Origin: Macrostomum lignano
Taxonomy: Eukaryota
Direction of reading: 5' to 3'
NCBI GenBank assembly: GCA_002269645.1
Contig: NIVC01001091.1
Span: 228,289-292,288, forward strand
DNA length: 64,000 bases
Below, piece by piece: positions 1 through 64,000 of the stretch. The notes beneath the pieces were generated by a model that ran no database searches, had not been told where the DNA came from, and was given only the letters and a program-made list of their open reading frames with translations. The translations under genes were made by a program, and so were the position numbers. How positions within the stretch are numbered: the first letter of the stretch is position 1; every line of letters begins with the position of its first letter.

Positions 1-94
1 TCAGTTTGCTAAGTGCGCGGCCACCAAAATTAATAAGCCGATATGTATCGAAAAATAACTTTAAAAACGGGTTTTTTTTTCCATTAATTTGCAG

Positions 95-523
95 GTGAGC
101 GACGAGGAGATGTCGCAAGTCGGCGAAGAGATCGTGCTGCTGGAGAGCCTTATCCTGCCCTGCCTCGGCTTCAACCTGACCATCACGCATCCGCACAATA
201 TGCTTAGTCGGGGCTGTCGCGCTTTGAATCTGCCCAGACCCTTGATCCAGACGGCCTATTACAACTGTACCAATCTGCTGCACCTCACCATGATGGTGCT
301 CAGACTCCGACCGGAGACTCTGGCAGCCGCTTGCGTTCAGATGGCCGCCTCTTGGAGCAACACTGATCTGCCATCCGTCACTGAGACTGACGGCAAGTAT
401 TGGTTTAATTACTTCGATCCCAGCATGACGCCCGAACTGCTCAAAGCTGCCGTAGACGAGTGCATCGCCGAGCTCACTAAAGTGCCGCCAGAGGAGAAGA
501 AGACGGTTAAGCTTCTTACTAAG
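95..523 (+). CDS. CCNT: Cyclin T, internal exon (second cyclin fold); 5' exons lie before the window
   Basis: TTTGCAG acceptor (AG 93-94) and AAG|GTGAG donor at 524. Translation LESLILPCLGFNLTITHPH...TAYYNCTNLLHLT...ACVQMAASWSN...DGKYWFNYFDP resembles cyclin T LESIILQTLGFELTIDHPH...TSYFMATNSLHLT...DGKHWWEYVD. Confidence 0.88.
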
Positions 524-694
524 GTGAGCTATCTGCTTTGCGGCTGTTGGGCCAGTGAGATTGGACCTACGGTGCAAAAATGGTGTAAGCAGTAAGTTTG
601 TACTGTAATAATTGGTAGTGTGTGTTAATGGTGTGGCGTGTTTAGGGGTAGTGTTTAGAGTATAATGTGATTACAGGGTGGTGTGAACAGAAGT

Positions 695-1458
695 AGGGTA
701 GATAGGAGGGGTAGGGTGAACAGGAGGGGGGTAGGGTGAACAGGAGGGGTGCTAGGGTGAACAGGAGGGGTGCTAGGGTGAACAGGAGGGGTGCTAGGGT
801 GAACAGAAGGGGTGGTATGGTGAATAGGAGGGGTGGTAGGGTGAACAAGAGGGGTGATAAAGTGAACAGGAGTGTGCTAGGGTGAACAGGAGGGGTGGTA
901 GGGTGAACAGGAGGGTGGTAGGGTGAACAGGAGGGTGGTAGGGTGAACAGGAGGGGTGGTAGGGTGAACAGGAGGGGTGGTAGGGTGAACAGGAGGGGTG
1001 GTAGGGTGAACAGGAGGGGATAAGGGTGAACAGGAGGGGTGGTAGGGTGAACAGGAGGGGTGGTAGGGTGAACAGGAGGGGATAAGGGTGAACAGGAGGG
1101 GTGGTAGGGTGAACAGGAGGGGTGGTAGGGTGAACAGGAGGGGTGGTAGGGTGAACAGGAGGGGTGGTAGGGTGAACAGGAGGGGATAAGGGTGAACAGG
1201 AGGGGTGGTAGGGTGAACAGGAGGGGTGGTAGGGTGAACAGGAGGGGTGGTAGGGTGAACAGGAGGGGTGGTAGGGTGAACAGGAGGGGTGGTAGGGTGA
1301 ACAGGAGGGGTGGTAGGGTGAACAGGAGGGGTGGTAGGGTGAACAGGAGGGGTGGTAGGGTGAACAGGAGGGGTGGTGGGGTGAACAGGAGGGGTGGTGG
1401 GGTGAATAGGAGGGGTGCTAGGGTGAACAGGAGGGTGTTAGGGTGAACAGGAGGGGTA
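695..1458. repeat. 21-bp G-rich minisatellite AGGGTGAACAGGAGGGGTGGT in cyclin T intron
   Basis: About 35 tandem near-identical units read directly from the sequence. Confidence 0.95.
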
Positions 1459-1774
1459 ATGTGCGAGTAGAGTCGAATATTCGATTCTATTTTAAAGCGA
1501 CGAAAAGTTTTAAACGGTAATGTCCACTAGCAAGCCAAAGCAAAATATAACTGAGGAATTTGGCAGCTCACAAGCGAAATAAAAATTGCGCCAAATTCTC
1601 AATGCTTAACTAGAGCTTGCTTACATGATCGATCAGTGCCATCAATAGCTGCTTGACATTTCCAGTCAGACAAAGTGGAACTTGCAGTTCGCAGAGGGAC
1701 TTACAATTTATTTAACTGGACCCACGTGATTAATCAGCTAAAGTTAAGAAGCTTAGCTACGAGCCGCATTTTAC

Positions 1775-2660
1775 CAGATCATCCTCAGGCTGGGTTGCCA
1801 CCCTCCCAGATCCTCAGGTTGAGTAATCCATCCTCCCAGATCCTCAGACTGGGTTGCCATTGCCACTCTCCCAGATCCTCAGACTGAGTTGCCACCCTCC
1901 CAGATCCTCAGGCTGAGTTGCCACCCTCCCAGATCCTCAGACTGGGTTGCCACCCTCCCAGATCCTCAGACTGGGTTGCCACCCTCCCAGATCCTCAGGT
2001 TTAGTATCCACCCTCCCAGATCCTCAGACTGGGTTGCCACCCTCCCAGATCCTCAGGTTTAGTATCCACCCTCCCAGATCCTCAGACTGGGTTGCCACCC
2101 TCCCAGATCCTCAGGTTTAGTATCCACCCTCCCAGATCCTCAGGTTTAGTATCCACCCTCCCAGATCCTCAGGTTTAGTATCCACCCTCCCAGATCCTCA
2201 GGTTTAGTATCCACCCTCCCAGATCCTCAGACTGGGTTGCCACCCTCCCAGATCCTCAGGTTTAGTATCCACCCTCCCAGATCCTCAGGTTTAGTATCCA
2301 CCCTCCCAGATCCTCAGGTTTAGTATCCACCCTCCCAGATCCTCAGACTGGGTTGCCACCCTCCCATATCCTCAGGCTGAGTTGCCACCCTCCCAGATCC
2401 TCAGACTGAGTATCCACCCTCCCAGATCCTCAGGCTGAGTTGCCACCCTCCCAGATCCTCAGACGGGATTGCCACCCTCCAAGATTCTCAGGTTGAGTAT
2501 CCACCCTCCCAGATCCTCAGACTGGGTTGCCACCCTCCCAGATCCTCAGACTGGGTTGCCACCCTCCCAGATCCTCAGACTGGGTTGCCACCCTCCCAGA
2601 TCCTCAGACTGGGTTGCCACCCTCCCAGATCCTCAAGCTGTTCGCGGCCACCCTTCCAAA
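1775..2660. repeat. 29-bp minisatellite CCCTCCCAGATCCTCAGACTGGGTTGCCA with an AGGTTTAGTATCCA variant
   Basis: About 30 tandem units; the same core recurs at 20735-20905. Confidence 0.95.
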
Positions 2661-2769
2661 TCCAGGTGAATTCTGTTTAACTTGTTTGAGCACTGGGTTA
2701 GAGCACTAGAGCACTGTTAGAGGAGTTTCAACAGAAACATCTGATAACCGCGGCTTAACCAACCCGCAG

Positions 2770-3158
2770 GCGGCTCCCACCCCAAGCCAGCTCATGCAGC
2801 TGCAGCAGCAGCAGATTGCTAAGCGTCAACAGGATCGCGAAGCCGCTGCGAAAGCTGCCAAAGCCGCCGCCGCCGCAGCCGCGGCCAGCGCATCAACTTC
2901 AACAGATGCCAGTTCGGCCCCGTCAGCATCTGGCGACTCTTCATCAGCTGCGACAGCAGCAGCAGCAGCTGCTGTCACGCAGCACAGCCGGCCAGCAGCG
3001 GCCCTAACGATTGACGAGTACAAAAAGCGGCGTCAAAACGACGCGGCAGCAGCGGCGCAGTCGGCTGCTGGCGCCGGCAAGCCTTCCGGCCCGGCTTATC
3101 ATCATCATCAGCAGCAGCAGCAGCAGCGACAGCAGCTTCCTTGGTTGCAGCATCACAG
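2770..3158 (+). CDS. CCNT: Cyclin T exon, Ala/Ser/Gln-rich linker containing LTIDEYKKRR
   Basis: CCCGCAG acceptor (phase 0, matches previous exon) and CACAG|GTGAGT donor at 3159 (phase 2); open frame of ORF 2794..3162. Confidence 0.8.
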
Positions 3159-3194
3159 GTGAGTGCAATAAATTGACTCATACGTTTGGCTCTT

Positions 3195-3375
3195 GCCTTG
3201 AGCATTGGCATCTCATCAACCCCTCCCCCCTTGAGCATTGGCATCTCCTCAACCCCCCCTTGAGCATTGGCATCTCATCAATTCCCCCTTGAGCATTGGC
3301 ATCTTATCAACCCCCCTGAGCATTGGCATCTCATCAATTCCCCCTTGAGCATTGGCATCTCATCAATTCCCCCTT
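3195..3375. repeat. About 30-bp tandem repeat CCCTTGAGCATTGGCATCTCATCAA in short cyclin T intron
   Basis: About 6 copies visible. Confidence 0.9.
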
Positions 3376-3426
3376 TAAGCCCTATTTACTATATGTGACA
3401 AACGATTTAATCCAATTTTTACACAG

Positions 3427-3757
3427 GCAACAGCAGCAGCAATCGCAGCTGCAACAGCAGCATCACAATAATCATCAGCATCATTCGCATCATTCTGGCC
3501 AGCATCCGCATCATTCTGGCCAGCATCCGAATCATCATTATCGTCAACAGCAGCATCAGCATCATCATCATCATTCGCGTCCGGGTCTGTCCGGCTCAGC
3601 ATCCTCGTCGGCCTCCGGATCAGCCGTCGTGCCGCCCAGCCTCTCCGGTTCGAAGCGACCGCACCACGCCGTGCCCGGCGATTTCTCTTCGTCAGCTGGC
3701 GACGCCAATCAGTCTAAAAAGCACAAACCTAGCCTGCCTCACTACTTTACTAAGTAG
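3427..3757 (+). CDS. CCNT: Cyclin T terminal exon, His-rich domain and basic C-terminus
   Basis: TTTTTACACAG acceptor with phase 2 completing AGG; encodes HHNNHQHHSHH...HHHHHSR and SKKHKPSLPHYFTK, then TAG at 3755-3757. Confidence 0.8.
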
Positions 3758-4195
3758 CAAGTTTATATAGTAGCCAATTAACTGGGTGGTTGCTTAATAA
3801 CGGACGTTTTGTTTTCTTTATAATTTCTCTTACGCTGGGTCGTGCTTTGGCTTTGATTTAGAATTAACCACAGATGCTCGAATAGCTAGGTTTGTCAATC
3901 GCAAAAATGAGCTTTTTGCGTTTTTATTAAGTAAAATATTTCATTGAATTTGTCAAAAACTTTTGGTAGCTGCAATAACAAGCAGACTCATAAATTAAGC
4001 ATCTTCATCCTGTTTTTCTGACTCCAGACTGCCCCAGGCTCAAAATTATTTTACAAGAAACCAATTTAAGTTTGAAGTCTGTTGGAGAACTTGAAAAACC
4101 AAATCTAGTGCGTGTGCATCGCGAGCAAGAGAAAAGAGGGACACCCCATCCCCAGCCCAAACAGTGGACTGTCAGACTTTGGCCCTCTCCTTAGG

Positions 4196-4490
4196 TCCTT
4201 ACTGCTCTCTCATTGGCTGAGCTGGAATTAGGCCTGCCCCCCCCCGCTAGGCTGTTTTGTTCGTCCAACTTTGACCTCTCTCCTTACTGCTCTCTCATTG
4301 GCTGAGCTGGAATTGGGCCTGCCCCCCACTAGGACGTTTTGTTTGTCTAACTTTGACCTCTCTCCTTACTGCTCTCTCATTGGCTGAGCTGGAATTGGGC
4401 CTGCCCCCCACCAGGACGTTTTGTTTGTCTAACTATAATCTCTCTCTCCTTACTGCTCTCTCATTGGCTGAGTTGAAATTGGCCTGTCCC
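4196..4490. repeat. About 82-bp tandem repeat (3.5 copies), each with a reverse CCAAT box (CTCATTGGCTGA)
   Basis: The unit CCTTACTGCTCTCTCATTGGCTGAGCTGGAATTGGGCCTGCCCCCC... starts four times. Confidence 0.85.
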
Positions 4491-5074
4491 TAAACTGAGT
4501 TTTGTCTATCTTACGTGATTTATTCTTAACCTTAGAAACCTTAACCTTGGCTGCAAACCTCAGCCAACCCCGAAAAAGGAAATGAAATTTTAACTGCCAC
4601 AATATATTTAAGTGACTCTGCGCAGAAAAACTACTGGAAAAAGTGTAGACGATGTACTTTTTCACAACTTTTTTCGCGACTGACATATCCAGTTAATATA
4701 CGAGTAGTATCTGTGGCATTAGCTAGATTAGATTAGAAAGATTTATAATTACTCGTACATGCGAGTTCATGTACCGTGAAATTGGTAGCTACTGTCTGTG
4801 TGTGCTTTTTTATATATTCTGCTTGTGTTTTCTCTCTGTGTTGACTTGTCTTATTCAGTACGTGTTAATTTATTATTTATGTAGAATTACAGAAAACTGC
4901 TATTAATTGACCTGCTGGATAACGTCTGAGCCGCTGTAAAATTATAAACTACCAGTGTGATTATGTCTCAGTACAAACAATACAAACTGCACAGATCATA
5001 TAGAGACTATCATCACTCTTAAGTCTCCAAGGAATTTGAAAATATTCACAGTAAATCGCTCCATTGGCAGCATT

Positions 5075-6570
5075 GCCTTAGCAACTGTACCATTCCCTTA
5101 GCAACTGTACCATTCCCTTAGCAACTGTACCATTCCCTTAGTAACTGTACCATTCCCTTAGCAACTGTACCATTCCCTTAGCAACTATACCATTCCTTTA
5201 ATAACAGTACCATTCCCTTAGCAACGTACCATTCCCTTAGCAACGTACCATTCCCTTAGCAACGTACCATTCCCTTAGCAACTGTACCATTCCCTTAGCA
5301 ACTGTACCATTCCCTTAGCAACTGTACCATTCCCTTAGCAACTGTACCATTCCCTTAGCAACTGTACCATTCCTTTAATAACTGTACCATTCCCTTAGCA
5401 ACTGTACCATTCCCTTAGCAACTGTACCATTCCCTTAGCAACTATACCATTCCCTTAGCAACTGTACCATTCCTTTAATAACTGTACCATTCCCTTAGCA
5501 ACTGTACCATTCCCTTAGCAACTGTACCATTCCCTTAGTAACTGTACCATTCCCTTAGCAACTGTACCATTCCCTTAGCAACTGTACCATTCCCTTAGCA
5601 ACTGTACCATTCCTTTAATAACTGTACCATTCCCTTAGCAACTGTACCATTCCCTTAGCAACTGTACCATTCCCTTAGCAACTATACCATTCCCTTAGCA
5701 ACTGTACCATTCCTTTAATAACTGTACCATTCCCTTAGCAACTGTACCATTCCCTTAGCAACTGTACCATTCCCTTAGCAACTGTACCATTCCTTTAATA
5801 ACTGTACCATTCCCTTAGCAACTGTACCATTCCCTTAGCAACTGTACCATTCCCTTAGCAACTATACCATTCCCTTAGCAACTGTACCATTCCCTTAGTA
5901 ACTGTACCATTCCCTTAGCAACTGTACCATTCCCTTAGCAACTATACCATTCCCTTAGCAACTGTACCATTCCTTTAATAACTGTACCATTCCCTTAGCA
6001 ACTGTACCATTCCCTTAGCAACTGTACCATTCCCTTAGCAACTGTACCATTCCCTTTGCAACAGTACCATTCCCTTAGCAACTATACCATTACCTTAGCA
6101 ACTGTACCATTCCCTTAGCAACAGTACCATTCCCTTAGCAACTATACCATTACCTTAGCAACTGTACCATTACCTTAGCAACTGTACCATTCCCTTAGCA
6201 ACTGTACCATTCCCTTAGCAACTATACCATTCCCTTAGCAACTATACCATTACCTTAGCAACTGTACCATTCCCTTAGCAACTATACCATTCCCTTAGCA
6301 ACTATACCATTACCTTAGCAACTGTACCATTCCCTTAGCAACTATACCATTCCCTTAGCAACTATACCATTACCTTAGCAACTGTACCATTCCCTTAGCA
6401 ACTATACCATTCCCTTAGCAACTATACCATTACCTTAGCAACTATACCATTACCTTAGCAACTGTACCATTCCCTTATCAACTGTACCATACCCTTAGCA
6501 TCTGTACCGTTTCCATAGCAACTGTACCATAACCTTAGCAACTGTACCATACCGTTTCCATAGCAACTGT
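5075..6570. repeat. 20-bp minisatellite TCCCTTAGCAACTGTACCAT
   Basis: About 75 tandem units with recurring variants (TCCTTTAATA, TACCTTAGC). Confidence 0.97.
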
Positions 6571-7649
6571 ACCATCCCAAAGAAGTGCAAAAAAGCGTCG
6601 GAAAGTAAAGCGAAAGCAATTATTTTCTTCCAAATATCGCTAGATCAGTCCTTGCTGTATACAGTTAAAATTACCTAAAAAATCAAACAGGTCAATAGGA
6701 TTAAATTATGCATTAATTATCTTGCTTAATTGCGTTACTGTTGCGTGTTTCACAGCATTTCTTTAATTATAAATATGAAGCATTATCTGTCTCATTTGTT
6801 CCACCCCTAACCTGCTTGTGGATGAATTATAAAAAAGGAATAAAAGTTATAAAAAAGCATAATCACTATCCAGCACCGCTGCGTTTACCTGTCTGTTCGT
6901 AAATTGCCAAAAAATCTTCAAAAACATAAAAGTTACACATATTTTTGTTTTCTTTTCGTTTATAAATTTTTGTACTTGGCCACAGTCGTGTTGTAATTCG
7001 CAGTGTATGCTATGCTCACTGCTGCTATAGTAATATATGTTTGTAATAACAATAATAATAATATTATTACCGATAGAACGCCGACTGCAAGCGAATATTT
7101 AATTCTATTGCTGAGGCGGCTCAGTGCAGGACAAATAAAAAATCCCGAGTTAATAATTTTGGACATTTTCAGTCCAAAAAATGATTATGCCGAATCTGCA
7201 CTTTATTCATTTTATGTAGATTTTATAAGTTAGTAGTTCTCACATAGCCATTAAAATAGAGCTGTACAATAGAAGTTCTTATTGGCTCGTGGAATTCTCA
7301 ATTACTACTACTTACTTAAGTAGAAAGATGGGAATTTTGGAAATTTTTAGGTAGCAGGTATTTCAGAAAAACATACACTACGGAGATAGGAAGTTTTCAC
7401 TTTTGAGCTTAAAAAGTTTATTACTTTCGATGGAAGGCAGGCCCAATGTTCATATTTTGATATGTTGGTCAGTCTTATAGCTCTATTGATATTTATAGAG
7501 TCTTTCGTTTCGAAAATTAAGACAATTAGAAAGTTAGAGATATCTCCGTAGTGAGTTTTTTTTCTCGAAAAAACCCTGCTTTCTAAAATTTTCCCAAGAA
7601 TTATTGAATTATTAGTTTAAAATTGCTATTTAACAAACAAACAAAATTC

Positions 7650-8180
7650 ATGGAAAAACCAAAGCAGATCGAAGCCAAAGGCGGTCGTTTTGTTGGCCCG
7701 CTAAATCTTCTCTTGACTGTGTCGCTCAATGTTTTTGTGTTCAGATTTCTGCCGCCAATCACTGCGCCCTGGCTGCTGCCAGCTACTGTTAGTAGTGCTA
7801 TTAGTAGTGGCGATGACGTCAGTAGAGCCGCTGGTTTGAGTGTGGCCGCCACTTGGCTGGCGCCGCCGGCTCTGATGGCGGCTTTGCTGCCCGCGGCGTC
7901 CCGCAGCCTGCCAGTTCTTGGGGACACCTTCGCCACTGAGTCGCTGGTGCACAGTCTGCTGACGCTGATCAACATGCTGGCCGGCGCCGCGGCTGCTCCT
8001 CGCCTGCTGCTGCCCCTGCTGCCGTTGTTCTCCATCTATTACTGCCTGTGCCGCTTGCTCTGCCTGCTGACTGGCTGGCTGGCTCCCGGTCGGCTGCCTC
8101 TGGTGCAGTTTGCCCGACTGTTTGTGCCTAATGTGTTGCTGCTCATCTTTAACTGCTATGCCGCTCTGGCTGGGCTTTGA
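7650..8180 (+). CDS. Hypothetical multi-pass membrane protein (176 aa if single exon); could instead be a terminal exon starting at acceptor 7745
   Basis: ATG at 7650, open to TGA 8178-8180. GC-rich and CTG-rich island in AT-rich flanks, with 4-5 hydrophobic segments. No family recognised. Confidence 0.55.
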   Translation: MEKPKQIEAKGGRFVGPLNLLLTVSLNVFVFRFLPPITAPWLLPATVSSAISSGDDVSRAAGLSVAATWLAPPALMAALLPAASRSLPVLGDTFATESLVHSLLTLINMLAGAAAAPRLLLPLLPLFSIYYCLCRLLCLLTGWLAPGRLPLVQFARLFVPNVLLLIFNCYAALAGL

Positions 8181-8189
8181 CTGCCCGCG

Positions 8190-8450
8190 TGCTTATAGTT
8201 GGGGGTTCATCTGAGGTCACCGATAGTTGGGGGTTCATCTGAGGTCACCGATAGTTGTGGCTTCATCTGAGGTCACTGATAGTTGTGGCTTCATCTGAGG
8301 TCACCGATAGTTGTGGCTTCATCTGAGGTCACCGATAGTTGTAGGTTCATCTAAGGTCACTTATAGTTGTGGGTTCATCTAAGGTCACCGATAGTTGTAG
8401 GTTCATCTAAGGTCACTGATATCTGTTGGCTCATCTGAGGTCACAAATAG
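8190..8450. repeat. 28-bp tandem repeat GATAGTTGTGGCTTCATCTGAGGTCACC
   Basis: About 9 copies directly after the 8180 stop codon. Confidence 0.9.
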
Positions 8451-8974
8451 TCGGTCATCCAAAAGCACTTATTAGCACTTGATCATATAAAGGCACTTAA
8501 CCCTTAAGTAAGATTTAATTGTAATATTACAATGGTGCTATGATGTACCAGAAATGATTCAAATTTGTAAAAAAATGTTTTTCTCTACAATTTTTTTTTC
8601 TATTGTGATTCTTCCCTTAATCGCTATTACCAATTTCTCGTAGCATTTTGCGATGATTAAAATTTTTTGTTTTACTGATTCTTTTTTTACTTGAGTCAGT
8701 TTTCTGATATGCTTAGCGACAATCTAATAAATAAAAAACGATGACAGATAGTTAATATTTTTTCTTTCTAATTAAGAATATCTCTGTTATTGAGTCTGAC
8801 TAAATTTTTGTAGCTTTACTCCTTCGACCTGGGCACGAATGTAGACTATTAAAGCAGGGTCCCACTCACTTTTTAACATTTAGAGAGCGTAATAACTTAT
8901 TTTTCTTCAAATTCGGCTTTCTTTATAAAGTGGCTCCCCTCTAAAGACTGATAGTTTAAGAAAAAAAGACAGGT

Positions 8975-9500
8975 AGGTAGAAAAATAGATAGGTGGGTGG
9001 GTGAGTTGGTAGACAGATGGTTGGTAGATAGATGGGTGGGTAGATAGATGGGTTGGTAGATAGATGGGTGGGTAAATAGATGGGCTGGTAAATAGATGGA
9101 TTGGTAGATAGATGGGTTGGTAGATAGATGGGTGGGTAAATAGATGGGCTGGTAAATAGATGGATTGGTAGATAGATGGGTTGGTAGATAGATGGTTTGG
9201 TAGATAAGATGGATTGGTAGCTAGATGGGTGGGTAAATAGATGGGTTGGTAGATAGATGGGTTGTTAAATAGATGGGTTGGTAGATAGATGGGTTGGTAG
9301 ATAGATGGGTTCGTAGACAGATCAGTTGGTAGATAGATGGTTGGTAGATACGAGTAGATGGGTGGGTAGATAGATGGGTTGGTAGATAGATGGATGGTAG
9401 ATACGAGTAGATGGGTGGGTAGATAGATGGGTTGGTAGATAGATGCATGAATGGGTGGGTGGGTAGAGACCATGGTATATGGATAGTTGTGTAGATAGAT
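8975..9500. repeat. 16-bp GATGGGTTGGTAGATA compound micro/minisatellite
   Basis: Tandem degenerate units upstream of the DHX9 start. Confidence 0.9.
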
Positions 9501-9593
9501 TGGCAGTTAGACTGGAGACTGGGAAGTTACAGACTTATAACAGATTCAAGCCTAGCCTCCAATCCGATCCAATTGTGCGGCAATTGCAGCCTC

Positions 9594-9707
9594 ATGTCCG
9601 ACATCAAAGCATTCCTATACGGCTGGCTTGGCACCAGAAAATACCAGCCACCCGCGTACGAAGTGCGCCAAGAATCCGGCCGGGGACGGTCCCGGTTTGT
9701 TTGCGAT
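9594..9707 (+). CDS. DHX9: ATP-dependent RNA helicase A (DHX9/maleless) exon 1, start of dsRBD1
   Basis: MSDIKAFLYGWLGTRKYQPPAYEVRQ...RFVCD resembles DHX9 MGDVKNFLYAWCGKRK; GAT|GTAAGA donor at 9708. Confidence 0.9.
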
Positions 9708-9839
9708 GTAAGACAGCTTGGATTTGTTGCTGATCCTTTTTAAACTGAGTGTTTTATGTCACCATTGATCTTGTCACACTCGTAGATGAACCCACTCATT
9801 ATAACTGTACTATTAATTAACAAACAAATAATTAAAAAA

Positions 9840-10078
9840 GACACTAAGACACGGTCAGACAGACAGACACACTAAGACATGGTCAGACAGACACTAAGAC
9901 ACAGTCAGACAGACACTAAGACACAGAGACAGACAGACACTAAGACACAGTCAGACAGACACTAAGACATGGTCTGTCAGACAGACAGTAAGACCAGAGA
10001 CAGACAGACAGAGTCAGACAGACACTAAGACATAGAGACAGACAGACAGAGTCAGACAGACAGACAGACAGACAGACC
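9840..10078. repeat. GACA/GACACTAA compound microsatellite, DHX9 intron 1
   Basis: Read directly; a similar motif occurs at 46183-46685. Confidence 0.85.
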
Positions 10079-10113
10079 TTATTACCTACCTATTCCTCAC
10101 CACCGACCCGCAG

Positions 10114-10455
10114 CTCCGAGTGGACAGTTTCGACTATGTAGCCCGCGGCAGCTCCACAAGCAAGAAGGACGCGCAGACTAATGCAGCCAGAGATTTTGTA
10201 GCCTATTTGGTCAGGCAGGGTCAAATGACGGCCGCTGAAGTGCCCCAGTTTACTCAGGACTCGCTAGAATGCTCGGCTATTGGCGGCGCTGGCCCCTATC
10301 AGAAACCGGTGATGGCTGGCGGCGGTCCGGTCGGGTTCGAGGCCGCTGCTGCCGACCAGGCTGGCATAGGAGGTGGCGGCCCGCAAACTGGCGCTCTGGG
10401 GGGACCCAGGCATGGCTATATCGATAGAATTGCCGATCAGAAGCGATTGGAAGAG
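10114..10455 (+). CDS. DHX9: DHX9 exon 2, end of dsRBD1 plus Gly-rich linker
   Basis: CCCGCAG acceptor; GSSTSKKDAQTNAARDFVAYLVR matches the dsRBD1 motif GNSTNKKDAQSNAARDFVNYLVR; GAG|GTGGGT donor. Confidence 0.93.
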
Positions 10456-10970
10456 GTGGGTTCGGTGATGCATTGGATTTAATCCAAGATGTGTTTGCCA
10501 AAGGAAAGATTTGAGCTTTTGTCTATGGTAGCAAGGGTGGCAGCAGCTCCTCAGAATACGCTTTCTCTGCAACTCGCAACAGCGCGAAAATCAACTACTG
10601 AACTCAATTTCGTCAGTAGTCTCTGCAGTGCATGCATCATTGTTAGTTTGATTGAGTAGCTTTTTATTTAACTCATTTGTGGGCATGTCTGAGATACGAA
10701 AGTTCCATTCCACTGAGATACATATCTACTCTTACTAAACGAGAAGTTCTATCAAATTCTCAAAAAATAGCGTCCATTTTCCTAAGCTACTGAACTCATG
10801 TCAGCTTTTTCACACAAGTGACCAAAAAAAGGGTCGCACTTTCCCTATTACCGCAATACAAAGCGGCGCCTATCTAGAGAATATAAAATCTATGGGCCCA
10901 AGCCGCTGTGCCGGCCTTGCTACCATAGACAAAAGCTCTATTATACCTGTTGATATGATTCTTATCGCAG

Positions 10971-11113
10971 GCCGAGGAAGTTGACTTCACAGCCGACATC
11001 CACGGAGGCTGGACCATAGACAATGCCAAGAGCCGGCTGCACCAGTACCTGCAGACGACTAAACAAGGCAAAATCGATTATCACTATAGTTCTATTGGCC
11101 CGGATCATCGAAG
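10971..11113 (+). CDS. DHX9: DHX9 exon 3, start of dsRBD2
   Basis: TCGCAG acceptor; AEEVDFTADIHGGWTIDNAKSRLHQYLQ...IGPDHR; AG|GTAGT donor (phase 2). Confidence 0.9.
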
Positions 11114-11544
11114 GTAGTAACTGCTTGTACTTTTATATTTGGATTGATTTAATAGCATTGATAAGAAGGCACCAGACTCACCTGTTGCGGCGAAAGTTTT
11201 CCCTAATCTATAAATCAAATCACTTGGCATCAAATTGGTGCTCAATATACATTTTGTTGCCAAGCGGAGCTAGGTAAAATTTACTATAATTTAATGGCGG
11301 CCTAAATTGTGAGGAAATGTTGATTATGCTACTTACAAGTAATATAAACAGCGGCAGTACAAAACAATCTATTAGGTCAACCAGAATAAAAACTATTCCT
11401 CACATTTTAGGCCGCCGTCTTCTCTCTGTTACAGTACATTGTGCATGGTTTTTTGTTCGAATGGCCCAACTGGTGAGTCTGAGTGCATTCGTATTATTGA
11501 TGTTGTTTATTTCAGTCTTAGTTAAATCAGCAGATTCGCCATTA

Positions 11545-12245
11545 ATTCCCTTTGAGTCATTTACTATCTGAGCTTTTCCCATTGAGTTATTTACCATCTG
11601 AGAAATTCCCATTGAGTCACTGACCATCTGAGCAATTCCCATTGAGTCACTGACCACCTGAGCAATTCCCTTTGAGTCACTGACCATCTGAGCAATTCCC
11701 ATTGAGTCATTGACCACCTGAGCAATTCCCTTTGAGTCACTGACCATCTGAGCAATTCCCATTGAGTCACTGACCATCTGAGCAATTCCCATTGAGTCAC
11801 TGACAATCTGAGCAATTCCCTTTGAGTCATTGACCACCTGAGCAATTCCCTTTGAGTCACTGACCACCTGAGCAATTCCCATTGAGTCACTGACCATCTG
11901 AGCGATTCTCTTTGAGTCACTGACCATCTGAGCAATTCCCTTTGAGTCACTGACCATCTGAGCGATTCTCTTTGAGTCACTGACCATCTGAGCGATTCTC
12001 TTTGAGTCACTGACAATCTGAGTGATTCTCTTTGAGTCACTGACAATCTGAGTGATTCTCTTTGAGTCACTGACAATCTGAGCAATTCTCTTTGAGTCAC
12101 TGAACATCTGAGCAATTCCCTTTGAGTCACTGACAATCTGAGCAATTCTCTTTGAGTCACTGACCATCTGATCAATTCCCATTGAGTCACTGACCATCTG
12201 AGCAATTCCCATTGAGTCACTGACCATCTGAGCAATTCTCATTCC
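11545..12245. repeat. 30-bp minisatellite ATTGAGTCACTGACCATCTGAGCAATTCCC, DHX9 intron 3
   Basis: About 23 units; it produces spurious ORFs 11400..12332 and 11591..12235. Confidence 0.95.
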
Positions 12246-12291
12246 CATTAAGCCATCAGCTTTAACAATCCTGATCACAACCCGTTGGCAG

Positions 12292-12702
12292 AAGCTTCTC
12301 AGCCAAGATGACAATCCAGTGCCGTCGAACAAACCGAAGCATCACGGCAGTTGAGCACGGCTCAAACAAGCAGACCGCTAGTAAAGCCTGCGCTTTATCC
12401 TTGGTTCGCCAGCTGTTCCACCTAGGCGACATCGAGGCCTACACTGGTCGGTCGAAAAAGAAGCGCGGCGAAGATGTGCCGGAATTGACGCTGCGCCTGG
12501 CGTCAGAGATTGAAGCCCAGCTAGATAGCCTGCTGCAGGACCTGCAGCTGAGACCGGTGGTCCGGCCGCCGAATCTAGATCAAGATGACGCAGGGGATGC
12601 TGCTGATGCGCAGTATCCGGGCGGATCCGATGCCGCCAATGGAGACGCGGGAGTCAGCCTGCTTATCAATTATCACGTGACCGACTTTGAACCCTCGCCT
12701 AA
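12292..12702 (+). CDS. DHX9: DHX9 exon 4, end of dsRBD2 and linker
   Basis: TTGGCAG acceptor restores RSFSAKMTI...EHGSNKQTASKACALSLVRQLFHLG; AA|GTAAGA donor. Confidence 0.92.
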
Positions 12703-12775
12703 GTAAGATGGCATCTTTTTGAGTTTTGATTCTTTTTGATTTATTACACACATTTAAACCTATTAACTATCGCAG

Positions 12776-12917
12776 GCAGCGGCCCTGCATCCTGCCCTGG
12801 TCTCCGCCTGTGCCCAACTGGAACGCCTGGCAGTCCTGCAACATCGACGAAGGACCGGACGCGTTCGCCTCGTTGGAGGAGATCAGCCAGCGACTGGCTG
12901 AGCAGTTCGCTGCAGAG
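12776..12917 (+). CDS. DHX9: DHX9 exon 5 (minimal transactivation-domain region)
   Basis: TCGCAG acceptor; [22 protein letters not shown] matches DHX9 VPWSPPQSNWNPWTSSNIDEGP; GAG|GTTGGT donor (phase 0). Confidence 0.9.
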
Positions 12918-12924
12918 GTTGGTA

Positions 12925-12925
12925 T

Positions 12926-12959
<34 letters not shown>

Positions 12960-13051
12960 CTAGTGTCTGTGTGTGTGTCTGTCTGTCTGTCTGTCCTAGT
13001 GTCTGTGTGTGTGTCTGTCTGTCTGTCTGTCTGTCCTAGTGTCTGTGTGTG

Positions 13052-13095
<44 letters not shown>

Positions 13096-13107
13096 CTAGT
13101 GTCTGTG

Positions 13108-13139
<32 letters not shown>

Positions 13140-13243
13140 CTAGTGTCTGTCTGTCTGTCTGTCCTAGTGTCTGCGTGTCTGTCTGTCTGTCTGTCTGTCC
13201 TAGTGTCTGCGTGTCTGTCTGTCTGTCTGTCCTAGTGTCTGTG

Positions 13244-13314
<71 letters not shown>

Positions 13315-13491
13315 CTGTGTGTCTGTCTGTCTGTCCTAGTGTCTGTGTGTCTGTCTGTCTGTCTGTCCTAGTGTCTGTGTGTGTGTCTGTCTGTGTGTCT
13401 GTCTGTCTGTCTGTCCTAGTGTCTGTGTGTCTGTCTGTCTGTCTGTCCTAGTGTCTGTGTGTCTGTCTGTCTGTCTGTCCTAGTGTCTGTG

Positions 13492-13567
<76 letters not shown>

Positions 13568-13661
13568 CTAGTGTCTGTCTGTCTGTCTGTCCTAGTGTCT
13601 GTGTGTCTGTCTGTCCTAGTGTCTGTGTGTCTGTCTGTCTGTCCTAGTGTCTGTGTGTCTG
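12925..13661. repeat. (TCTG)n/CCTAGTGTCTG microsatellite, left part (split by the LTR insertion)
   Basis: Read directly; the array resumes at 18289. Confidence 0.95.
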
Positions 13662-13861
13662 TGTAACACGCGGTATTTGGTAGCACCACAAACACGAAGG
13701 CCCCGTGAGGCAGTGATCGCTTTATTTATGCAAGTTGAAGTTAAGCCTGCGATGTACATAGAGAGCGAACGTACAATAAATCAATACGATGATTCAGCTA
13801 ATTATTTGTCACGATTGCTAACAGTTCAGACTGCCTCTAAGGCAAGGAATAAAATATTACA
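13662..13861 (-). repeat. 3' LTR (200 bp)
   Basis: TGTAACACG...ATATTACA on the + strand; matches 18089-18288 except at 2 positions; PPT at 13862-13873. Confidence 0.96.
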
Positions 13862-14007
13862 TTTCTCCCCCCCACAAAAGGAGCATAGCGACAGGGAATA
13901 AAAAGATGAGAGTGAAACACAGCTAGCGGAATGTAGAGTAAAAAGAGGAACGCAGACAGTAAAATACATTTCAATCACAGTCTCTGACAGTCCATGGCCT
14001 CAGTCAC

Positions 14008-17000
14008 TCAGCGCTCACACCGAGGTAGTCCGGAGGACGCCGCACCCTGGCCGGGTACCGCCGCTCGGCCTGGCTCGACTCCGGGGCGACCTCGTGGGTC
14101 ACCGGCTGCTCGCGGAGCTGCTCCGCATCGGTCTGGGCTGCGAGCCGCCTGCGCAGCCGGTTCACGTGCACCCAGCGGACCGGCCGAATGCTGAATGCGC
14201 ACCGAGTGGCCGCGCTGCTCGAGCACCGTCCAGCCCGGCTCCCAGTACGGCGCCAGCTTCGATCGCCGCATCTCGATGCTGAGCAACACCTCGGTGCCTT
14301 GCGGAAACTGCGGCAGGTCCGACGCCTTCTTGTCGTGCGCCGCCTTCTGTTGCTGTCCGGCGGCCAGCAGGTTTTCCTCAACGAACTCGCGAATGCGGGC
14401 CAACCGACGCTCCAGCAGCGCCGAGTAGGTGCCGATGTCATACTGCTGCTCGCTAGCCTGCACCTGTGGTGGAAGCTGCGGGTCGCGGCCGGTCATCACA
14501 GTCAGCGGCGTCACCTTGGTTGAGCTGTGGACCCTGGAGTTGTAGGACAGGACCACCAGCGGCAGCTGCTCCTCCCAGCTGGACTCACTCTCGGTGAACA
14601 GCCGCAGCAGTTGCAACAGCGACTTGTTGCCGCGCTCCACAAGGCCGTTTCCCTGCGGATGGTAGGGCGATGTGCGCGTCTTCCTGATGCCCAGCGCTCG
14701 CAGCGTCTCTTGGAACAGCTCGCTCTCGAAGTTCGCGCCCTGATCCGAGTGGATGACCGATGGGACTCAAAACAGCGAGAAAACCTTGACTGCAGCGTCC
14801 GCGATGGTCTTGGCAGTCTGGTCTGGCATCGGAATGGCGGTCAGGAACTTGGAGAACTGGTCCTGCATCACCAGCAGGTAGCTGTTGCCGCGGTCTGACA
14901 GCGGCACCTTCAGCACGTCGATGGCCACAGTCTGCCAGGGCTTGCCGATCGGCATCTCTCCAAGTGGGGCCGCGGGGCGCTGCTGCGCCTTCTTTAGCTG
15001 GCAGGTCTGGCACTCCTGGCAGAAACTCACCACGTCGCTCTGCAATCCCGGCCAGTAGGCGGCCTGCTTCAGTGTATCGGCCATCTTCTCTGGCCCGAAG
15101 TGGCCGCCGATGCCTTCGTGGAAGTCGGTCAGGAACTGGCGCCGCAGCGACTCCGGAATCACAGGAACGTCTCTCGGTCCTGCGGCGTCGTTGAATGCCC
15201 GGCAGAGAAAGCCATCTTGGATCCTCAGCTTCTGCCAGATGCGGCTGAGGTGTCTCAGGCCATCTTGGTGGCGTCGTGCTGTCCTTCTCCAGCGCCGCGA
15301 GGACCAGCTTGAGCTTCGGATCGGCAAGTTGCGCCTGCCGCATCTCCTGATTGGACACCTTCGGCTGTAGCTCCGTTGCCGACGCTCCGATCACCTCGCC
15401 GTGGCTTTCATGCATCCTGGACAGGCCGTCCGCCTCCACGTTGTCGACGCCCTTGGTATACTTGATGGTGAAGGCGAACTCCTGCAGCAGCAACCGCCAG
15501 CGCCCAAGCCGGCCATGGCTGTCGACCCGCTGAGAATTCAGAAACGTGAGCGGGCAGTGGTCGGTGAAGACCGTGAAGTGCCGGCCAAGCAGGTAGTGCC
15601 TGTAGGTCTTCAGGGCGTGCAGGGTAGCCAGGCACTCCTTCTCGACAGTTGAGTAGCCCTTCTCCGGTGCCGTAAGCGCTCTGCTGCAGTACTCAATCAC
15701 CTGGTCTCCTTGCTTGAGCACGATGCCGACTCCGGTGTTGCTGGCATCCGTGTAGAGCTGGAACTCCTTGGAGAAATCCGGGTGGCCGATGATCGGCGGC
15801 TGCTGCAGGGCCTCCTTGAGACGTCGGAATGCCGTGCCGCACTCGCTGGTCCACTCGAACTTCTCTGTTTTGCTCGTCAGTCTGTGCAGCGGCCCGGCGC
15901 TGTCGGAGAAGCTCGGCACGTACTTCCTGTACTGGTTGCAGAGGCCCAGGAACTGCCGCACCTGCGTTGGCGAATGCGGTATCGGCCACTCCTGGATAGC
16001 GCGCACCTTCTCAGGGCTCATGGTGGCACCCTTGGCCGAGAACACGGTGCCGAGAAAAGTGACCTCCGGCAGGCCTAGCTGGCACTTGCTGCCTCGGACG
16101 GTGAGCCCAGCGCCTCTGATCTTCTCGAAGACTTCTCGCAGGTGCCTGAGATGCTCATCCTTCGATCTGGAGAAGCACAGCGTGTCGTCCATGTAGGTGA
16201 AGGTCTGCGCGGCGCATTTGAACACGCGGTTCATTAGGACGGTGAACGAGCTCGGGCCGCCGCAGACGCCCTGCGGCATCCGCTTGAACTGGTACAGCGG
16301 CATTTCGGGCCCTGGGCTGAAGGCCGTCTTCTGCTTGTCTTCCGGCTTCATCGGAATTTGGAAGTAGCCGCCGTTCAGGTCGATCACCGAGAAAATCTCG
16401 TTGCCAGCCAACTTGTCCTTGACGAAGTCCATCTGCGGAATGCCCTGCGCTGACCGCACCGTCTTCTTGTTCAGCTCGCGGTAATCGATCGTCAACCGCA
16501 GGTCACCGTTCTTCTTCCGCACGTACACTGGGGTCGCCACGTACGGGCTGTCCGACTCCTCGATGACGTCATTGTCCAGTAGCTCCTGAATCAGCTTCCT
16601 CACCTCGGGCTCCCAGTGCACCGGCAGCTTCCTCGGCGGAATCCGCACCGGGACATCGTCAGTCAGCGAGATGCTGTGCTCGTGTCGATCCGTCAGCCCT
16701 GGCCGCCTGGTGAAAATGTCGCTGAACTCGCGCACCAAAGCTCGGATGTCCGGGTCCTCCGCGACTGGCAGGTCGATCTCCTCCTTGGTGAAATCCGGCA
16801 CCAGCTTCTCTTCAATGTCCTCGAGCTGACTGTCAGCATCGAGGTGACTCACGCCGTTGATCACACAAGAGTCCTTTGATGGGGTCTCTGCTGCACTGTC
16901 GCTGAAGTCCAGGCACATGTTGCAGGCCTTGATGAAGTCCAGCCCGATGATGACGGCAGCAAACAGACCTTCAGACACGTAAAACGGGTGCCGCCGAGCG

Positions 17001-18069
17001 ACACCGCCAGGCTGGCCACCTGCCGCACCGGCACCGCTTGCTGGTTGACTGCCCGCAGCTCCAGGTGCACGCTCTCCAGCTGAGCTGGCCGCATGCTCTA
17101 CAGGACCCGCTTGTCCACGATTGACACCTGGCTGCCTGAGTCGATAAGCGCCGTGACGTCCGCGCCTCCGATCCTGCACTGCAGCTTGGATGTCGCCGAG
17201 TTCGGCCTGATGACGACTGCCGCTGCGCTGCTGCTGGCTGCACCGCTCCCCTCTGCGCCCAGGAACAACCCACTCACGCTGGGGCCCGCGCTCAGAACTG
17301 GCCAGGGTGCGGGCTCTGCCCCGGCCTGTGCCGTTTCCCGACAGCTGATTGCAGTTCCTGGCGATGTGGCCGCGGCGGTGGCAGTTCCAGCAGGTCACCT
17401 CGCGCTGTGAATCGCGCAGGAGTCCGAAACCTCTGAGCCCAGCTTCGCCGCCAGGTCTTGGACCGTCGCCTGCAGCGAGCTGACCGCAGCCCTCAGTTCT
17501 GCCGTCTCCGCGCTGCCTGCAGCTCCGGCTGCCGCTGCAAGAGGCTGCTTGAATCCGTCCGTGGTGGCAGAAGGCAGCTCCAGTAGCAGTTGTGCCCGTG
17601 CGAGAGCGTCACTCACGGTCTTGGCTGACGCGTCCGCTCTGATCTGCTTGCTGATGTCCTCCGGCAGTCCGCGAATGAACTGGTGAGTCAGCATGGTGGC
17701 CGTTGCGCCTGCCTCGCTGATGCCAGCGTCCTTTAGCAGCTGCTTCAGGTGATAGAGAAAGAGCCGAGGAGATTCGCCCGGCAGCAGCTTCCGGCTCTCG
17801 AATGCATCCAGCGCTGAGAATTGCTGGCTGTCCGGGTGAAATGCCTGGCTCAGAGCTTTGGTCACTTTGCTGTAGTCGCTCTTGCTATTCTCGTCGAGCT
17901 CAAGAAAAACAGCCAGAGCCTCACCATCCAAAAACGTTGGCAGGTGCAAATGCTTGTCATTTACCCACTTGTTGGCTGCCGCGCACAGCTCAAACCGCTG
18001 GAGCCACTCCTTAAAGTTGCCTGAGCTGAACGCCCTAGGAATCGCACGGTGACTGCCGCCCTCTGCCAT
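14008..18069 (-). pseudogene. Disrupted gag-pol: gag (ATG 18069), CCHC knuckle, protease, RT, RNase H, integrase
   Basis: CWNCHRRGHIARNC; ALIDSGSQVS; YMDD; YTDAS; integrase zinc finger HEGIGGH...CQECQTC; AIDVL/HSDQG/VERGN catalytic triad. Frames alternate four times; in-frame stops at 17098-17100 and 14767-14769. Confidence 0.92.
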
Positions 18070-18075
18070 AGTACA

Positions 18076-18086
18076 CTCTGCTACCA
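18076..18086 (-). promoter_or_regulatory. Primer binding site complementary to the tRNA-iMet 3' end
   Basis: The minus strand reads TGGTAGCAGAG 2 nt inside the 5' LTR; eukaryotic initiator tRNA-Met ends CUCUGCUACCA (established). Confidence 0.85.
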
Positions 18087-18088
18087 CT

Positions 18089-18288
18089 TGTAACACGCGG
18101 TATTTGGCAGCACCACAAACACGAAGGCCCCGTGAGGCAGTGATCGCTTTATTTATGCAAGTTGAAGTTAAGCCTGCGATGTACATAGAGAGCGAACGTA
18201 CATTAAATCAATACGATGATTCAGCTAATTATTTGTCACGATTGCTAACAGTTCAGACTGCCTCTAAGGCAAGGAATAAAATATTACA
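18089..18288 (-). repeat. 5' LTR (200 bp)
   Basis: Second LTR copy, adjacent to the PBS. Confidence 0.96.
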
Positions 18289-18362
18289 TCTGTCTGTCCT
18301 AGTGTCTGTCTGTCTGTCTGTCTATCCTAGTGTCTGTGTGTCTGTCTGTGTGTCTGTCCTAG

Positions 18363-18446
<84 letters not shown>

Positions 18447-18482
18447 CTAGTGTCTGTGTGTCTGTCTGTGTGTCTGTCCTAG

Positions 18483-18539
<57 letters not shown>

Positions 18540-18599
18540 TCTGTCTCTCCGTCTGTCTCTCTGTCTTTCTCTTTTTCTGTCTGTCTGTCTGTCTGTCTA

Positions 18600-18636
<37 letters not shown>

Positions 18637-18637
18637 G

Positions 18638-18680
<43 letters not shown>

Positions 18681-18685
18681 TTGTT

Positions 18686-18720
<35 letters not shown>

Positions 18721-18725
18721 TTGTT

Positions 18726-18796
<71 letters not shown>
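18289..18796. repeat. (TCTG)n microsatellite, right part
   Basis: Read directly. Confidence 0.95.
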
Positions 18797-18827
18797 TCGT
18801 CAACCACACGCCTATGCCATCCCGCAG

Positions 18828-19702
18828 TCGGCCAATTCCGAGTACCAGCGCCTCCTAGCCGAACGCAACCAGCTGCCAGCCGCGGCGCACCGGGAGCAGC
18901 TCCTGGCCGCTGTACACGAAAACTCCGTCACACTGATCCGAGGCGAGACCGGCTCGGGCAAGACCACCCAGCTGCCGCAGTTCATCCTGGACGACTATCT
19001 GTCTAGCGGCCGCGGTGCCCACTGTAACATCATCGTCACCCAGCCGCGCCGCATCTCCGCCATCAGCATCGCGGACCGAGTCGCGGCTGAACGCGCCGAG
19101 CCTCTCGGGATCTCCGTCGGCTACTCGGTCCGCTTCGAGACCGTGACGCCCCGGCCGTACGGGGCACTACAATACGTCACAGTCGGCACCCTTCTGCGCC
19201 GGCTCGAAGGCGGCCTTCGCGGCGTTAGTCACGTGATCATCGACGAGATTCACGAGCGCGACGCTAACACGGACTTTGTCATGGCTATTATGCGCGATGT
19301 GATTAGGGCTAATCCGCAGCTTCGGTTGATTCTAATGTCCGCTACGGTTGACACCTCTCTGTTTACCGAATTCTTCAACCCCTGCGTCTGCATGCAAATC
19401 GACGGTCGGGTTCATCCGGTGCAAAGTTATTTTCTAGAGGACTGCATCGAAATGCTGAAATTTGTGCCGCCGCCGCCGATAAAACGAGGCAAAAGCGGCG
19501 GCAGAGGTCGCGCCGGCCAGGATGACGACGACGACGATGAAGACGGCGGAGGTGGCGGCGGCGTCGGCGGCGCGCCAGACGATCCCGCAGATGAAAACTG
19601 CAACCTTATCTGCTCGGATGAATATTCGGCCGAGACCAAGGCTGCCATGGCTAAAATGTCCGAACGGGAGACCAGCTTCGAATTGATTGAAGCTCTGCTC
19701 AG
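18828..19702 (+). CDS. DHX9: DHX9 exon 6, helicase RecA1 domain
   Basis: CCCGCAG acceptor; [24 protein letters not shown] and MSAT motifs; AG|GTGAG donor. Confidence 0.96.
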
Positions 19703-19713
19703 GTGAGCTAATT

Positions 19714-19905
<192 letters not shown>

Positions 19906-20012
19906 ACTGTACTGCTGCTAATTACTACGAGTGTTACAAATACTACTCACCCGAATATCGAAAACACTTATAGAAATGCGAAAACTAACCCCTAAAACCT
20001 TTTTTCATCCAG

Positions 20013-20680
20013 GTACATCCAGACGCTGCCCGTATCGGGTGCAGTGCTCATCTTCTTGCCTGGCTGGAGCCTCATATTCTCATTAGCGCGCCACCTGCAG
20101 AACCATCCGGAATTCGGGAACGCCTCCTACACTATTCTGCCATTGCACTCGCAGATTCCTCGCGAAGATCAGCGTCGAGTATTTCAACCGGTGCCAGACG
20201 GCGTTACCAAGGTGATACTAAGCACCAACATTGCCGAATCTTCCATCACTATCAACGATGTTGTATTTGTAATCGACTCGTGCAAAGCCAAGGTGAAGCT
20301 GTTCACCTCTAGGAACAACCTGACTCACTATTGCACCGTCTGGGCCGCCAAGTCCAACCTGGAGCAGCGGCGCGGTCGGGCCGGTCGCACCAGGCCCGGC
20401 TTCTGCTTTCACCTGTGCTCCAGGGCTCGCCAGGAACGAATGGAAGCTCACGTCACTCCCGAACTGTTGCGCTCGCCCTTGCACGAACTGTCGCTGATGG
20501 GCAAACTGCTCCGGCTGGGACCCATACCGGAGTTCCTGGCTAAGACGCCGCAACCGCCGCCACTGGATGCCGTTATGGAGGCTGAGCACACTCTGCGGGA
20601 GATGCGTGCGCTGGACGCTAATGATGAGCTGACCCCGCTGGGGCGCCTGCTTGCTAGGCTGCCGCTTGAGCCGCGACTGG
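20013..20680 (+). CDS. DHX9: DHX9 exon 7, RecA2 domain and start of HA2
   Basis: TCATCCAG acceptor; [18 protein letters not shown] and QRRGRAGR motifs; G|GTATG donor at 20681. Confidence 0.96.
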
Positions 20681-20734
20681 GTATGCTGCTGGATCTCTTG
20701 ACCTTCATGCTCAATTTGGGCTGCTAGCCTCCCC

Positions 20735-20905
20735 CCCCCCAAATACTCAGGCTGGGCTGCCACTCTCCCAGATCCTCAGTTGCTGAGCAACCCAGATCCT
20801 CAGTTGCTGGGCTGTCACCCTCCCAGGTTCTCAGTTGCTGAGCCACCATCCCAGATCCTCGGTTGCTGGGCTGTCACCCTCCCAGATCCTCAGTTGCAGG
20901 GCCAC
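20735..20905. repeat. Short array of the CCCAGATCCTCAG repeat family
   Basis: Shares its core with the array at 1775-2660. Confidence 0.8.
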
Positions 20906-21874
20906 AAGCCTCCCAAATGATATCTTAAATTATAGAACTTTGATACGAAGCCATTTTTGGGTTTCTTTTCAGCTGAGGTAGTCCAGTAAGTTGAAGAATC
21001 TGACTAAATATTGTCTCCTGCACTTACAATGCAGGAGACGGCGTGGAATTCGGCATTGAAATTGGTATAGGCATAAAATATTAAATAATAATTAAAGCAA
21101 TACTTTTGTATCTCAGGACAAATTAAATTGCTGTTGGTGAATAACATACAAGAAACGGAGTGAATATTCATACGGACAAGAAAATTTTGTAATCTCCTTC
21201 ACAAAATTTGGCAAGCCAGTTAAAAACTCGGTGATTTTTGTGGTTTTCAAGGTCGTGACTTTGCTAATTGGTGATGCCATACGACTGCTCGTAGAATGTC
21301 GCTTGCAACTTCTTTTATCTCGATCAAAGATCTGGAGGAATGCGCATCATTGGTGCACACAAGTAGCTCTTTACAAGTGGCAAATAAGGTGGCAAATAGA
21401 GACAGTCAATCGATAGTGTAAGAGCTGCATATATGACGTCTAGTATTGCATAAATCTGTCACTCTAACAGCACTTGCCTCATTGAAGCATAGTACTTGTA
21501 GTTGACTTTAAAGATCTAAGGCAAGCTTGTCGAATAACTATGTTCAAAAAATTTTCGGATTTCAATACAGCACGAATGGTAGCAATCTCTTGCAAAGCCA
21601 ACAACCCATGCCGTTGAAGACCGTGCTGAAATCGTGCTTGTTCTTTTCTTTTCTTTGATGAATCATCTGATATTGAGAACATTTTGCAACTTCAATAGTC
21701 GAGAATCAAGTTATTGCCGTCTGCGTTGCCGTATGAAGCATCATGTGGAAGTTCAATTTAATCATGGGATGAAGTTGCATTATTTTAGGCACAATTTATA
21801 CGTGCATAAATATTATAGTAAAGTGTTAAACAAGTTACTACGACCGTATTTGAAGTAAAAAGTTAAGTTTGAGA

Positions 21875-22688
21875 CTAAGTGCCACAGACCGCCACTGTAA
21901 TTTTCGACTCTTGCACTGCATTGACTTCGTGGCACTTACAGTCCAGACCGCCACTGTAATTTTCGGCTCTTGCACCGCACTGACTTCGTGGCACTTACAG
22001 TTCAGACTGCCACTGTAATTTTCGGCTCTTGCACTGCATTGACTTCGTGGCACTTACAGACCGCCACTGTAATTTTCGGCTCTTGCACCGCACTGACTTC
22101 GTGGCACTTACAGTTCAGACTGCCACTGTAATTTTCGGCTCTTGCACTGCATTGACTTCGTGGCACTTACAGACCGCCACTGTAATTTTCGGCTCTTGCA
22201 CCGCACTGACTTCGTGGCACTTACAGACCAGACTGCCACTGTAATTTTCGGCTCTTGCACTGTATTGACTTCGTGGCACTTACAGACCAGACTGCCACTG
22301 TAATTTTCGGCTCTTGCACTGCATTGACTTCGTGGCACTTACAGACCGCCACTGTAATTTTCGGCTCTTGGACTGCACTGACTTCGTGGCACTTACAGAC
22401 CAGACTGCCACTGTAATTTTCGGCTCTTGCACTGCACTGACTTCGTGGCACTTACAGACCAGACTGCCACTGTAATTTTCGGCTCTTGCACTGCATTGAC
22501 TTCGTGGCACTTACAGACCAGACTGCCACTGTAATTTCGGCTCTTGCACTGCACTGACTTCGTGGCACTTACAGACCAGACTGCCACTGTAATTTCGGCT
22601 CTTGCACTGCACTGACTTCGTGGCACTTACAGTCCAGACCGCCACTGTAATTTTCGGCTCTTGCACTGCACTGACTTCGTGGCACTTG
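21875..22688. repeat. 54/59-bp minisatellite CAGACCAGACTGCCACTGTAATTTTCGGCTCTTGCACTGCATTGACTTCGTGGCACTTA
   Basis: About 14 tandem units in DHX9 intron 7. Confidence 0.93.
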
Positions 22689-24595
22689 CGTCGTTTGTTT
22701 TTGAATGTACGAGATGTCGTAGATGTCGGCGTAGAGTTGCCGTGGCAATGGCAAGCTTCCAGTTGGTAGAGTCCAACTATTTGTTTGAAGTTGTCATGAT
22801 TTTGGCAGTGTCTTGCATGACTGAAATTTTTAAATATTTATTCGGGGCACAGACCGAGTCAAATGGGGTTTATTGGTTGGCCTGACGCGTTGTCAATAAC
22901 TCTGGTCGTCAGGGAGCCACTGCAAAGAAATCTCTTGTCTCTTTGTCGTGAACTGACGACTCCAACGCAAGGGTGGAGACGTGTCTCAGGACAGCTTGTG
23001 GTCGAAGTTGACGCCCACACTGTGATTCGTAAAGGTCCGAAAGAAGATCCGCAGGAGGTCCATTATGTAAGGTCCGCGGCGTCTATATATGCGGATCTTA
23101 TCGTCAATGCGGACCTTAAACGTCCGAAAGGAAGGTCCTCAGAAGGTCCAAATTAAATGTCCGTGGCATCCTTGAAACGGAACTCTTGGTTGATTTCGTA
23201 CTGCATTTTTTCATAATTGAACTGTAGGAGGAGTTTATTTAATTATTGTTATAGCTACCAGGGAAGTTTTATTTTGTTCAAAGAGTAAAAATACCCATTT
23301 TTGTAAAGATACATTCTTTTCCGTTTTCATTTGCGAACGCTTTCCTGACAAAGGTTTTCTTAATTTAGTAAATGTGTTGGATGTGCTTTTTAAAAGAACA
23401 ATTATATTTCGCCAAGCAACAAAAGATGCTTAGAAGTAATTGAAAGCAAGTACAAGGCAATACATTATACAGGCATTGAAATCAATTGAAATTGAAAGCA
23501 AGAAAAAAACAATGCATTATGCGGGCATTCAGAGTAGCTAAGTATTAGTGACTGTCAAAAACCAATTATGAGGTAAAAAATGCACCGATAACATGTAACA
23601 TTATATCATTAGCTATAATAAAGCATGTAAGGAACACTATATACAAAAATATGCAATTAATAATGCATAAAAAACCAGACTGACAGCAAAAACAACGATT
23701 GACAAAAGATACCAGTTCATTCATTTACTTCTAAATAATTCTAAATATCAATCATAATTCAAACAACTATTTTGGGATTGTGTAGAGGGGACATAAATAC
23801 AACACCATCCAAAGAGCTATTTCGCTTTGAATTGAATCCCCAGTTCTTTATGGATGTGATGTATTGTTAAGAAGCAAATGAATGATTGTAGAAATATTAC
23901 TTAGTGTCAGCGAACTATGGGCACCAGCATCATCATTCAGCAACAAATAAAGCATGATTAGCGAAATGCAGTGAGCAAAGATATGGCATCACTGCGTGAA
24001 TGAATCTAAATTTCTTGCCACTGACATTGAACTTGATGAACTAGGCATAGACTCAATCTAACGATGCATTCTATAAATATGAAGTTATATCCTAAAGAAT
24101 GGTATGATCTATTGTGTGTGTCACTAATTTCTTTATGTTAGTTGATTGAAAAGAGCAAAATTAGCACTTAAAATCATCCATAATCCATAATACCCTTGGC
24201 CGTTGGTTGGCCCTTCTAGAGTTCTAGGCTCTGAGCCTAGTTAAAAAATATTTTATACTTTCTTCTTGAAGCCTTATTTAATAAGCCCTACAATAGATGC
24301 TAGACACGTCTGCTCATGGTATTAAAATACGAAGGTTCATCACATTCAAGTTTCATCTTTTAGATTGGTCAAATACAGCTTTTAAGAAAATAAACAACTT
24401 GCAACGTTTAATGTAATGTATTAGCAAATCCTCCGGTGAAAAAGAACTAAATTAGCTTGAGTTTATGTATTTTATTTATCATCACCCTATCATACGAGTA
24501 TGAGTTCCATTGATTTTTGTTGAAGACTCATTCTGTGAGGTCCGAATTTTTTTATAAGGTCCGAAATTCCAATTCGGACCCCCGATGGCCGTTAT

Positions 24596-24900
24596 TTATT
24601 TACAGTGCAGAATTTTCGGATAAAAGGCCTGCGGGAGCTGGGTGCCGTTGATGCAGACGTGCAGTCGACGCGAGTACTCGCGCTGGTCCGGGCTGAAGAA
24701 AGTAGCCGTGCAGTTTGAAGTCCAGATCTGTAGTTTGCGCGACTCCAGGAAAGGTGCGAGTTCGGCTAGGTAGTCGTTGAGCTGCTGTTCAATAGAGCTG
24801 CAGATTAGATCCAGATTGGCAACGGTAAGGTCATCCGCGTAGCGGCCGTAGCCGATCAGGTTAGTCTGACTTTCGTCTGGCTTGCCGGTAAACTCGAGGT
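24596..24900 (-). mobile_element. Fragment of a non-LTR retrotransposon RT (domains 5-7)
   Basis: YADDLT...LNDYLAELAPFLESRKLQI...INGTQLP...PKIL, in a GC-rich island within the AT-rich intron. Confidence 0.75.
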
Positions 24901-25691
24901 GCGAACTCGACTTACCTTTCGGCGAGTCTTGGAAAATTGTTTGCAATTCACTATACCAGGGTCTATCTTCGTCACGGAACGTCGCTTCCTGCTGAATTGG
25001 ACGCCTTGATGCCTTCGATACTCACAAAACTACAAAACAAAATTACAAAACTGCGTCAATACTCACAAGACAACATGCAGCTGCAGCAGCCACAATACCA
25101 ACAGCACTCCTCATGCGGACATTAAAATCCGTTAAATTTTGAAATACGAGTAATATATTTGAAGATGACATTATTTTAACAAAAAGGCCAAAAAGGTCCA
25201 TCTATAATTTTTTCGGACACAAGCAGGTCTCAGCTATCTTCTCGACAGCCGATAATTTGTCTAACAGTTTCGTAATTTCAATGGAATTCAATTTGCAATA
25301 CTTCATTCGCAAGCGTCTGCATTAGCTTTGCCTCAGACAGAGTGGCGGTAGCAACTGCCAGCAGAATGATTTCGACCTTAATTGTTAAAACTTGAAGGCG
25401 CATTGAATCGAAAGTGCAAGGGAAAGTACACAAGTAAATAAGCGCAAGGGCAAGTTTGTAATGGCCAAAATAACAGCGCACTGTAAATAAAGGATCAATT
25501 GATATAACAAACTAATATTGACGATAAACAAATCAAAACAAGCAGCAAACAATCAACGTAAACGCCGTGCGCGTAGACAGTTTTGATTCATGCTCTTAAC
25601 TTTGAACCATACATGATACTGAATATTCTATAAGGCTACTTAAGTACAGCACTCTGGCAGGCATATCACTCCACTCTCTTGCACCTAACAG

Positions 25692-26158
25692 GACGCATGC
25701 TGCTACAGGGCTGCGCGCTTGGCTTAGCCCGACCGTGCGCCGCTGTCTGCGCAGCCGCTAGCGCCGGCGACGCGCTGGTTCTGGCGCCTGGCCAGCGCTG
25801 GCTAACCGGTCAGCAGCGCGGCCTGGCCCGGGGCACCAATTCTGATCACGTGGCCTGCCTAGTCGCCCTGCGAATGTTCGAATCGGCCTCCGCTGGCGGC
25901 CCCGGTCGAGCCGAATGGATGTGCGAGGAGCGCGGACTTAGCGCTCCAACGTTGCGCGCCACTCTGGAAGCGCGCAATCAATTGTTGGGCATTCTGCACT
26001 CGTCCGGTTTTGTTGGCGATCACGAGATTGACGGGCCCGAAGGTCCGGCAGCCGCTGATACAGTTGGCGGGGAAGGATTCGACGACTGGGGCGCTTTGGT
26101 CAGCCTGATCACTCTGGGCCTGAGTCCCAATGTCTGCTATCACAAGGAAAAGCGGAAG
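25692..26158 (+). CDS. DHX9: DHX9 exon 8, HA2 domain
   Basis: CTAACAG acceptor (phase 1) gives GRMLLQGC; SDHVA, LRATLEARNQL and PNVCYHKEKRK; AAG|GTGCG donor. Confidence 0.92.
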
Positions 26159-26309
26159 GTGCGCGCATATAATGAATTTATTTTCCCTTCAAAAACTGTC
26201 CTTCGATCCCAGTGCGTATCTTCAAACTGTATCGAATCTTTACCGGTTTCATGTCACCTATTCCAGATATTTATTGATTTATTTTTTCTCTGAATTCTCC
26301 AGCGCTTGT

Positions 26310-28385
26310 CTTACCCATCCCCTATCTTCCCCATTCACTATCTTCCCAATGTCTTATCTTCCCTATTCACTATCTTCCCCATTCACTATCTTCCCAATGT
26401 CTTATCTTCCCTATTCACTATCTTCCCCATTCACTATCTTCCCCATCCACTATCTTCCCCATCCACTATCTTCCCCATTCACTATCTTCCCAATGTCTTA
26501 TCTTCCCTATTCACTATCTTCCCCATTCACTATCTTCCCAATGTCTTATCTTCCCTATTCACTATCTTCCCCATTCACTATCTTCCCCATCCACTATCTT
26601 CCCCATCCACTATCTTCCCCATTCACTATCTTCCCAATGTCTTATCTTCCCTATTCACTATCTTCCCCATTCACTATCTTCCCCATCCACTATCTTACCC
26701 ATCCCCTATCTTCCCCATTCACTATCTTCCCAATGTCTTATCTTCCCTATTCACTATCTTCCCCATTCACTATCTTCCCAATGTCTTATCTTCCCTATTC
26801 ACTATCTTCCCCATTCACTATCTTCCCCATTCACTATCTTCCCCATTCACTATCTTCCCCATCCACTATCTTCCCCATCCACTATCTTCCCCATCCACTA
26901 TCTTTCCCATCCACTATCTTCCCATCCACTATCTTCCCCATTCACTATCTTCCCAATGTCTTATCTTCCCTATTCACTATCTTCCCCATTCACTATCTTC
27001 CCCATCCACTATCTTCCCCATCCACTATCTTCCCCATTCACTATCTTCCCAATGTCTTATCTTCCCTATTCACTATCTTCCCCATTCACTATCTTCCCCA
27101 TCCACTATCTTCCCCATCCACTATCTTCCCCATTCACTATCTTCCCCATTCAGTATCTTCCCCATTCACTATCTTCCCCATCCACTATCTTCCCCATCCA
27201 CTATCTTCCCCATCCACTATCTTTCCCATCCACTATCTTCCCATCCACTATCTTCCCCATTCACTATCTTCCCCATTCACTATCTTCCCAATGTCTTATC
27301 TTCCCTATTCACTATCTTCCCCATCCACTATCTTCCCCATTCACTATCTTCCCCATTCACTATCTTCCCAATTCACTATCTTCCCCATTCACTATCTTCC
27401 CTATTCACTATCTTCCCCATTCACTATCTTCCCAATGTCTTATCTTCCCTATTCACTATCTTCCCCATTCACTATCTTCCCCATTCACTATCTTCCCCAT
27501 CCACTATCTTCCCCATCCACTATCTTTCCCATCCACTATCTTCCCCATCCACTATCTTCCCCATTCACTATCTTCCCCATTCACTATCTTCCCAATGTCT
27601 TATCTTCCCTATTCACTATCTTCCCTATTCACTATCTTCCCCATTCACTATCTTCCCCATCCACTATCTTCCCCATCCACTATCTTTCCCATCCACTATC
27701 TTCCCCATTCACTATCTTCCCAATGTCTTATCTTCCCTATTCACTATCTTCCCTATTCACTATCTTCCCAATTCACTATCTTTCCCATCCACTATCTTCC
27801 CATCCACTATCTTCCCCATTCACTATCTTCCCCATCCACTATCTTTCCCATCCACTATCTTCCCCATTCACTATCTTCCCAATGTCTTATCTTCCCTATT
27901 CACTATCTTCCCTATTCACTATCTTCCCTATTCACTATCTTCCCAATTCACTATCTTTCCCATCCACTATCTTCCCATCCACTATCTTCCCCATTCACTA
28001 TCTTCCCAATGTCTTATCTTCCCTATTCACTATCTTCCCCATCCACTATCTTCCCCATTCACTATCTTCCCTATCCACTATCTTCCCCATTCACTATCTT
28101 CCCAATGTCTTATCTTCCCTATTCACTATCTTCCCCATCCACTATCTTCCCCATTCACTATCTTCCCTATCCACTATCTTCCCAATGTCTTATCTTCCCT
28201 ATTCACTATCTTCCACATTCACTATCTTTCCCATCCACTATCTTTTCATCCACTATCTTCCCCATTCACTATCTTCCCCATTCACTATCTTCCCCATCCA
28301 CTATTTTCCCCATCCACTATCTTCCGAATCGCTTATCTTCCCCATCCACTATCTTCCCAATCGCTTATCTTCCCCATTCACTGTC
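26310..28385. repeat. 16-bp minisatellite TATCTTCCCCATTCAC, DHX9 intron 8
   Basis: More than 100 units; source of spurious 490-768 aa ORFs. Confidence 0.97.
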
Positions 28386-28506
28386 CTTTCTTCCTCACAT
28401 TATTCCTATTTTCCATATCGGCCCATAAATCGTTAGCTTTTCCACCTCTGTACATCTCATATCGTAATAATTTTCATTTAATGCGGCCTTATCAAACAAT
28501 GCGCAG

Positions 28507-29322
28507 GTAATAACAGCTGAAGGTCGCGCCGCGCTTGTCCACAAATCCTCCGTAGTGGCCAGCAACTTCCCCGATCTGCACTTCCCGTCACCTCTATTTG
28601 TGTTCGGGGAGAAGCTGCGCACCAGGGCGGTGTCCTGCAAGCAGCTGTCCAACGTCACGCCGCTCCAATACCTTGTGTTCGGCGCTCGCAAAGCCGTCTG
28701 GACTGGCGGCCGGGTCCTCCTAGACGATTGGATCGGCCTTCAGGTTGACTTCGATACGGCTGCTAAGCTGCTCAGCCTTCGGCCAGCCTTGGAGGCCCTG
28801 CTAGTGAAAGCCTGTCTGCAGCCCGAATCGGTGATTGCCACTACGGCGCCGGACGAGCGGGACAAACGGCTTAGCGATATGTTTCGCTCGTTGAGCCGCT
28901 TCAATGCGGCCGAATGCGGCGTTGCTAGCGGCGTTGCTAGCGGCGTTGCTAGCGGCGGCAAAGAAAGCGAAGATCCTTCCGCTGCTACTGCTAGTAGTAG
29001 CGATCAGTTAAATCAGCCGCCTTATAAGCGATTTAGACCTGCTGGCGGTCAGCTTCAGCAGCAGCAGCAGCAGCAGCTGCAGTTTTCGCCTCGTGGACCG
29101 CCGCCTCCGCCAGGCGCTGTGATAGGCCGCGGCTGGACGCCTCAGCCGACGAGTCAACAGCAGCGACAGCCGGGCTTCTTCGGCGGAGCCGGCGGCCGGT
29201 TCGGCAGCCCGCTGCCGCAGTACCAACAGCGGCAGCCACGTTTCGGCGGCGGCTTCGGCCGTGGCGGTGGCTTCGGCCGTGGCGGCGGCTTCGGTCGTCC
29301 GCCTTATTATGGTCCCAGATGA
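28507..29322 (+). CDS. DHX9: DHX9 exon 9, OB-fold and RGG-type tail
   Basis: GCGCAG acceptor; AALVHKSSV, PSPLFVFGEKLRTRAVSCK, DDWI and GGGFGRGGGFGRGGGFGR; TGA at 29320-29322. The joined CDS is 3978 nt with consistent phases. Confidence 0.95.
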   Translation, partial: VITAEGRAALVHKSSVVASNFPDLHFPSPLFVFGEKLRTRAVSCKQLSNVTPLQYLVFGARKAVWTGGRVLLDDWIGLQVDFDTAAKLLSLRPALEALLVKACLQPESVIATTAPDERDKRLSDMFRSLSRFNAAECGVASGVASGVASGGKESEDPSAATASSSDQLNQPPYKRFRPAGGQLQQQQQQQLQFSPRGPPPPPGAVIGRGWTPQPTSQQQRQPGFFGGAGGRFGSPLPQYQQRQPRFGGGFGRGGGFGRGGGFGRPPYYGPR

Positions 29323-29364
29323 TGATGAGGAAAGCGAATTTGCATATATCATCCACGAGCTGCT

Positions 29365-29905
29365 GCTGATAATGGTGATGATGGTGATAATGATGAGAAT
29401 GATGATGATTGTGATTATAATGATGATAATAATAATGATTATGATGATTATGATGATAATGATGATGATTGTGATTATAATGATGATAATAATAATGATT
29501 ATGATGATTATGATGATAATGATGATGATTGTGATTATAATGATGATAATAATAATGATTATGATGATTATGATGATAATGATGATGATTGTGATTATAA
29601 TGATGATAATAATGATGATTATGATGATAATAATTATGATTATGATGATAATGATTATAGTAATGATGATTATGATGATAATGATTATAGTAATGATGAT
29701 TATGTTGATAATATTGATGATAATATTGATAATAGTGATGATTATGATGATAATGATGGTAATAAAAATAATAATGATAATAATGGGGATTATGATGAAG
29801 ATGATGATAACGATGATAATGATGATGATCGTGATGATTATTATGATGATGATACTAATAATAATGATGATGATAGTGATTATAATGATAGTTATTATTA
29901 TTATT
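29365..29905. repeat. ATG/ATA/ATT trinucleotide array with a 60-bp higher-order unit
   Basis: GATGATGATTGTGATTATAATGATGATAATAATAATGATTATGATGATTATGATGATAAT repeats about 4 times from 29401, then degenerates. Confidence 0.9.
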
Positions 29906-30259
29906 TAATATTATAGTAATATGGATAGCAATAATAATAGCTATAGGGTCTGATAACCACAAGAATGCCCGTAATAATAACTATACGTCATAAACTTAAC
30001 TCAGTTTATTTAATAGTATATTAGCTCGTAATACTGTCGTATTTTATTCTCGCAGTCATTTCTACCATGCTACCAGGATGCAAATGTTAGCGTTAGAAGG
30101 TGGATGACGCTGGGATGCTGAAAGTAAAAAACAATTTTGAATAGTTTTGTGTGCGTTGAATCCGCTGCATTTCGGACGTACTTTTAAAATCGTACGATGC
30201 TGTTTTCTTAGAAAATTAACTTAATAGTTTGTTATAATAAATATAATGCCGTATTCGTT

Positions 30260-30558
30260 CATACATGCGCAACAGTCGGCCGAGTCGGCCGATCCGGCCG
30301 ACCGATTTGGCGGCCAACCAAGGAAGTCGCAAAAATGCCCACCCGAAAAAATAACCAAATAGTAGTACTAAGTAGCTGACGAGGCATTTTGGATTAATAA
30401 CACAGTTATAGTTACTCCTGCCGTTTACCTAAAGTTGCGTTAATTTTGCTTTAGGGTTTTTTTTACATGTAAGTCGCATTTTTGGCCAAAAACTACGTCG
30501 CATTTTTGTTAAAACTAAGTCGCATGGCCGACCGAATTTTGGAGGTTGCGCATGTATG
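30260..30558. mobile_element. 299-bp MITE (hAT- or P-like)
   Basis: Perfect 14-bp TIRs CATACATGCGCAAC (30260-30273; inverse at 30545-30558); 8-bp TSD TATTCGTT (30252-30259 and 30559-30566); subterminal GGCCGA repeats. Confidence 0.88.
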
Positions 30559-31120
30559 TATTCGTTTATCGAGTGGAAATAGCTGTCCGTTTTTTGTCGA
30601 TTTTTTTTTACATTTTATTCAAACTTTAGGCAGCATTATTAAAGACAGGTTTAGTTGGCTAGGCTTTCAAAGTCTGACAGATTTGACAGCACCGGAGCTG
30701 GGCGAATCTGGTTAAACCTTTTTCTCTGTATATAGATCCTGCAGCTGGTCTGATGAGGAACAATTTTTGAATTAGGATTTCAGGTGGATCGTTAGCTGGT
30801 AGATTTTCTGGGAGATCTGTGTTCCCTCCCGCCTCCGCCAGGAGTGTCATTCATCAAGCGCCTGTCTGGCCGGGGCGGACCTCCCGCTGACAAGCTGCAG
30901 CGGGTAGGAGGAAAGCCTATGGGGGGATTAAGGGATTAAGGAGGCCGCTGCTTTTCCTGTCTGTCTCTGTGTGTATGTGTTTTTTCACCTGGCGAATCGC
31001 ACTATTTTTTAGAGACATTCACCGCCACACTGTGTGGGCAGTTTAAAGTTTCCAGTGCTTACAAGGGGTAGAGATCTCGTGCGATGGATGTCACAGGGAT
31101 GGCCATGATCCAGAACTTGT

Positions 31121-31412
31121 GGTTGTAGGCTTTTGGTTAGAGCGTCGGGCTCAACTGGCAGGTCGGGGGTTCGATTCCCGGAACCACTTGGAACAATTTG
31201 TGTCCTTGAGCAAGACACTTAACTCTGCATTGCTTCAGTTCACCCAGCTGTAAAATGGGTGCCAGCATTAGCTGGGGTGATTGAGGCTGTATGTGGCGAC
31301 CCCTTTAGACTGAACAGCCGTACGCAGCCTTCAGATGCACCGCGCAATAGCTGCGGCTGAGCTGTCGGTTGCACATCTGTCCATCAGGGCAGGTAAAATT
31401 AATTATTATTAT
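31121..31412 (+). mobile_element. tRNA-derived SINE with a V-type central domain
   Basis: A-box-like TGGTTAGAGCG and B box GGTTCGATTCC (31168-31178); GTGTCCTTGAGCAAGACACTTAAC...CACCCAGCTGTAAAATGGGT resembles the V-SINE core; short (ATT)n tail. Confidence 0.78.
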
Positions 31413-32015
31413 TAACATTATATTATGAATTATATCTATCATTGATCAGTCATCAATCTCTGCATCAACAGTTGGTGGGTTTTGTCTGTTCCAGACTCTA
31501 TTTGAAAATCTCCTTGGGTGCAGCCCCCCCCCCCCAGTTTTTCCTGGCGGTAAACCGTCTTTTTTTATCAATTCGATCTTTCAAAGAATTTACAGAGGCT
31601 GGGTCCGGCGACTGAACTTTCTTCTTCCTAATCTTCTTGCCCTGTTGCTGGCTGGCCCCATCTATTATACAGACTGCATGCTGTTTTTCCCCAGCAGATT
31701 GGCTTTGTTAGTTCGCACCCGAATAGCATTTCCGTGTCCGCAGCGTCTTGTCTGCCTTCTGCACGTATTTTTTCAGCTGTGTTGTAATCCGACAAACGCT
31801 CTTCGAAAAATTGTATTTCTGTTTAGAATCGGAAAAATCTGGGGAGAACAACTTTTGGCGGTATTTATTGCTTTATTAGAAGAACGACTCCATAATGCTG
31901 GTTTATGACGAAGTTTTTTATTCTTTAAGCTTGCCTTATTAGCTTATAAAATTTAGCAATTTACCTCCTGTTTGTACTTTTATAGCTACTTTCAGTAGTT
32001 TAATAATATCGCAGG

Positions 32016-34959
<2,944 letters not shown>

Positions 34960-37789
34960 TTATTATTAGTACTAAGAGTTGTTGAATTGGCACGTCAGTG
35001 CAATGCTGCAAAGTGTTTGTTGCGGCCCTCAAATTTATTCTCTTCTTTTAGTAATTCGCAGCCGCTGCCAAACCTGGTGAGAGAACAAAGAGTGCCAAAA
35101 AAAATTGCAGCCATAAATTATGCTTCGGCTCCGTCCCAAATGGTTTTAGCCGAGTCACTTGCCAATAGGGGTCCCTCCCCTCTCTTCCCTGTCCTTTCCT
35201 GTCTTTCTGGTGCCAAGGGCTTATAAGCGGCTCTAGAGACTAAACATCTGGCCTAGCGGGCTGGGAATACTAATCAAATAGGATGAAAGAAAGGCTAGCG
35301 CGGGATTGTGGTTGGATAGGGGATGAATCTTCCAGTGGGAAAAATTGCTACTAAAGAAAGAGTCTCCAGGATCTTCGTACCTATTTGTGTGTGGGTGTAT
35401 AAGTGTAGGCACTGCCAGAGCTCGGGGTTGGTTAGCAAATATTAGGAAGCCTTCGTCAGCAAGATTAGGGAGTTGTTTGATTTGTTATAAAAGGGGAGTC
35501 CACGGGAAGGTTTTCAGGGCGAGCCCCCCCTCCCCCGACTGACTTATGTGGCTGCCGCCTTTTCACCCCCCGTCCCAACAGCTAACTCTAGTGTGCTGTG
35601 ACAATGAGACCCCGGTGATTCATTCATCTGGCTTGGGGGAATTTTCAACTGGGGCGTGGCGGAAGGCGCGGCAAAAGAGGAAGGGGAGGTGGAATGCTTA
35701 AAAAGGCGGATCGTTATGTGTAAATGCCCGCCTTGTGTGTGTGTGTGTTTTGGGACCTTTCGCTGACTGCTTGCGTTTTTCTCCCTTCTTTTTTTCAGGC
35801 GCCAGGTCTTCCCAGCAGCAACCCCTCTCCGCCCGCTGCTCCCCCGCTGTTTTAGTTCCAGATTTCCCTCCCTTTCTACTTCTGCAGCTCTCTGTAGATA
35901 TGACGGATTCTCTACCTTATCGGAGTATTGTGTTTCCAAACTGGCGCTGACCTGTCACGTGTGTGCGCTATGTCTAAAAACTATAATTCCGCTCTCTCTC
36001 TCTCTCAGCCCCTGTTTCCACGCTCTTGTTTGTTTAGTCACTGCACTGGATCCTCCTGTCTGCCTTGGCCTTTATAGTCGCATAACTTATCTTAATTCTT
36101 CCCTAACTCTCTCCCTCACTCCTGCAGGGTTGGGTGTGGGGGGAGGCGAGGTCATCTGGCTGGCTTGGCTGGGGTAACTTGTGTCTTTGTAAATCCCTTC
36201 CCTAGCCTAAGCCAGCCAGCCTACGCTTTCTTCAGTTTTATTTCCTTTTTAAAGCTGACTAACTGCTTTTTCCTCTCTTCTTTAGCTGGGCCACTTCTCT
36301 CGTCAAACTCGGGGTTTGCGTGACGAATTAGCCTCCCTATTGGTGATTGGGAAAGACGAGTGGGAAGGAGACAGGCGGGGATATCTAAGGGAGAAATAAT
36401 GATGATGTTGATGACCTGCTGCTGCTGCTGCCACCGCTGGGCTAAAATGAACCAGTCTCTCCCACACTACCCCCCCCACTTCCTCTGATGGCTCGGTTGT
36501 TCAGATCCCCCGAAACAAACCCGTCTCCCCGTGCCCACATTTTTCTAACCAAGCTTTAGGACGACAGGATTATGATGAGGCCGAAGCTTTGGGGTGCCGA
36601 TTTGAAACCCTAGAACGCTGCCCCAACCCCATCCAGCCGCGAGAGATGTGAAGCGAAGCATTAGCAATGGAACGGCTTTGGGACAAAGAAACTTGTGGAG
36701 AGAGAGAGGTTCTGGGTAACAGGAAGTGAGCGACGAATTATAATAAATTCCCGTGTTACATAATCGGTCCACGCGCCGTCTCTCCCAGTTTTCCCCCTGA
36801 GGGGATTTCTCGCGCCAGATCAGGTCAGAGAGATTTTTACTCAGTTTTTGTCTCTCTCTTAGATGCTTATCAACATTGCTGAATAGGAAGGGAATTATGA
36901 TGACTAACTACCCTGTGGCTTAACGCTCTGTTGCAATCTGTCCCAGTTAAACATACTTCTGGCAGTCAAAAATCAATCATTTACACTGAGTTTTTATTGT
37001 TTATCTTTTTAGGGTTTCTCATTTTTTTCCTCAGGTTTCGCAAGACTAATTAGCTAAGTGGCTATAAGTAGGCAGAGAATATCTGCTCGGGGTTTGAGCT
37101 TATTAATAATTAATGCGGCATTCACAGTCCAGTGAAGCTCTGTAAGCTAGCTATATGGGTGAAAGAGGGGATTTCCTCTCTTGGGATTTTTTTCCCCAGA
37201 AGTGTTTGAGAGTGTAGCATCTAATAGTAGGAGAGCACTCAGCATCTTGGCCTCATCATCTCTGCTCAGAAGCTTTCATATTGTCTGCCTGTCTATACAG
37301 ACTTAACCAACTCTGTGTGCGCGCGAGAGAAAAGGAAGGGAAGCGAGTTAAAAAATGCAAATTAGAAGAATTGATAAAGCTGTTTCTCATCGCCTGAGAT
37401 GAGTGAGTTTTGGCCACTTTTTCGGGGATGCCCTCCTGCCAACTGATTAATGTGCGGCGCTAAGCAGCTGATTTGTAAGCATTGCATTGCTCCCTGCAGA
37501 AGCAGAAATCGCTAGACTGATTTCTCCCATGAAATCCTTCCAGTCCAGCTCCCAGTCTCGCTTGTCTGCACTTGCACTTTCCGCTGTGCAGTCTGAGCCC
37601 CTCATCCCCCGTATCCCTCTTCTCCTCTCCTGTCTGCTTTCCGCCATCTCCGAGCCCTGAGCAGCCCTCGTCTGCCTCCCCCCGTGTCGTCATAGTTATA
37701 GGGTTACTAAATATAGAACTTGCCCTGCTCTTCACTCTCTCCCCTTCGCATTGATTTTTATTTCTTTACATTCATCAGTCCAAGTAAGT

Positions 37790-38031
37790 ATACTACTGAG
37801 CGCGATCCTAGCGGGAAATTAGATGAAAAATATTTAATCTCTTTAGCATTAAGCAATTTCTTAGCCACGATACATGTACTGTCACGGAAAATGTCGAATG
37901 ATCTAACAGTGCAAGTTTCATGAAAATCGATTGAGCCGTTTTTTCTGAAGTCAATCAGAGATGGATAGAAAGATAGATAGATGGATAGATATAAAAACAA
38001 AGAAAAAAAACCACGCACACAGTTCGACTAG
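37790..38031 (+). mobile_element. Putative non-autonomous Helitron/Helentron-like (Lep1/DINE-1-type) element
   Basis: AAGTTTCATGAAAATCGATTGAGCCGTTTTT motif followed by a short GATA run, and a CTAG end at 38028-38031. Resemblance is from memory only. Confidence 0.45.
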
Positions 38032-39842
<1,811 letters not shown>

Positions 39843-40719
39843 CAAACCATTTTTACTATACACGAGTTATACGGTATGTTGTCACTCTTTTGCAACTTGT
39901 CTCACAAGCAGAAAGCAGCAATCGGCCCCATTAGTTTAGTAGGATTATAAAAGGTACGCGCAATTTTAGAAACATTCGCCTCCCGCCTTCTTTGTGCGCT
40001 TCGAGTGTACGCTGTCCGGCTCCCTCAAGCCCTCCTGTTTCGGCCAACCAATATAAGCCGAAGTATAAAGTTTACCGTGGTCTTCTTTGCTTGCTGCTGC
40101 CGCCGCCGATTGCTGTGTGTACAGCGCTGTGTTGAGCTGGCTATCAGCCCCACCCCACCCCGCACACCCCTGTCCGGTTCCTCACCACATATTTCTCCCC
40201 TTCCTCCACTGCCCCGATCGCCCCAATTTCAGGTCCCCAAGACCCTCCGGTACCATCCTCGGTTCCTGTACTGTCTCTCCCGCCCTCCCTCCTGTCCTTC
40301 CCAACCCCCAACCCCGCCCATGGTGAACGCATTGCACTGGCAGTCTTTCTGCTATATAGATTTTAGCTTATTGGATCGAGAGGACAGAGAGAGGGGGTTG
40401 GTGGACGCGCGGTTTTTGAGGTGTATTTTGGCTTCTTTGTTCTCCGATTTCCTTTTACTACTGCATACTGCTGCTACAAACTCATTCCGAGGCAGCTCCA
40501 GCAGCAGTGCCATCCCCTCCTCTCCCCCTATATTTAATCCTCTCTCCAGCCTATCTTGAAGCTTTTGTGCTGTGTTTTTAAACTGCAATTTTGTTTTGTT
40601 GACATTTGCAGCCAAATCGCCGAAATGCGCAACAGCCAGCGCCGCCGGCCATAGTTTATCGCCTCCTTCTCAGTCTCCCTACTCTCTCTCTGTTGTTGCT
40701 TTCTTCTCTGCTCCTAACC

Positions 40720-42167
40720 ATGGGCAACGCATTGCGCCCATTCAAATCGTTGCGCTCGTCCACGCGTCACCGAGCTTCGCTAGCGGCTTCGGCTGCCGAC
40801 CCTGGTGCAGCATCAGCAGCAACAGCAGCAGCAACAGCCGCTCCTAGTAGCAGCAGCGCCGGTGCAACAACTGGCGGAACAACATCAGCAGCGCTGATCA
40901 GCTCGGCCACCTGCTCCATAGCTGTCAACAATAACAATAGCAATGTCAACAATAATAACAATGCGGCAGACATTGTCTCGGCGTCCACGTCGATGTCGGC
41001 GGCCCCGGCTGTTGCCTGCACCGTCGAGCCTGTCGGGGCCTCCTACCAGGCGTCCCAGTCGTTGCTGGGCAGCGCAGAGGAGCGGCTTATCAATAATAAT
41101 AATTCTGCTTTAAACTGCGTTGCGCCTTCCGCTGTCGCCGCTGCATCTTCTGCGGCAACGGCGGCAGCTCCAGCTGGCGCAGCCGAGAGTAGCCCTCGAC
41201 AGCAGGCGGCGGCAGCAGTGGCGGCTTCGGCGGCTTCCCCTGGCAAAGCCAACCTATTCGTCGCCATGTACAACTACGAAGCTCGAACCGAGGAGGATCT
41301 GTCATTTAACAAAGACGAGATGCTGGAGGTGGTGGACAGCGGCCAGGGGCCCTGGTGGATGGCTCGCGGCCTGACCACCGGTCGTCAAGGCTACGTGCCA
41401 TCGAATTTCTTAGCCCAGGCCGAGACCATCGACTCCGAGCCCTGGTTCTTTGGCCAGTTAACGCGCATGGACGCGCAGATTCTACTGCTGCGCACCGAGA
41501 ATCGAGTTGGCTCATTTCTAGTGCGCAACTGCGAGAACCGCTCGTCCAGGCGGCATCACGCGTACTCCCTGTCCGTCCGGGACCACTCGGTGGTGAAGCA
41601 CTACCGGATTCGCCGGCACGAGAGCGGCCTGCTGTTCATCAGTCGGCACGTGAAATTCCGCACCGTGCCGGACCTGATCGCGCACTACAGCGCCGAGTCC
41701 AACGGCCTGTGCACCCGCCTAGTCGCTCCCTGCGTTCGGTCCAATGTCCCCGAGCCGATCGGCCTGTCCTACGACACCGTGGACATGTGGGAGATTCCCA
41801 AGGCGTCGCTGCAGCTGCGCAATCTGGTTGGCCAGGGCCAGTTTGGCGAAGTGTGGGAAGGCGTCTGGAACAGCACAACTCGGGTGGCCGTCAAGACCCT
41901 GAAGCCGGGCACTATGGATGCTAAAGATTTCCTACGCGAGGCGCAGACTATGAAACGATTGCGTCATCCCAACCTCATCCAACTGTACGCCGTGTGCACC
42001 CAGGATGAGCCGATCTACATTGTCACCGAGCTGATGAAGCACGGCAGTCTATTGGATTATTTGCAGGGCCCGGCCGGCCGGAGCCTGGCTGTCAAGGACC
42101 TGCTGTTCATGGGATCGCAGGTGGCCGCCGGGATGGCCTATCTGGAGGGCCGGAACTATATTCACAG
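40720..42167 (+). CDS. Src42A: Src-family tyrosine kinase (Src42A/FRK-like) exon 1: unique domain, SH3, SH2, kinase N-lobe
   Basis: MGNAL start; SH3 [15 protein letters not shown]...GPWW...GYVPSNF; SH2 WFFG...FLVR; [27 protein letters not shown]; AG|GTGAG donor. Confidence 0.92.
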
Positions 42168-42179
42168 GTGAGAGTTTGT

Positions 42180-43830
42180 ATCCCTTATTTATCCCGTGTG
42201 TTCCCTACTTATCCCATCCATCCCCTATTTATCCCATCTATCCCCAATTTATCCCATTCATCCCCTATTTATCCCATCTATCCCCAATTTATCCCATCCA
42301 TCCCTATTTATCCCATGTGTTCCCTACTTATCCCATGTGTTCAATATTTATCCCATCCATCCCCTATTTATCCCATCTATCCCCAATTTATCCCATCCAT
42401 CCCCTATTTATCCCATCTATCCCCAATTTATCCCATTCATCCCCTATTTATCCCATCTATCCCCAATTTATCCCATCCATCCCCTATTTATCCCATTTGT
42501 TACCTATTTATCCCATGTGTTCCCTACTTATCCCATGTGTTCAATATTTATCCCATCCATCCCCTATTTATCCCATTTGTTACCTATTTATCCCATGTGT
42601 TCCCTACTTATCCCATGTGTTCCCTTATCCCATGTGTTCAATATTTATCCCATCCATCCCCTATTTATCCCATTTGTTCCCTATTTATCCCATGTGTTCC
42701 CTATTTATCCCATCCATCCCCTATTTATCCCATTTGTTCCCTATTTATCCCATTTGTTCCCTATTTATCCCATTTGTTCCCTATTTATCCCATGTGTTGC
42801 CTATTTATCCCATGTGTTGCCCATTTATCCTATGTGTTCCCTATTTATCCCATTTATTCCCTATGTATCCCATGTGTTCCCTATTTATCCCATGTGTTGC
42901 CTATTTATCCTATGTGTTCCCTATTTATCCCATTTGTTCCCTATTTATCCCATGTGTTCCCTATTTATCCCATGTGTTCCCTTTTTATCCCATGTGTTCC
43001 CTATTTATCCCATGTGTGGCCTATTTATCCTATGTGTTCCCTATTTATCCCATGTGTTCCCTATTTATCCCTATCCATCCCCAATTTATCCCATTTGTTC
43101 CCTATTTATCCCATGTGTTCCCTATTATTCATCCCATAGATCCTTTATTATCCCATGCATCTCCTATTTATCTCATTCATCCCCACTTTAATCCCTGGAT
43201 CCCCTATATTATCCCATGCATCCCCTATTTATCCCATTCATTCACTATTTATCCCATTCCTCCCCATTTTTATTTCATGCTTCTCCTATTTATCCTATAT
43301 ATCCCTTTTATCCTATATATCCCCTATTTATCTAGTGTATCCCGTATTTTTGCCATGCTTTTCCATGTATTCCCAATTTATCCCATGTATTCCCAATTTA
43401 TCCCATGTATTCCCAATTTATCCCATGTATTCCCAATTTATCCCATGTATTCCCAATTTATCCCATGTATTCCCAATTTATCCCATGTATTCCCAATTTA
43501 TCCCATGTATTCCCAATTTATCCCATGTATTCCCAATTTATCCCATGTATTCCCAATTTATCCCATGTATTCCCAATTTATCCCATGTATTCCCAATTTA
43601 TCCCATGTATTCCCAATTTATCCCATGTATTCCCTATTTATCCCATGTATTCCCTATTTATCCCATGTATTCCCTATTTATCCCATGTATTCCCTATTTA
43701 TCCCATGTATTCCCTATTTATCCCATCCATCCCCTACCTTACTCGTTAATCTCGTATTTATCCCTCATCCCCTATTGCAAGCATGTCAATTTATCCACAT
43801 TTATCCTATGTATCTGTATTAATCCCATAC
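42180..43830. repeat. 20-bp minisatellite TATTTATCCCATGTGTTCCC filling the Src intron
   Basis: About 80 units with a gradual variant gradient. Confidence 0.96.
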
Positions 43831-43952
43831 GTCCCTATCTTTCCCATTCACCTATAAAATGCCATGCACCCATAAATATCCCAAGCAATCCATAAACCTG
43901 GGAGCGTCAAAGCAGCTACAAAATCCCAATAACCCCCTTCCCCAATCCGCAG

Positions 43953-44442
43953 AGACCTGGCTGCCCGCAACATTCTGGTCGGCGACAATCGGGTGGCGAA
44001 GATCTGCGACTTCGGCCTGGCCCGACTGCTGAAAGTCGGCCAGGAATACGAGGCCAGGCACGGCTCCCGGTTCCCGATCAAGTGGACCGCGCCGGAGGCC
44101 GCCAATTTCAGCCGGTTCTCCATCAAATCCGACGTTTGGTCTTACGGCATCCTGCTGATGGAGCTGCTCACCTACGGCCGGGTGCCGTACCCGGGCATGA
44201 GCAACATGGATGTGCTCCATCAGGTTGAGAACGGCTACAGGATGCCCCGGCCGTCCGGCTGTCCGGACCCTGTCTACCGCCTCATGCGCCTCTGCTGGGA
44301 CTCGGACGAGAACAGGCGGCCCAGCTTTGAAGAGATTCACGCCCGGATCGAGGATATGCTCAACGCCGACGATGACGAATGCGTGGGCGGCGGGGGCGGA
44401 GCCTGCGGCGGAGGCGGCGGTAGAAGAAGTCTGTTTAAGTAA
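43953..44442 (+). CDS. Src42A: Src-family kinase exon 2, kinase C-lobe and tail
   Basis: TCCGCAG acceptor restores HRDLAARN; [24 protein letters not shown] and SDVWSYG; TAA at 44440-44442; protein about 645 aa. Confidence 0.94.
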
Positions 44443-44574
44443 TTCCACACATGTACAGATATTATGCAAAACTTTTTATAAGCCTTGCTGATTTGAAGTA
44501 TCAATAGCGCTGCGCATTGTAGAGCTTTTTAAAAATAGAAATAAGTTTTACAATCTCTGTTGCCTCTATATGTT

Positions 44575-45325
44575 GGGATTTTCAATTTGTTTAAATTGGG
44601 ATTTTCAATTTGTTTACATTGGGATTTTAATTTGTTTAAATTGGGATTTTTTATTTGTTTAAATTGGGATTTTCAATTTGTTTACATTAGGATTTTCTAT
44701 TTGTTTACAATGGAATTTTAATTTGTTTACATTGGGATTTTCAATTTGTTTACATTGGGATTTTCAATTTGTTTACATTGGGATTTTAATTTGTTTACAT
44801 TGGGATTTTCAATTTTTTTACAATGGAATTTTAATTTGTTTACATTGGGATTTTCAATTTGTTTACATTGGGATTTTCAATTTGTTTACATTGGGATTTT
44901 CAATTTTTTTACAATGGAATTTTAATTTGTTTACATTGGGATTTTCAATTTGTTTACATTGGGATTTTAATTTGTTTACATTGGGATTTTCAATTTGTTT
45001 ACATTGGGATTTTCAATTTGTTTACATTGGGATTTTAATTTGTTTACATTAGGATTTTCAATTTGTTTAAATTGGGATTTTCAATTTGTTTACATTGGGA
45101 TTTTCAATTTGTTTACATTGGAATTTTAATTTGTTTACATTGGGATTATCAATTTGTTTACATTGGGATTTTCAATTTGTTTAAATTGGGATTATCAATT
45201 TGTTTACATTGGGATTTTAATTTGTTTAAATTGGGATTATCAATTTGTTTACATTGGGATTTTAATTTGTTTAAATTGGGATTTTCAGTTTGTTTACATT
45301 GGGATTTTCAATTTGTTTACATTGA
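44575..45325. repeat. 23/24-bp minisatellite TTTCAATTTGTTTACATTGGGATT
   Basis: About 31 units. Confidence 0.95.
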
Positions 45326-46181
45326 TTTTCGCATTACTTTAGTAATTAGCTGAAATTTCTAAAAAATTAAATAAAATTTGCATTCGAAAATTCTGATCGA
45401 GACTTTTTATTTGAGAAATATTCGAGGCTCCTCACTGCACCAGTTCCTTCTAGATAGCACCTGTAGCTCGGTTTTTGAGTGGCTCATTTGTGCGCAAAAA
45501 TCGTATTCAATCGAGGCTGGTCATTTTGGCTTTTTATTGAAAAAATGCAATTTCTATACTAGTCGTAGTATTGCTGCTTTTTTTAATGTAATTTTGCTTT
45601 GCCCTATTGATTTCCGCTTCTTGTGCTTGCAATTATAAGCTGCAGTCTGTCTGCTTTGCGGCAATTTTGCCGCTTTTTGTTCCTTGGAGGCGTTCGCCAG
45701 TACACAAACACGCGGGTTTGAACAGCTGCCCTGCGAATATATTAACTGTACACACAATCATTGAGCCATCTATTTTAATCATTTCGACTGTCCTTAAACT
45801 CATCTCGAGACTCATTTCAAGCAGCTCTATTTCCATTTCTCGTCCAGCTCTGTTATTATTGTTGTCTATATATAAATTACTAATACTAATGGTTATTATA
45901 AAGTTCAAATAAATCTATACCATGTGTTGTTTTTAGTTGTTGCATTTCGTTGCAAAATGTTTTTTGAGCCAAGATTTGGCTGAAATATTATCGATTTATG
46001 CTTCGCTTAACTGACTTTCTCTTGCTCCTATATTGCTACTGTTGTCAGTAGCCATGTGCGAGAGTATAAGAGACTAAATTTTCTGTTGTCTAGCCACACA
46101 ACCCGCCCCTTTAAATGTGGTAACTATCCATCTTACTTCAAGTAGTAAGTATGTTTAAGATGAAACTGTTAATCATTTGTT

Positions 46182-46182
<1 letters not shown>

Positions 46183-46240
<58 letters not shown>

Positions 46241-46343
46241 CTAAGACACTAAGACACTAAGACACTAAGACACTAAGACACTAAGACACTAAGACACTAA
46301 GACACTAAGACACTAAGACACTAAGACAGACACTAAGACACTA

Positions 46344-46376
<33 letters not shown>

Positions 46377-46409
46377 CACACAGACAGACAGACAGACAGA
46401 CAGACACAC

Positions 46410-46442
<33 letters not shown>

Positions 46443-46579
46443 GAGACAGGTAGACAGACAGGTAGACAGACAGACACACACACACACACACACACAGACA
46501 GACAGACAGACAGACAGACAGAGAGACAGGTAGACAGACACACACACACACACACAGACAGACAGACACACAAACACAC

Positions 46580-46648
<69 letters not shown>

Positions 46649-46685
46649 GACAGGTAGACAGACAGGTAGACAGACAGACAGACGC
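46183..46685. repeat. (GACA)n, (GACACTAA)n and (CA)n compound microsatellite
   Basis: Read directly. Confidence 0.95.
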
Positions 46686-47284
46686 AAAGACACAAACAGA
46701 GGAAATGAGGCAGAGAGAACTGCCAAGGCTCAGCTGCTCGGAATGATGCAGCTAGCTGCAGTCTGCTCTGCATTCCCTATTCCTAAAATCTTGTTTCCAA
46801 GCGCAGTGCCTCAGTCGCGGATGGGGCGGGTGTCCGAAGCAGGCAAAATCTGATTGACTGTTGCAGACTTTCTTCTCGCTCGCAGCAACTCTCTCCCGCA
46901 TTACGCAACCCGCCGCTTCGGCCCCGAAGTTGCCCGAGCGGCTGTTTCAGCTGAAAGTCAATAAAAGCAACTGCAGACTCTGCAACTAAACTGTTTCTTG
47001 GCCAGCAACAGCCTCTACTAGAAGCAGAAGAAGCAAATTGGCGCACCGGAGAACAGCTGCGCGAGTGCTTGGTGGTGAAGTGGCAAGTGGCTCAAATGCT
47101 GCGACTTGCCGAGCGCCTGACGCAACACCTAAATTGGTGCTCAGGGACTCAAATGAGCTGCTGATTGACGGTCGATCAGCTGGGGGCTTCATCGGGCGGG
47201 CGTTCGGGGTTTTGGGTGCACTCTGGATAAAACATCTCTTCTAGTCTGCTTAGCGGTTAGACATCTCATTTCACTGTGATGTAT

Positions 47285-47865
47285 CTCAATCTAACCCTGA
47301 TCTCATCCCAGTCTCACCCTGATCTTATCCCAGTATCACCCTGATCTTATCCCAGTCTCACCCTTATCTTATCCCAGTCTCACCCTTATCTCATCCCGGT
47401 CTCACCCTGATCTCACCCGAGTCGCACCCTGATCTTGTTGCATATCTTACCTTGATCTCATCCCAGTCTCACCCTGACCTCATCCCAGTCTCACCCTGAT
47501 CTTGTTGCATATCTTACCTTGATCTCATCCCAGTCTCACCCTGACCTCATCCCAGTCTCACCCTGATATTGTTGCATATCTTACCTTGATCTCATCCCAG
47601 TCTCACCCTGACCTCATCCCAGTCTCACCCTGATCTTGTTGCATATCTTACCTTGATCTCATCCTAGTCTTACCTTGATCTCATTAAAAATCTCACCCTG
47701 ATCTCACCATAGTCTCAACCTGATCGCACCTTAGTCTCACCCTGATCTCACATTAATCTCACCCTGATCTCACCTTATTCTCATCCTGATCGAACCTTAG
47801 TCTCACCCTGATCGCACCTTAGTCTCACCCTGATCGCACCTTAGTCTCACCCTGATCTCATCTCA
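47285..47865. repeat. About 22-bp degenerate minisatellite TCTCACCCTGATCTCATCCCAG
   Basis: Read directly. Confidence 0.85.
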
Positions 47866-48322
47866 GCGGAGTCTCATTCCTTCCTCTCTGACTACTGTTA
47901 AACCAGTCTGCACCAACAGCCCTTATGCTGACACTGCCACTCAGTCCCGGCCCGACATTCCTGATTCAGTTTTGTTGCCGGGACTGAAAAAAACTTTGAA
48001 TTCCCGATGGGCCTCTTCCCAGCTCGGTTCCATAAATGCCTTTTGGGAACTGGGATTTTTCCAATTAGCGCCCCAGGCCTGGAAGACAAAGAGCGGCTTG
48101 GTTGCGTCATTCATTAATTTAGTAAAGTGAGAAATATAATCCTTCAATCATCGAAGCCTCATCGCTCCAGAGCTACCAAACGCTGCACGTGGCTGGGCGT
48201 GAAGGGAATAATCCTTCCCGGTGTCTGCCCAGGACATTGGGAGCAGATTGGGTGATCATTTTGAGCTGAGCTTGTTGGCCACTGGGGCGCTTGATTAGGG
48301 CTCGGGGTGGCATCAGGTTTCA

Positions 48323-48715
<393 letters not shown>

Positions 48716-49239
48716 ATAATACTCATTTCTATCTTTTCTTTCCCTAAGGGGATCCCAGGAGCTGCAGTTGTGCTGTCCTACCAGTGGGGAGGGCTGATGA
48801 TGCAAGTTTTGCGTTGACAGTTGAAATGAAAATTTCCCAAATTCTCTGCCCAGTTGGCAAACAGATGGCATCTCATGGGAAGCCGTGCGCTCACCAGCAG
48901 GGATGCTAAAACTGGCTCTGGATGAGACTCGAGCAAGGCGTTTAATTTATGAATTTTAAGAAAGAAGCCTCCTGGTCTTTGCTAGTCAAGATGATTCAAC
49001 TTTGATTAATAATCAAATGCTATTTTACACAAGTATATTTCATAGAGATACTCGTATTGTACATGTGTTACCTGATTTCATTTGTTGATAATTAACGAAA
49101 AACAATGGCTAGCATAAAATGTGTTCAGTAAATTACCAGCAGGACCAGAGTTATCTTCAGCTGGAGGCTGAGACAGGCAGTGACAGATATTGGGGTGTCA
49201 GAGAAATCAAGTGAGAAATAATTTTACAACTGAATTATA

Positions 49240-49735
49240 CTGTGACTGGTTTATGGAGTGACTGGTTTATAGAGTGACTGGTTTATTGAGTGACTGGTTT
49301 ATTGAGTGACTGGTTTATTGAGTGACTGGTTTATTGAGTGACTGGTTTATAGAGTGACTGGTTTATGGAGTGACTGGTTTATAGAGTGACTGGTTTATTG
49401 AGTGACTGGTTTATTGAGTGACTGGTTTATTGAGTGACTGGTTTATAGAGTGACTGGTTTATAGAGTGACTGGTTTATTGAGTGACTGGTTTATAGAGTG
49501 ACTGGTTTATAGAGTGACTGGTTTATTGAGTGACTGGTTTATTGAGTGACTGGTTTATAGAGTGACTGGTTTATAGAGTGACTGGTTTATTGAGTGACTG
49601 GTTTATAGAGTGACTGGTTTATAGAGTGACTGGTTTATTGAATGACTGGTTTATTGAGTGACTGGTTTATAGAGTGACTGGTTTATAGAGTGACTGGTTT
49701 ATTGAGTGACTGGTGTATAGAGTGACTGGTTTATG
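49240..49735. repeat. 16-bp minisatellite GAGTGACTGGTTTAT(T/A)
   Basis: About 31 units. Confidence 0.95.
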
Positions 49736-49936
49736 GAGCAAATGATTTATGGAGCAAATGATTTATAGTGTGAATGGCTTTAAAGAGTGGCAGATTGATG
49801 AAGAGACAGTAGAAGTAAAAATTTTGAAGAGTGACACAAAGGTCCCTGAGTGCTGGGTCTCGGACGGACCGCGGGCATCTGACTTGAGTGAATCCAATCA
49901 ATCAATAAATTTAGTTAATAAACAGCCGCCAGCCAA

Positions 49937-50272
49937 TCACGCGATACACGCGTGCGTCTCCATCTTGACCTTGACCTTGGAGAAGTCCAGCCGCTTCGTG
50001 AGGTCCTCGGCTCGAAGCTGCGTGTAGGCGCGCCGGCCGCCGGACCGCTGGGCGGCTTTGAGGAAGACGGCGGCGGCCGGGCGGGCTGTGGGCAGGTGCA
50101 GGCCGTGATGCTGCTGGTTGTTGAGCCGCAGGAACCGCTCAGTCCAGGCTCTGAGCAGGATGGACTCCAGGAGCAGGTGCTGGTTGGCCTCGCATAGCAG
50201 CGACATCAGGTGGAAGTCCGAGGTGAGGAAGCCGGGCAACAGGTGGAAGCTCACGTCCCGGATGCGGTGAAC
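49937..50272 (-). CDS. Pannexin-like channel, exon 3 (C-terminal cytoplasmic region)
   Basis: CCCTACAG acceptor, phase 0; VHRIRD...TSDFHLMSLLCEAN resembles Panx1 YNDLSLYNLFLEEN; TGA at 49937-49939, with a weak alternative donor at 49975. Confidence 0.72.
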   Translation of the reverse strand, partial: VHRIRDVSFHLLPGFLTSDFHLMSLLCEANQHLLLESILLRAWTERFLRLNNQQHHGLHLPTARPAAAVFLKAAQRSGGRRAYTQLRAEDLTKRLDFSKVKVKMETHACIA

Positions 50273-50319
50273 CTGTAGGGATGTTCGGAATGTCCTTGAA
50301 GTGTCTGGAGATCGGAGAG

Positions 50320-50600
50320 TGTGGTATTTCAAGGGACTGTGGTATGTCTTGGGGTGTGGTATTTCTGATGGGTGTGGTATTTCTGAGGGGTGTGGTATTT
50401 CTGATGGGTGTGGTATTTCTGAGGGGTGTGGTATTTCTGAGGGGTGTGGTATTTCTGAGGGGTGTGGTATTTCTGGGGAGTGTTGGATTTCTGGAGATGT
50501 GGTATTTTCTAAGGGGTGTGGGATTTCTGGGGAGGGTGGAATTTCTGTGGGTGTGGGATTTCTGGGGGTGTGGGTTTTGTGGGATTTGGGAGACGTTCGA
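50320..50600. repeat. 18-bp minisatellite GGTGTGGTATTTCTGAGG
   Basis: Tandem units next to the exon 3 acceptor. Confidence 0.88.
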
Positions 50601-51199
50601 TTATTTAAAATGTGGCACATGCGATTTTTGTGGAATGTAGGATAATTTGTGAATTGTGGGTCTAATATGAATGTTGAATTCCGTAGAATGTAATGTGACA
50701 ACATTTAATGCTTCTTTACCAACACATTTATCCTCAAATTTAGAAACCACGAAGAAGTAGAAGAGAATTAAATTAAATCACCTTTGATAATTTTTCCTTT
50801 TCAAAAGTTTTAATCGCGCGCGACCCTCTCACGAAACGAGGTCCCACTCCTCATCACGGATTAGAAAGACTAAATAGGATTGCTTCAACTCCCCATCTCT
50901 TAATCCCCGGTCTCGGTGGTGTGGCGTGACACTCAAGCGAGGATTTTTGGCCACTTCCGTCGGGGGTGGCGGGGCAGGTACGGCTCCCTGGCCTGTCGAA
51001 TGCAGGCGAATGGCAAAGAAGCAGCGCGGGGCGTTGCAGGGAGATCGAGGCCGGATGAAGGCGGGAGCAGGGAGGCTGAGCAAATATGCCGCCAGCATCG
51101 GCTTGGCTTATGAGTCATGCTTTCGGACTGAGCTGAAGAGAACCCGCATGAGCCAAGCAATGAGTGAAGGATGGAAATAATGAGTGATATTGTGAGTTC

Positions 51200-52110
51200 C
51201 TGAGTGAATTTATGAGTGAGTTCATGAGTGAGTTCATGAGTGAGTTCATGAGTGAGTTCATGAGTGAGTTCATGAGTGAGTTCATGAGTGAGTTCATGAG
51301 TGAGTTCATGAGTGAGTTCATGAGTGAGTTCATGAGTGAGTTCATGAGTGAGTTCATGAGTGAGTTCATGAGTGAGTTCATGAGTGAGTTCATGAGTGAG
51401 TTCATGAGTGAGTTCATGAGTGAGTTCATGAGTGAGTTCATGAGTGAGTTCATGAGTGAGTTCATGAGTGAGTTCATGAGTGAGTTCATGAGTGAGTTCA
51501 TGAGTGAGTTCATGAGTGAGTTCATGAGTGAGTTCATGAGTGAGTTCATGAGTGAGTTCATGAGTGAGTTCATGAGTGAGTTCATGAGTGAGTTCATGAG
51601 TGAGTTCATGAGTGAGTTCATGAGTGAGTTCATGAGTGAGTTCATGAGTGAGTTCATGAGTGAGTTCATGAGTGAGTTTATGAGTGAGATCTTGAGTGAG
51701 TTCATGAGTGAGATCTTGAGTGAGTTCATAAGTGAGTTCATGAGTGAGTTCATGAGTGAGTTCATGAGTGAGTGAGTTCATGACTGAGTTCATGAGTGAG
51801 TTCATGAGTGAGTTCATGAGTGAGTGAGTTCATGAGTGAGTTCATGAGTGAGTGAGTTCATGAGTGAGTTCATGAGTGAGTTTATGAGTGAGATCTTGAG
51901 TGAGTTCATGAGTGAGATCTTGAGTGAGTTCATAAGTGAGTTCATGAGTGAGTTCATGAGTGAGTTCATGAGTGAGTGAGTTCATGACTGAGTTCATGAG
52001 TGAGTTCATGAGTGAGTTCATGAGTGAGTGAGTTCATGAGTGAGATCTTGAGTGAGTTCATGAGTGAGTTCATGAGTGAGTGAGTTCATGAGTGAGATCT
52101 TAAGTGAGTG
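51200..52110. repeat. 12-bp satellite (ATGAGTGAGTTC)n, forward array
   Basis: About 75 units; inverse of the array at 53510-54680. Confidence 0.97.
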
Positions 52111-52126
52111 GCTCAGCCGGTCTCAC

Positions 52127-52631
52127 CTCATTCCTATAGTACCCCAGCGCCATCAGCTTGATGAAGCTGGCAAAGAAGCTGGCCTCCATGTAGGCGTCCT
52201 CCCTGAAGGCCAGCCTCGACTGGGCGAAGCGGAGCCGGGCGAAGGCGACTTGGGCGGCGCAGACGGCGGCAGCAGCGGCCAGGAGGCCCAGCAGTGCGGC
52301 GTTCGCCCAGCGCGACAGCGGCTGAGCGCAGGTGGCCATGGTGGCTCCGTGGCGATCGGTTTGGCACGTCCGGCTGGCCGGGAACGGCGCCAGGGAGCCG
52401 GCGGCGCCGCAGGCGAGGGCGCCACAGGCGAACAGCAGGATCTGGCCAGCAAGGCAGGCACCCTGCTTGGCTGCCCAGGCGCGCCACAGGCGGCCGGAGG
52501 TCTGCCAGGCGGCCAGGCGGTGGCCGAGCGTCCAGTCGATGCGACCGGCCTCGCAGCTGGCCAGGCGGGCGGCGCCGATGGCCGAGAAGCCGCCGAGAAG
52601 GGGCGGCTGGCGGGGCGGCTCAGCGGCTTCT
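52127..52631 (-). CDS. Pannexin-like channel, exon 2 (intracellular loop, TM3, EL2, TM4)
   Basis: CTCCACCAG acceptor (phase 2) and GAG|GTGAGA donor. Stop-free frame EAAEPP...LWRAWAAKQGACLAGQILLFACGAL...SRTCQTDRHGATMATCAQPLSRWANAALLGLL...YYRNE has two EL2 Cys. Confidence 0.75.
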
Positions 52632-52649
52632 CTGGTGGAGAGAAATTTC

Positions 52650-52860
52650 GGGGGATGAGATTATCTCTATGAGAGAGATTCTGGGGGATGAGATTATCTC
52701 TGTGAGAGAGATTCTACAGGATGAGATTATCTCTGTGAGAGAGATTCTACAGGATGAGATTATCTCTGTTAGAGATCTCTGGGATGAGATTATCTCTGTG
52801 AGAGAGATTCTACGGGATGAGATTAGCTCCGTGCGAGAGATTTCGGGGGATGAGATTATC
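52650..52860. repeat. About 33-bp repeat GAGATTATCTCTGTGAGAGAGATTCTACAGGAT, pannexin intron 1
   Basis: About 6 units; related to the array at 57770-58160. Confidence 0.85.
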
Positions 52861-52895
52861 TAAGAGTCAAGAGATTAACCGTTCCCCCGCTCTAC

Positions 52896-53277
52896 CTCCC
52901 GATGAGGTCTGTCAGCTGCCGCAGCATCCCACCAGCAGCCTCCGCCGCAGCAGGGGGCCAACAGCGTGACTCCACCACAGGTGCGGCAGCCACATCAGCC
53001 CGGCGTAGGTCAGCAACCCTATCGCGAGGTCGCGGGTTCGAGTCCCAACCGGTTGCAGCAGCGGGCACAGCTGACTGAGAAACTCCATCGTCTGTTGACT
53101 GGCATTCTGACGATGGTCGAGCAGGCACTGGCCAGGCGAGGTCGCGAGTTCGATTCCGAACAGCCCGAACGACAGGCCCATCGGCCAGATGACGGAGAGG
53201 AGCTGGAGAAGGCGGTCCGGCAACAGTAGGATGCTGAACTTTGAATAATCATCAGGGGATTTGCTTCGTGAATGCAT
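52896..53277 (-). CDS. Pannexin-like channel, exon 1 (TM1, EL1, TM2), with an apparent 1-bp deletion at 52928-52930
   Basis: MHSRSKSPDDYSKFSILLLPDRLLQLLSVIWPMGLSFGLFGIELATSPGQC...FLSQLCP...AGLMWLPHLWWSHAVGPLL aligns by eye with Panx1 [30 protein letters not shown]..C...C...LLYLPPLFWRFAAAP; AG|GTAG donor at 52895. Confidence 0.72.
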
Positions 53278-53509
53278 GGCCTGGCGATGCAAATGCTTTT
53301 GGCTCTGCCTCGAGTTAAATATCCCACTTAGGCCGCTCCGCCATCCAATCGGAAAGGAAGGCAGCTCTTATTTAGAGCTGCTTTAAATCCTTAACGTGCT
53401 ACTGATTAAGTAGAAATACTGAAATTCTAATAGAATTTTCATTTACGAAATCAGTCAGTCAGACAGTCAGTCAGTCAGTCAGTCAGTCAGACAGTCGGTC
53501 AGTAACCCA

Positions 53510-54680
53510 CTCACTCACTCACATGAATTCACTCATGAACTCACTCATGAACTCACTCATGAACTCACTCACTCATGAACTTACTCATGAACTCACTCAT
53601 GAACTCACTCATGAACTCACTCATGAACTCACTCACTCATGAACTCACTCACTCATGAACTCACTCACTCATGAACTCACTCATGAACTCACTCACTCAT
53701 GAACTTACTCATGAACTCACTCATGAACTCACTCATGAACTCACTCATGAACTCACTCATGAACTCACTCATGAACTCACTCATGAAGTCACTCATGAAC
53801 TCACTCATGAACTCACTCATGAACTCACTCATGAACTCACTCATGAACTCACTCATGAACTCACTCACTCATGAACTTACTCATGAACTTACTCATGAAC
53901 TCACTCATGAACTCACTCATGAACTTACTCATGAACTCACTCACTCATGAACTCACTCATGAACTCACTCATGAACTCACTCATGAACTCACTCATGAAC
54001 TCACTCATGAACTCACTCATGAACTCACTCATGAACTCACTCACTCATGACCTCTCTCGAGAACTTACTCATGAACTCACTCATGAACTCACTCATGAAC
54101 TCACTCATGAACTCACTCATGAACTCACTCATGAACTCACTCACTCATGAACTTACTCATGAACTCACTCATGAACTTACTCATGAACTCACTCATGAAC
54201 TCACTCATGAACTCACTCATGAACTCACTCATGAACTCACTCATGAACTCACTCACTCATGAACTTACTCATGAACTCACTCATGAACTCACTCATGAAC
54301 TCACTCACTCATGAACTTACTCATGAACTTACTCATGAACTCACTCATGAACTCACTCATGAACTTACTCATGAACTCACTCACTCATGAACTCACTCAT
54401 GAACTCACTCATGAACTCACTCATGAACTCACTCATGAACTCACTCATGAACTCACTCATGAACTCACTCATGAACTCACTCACTCATGACCTCTCTCGA
54501 GAACTTACTCATGAACTCACTCTTGAACTCACTCATGAACTCACTCATGAACTCACTCATGAACTCACTCATGAACTCACTCACTCATGAACTTACTCAT
54601 GAACTCACTCATGAACTTACTCATGAACTCACTCATGAACTCACTCATGAACTCACTCATGAACTCACTCATGAACTCAC
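53510..54680. repeat. 12-bp satellite (GAACTCACTCAT)n, inverted array; preceded by (TCAG)n at 53452-53500
   Basis: About 95 units; the unit is the reverse complement of that in 51200-52110. Confidence 0.97.
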
Positions 54681-55034
54681 CAACAAAAATTTCCCGCTCC
54701 GAGGACACATTTTTCCGCGTGTTTCGCAACAGTATTTTAACGGAAACACTGGCGTGCTTGCTTTTCGAAATTCCAAATATTTATTAGCATAAAAATGCAT
54801 GCTGGGGCAGCTTCATTTAGGCGACTTAGTTTAGACATAAGCTTGTATTTTCCAACTGTTGAGCTCGTGACTCAGTCCAATATGGAAACGAATGCACTGA
54901 TGGAAGCAGCTGCCTTGCTCTGCTTGCTGCGGTCTGCCGCCGCGCAGGGGCTCCATCAACCAATTTCAATATCGAAGGTTGGGTGTTGCAAATTGATAAG
55001 AATCTTCTCTGAGCACAAGTCTTCCCTATACTCG

Positions 55035-55535
55035 ATTCGCCATTCCCCATACCTGATTCGCCATTCCCCACACCTGATTCGCCATTCCCCATACCTGATT
55101 CGCCATTTCCTGATTTCCGATACCTGAGTTCCCAGTTCCGATACCTGAGTTCCCATTTCCGATACCTGAGTTCCCATTTCCGATACCTGAGTTCCCATTT
55201 CCGATACCTGAGTTCCCATTTCCAATACCTGAGTTCCCATTTCCAATACCTGAGTTCCCATTTCCAATACATGAGTTCCCATTTCCAATACCTGAGTTCC
55301 CATTTCCAATACCTGAGTTCCCATTTCCGATACCTGAATTCCCATTTCCGATACCTGAGTTCCCATTTCCGATACCTGAATTCCCATTTCCAATACCTGA
55401 GTTCCCATTTCCGATACCTGAATTCCCATTTCCAATACCTGAGTTCCCATTTCCAATACCTGAGTTCCCATTTCCGATACCTGAGTTCCCATTTCCGATA
55501 CCTGAGCTCCCATTTCCGATACCTGAGCTCCCATA
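55035..55535. repeat. 21-bp minisatellite CCCATTTCCGATACCTGAGTT
   Basis: About 23 units. Confidence 0.94.
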
Positions 55536-56719
55536 CCTGGGCGGGGCCATCAAGGAATGCACTTTGGCTATATCAGCAAATAAAGTTTCAAAACAGCCTG
55601 CAGTTACAAATCAGTTTATCTGTGACACGAATCGAATTGACGATCCAAAATTAGCAGCTTAGGCGGCAATATAATTATCATATATATATTTATTAATTTC
55701 AGGCAGATAGCAAGTGCAGCAAACTGTGTGCGATGCTCAAATACTATAAACTGAGAACAAAAAAATAACTTTAAAGAATCGATTTCGAAAAAAGCAATGA
55801 ACGATTGATTAAAAACTCACTCACTCAATGAAGCCCGCTGAACAGCTGTATGACAACTGCAGTACAATATAAATCGTGATTCTTTCGTAAAAAAATTATT
55901 CACAAGCTGCTACTGATAGTAGAGGAGGCGAAATTTCTATAAATATGGCGAACTCTAATAAGTAAGGCCGACTAAATATGAGAAGATTATCTTCAGAGAA
56001 AAAGATGAGTTGTTTAAAAAAGCAGCATTACAGCTTCTGCCTCATCACAGCTACAGCACAGAACAGAATAGACAGATTTTGCAGAGGTAGAAAATGAACT
56101 GATTGCGTTGCTAGCGGGTGGGACCAGGACTTGACAATGGACATAAATTAACTTAATAAATAAGCGAAGCTTTTCAAGCGAGATTGCAGGCAAACAAGAG
56201 GCATTTATAAAATATAAAAGCCAAACTAAAAAACATTTTATTGCACAACGTTTAATTGATATAGCAGCGACAGTCGCGACTAGCTACTAACGCGAGTAGA
56301 AAGTGCAGCGAATTTCGCAATTAACTGACAAAAAAAACTGTATTTAATTTTCTTTAATTGCAAAAAAACAATTAACAGATTGTGTGAACGGCAGTTTATT
56401 AAAGCGATTAAATAAAAAGTTTGGTAAAAATGAGTCATAGAGAGACATATGTGTATGAGTAGGCATACAAGAGATCCGGAGCACAGGCAATTGACAAAAG
56501 CGTTAAAGCTGTTATGCACACACTGCCTGTAAGCTTTATTCACGAGTCTATTGTTATTAGTATTATTGATAAAATAAGCAGCAGCTAGTTAACGAAAAAA
56601 CGCATGCAAAATTTCAAAATTGATTAGAAAGTGTTCTAATTAATAGAAAAATAAAATTATTTTTCTATTGTATTTTTTAATTGTATAGATTTGAAATTGT
56701 CGAAAAACTAAAATCAAAC

Positions 56720-57235
56720 TATTCCTTGATTCTGAATTTGGGATTCGGAATTGGGATCGCCGTTGATTTGGGATTCGGAATTGGGATCGCCGTTGATTTG
56801 GGATTCGGAATTGGGATCGCCGTTGATTTGGGATTCGGAATTGGGATCGCCGTTGATTTGGGATTCGGAATTGGGATCGCCATTGATTTGGGATTCGGAA
56901 TTGGGATCGCCATTGATTTGGGATTCGGAATTGGGATCGCGGTTGATTTGGGATTCGGAATTGGGATCGCCGTTGATTTGGGATTCGGAATTGGGATCGC
57001 CCCTGATTTGGGATTCGGAATTGGGATCGCCCCTGATTCGGGATTCGGAATTGGGATCGCCGTTGATTTGGGATTGGAATTGGGATCGCGGTTGATTTGG
57101 GATTCGGAATTGGGATCGCCCCTGATTTGGGATTGGAATTGGGATCGCAGTTGATTTGGGATTCGGAATTGGGATCGCCCCTGATTTGGGATTGGAATTG
57201 GGATTGACGTTAATTTGGGATTCGGAATTTGGGAT
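56720..57235. repeat. 30-bp minisatellite GATTTGGGATTCGGAATTGGGATCGCCGTT
   Basis: About 17 units. Confidence 0.94.
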
Positions 57236-57505
57236 CACTAATTATCGGGAATTAATTTAATAATTCAAAACTTACCAAAAAAGTTCAATTTAAGTAGTTA
57301 TTCGAAAGCTGACGCAATCACACTAAGCAGAAACTACAGCATTAATAATAAAGTGCATCGATTTGGTGGCTACACACGCAATGTACTATCAACAGTAGTA
57401 GTGAAAATTATTACACTTTAGGGATTTTAGAGTATAAAAAACTAAACACACTGGAGGACTATGACAGTTATATAAGCGCATAATTTTTACACAACAGTAT
57501 AAAAC

Positions 57506-57637
57506 TCAAACGTCGCTCTCTTTAATCTCCAGTTCAGCAGCGGAGTTCGCCGTGCAGACGGCGTTCAAATTCTCTTCATCAATGGTGGCGTCGCCCTTGT
57601 CAAATCCCGTCTGCTGGTAGATGGCGTCGTTTAGGAA
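57506..57637 (-). CDS. Putative terminal exon of the minus-strand (ankyrin-like?) gene
   Basis: GC-rich island after a CCCGCAG acceptor; FLNDAIYQQTGFDKGDATIDEENLNAVCTANSAAELEIKESDV then stop. Its phase link to upstream exons is not resolved. Confidence 0.35.
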   Translation of the reverse strand, partial: FLNDAIYQQTGFDKGDATIDEENLNAVCTANSAAELEIKESDV

Positions 57638-57769
57638 CTGCGGGAATGCAGATTTCAAAATGAATTGTCGCTGGAATGTAGAGTGAAGTATTGATAGGAT
57701 TGGGAAATCTCTGTAATATGGACTTCTCAAATTAGCACCTGGAACGATAAGCGTGCGTGTCTATATGGG

Positions 57770-58160
57770 TAGTAGTTATCTCTGTGTGAGATTCTGGGTG
57801 AGATTATCTCTCTGTGTGAGATTCTGGATGAGATTATCTCTCTGTGTGAGATTCTGGATGAGATTATCTCTCTGTGTGAGATTCTGGATGAGATTATCAC
57901 TCTGTGTGAGTTTCTGGATGAGATTATCTCTGTGTGTGAGATTCTGGATGAGATTATCTCTCTGTGTGAGTTTCTGGATGAGATTATCTCTCTGTGTGAG
58001 ATTTCCGATGAGATTATCTCTCTGCGTGAGATTTCCGATGAGATTAATCGCTGTGTGAGATTCTGGATGAGTTTATCACTCTGTGTGAGATTTCTGATGA
58101 GATTATCTCGCTGCGTGAGATTCTGGATGAGATTATCTCTCAGTGTGAGATTTCGGATGA
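57770..58160. repeat. 30-bp minisatellite GAGATTCTGGATGAGATTATCTCTCTGTGT
   Basis: About 13 units. Confidence 0.92.
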
Positions 58161-58611
58161 GTGTTATGCTATACGATTATCATCTATAACATTATTCAAG
58201 AACAGACACCTGCAGTGAAAATCGGTGGTGTAAAATACAGACTCCCCCAGACCAGACACTATCGGTTTAAACTTATACTAAAAGTCCTTGCATCTGAAAA
58301 CAAAACAAATAAACATGACAAGTTTTGTCCACAGATCTTTGACAGTACAGACCCAGATAACAGTGCGGCCAAATCTATGTGAACATGTATGTACAAATTA
58401 TACATTTGATGCCGAAATAAATCTACATATTGTTTGCATAATAGTGCGTCAAAGGGAATTAAATAAAAACACTGAGTGTACTTCAGGAGTATGAAAACTC
58501 TAAAAACTTAAAATATGATTTGTTATTGTTTAAAATAGCGCTTATTGTTACACTAATTATCTGAATTATTAATATTGCATTTGTACAAAACTTGAAATCC
58601 ATCGACTTGGG

Positions 58612-59055
58612 CTGTCAGGTATGTTATTTTAGGTGTCAGGTGTTTATTTAGGGTGTCAAGTGAGTTTATTTTAGGTGTCAGGTGTTTCTTTAGGGTGTCA
58701 GGTGTGTTTATTTTAGGTGTCAGGTGTTTATTTTGGGTGTCAAGTGTGCTTATTTAGGGTGTTAGGTGTGTTTATTTACGGTGTCAGGTGTGTTTATTTA
58801 GGGTGTCAGGTGTGTTTATTTAGGGTGTTAGGTGTGCTTATTTACGGTGTCAGGTGTGTTTATTTAGGGTGTCAGGTGTGTTTATTTTAGGTGTCAGGTG
58901 TGTTTATTTTAGGTGTCAGGTGTTTATTTAGGTGTCAGGTGTGCCGATTTAGGGTGTCAGGTGTGTTTATTTAGGGTGTCAGGTGTGCCGATTTAGGGTG
59001 TCAGGTGTGTTTATTTAGGGTGTCAGGTGTGCCGATTTAGGGTGTCAGGTGTGTT
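58612..59055. repeat. About 22-bp minisatellite TTTATTTAGGGTGTCAGGTGTG
   Basis: About 20 units. Confidence 0.9.
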
Positions 59056-59469
59056 TCCAATTTAGATTTCAAAGTATTTTAATTGTTGTGTTTAATGCCA
59101 GTGGATAAACGGTTAGTTATAGAAAAATGAAACAGCTATTGAGACTAAACAGAGACTCAATCGCGTCCGAAACATCTACGGGGTTGCAGCAGCAGCAGAG
59201 GTGGACTAAATATTAGACAACACTGCCGCAGACTTACTCGCAGACGAGAAAACTTACTCATTGATGAGGCTCTTCATCATCAATCTTCTAAAAATGACCA
59301 ATTCAATCGAAGCAATTTTATTGGCTAATTTTTATTCCTTTGTCATCGATTCCGGATTATCGATTTTACTCTTCATGCAGCTCCTATTATTCCTGCGATG
59401 CCTTTTCCTACCCAATGACGACTTAATCTCTTATTCCTGCACCCTCCTTTCCTTTTCTTGCATACATGT

Positions 59470-60070
59470 AACTTCTTCGCTCTCTTCTCTCTCCCTTTCC
59501 TATCTCTTCTCCTCCTCTCCTCTCTCTCCTTCCTCTCTCCTTCTCTCCCTTTCCTCTCTCCCTCCTATCTCCCTCTCTCCCCTCTCCTCTCTCCCTCTCA
59601 TCTCTCCCTCCTCTCTCCCTCTCCCCTTTCCTCTCTTCTCCTCCTCTCTCCTTCTCTCCCCTTTCCTCTCTTCTCCTCCTCTCTCCTTCTCTCCCCTTTC
59701 CTCTCTTCTCCTCCTCTCTCATTCTCTCCCCTTTCCTCTCTTCTCCTCCTCTCCTTCTCTCCCCTTTCCTCTCTTCTCCTCCTCTCTCCTCTCCCTTTCC
59801 TCTCTCTTCTCCTCCTCTCCTCTCTCCCCTCATCTCTCCCCTCCTCTCTCCTCTCTCCCCTTTCCTCTCTTCTCCTCCTCTCTCCTTCTCTCCCCTTTCT
59901 CTCTCTCTCTCCTCCTCTCCTCTCTCCCCTCATCTCTCCCCCCTCTCTCCCTCTCTCCCCTTTCCTCTCCCCTTTCCTCTCTCCCTCTCTCCCTTTCCTC
60001 TCTCCCCTCCTCTCCTTCCTTTCCGCTTCACTAATCTCCCTCTCCTCCTTCATCTCTCTACTCTCCTCTC
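59470..60070. repeat. Polypyrimidine/polypurine (CT-rich) low-complexity tract
   Basis: About 600 bp almost free of G on the + strand. Confidence 0.92.
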
Positions 60071-60328
60071 ACTCCAGCTTCCTGATCTTCATCCGCCTCC
60101 AATTTCAAAGCCGCCCCATCCCACCGACCCCTCCAGCCCGGCCTCACCGATTCGTCCTCGCCCTCCCGGAGATCACCAGATTTCGCCGTGTAATTCGCGT
60201 CTCCCGCCGCACCTCGGGCACCCCGTTAATCTGAATGGGAATTGAAAGCGAGCAATAGAAATGATGCAGGAAAAGAAAGTAAATGAGAATCAGTGCCAGT
60301 TTTGTACTGGGTAGAAACACACACTCAC

Positions 60329-60551
60329 CGTTCTCTCCAAGAGCGGACCTCCGCCGTCTCCGGCGCCCACACCGCCGCCTCCGCTGTGAGTGTCGAAGCA
60401 GGGCGGTCCGTGGGTCGCGTGGCGATTCGACAACCTTGTTGGTGATCACTTTTCGAACCTGGCGCCTGCGAACCACCTTCTTGGTGATTCGGCTCCCGTG
60501 CTCGTCTGTGAAGGTCATGACCTCTTCTTCGGGCTCGCCGATCTCTTCGCT
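60329..60551 (-). CDS. Exon with an ankyrin C-terminal (obscurin-binding-like) motif
   Basis: AAATTCAG acceptor and G|GTGAGT donor; EEEVMTFTDEHGSRITKKVVRRRQVRK resembles ANK1 [23 protein letters not shown]. Confidence 0.5.
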
Positions 60552-60604
60552 CTGAATTTTGGAAGGTAAAAAATGACCTGACCACTCTGAACTCGGCCAC
60601 CGCT

Positions 60605-61115
60605 TGTCTGACAGGCTCATTGCCTATCTGAAAGGCTCACTGCCTATCTGACAGACTCACTATCATCTGACAGGCTCACTGTCTATCTGACAGACTAACT
60701 ATTAATCTGACAGGCTCACTGTCTATCTGACAGGCTCATTGCCTATCTGACAGACTCACTGCCTATCTGACAGACTCACTATCAATCTGACGGGCTCACT
60801 GTCTATCTGACAAGCTCATTGCCTATATGACAGGCTCACTGTCTATCTGACAGACTCACTATCTATCTGACAGGCTCACTGTTTATCTGACAGACTCACT
60901 GCCTATCTGACAGACTCACTGCCTATCTGACAGACTCACTATCTATCTGACAGACTCACTGTTTATCTGACAGGCTCACTGTTTTTCTGACAGACTCACT
61001 GTTTATCTGACAGACTCACTGTTTATCTGACAGGCTCACTGCCTATCTGACAGACTCACTGCCTGTCTGACAGGCTCACTGCCTATCTGACAGACTCACT
61101 GTTTATCTGACAGGC
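60605..61115. repeat. 20-bp minisatellite CTCACTGTCTATCTGACAGG
   Basis: About 25 units. Confidence 0.93.
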
Positions 61116-61284
61116 TCAGTCTTATATTAAGTGAATCGAAAACACTGAAAGGTGCTGTTATTGGCTAATGGCTTACACTGCCGAATAGCAAGCTGAAGAA
61201 CTGCTGAAGAGGCATGCAGAAACTACGACAATGCAAAAAATTAATAAGGGAACGGTGATCAACACTTTACTTACCCACTGCTTC

Positions 61285-61960
61285 CCCATCTCAGAAATCC
61301 AATTCTATTTCTCTTCATGTCAGAAATCCCATGTCATTTCTCCTCATCTCAGAAATCCCATTCTATTTCTCCACATCTCAGAAATCCCATTCTATTTCTC
61401 CACATCTCAGAAATCCCTTCCCATTTATCCAATCTCAGATATCCCTTCTCATTTATCCCAATCTCAGATATCCCTTCTCATTTCTCCTCATCTCAGAAAT
61501 CCATATCATATCATTTCCCTCATCTCAGAAATCGCATGTCATTTCTCCCATCTCAGAAATCCCATGCCATTTCTCCCCATCTCAGAAATCGCATGTCATT
61601 TCTCCCCATCTCAGAAATCCCATGTCATTTCTCCCCATCTCAGAAATCCCTTCCATTTCTCCCATCTCAGAAATCCCTTCCCATTTCTCCCCATCTCAGA
61701 AATCCCATGTCATTTCTCCCCATCTCAGAAATTATGTCATTTCTCCCAATCTCGGGAATCCCTTCCCATTTCTCCCCATCTCAGAAATCCCTTCCCATTT
61801 CTCCGCCCATCTCAGAAATCCCATGTCATTTCTCCCCATCTCAGAAATTATGTCATTTCTCCAATCTCGGAATCCCTTCCCATTTCGGCCCATCTCAGAA
61901 ATCCCATCCCATTTCTTTTTATCTCAGAAATCCCATCTCATTTCTCCCAATCTCGTCCCA
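61285..61960. repeat. About 29-bp degenerate minisatellite CCCATCTCAGAAATCCCATGTCATTTCTC
   Basis: Read directly. Confidence 0.88.
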
Positions 61961-62011
61961 ATCGCCCAAAAAGCCCCGTCCACTCCAAAGCAGAAAACCG
62001 CGCCAGCCTAC

Positions 62012-62164
62012 GTGAGTAACATAGGTTTTCTCCGTAGGCTGCAGGTCCAGATGGTGGTGATGACTGGGATAGCTGTCCCTGGCGGCAGTCCATGGGCACG
62101 GTGGGATAGCCGTAGGCTTGGCCAAGCTGTCATCGTACAGGCAGTAATCCTCATCGCCGGATTG
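62012..62164 (-). CDS. Putative upstream exon of the ankyrin-like gene
   Basis: CAAAATAG acceptor and CAC|GTAGG donor; phase 0-0 frame QSGDEDYCLYDDSLAKPT...TEKTYVTH joins in frame to the exon starting at 60551. Confidence 0.4.
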
Positions 62165-62464
62165 CTATTTTGTGAGTGCGGGATGAACAAAATCAGAAAT
62201 CATTTTATTTCACTGCGTTTTCATATCCGAATTCATATTGAAATTGCCTCTCTACTACTGAACATGCTACTTTTACAGTAGTATTGAGTGAAAATTCTAT
62301 TTAATGATGATTTCGAGTAGAGTGCACGATTTTGTTTAAATTGATTGATTTTGTGAAACGAACAACGCTCAAAAGGTAAAGTTTTTAATATAATTTTTGT
62401 GAAGCGACAAGCATAATTAAACAATTGATGATTATGATTACGAGCTATAAAAGTTACTCTTAAA

Positions 62465-63580
62465 AACCTCTCTCTAAATCTCTCCCATCCCCCTATTTTA
62501 ATCTCTCCGCCTCTCTGAATCTCCCGCTCTCTGAATCTCCACTCTGAATCTCCCCCTCTCTGAATCTCCCCTCTCTGAATCTCCCCGACCTGAATCTCCC
62601 CTCTCTGAATCTCCCCTCTCTGAATCTCCCCCTCTCTGAATCTCCCCGACCTGAATCTCCCCCTCTCTGAATCTCCCCTCTCTGAATCTCCCCTCTCTGA
62701 ATCTCACCTCTCTGAATCTCCCCCTCTCTGAATATCCCCTCTCTGAATCTCCCCCTCTCTGAATCTCCCCTCTGAATCTCCCCTCTCTGAATCTCCCCTC
62801 TGAATCTCCCCTCTGAATCTCCCCTCTGAATCTCCCCCTCTCTGAATCTCCCCTTCTCTGAATCTCCCCCCTCTGAATCTCCCCCTCTCTGAATCTCCCC
62901 TTCTCTGAATCTCCCCCTCTGAATCTCCCCCCTCTGAATCTCCCCGACCTGAATCTTTCCCTCTCTGAATCTCCCATCTGAATCCCCCTCTGAATCTCCC
63001 CCTCTCTGAATCTCCCCGACCTGAATCTTCCCTCTCTCTGAATCTCTCCTCTCTGAATCTCCCCCTCTGAATCTCCCCTCTCTGAATCTCCCCTCTCTGA
63101 ATCTCTCCCTCTCTGAATCTCCCCCTCTGAATCTCCCTCTCTGAATCTCCCCTCTCTGAATCTCCCCCTCTCTGAATCTCCCCTTCTCTGAATCTCCCCT
63201 CTGAATCTCCCCTCTGAATCTCCCCTCTCTGAATCTCCCCTCTTTGAATCTCCCCTCTTGAATCTCCCTCTCTGAATCTCCCTCTGAATCTCCCTCTCTG
63301 AATCTCCCCTCTCTGATCTCCCCTCTCTGAATCTCCCCTCTCTGAATCTCCCCTCTGAATCTCCCTCTCTGAATCTCCCCTCTGAATCTCCCTCTCTGAA
63401 TCTCCCCTCTCTGAATCTCCCTCTCTGAATCTCCCTCTCTGAATCTCCCCTCTCTGAATCTCCCCCTCTCTGAATCTCCCCTCTCTGAATCTCCCTCTGA
63501 ATCTCCCTCTCTGAATCTCCCCTCTCTGAATCTCCCTCTCTGAATCTCCCCTCTGAATCTCCCCCTCTGAATCTCTGAAC
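62465..63580. repeat. 15/16-bp minisatellite CTGAATCTCCCCTCT
   Basis: About 70 units; source of spurious ORFs 62493..63797 and 62498..63592. Confidence 0.95.
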
Positions 63581-63614
63581 CTGAAAGCTCAAGAACAGAG
63601 CCCGGCCGCCTCAC

Positions 63615-63729
63615 CTCATCCGGGTCTCCCGCACAGACACAGTCGGCTCGCCGCTCTCCAGAAAGCCGCCCGAGCGCCCGATGATGCTGGACGCCCGATG
63701 ATGCTCGTGGCTGCCATGCTCCGCGCCGA
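63615..63729 (-). CDS. Putative exon of the minus-strand gene, frame uncertain
   Basis: TTTTTGTAG acceptor and GAG|GTGAGG donor around a GC-rich island; two frames are open. Confidence 0.3.
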
Positions 63730-64000
63730 CTACAAAAATGATGAACTTGGCTTGATAAATATTCTGCTGCTAAAATCAAAGTCCGCGTCACGCACAATTG
63801 GCATTAGTCAGGAAACCCGAGACGTCGGGCTGGCGTGCTGCTGGCACTGAGTCGGATAGACAGGCCAGAAATACAAGAAGGAAGAGAGAAACTGCAATAG
63901 CTGAGAGATGCACAGCACTAAACTAATGGAGGCTGCACGAGAAGCATGGGAAGGAGATGATGGTGACATTATCGCAAAGATATGAGCAATGCTGAGTACT

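What the first reader, a model, noticed from the sequence alone, without database searches (positions are those of the whole stretch)
49937..53277. Pannexin-type (not innexin-type) large-pore channel in an invertebrate-like genome, with an extracellular glycosylation sequon
Seen: splicing three exons that the ORF track does not join gives about 407 aa with four TM segments, two Cys in each extracellular loop and an N-A-S sequon in EL1 (HRQNASQQ). The YYQWVP signature of classical innexins is absent. Segments LLLPDRLL..SVIWPM, LMWLPHLWW..AVGP and SDFHLMSLLCEAN look closer to chordate Panx1 than to innexins (manual comparison). Established: loop N-glycosylation keeps vertebrate pannexins non-junctional. 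Inference: a non-junctional, possibly ATP-releasing channel from a poorly described invertebrate pannexin lineage.
Basis: partly seen in the sequence, partly recalled or inferred. Interest (0 to 1): 0.7.

Follow-up and report, generated by a model that had tools for sequence, protein, structure and literature searches.

The report
Pannexin-like channel gene in a flatworm
The window, from the free-living flatworm Macrostomum lignano, carries an unannotated three-exon gene for a very divergent four-helix membrane channel whose small flatworm family resembles vertebrate pannexins more than ordinary invertebrate innexins, although this copy may have a one-base frame break.

Summary
The gene is real and lies on the minus strand at 49937-53277. 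A profile built only from its relatives hits exactly three collinear segments there (E 3e-6, 1e-21, 2e-24). The window is Macrostomum lignano: a neighbouring kinase exon is 100% identical to an NCBI M. lignano protein.

The four helices, two Cys in each outer loop, the N58-A-S sequon and the absence of YYQWVP are all confirmed. In-frame joins through weaker sites give 390 or 386 aa.

The protein alone hits nothing in Pfam or the PDB. An exhaustive search of 1.84 billion proteins found only 8 relatives, and every named one is a flatworm protein.

The family profile hits PANX3 (4e-16), PANX1 and PANX2 far better than C. elegans INX-6 (9e-6). Profile-profile, reciprocal HMM, fold and distance-tree tests all place the family with chordate pannexins, apart from scallop, cnidarian and ctenophore innexins. 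N58 aligns with the known glycosylation sites of PANX2 and PANX3.

Channel function, glycosylation, expression and true orthology to pannexins remain untested.

The parts
52933..53277 (-). Exon 1 (residues 1-115). It holds the start ATG at 53277, the N-terminal LLLPDRLL motif (53206-53229), TM1 (53143-53223), outer loop 1 and TM2 with MWLPHLWW (52972-52995).
   Evidence: ORF and translation. Family HMM hit at 52936-53292, iE 3.4e-6. Helices from the AF2 model. Coordinates.
53098..53106 (-). N58-A-S60 sequon in outer loop 1, between Cys51 (53125-53127) and Cys71 (53065-53067), 13 residues before the second Cys.
   Evidence: It lies in the same alignment column as Panx2 N-F-T. The family consensus 'nvs' aligns with PANX3 N71-F-S. 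PANX2 N86 and PANX3 N71 are glycosylated according to PMC3928549.
52896..52932 (-). Ambiguous 3' end of exon 1. It is intronic in the in-frame models. In the 407 aa model it is coding (..VG?MLRQLTDLIG-R), but only after a 1-nt frame change within about 52927-52932. The strong donor GGGAG|GTAGAG ends at 52896.
   Evidence: The frame-0 stop TGA lies at 52912-52914.
52619..52895 (-). Intron 1, mostly a 33-bp minisatellite (52652-52861). Its exact ends depend on the model: 52619-52932, 52607-52932 or 52632-52895.
   Evidence: Tandem repeats. Enumeration of splice sites.
52127..52618 (-). Exon 2 (residues 116-279 of the 390 aa model; it would start at 52631 in the 407 aa model). It holds the cytoplasmic loop with DWTL..WQTS, TM3 (52403-52492), outer loop 2 with Cys200 (52364-52366) and Cys212 (52328-52330), TM4 (52229-52315) and FFASFIKLMA.
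   Evidence: Family HMM hit at 52064-52588, iE 9.7e-22. Donor AATGAG|GTGAGA. Coordinates.
50273..52126 (-). Intron 2 (1854 nt, phase 0, GT..AG). It contains a 12-mer minisatellite (51192-52081) and an 18-mer minisatellite (50319-50573).
   Evidence: The alignment with relatives is continuous across the junction (YYRNE|VHRIRD).
49937..50272 (-). Exon 3 (residues 280-390 plus the stop codon). It is the conserved cytoplasmic C-terminal domain, with SDFHLMSLLCEAN (50183-50221), WTERFLRL and LRAEDLTKRLDFSKVKVKME (49958-50017). The stop falls at the position conserved across the family.
   Evidence: Family HMM hit at 49955-50275, iE 1.6e-24. Alignment A1. Coordinates.

Best explanation
The locus is an unannotated Macrostomum lignano gene for a highly divergent subunit of the innexin/pannexin superfamily of large-pore channels. 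It has three exons on the minus strand, and its introns are filled with minisatellites. It belongs to a small family known so far only from flatworms (trematodes, cestodes, a monogenean, M. lignano) and from a few unnamed environmental contigs.

Shown here: by sequence profile, predicted fold and distance trees the family is nearer to chordate pannexins than to canonical innexins. The fold is four transmembrane helices, a loop-1 helix plus strand packed against a loop-2 beta-hairpin, one Cys pair in each outer loop, and a helical cytoplasmic C-terminal domain.

Inferred from pannexin structures: the subunits assemble into a ring, possibly a heptamer. The N-terminus and loop 1 would line a wide pore. 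N58 in loop 1 would be N-glycosylated, which would favour single-membrane (non-junctional) channels that pass anions, ATP or other small metabolites.

The strongly conserved extreme C-terminus (LRxEDLSxRLxFSKxRxKxE) probably regulates gating or trafficking, but this is speculation.

Whether this particular copy is intact is open. As assembled, either it uses weak splice sites (390 or 386 aa) or it carries a 1-nt frame error or mutation near 52930 (407 aa model).
For: Gene reality: a relatives-only HMM hits only the three exons. GC3 periodicity is coding-like. Intron 2 has clean phase-0 splice sites. The start and stop fall at positions conserved in the family.

Organism: 100% identity to an M. 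lignano protein and 96-98% DNA identity to NCBI contig NIVC01001110.1.

Family: 8 hits among 1.84e9 proteins, the best at 7e-36. All named hits are flatworm proteins. The window protein scores 186 bits (E 1e-58) against the relatives-only HMM.

Superfamily: P0002 passes the Pfam Innexin gathering score, 26.2 against 25. The family profile hits PANX3 at 4e-16, Panx1 at 8e-11, PANX2 at 2.5e-10 and INX-6 at 8.7e-6.

Pannexin affinity:
- The family HMM gives 27-49 bits for lancelet and vertebrate pannexins, 4-21 for scallop innexins, and about 0-7 for ctenophore and cnidarian innexins.
- Reciprocal HMM scoring agrees.
- hhalign gives 97.5-98.2% against 30-46%, with all four loop Cys aligned.
- The NJ split has 100% bootstrap support at three trimming levels.
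- Foldseek's top hits are all pannexins, then LRRC8, for both the M. lignano model (pLDDT 65.9, TM helices 87-93) and a cestode member.

Sequon: N58 is positionally equivalent to PANX2 N86 and PANX3 N71.
Against: - The window protein alone has no Pfam or PDB hit. It scores only 4-9 bits against pannexin HMMs. Its N-terminal half is eroded relative to its own family: 18-19 bits against 168 bits for the C-terminal part. It lacks W in W[LI]DR, lacks the SLQHxxYPF stretch before TM2, and has KQ in place of KH.
- The strongest splice sites are out of frame.
- Relatives are intronless.
- No identical or close protein from M. lignano is on record, so there is no expression evidence, and a decaying copy in this polyploid genome is possible.
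- The innexin comparison set lacks flatworm, nematode and arthropod sequences, apart from INX-6 in the PDB search. Trees were NJ on BLOSUM distances, and all branches are long.
- The EL1 sequon is not conserved across the family.
- Nothing about conductance, oligomer state or glycosylation was or could be measured.
Confidence: 0.7

Rival explanations
1. The family is a fast-evolving flatworm innexin paralogue. It groups with chordate pannexins because both have lost the canonical innexin motifs and sit on long branches (long-branch attraction, or shared loss), not because they share a pannexin-type ancestor.
For: All sequences are very divergent, with 13-18% identity to pannexins in structural alignments. 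The position of the family relative to tunicate pannexins is unstable: 33-72% support for family + vertebrate/lancelet, and 27-66% for chordate monophyly. INX-6 (28 bits) scores about as well as lancelet pannexin (30 bits) with the A1 profile. UniProt's automatic name for the Paragonimus members is 'Innexin'. Only NJ distance trees were possible.
Against: The signal agrees across independent measures: HMM scoring in both directions, profile-profile comparison, fold, and trees. The pannexin match spans TM1-TM4 over 253-284 columns, while the innexin match stops after TM2 at about 105 columns. Family-to-pannexin scores (15-56 bits) equal or exceed pannexin-to-innexin scores (17-39 bits), whereas family-to-innexin scores are -5 to 21. 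The sequon position is shared with PANX2 and PANX3.
Confidence: 0.25
2. The M. lignano locus is a pseudogene or decaying duplicate. An originally intronless gene would have been interrupted by minisatellite-bearing insertions and a frameshift, and so would no longer make a channel.
For: Homologues in Hymenolepis diminuta and in four unnamed contigs are uninterrupted ORFs. The best donor/acceptor pair is out of frame, giving 1223 nt. Loop 1 is shortened and several family motifs in the N-terminal half are lost. The gene is absent from the NCBI M. lignano protein set and from all assembled read sets in the collection.
Against: All three exons are open with strong GC3 periodicity. Intron 2 is excised precisely by canonical GT..AG in phase 0 without loss of aligned residues. 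An in-frame canonical join exists for intron 1. Start, stop, all four loop Cys and the invariant C-terminal residues are retained. A single-base indel next to a G run is also a typical long-read assembly error.
Confidence: 0.3
3. It is an LRRC8-type, CALHM-type or other unrelated four-helix membrane protein, or a chance ORF produced by GC-rich sequence.
For: GC-rich exon 2 is open in several frames, and Ala/Leu/Gly-rich 'helices' can arise from composition alone. LRRC8 chains appear among the fold matches from rank 13 onward.
Against: The relatives-only HMM hits exactly the proposed frames at E down to 1.6e-24. The family profile finds no LRRC8, CALHM or connexin chain in the PDB even at E<=10. 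There is no Pfam Pannexin_like, LRR or other domain. Pannexins outrank LRRC8 in both fold searches.
Confidence: 0.03

Closest known systems
Chordate pannexins (PANX1, PANX2, PANX3; the lancelet and lamprey single pannexin)
   Same: They are the best sequence-profile, profile-profile and fold matches. Shared features are four TM helices, two Cys in each outer loop with all four aligned, a D-[KR] motif before TM1 (LLPDRLL against LELPLDRIV in PANX3), a [LM]-[WY]-[LI]-P-x-[LF]-x-W motif at the end of TM2, and EF-x-C...C-x-L in loop 2. The EL1 sequon sits at the PANX2 N86 / PANX3 N71 position.
   Different: Identity is only about 13-18%, and the family forms a separate clade of its own. It occurs in a protostome. 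Loop 2 is shorter, with 12 residues between the Cys against 19. The window protein lacks the H-K-x-F-P-Y stretch before TM2, which its relatives keep as QHECYPF. The conserved C-terminal tail (LRxEDLSxRLxFSKxRxKxE) has no counterpart in pannexins. No caspase-site tail is evident. Function is untested.
Canonical innexins (Pfam PF00876 core: C. elegans INX-6, scallop, Clytia and ctenophore innexins)
   Same: They belong to the same superfamily and share the topology, the two Cys per loop, and the D-x(10)-N motif after TM4 (SDFHLMSLLCEAN against DGVFVLRVVGKN). One family member passes the Pfam Innexin threshold.
   Different: There is no YYQW[VI]PF motif, no FPRVT-x-CDF...QCVLPIN-x-FNEK loop 2 and TM4 signature, and only weak profile scores: -5 to 21 bits, hhalign 30-46% over TM1-TM2 only. 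INX-6 is not among the top 50 fold matches. The family was not included in the 2388-sequence innexin census of Welzel & Schuster 2022. Seven other P. westermani innexins are listed there, but A0A5J4P2L0 does not occur in the supplementary files as held, some of which were cut when stored.
Uncharacterised flatworm proteins of the same family (Paragonimus KAF6771794 / UniProt A0A8S9YRX2 and A0A5J4P2L0, auto-named 'Innexin'; Cichlidogyrus KAL3308710; Echinostoma VDP91622; Rodentolepis VDO11448; Hymenolepis CDS28824)
   Same: They are true homologues, alignable over the full length at 25-38% identity. They share the motifs, the four Cys and the C-terminal domain.
   Different: They are longer (589-632 aa), with long disordered N-termini and cytoplasmic-loop inserts. 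They are intronless where genomic DNA was seen. Most carry N-x-S/T at the loop 2/TM4 edge rather than in loop 1. None has been studied experimentally, as far as the searched literature shows.
LRRC8 (VRAC) pore domain
   Same: It is a second-tier fold match with the same four-helix large-pore architecture.
   Different: There is no sequence-profile match even at E<=10, no leucine-rich-repeat domain, and no Pfam Pannexin_like hit.

Membership tests
Innexin/pannexin superfamily (Pfam PF00876 clan) | Significant match to a family profile | tested here: met
   Met at the family level. P0002 scores 26.2 bits against the gathering score of 25 on PF00876. The family profile hits PANX3 at 4e-16 and INX-6 at 8.7e-6. 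The window protein itself has no Pfam hit at E<=10, but it scores 186 bits against the relatives-only family HMM.
Innexin/pannexin superfamily (Pfam PF00876 clan) | Four transmembrane helices, cytoplasmic N- and C-termini, and two conserved Cys in each extracellular loop | tested here: met
   AF2 helices at 19-45, 77-114, 158-187 and 217-245. C51/C71 and C200/C212. All four Cys align with the pannexin Cys. Orientation in the membrane is inferred, not tested.
Canonical innexins | YYQW[VI]PF motif at the start of TM2 | tested here: not met
   The motif is absent from the window protein, which has a deletion there. Relatives carry QHECYPF, HHQYYPF or NHTNVPF instead.
Canonical innexins | Innexin-type loop 2 and TM4 (C-D-F...Q-C-V-L-x-I-N-x-x-N-E-K), and a higher score with innexin than with pannexin profiles | tested here: not met
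   Loop 2 reads F-x-C-x-L, then 8-12 residues, then C-x-L. Innexin HMMs give -5 to 21 bits against 15-56 bits with pannexin HMMs. hhalign gives 30-46% against 97.5-98.2%.
Chordate pannexins | Best reciprocal similarity to pannexins, and grouping with them to the exclusion of innexins | tested here: met
   The NJ split has 100% bootstrap support. Caveat: innexin sampling is thin and only a distance method was used.
Chordate pannexins | Orthology to PANX1/2/3, meaning nesting inside the chordate clade | tested here: inconclusive
   The family is monophyletic (100%). It falls either beside chordate pannexins or between tunicate pannexins and the others. Support for each arrangement is 27-72% depending on trimming.
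Chordate pannexins | N-glycosylation in an extracellular loop | tested here: inconclusive
   The N58-A-S sequon is present at the PANX2 N86 / PANX3 N71 column. Occupancy cannot be tested in silico. The sequon is shared only by P0002/P0010 within the family.
Chordate pannexins | Heptameric single-membrane large-pore channel permeable to ATP or anions | not testable with these tools
   Only monomer models were made. No functional data exist.
LRRC8 / VRAC | Pannexin_like N-terminal pore domain (PF12534) followed by C-terminal leucine-rich repeats | tested here: not met
   There is no Pfam hit and no LRRC8 chain in the profile search at E<=10. The protein ends 145 residues after TM4 with no repeats.

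The most novel reading that the evidence does not exclude
A pannexin-type branch of the innexin superfamily already existed in the bilaterian ancestor. It survives both as the chordate pannexins and as this overlooked flatworm family, so pannexins would not be a chordate-specific derivative of innexins. In that case flatworms would run two large-pore systems side by side: canonical innexins for gap junctions, and glycosylatable pannexin-like proteins as single-membrane release channels.
Probability: 0.35. Interest if true: 0.75.

Novelty: new variant of a known kind. Interest (0 to 1): 0.6.

Why it matters
Pannexins are usually treated as the chordate remnant of the innexin family, made non-junctional by loop glycosylation. 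Where they branch from innexins is unresolved. A protostome family that is closer to pannexins than to innexins, and that carries a sequon at the PANX2/PANX3 site in at least one member, would give an outgroup for tracing how pannexin-type channels arose. It would also offer a genetically tractable flatworm (M. lignano) for asking what such channels do outside chordates. The family is also present in parasitic trematodes, cestodes and monogeneans, where a surface large-pore channel could be of physiological or pharmacological interest. For genome annotation, the case shows that this family falls below standard Pfam thresholds and was missed both in the M. lignano annotation and, in the lists examined here, in a large innexin census.

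Tried and rejected
- Pfam, PDB and word-indexed homology searches with the joined protein alone all returned nothing. Only the exhaustive HMMER scan found relatives.
- A word-indexed search with the family alignment returned only the two cestode clusters, so it did not widen the family.
- The look-up of the window's LINE ORF to identify the organism failed. The kinase exon search succeeded instead.
- The NCBI M. lignano contig that matches the window ends at about window position 47.1 kb. It therefore could not serve as a second copy for checking the frame break.
- HMM scoring could not discriminate between the 390/386 aa and 407 aa exon-1/2 models: 186.0 against 186.6 bits. Other in-frame donors for the strong acceptor give a stop (52976) or delete the conserved end of TM2 (52979, 52994).
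- Flatworm innexin sequences could not be obtained. The Welzel & Schuster FASTA supplements are truncated before the Platyhelminthes. Scallop, Clytia and ctenophore innexins were used instead.
- A first bootstrap run with Biopython's distance calculator timed out. It was re-implemented with numpy.
- The second AF2 model (cestode member) was poor overall, with pLDDT 46.6 because of long disordered regions. Its fold matches are supportive only.
- Searching papers for the run accessions of the closest relatives identified only ERR14224705, a Tara Pacific coral long-read metagenome. The source organisms remain unknown.
- Literature searches found no description of a flatworm pannexin-like family.
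- Rejected readings were LRRC8, CALHM, connexin and chance ORF.


Full report
**What is in the sequence**

On the minus strand, 53277 to 49937 holds three open segments separated by minisatellite-rich DNA. Exon 1 starts at ATG 53277. Exon 2 ends at a textbook donor, AATGAG|GTGAGA, with 52127 as the last exon base. Exon 3 begins after CCCTACAG| at 50272 and ends at TGA 49937-49939.

In the chosen frames, GC content by codon position (1st/2nd/3rd) is 0.64/0.44/0.75 for exon 1, 0.68/0.62/0.89 for exon 2 and 0.66/0.41/0.90 for exon 3. Verified neighbouring exons show the same shape. This matters because the GC-rich exons are open in several frames, so an open frame alone would prove little.

The decisive check used an HMM built only from relatives found elsewhere, run against the six-frame translation of all 64 kb. 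It hits exactly these three segments, in order and on one strand, and nothing else. The hits are 52936-53292 (iE 3.4e-6), 52064-52588 (9.7e-22) and 49955-50275 (1.6e-24). The start and stop also fall at the positions conserved across the family.

**The exon 1 / exon 2 join**

The best donor (GGGAG|GTAGAG, exon end 52896) and the best acceptor (TTTCTCTCCACCAG|A, exon start 52631) are compatible in phase with each other, but not with the frame that starts at 53277. That frame reaches a TGA at 52912-52914. Exons defined by the strong sites total 382+505+336 = 1223 nt, or 407.7 codons.

Fully in-frame canonical alternatives use the donor CTG|GTGGGA (52933) with the acceptor GAG|CC (52618) or CAG|CC (52606). 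They give 390 or 386 aa. The family HMM cannot choose between the models, scoring 186.6 against 186.0 bits. The 407 aa version has a loop length closer to that of the nearest relative, and a weak L-R-x-L..L match to the family's L-x-R-x-E-L-x-x-x-R-E motif.

The frame problem is therefore either an assembly indel, a real mutation, or not a problem at all if the weak sites are used. Only reads or cDNA can settle this.

**Organism and surroundings**

The SH2-kinase exon at 40.6-42.2 kb is 100% identical to the NCBI protein BOX15_Mlig001734g1 of Macrostomum lignano. The end of that protein's contig, NIVC01001110.1, aligns to window 31-47 kb at 96-98% identity. M. lignano is a free-living flatworm (Platyhelminthes, Macrostomorpha).

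Neighbouring features are a cyclin-T-like gene, a DEAH helicase split by a gypsy-type retrotransposon, a LINE element, and an Src42A/Frk-type kinase. No M. lignano protein on record corresponds to the candidate gene, so it is unannotated.

**Features of the protein (390 aa model)**

- The AF2 model, made with the family alignment, has mean pLDDT 65.9 and pTM 0.64. The four membrane helices (19-45, 77-114, 158-187, 217-245) reach pLDDT 87-93.
- Loop 1 has a short strand and a helix. Loop 2 is a beta-hairpin. A helical cytoplasmic domain follows TM4.
- Cys51 and Cys71 lie in loop 1, and Cys200 and Cys212 in loop 2.
- There is a single sequon, N58-A-S.
- No YYQWVP motif is present.

**Relatives**

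The protein alone has no Pfam match even at E<=10, no PDB match and no word-indexed match. The exhaustive HMMER scan of 1.84 billion representatives found only eight proteins, with E-values from 7e-36 to 6e-5.

Every named one is from a flatworm: Paragonimus species, Cichlidogyrus, Echinostoma, Rodentolepis and Hymenolepis. The rest come from unnamed read-set or metagenome contigs. One of those sources is a Tara Pacific coral long-read metagenome.

The alignment shows a coherent family with these shared elements:
- F-x-T-x-W-[LI]-D-R-x-L before TM1
- two loop-1 Cys
- S-L-Q-H-x-x-Y-P-F and W-x-P-H-L-x-W-Q in TM2
- D-W-S-L..W-Q-x-[ST]..R-x-Y-x-x-K-H before TM3
- F-x-C-x-L...C-x-L in loop 2
- F-F-G-x-F-I-x-L-L-A
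- S-D-F-H-F-x-S-L-L-C-x-E-N
- W-x-E-R-[FY]
- a strongly conserved extreme C-terminus, L-R-x-E-D-L-S-x-R-L-x-F-S-K-x-R-x-K-x-E

The M. lignano protein keeps the C-terminal half well (168 bits), but its N-terminal half is eroded (18-19 bits). It lacks the Trp of W-[LI]-D-R, has a loop 1 that is shorter by more than ten residues (about 14 against its nearest relative P0001) and lacks the Q-H-x-x-Y-P-F stretch, and has K-Q in place of K-H.

**Superfamily membership**

One member, P0002, passes the Pfam Innexin gathering score (26.2 against 25 bits) over TM1-loop 1-TM2. A profile of the family hits the following PDB chains:

| Target | E-value | Bits |
|---|---|---|
| PANX3 | 4.3e-16 | 62 (two stretches) |
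| frog Panx1 | 8e-11 | 44.7 |
| PANX2 | 2.5e-10 | 43 (one stretch covering TM1 to TM4) |
| human PANX1 | ~4e-9 | ~39 |
| C. elegans INX-6 | 8.7e-6 | 28 |

No LRRC8, CALHM or connexin chain appears even at E<=10.

**Pannexin-type or innexin-type?**

I took real sequences from the supplement of Welzel & Schuster 2022 (PMC8769644). These were lancelet, lamprey, chimaera and skate Panx1 and Panx2, three tunicate homologues, five scallop innexins, four ctenophore innexins and three Clytia innexins. Five tests followed.

1. With the two family HMMs (one with and one without the window protein), vertebrate and lancelet pannexins score 27-49 bits. Tunicates score -6 to 27, scallop innexins 4-21, and ctenophore and Clytia innexins about -2 to 7.
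2. In the reverse direction, each full-length family member scores 15-56 bits with pannexin HMMs and -5 to 21 bits with innexin HMMs. Pannexin-to-innexin cross scores are 17-39 bits.
3. hhalign gives 97.5-98.2% probability (E 8e-12 to 4.5e-14, 253-284 columns, TM1 to TM4, all four Cys aligned) for family against pannexins. For family against innexins it gives 30-46% (E 2-5e-4, about 105 columns, TM1-TM2 only).
4. NJ trees on BLOSUM62 distances, with 200-300 bootstraps and three trimming levels, recover the family as monophyletic in 100% of replicates. They also recover the split {family + chordate pannexins} | {scallop + Clytia + ctenophore innexins} in 100%. The placement of the family relative to tunicate pannexins is unresolved.
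5. Foldseek against the PDB returns only pannexins as the top 12 hits for the M. lignano model (E 8e-6 to 2e-4, TM 0.5-0.64) and as the top 23 hits for a cestode member. LRRC8 follows, and INX-6 is not in the top 50.

The limits are clear. No flatworm, nematode or arthropod innexins were available apart from INX-6 in the PDB search. Only distance trees could be built. All lineages are long-branched, so attraction between two derived groups cannot be excluded.

**The sequon**

In both the HMM alignment to PANX3 and the MAFFT alignment with Panx2, N58 of the M. lignano protein falls in the same column as N71 of PANX3 (S-N-F-S) and as the N-F-T of Panx2. In each case it lies 13 residues before the second loop-1 Cys. 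N86 of Panx2 and N71 of Panx3 are the established glycosylation sites (PMC3928549).

Within the flatworm family this loop-1 sequon is not conserved. Only P0002/P0010 have one nearby (N-V-S). Most members instead have N-x-S/T at the edge between loop 2 and TM4, which may be too close to the membrane to be used. The two lineages that lack it are the two that have a loop-1 sequon.

Welzel & Schuster also show that loop sequons are widespread in non-chordate innexins, and that some glycosylatable innexins still form junctions. The sequon is therefore suggestive of non-junctional function, not diagnostic.

**Mechanism**

The following are shown: homology to pannexins, the fold, the Cys pattern and the sequon position. 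The following are inferred from pannexin structures: a ring of subunits forming a wide pore lined by the N-terminus, TM1 and loop 1; glycan at N58 that hinders head-to-head docking; and passage of anions, ATP or small metabolites. The residue aligned with the PANX1 pore-constriction Trp74 is Gln61 in my reading of the alignment. The role of the conserved C-terminal tail is unknown.

**Is this copy alive?**

Points in favour are open exons, GC3 periodicity, a precise phase-0 intron 2, retained invariant residues, and an available in-frame join. Points against are the frame conflict at the strong sites, the eroded N-terminal half, the intronless relatives, the lack of any transcript or annotation evidence, and a polyploid genome in which redundant copies can decay. 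I put a functional gene at roughly 55-65%.

**Novelty**

The superfamily is well known. This flatworm family appears undescribed in the literature I could search. UniProt's automatic name for two Paragonimus members is 'Innexin'. The 2022 census lists seven other P. westermani innexins, but this member does not occur in the supplementary files as held, some of which were cut when stored. I classify the finding as a new variant of a known kind. The evolutionary reading, a pannexin-type lineage predating the split between protostomes and deuterostomes, is the interesting part and remains unproven.

Noticed in passing
window 51192-52081 and 53522-54680: The same 12-bp minisatellite (GTGAGTTCATGA) occurs as two large arrays in opposite orientation. 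One lies inside intron 2 and the other just upstream of the start codon, so together they bracket exons 1-2. The arms reach 421 nt at 80-89% complementarity. This could promote hairpins, inversion or assembly trouble at this locus.
   Followed up: partly
window 32018-34866 (LINE ORF 32113-34920, minus strand): A 2.85-kb non-LTR element with an intact 935 aa RT + RNase H ORF is absent from the otherwise 96-98% identical NCBI M. lignano contig NIVC01001110.1 (L004). This is an insertion difference between haplotypes, homeologues or assemblies, and suggests recent activity.
   Followed up: partly
L005/L006 6001-7869; L001 1300-2571; L002 863-2137; L003 393-1271: Homologues of the candidate are single uninterrupted ORFs in genomic DNA of Hymenolepis diminuta and in the unnamed contigs. 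The M. lignano gene has two introns made largely of minisatellites. This points either to intron gain or to insertions into a formerly intronless gene.
   Followed up: partly
alignment A1 / all.aln, loop 2-TM4 edge (window residue N220, about 52304-52306): Most family members have N-x-S/T at the start of TM4 (NAS, NMS, NMT, NYS). The two lineages lacking it (M. lignano NAA, P0002 NIA) are the ones with a loop-1 sequon (NAS, NVS). Every full-length member therefore has at least one candidate extracellular sequon.
   Followed up: partly
window 49958-50017 (residues 365-384): The extreme C-terminus, L-R-x-E-D-L-S/T-x-R-L-x-F-S-K-x-R/K-x-K-x-E, is among the best conserved stretches of the whole family, yet it is modelled with low confidence (pLDDT 34-40). 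It has no counterpart in pannexins or innexins. It may be a regulatory or trafficking motif.
   Followed up: no
window 10120-29322 (+), with 14004-18186 (-) inside it: A DEAH-box helicase gene (Helicase_C + HA2 at 20044-20727; by eye a DHX9-type with a Gly-rich tail at 28555-29322) is spread over about 19 kb. A gypsy-type LTR retrotransposon (RT/RNase H ORF 14585-17398, gag-like ORF 17395-18186) sits in one intron on the opposite strand.
   Followed up: partly
window 40606-44442 (+): An Src42A/Frk-type tyrosine kinase has its SH3, SH2 and N-lobe in one long exon. A 1.5-kb 20-mer minisatellite (42177-43726) fills the intron before the C-lobe exon (43993-44442). The NCBI protein for it is annotated as partial because its contig ends nearby.
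   Followed up: partly
L002 (Logan ERR14224705) and L001 (Logan DRR639838): The two closest relatives of the window protein (35-38% identity, and more than 90% identical to each other) come from a Tara Pacific coral long-read metagenome and from an unrelated Japanese run. The source organism is unknown. It may be a reef-associated flatworm, or a sign that the family extends beyond flatworms.
   Followed up: partly
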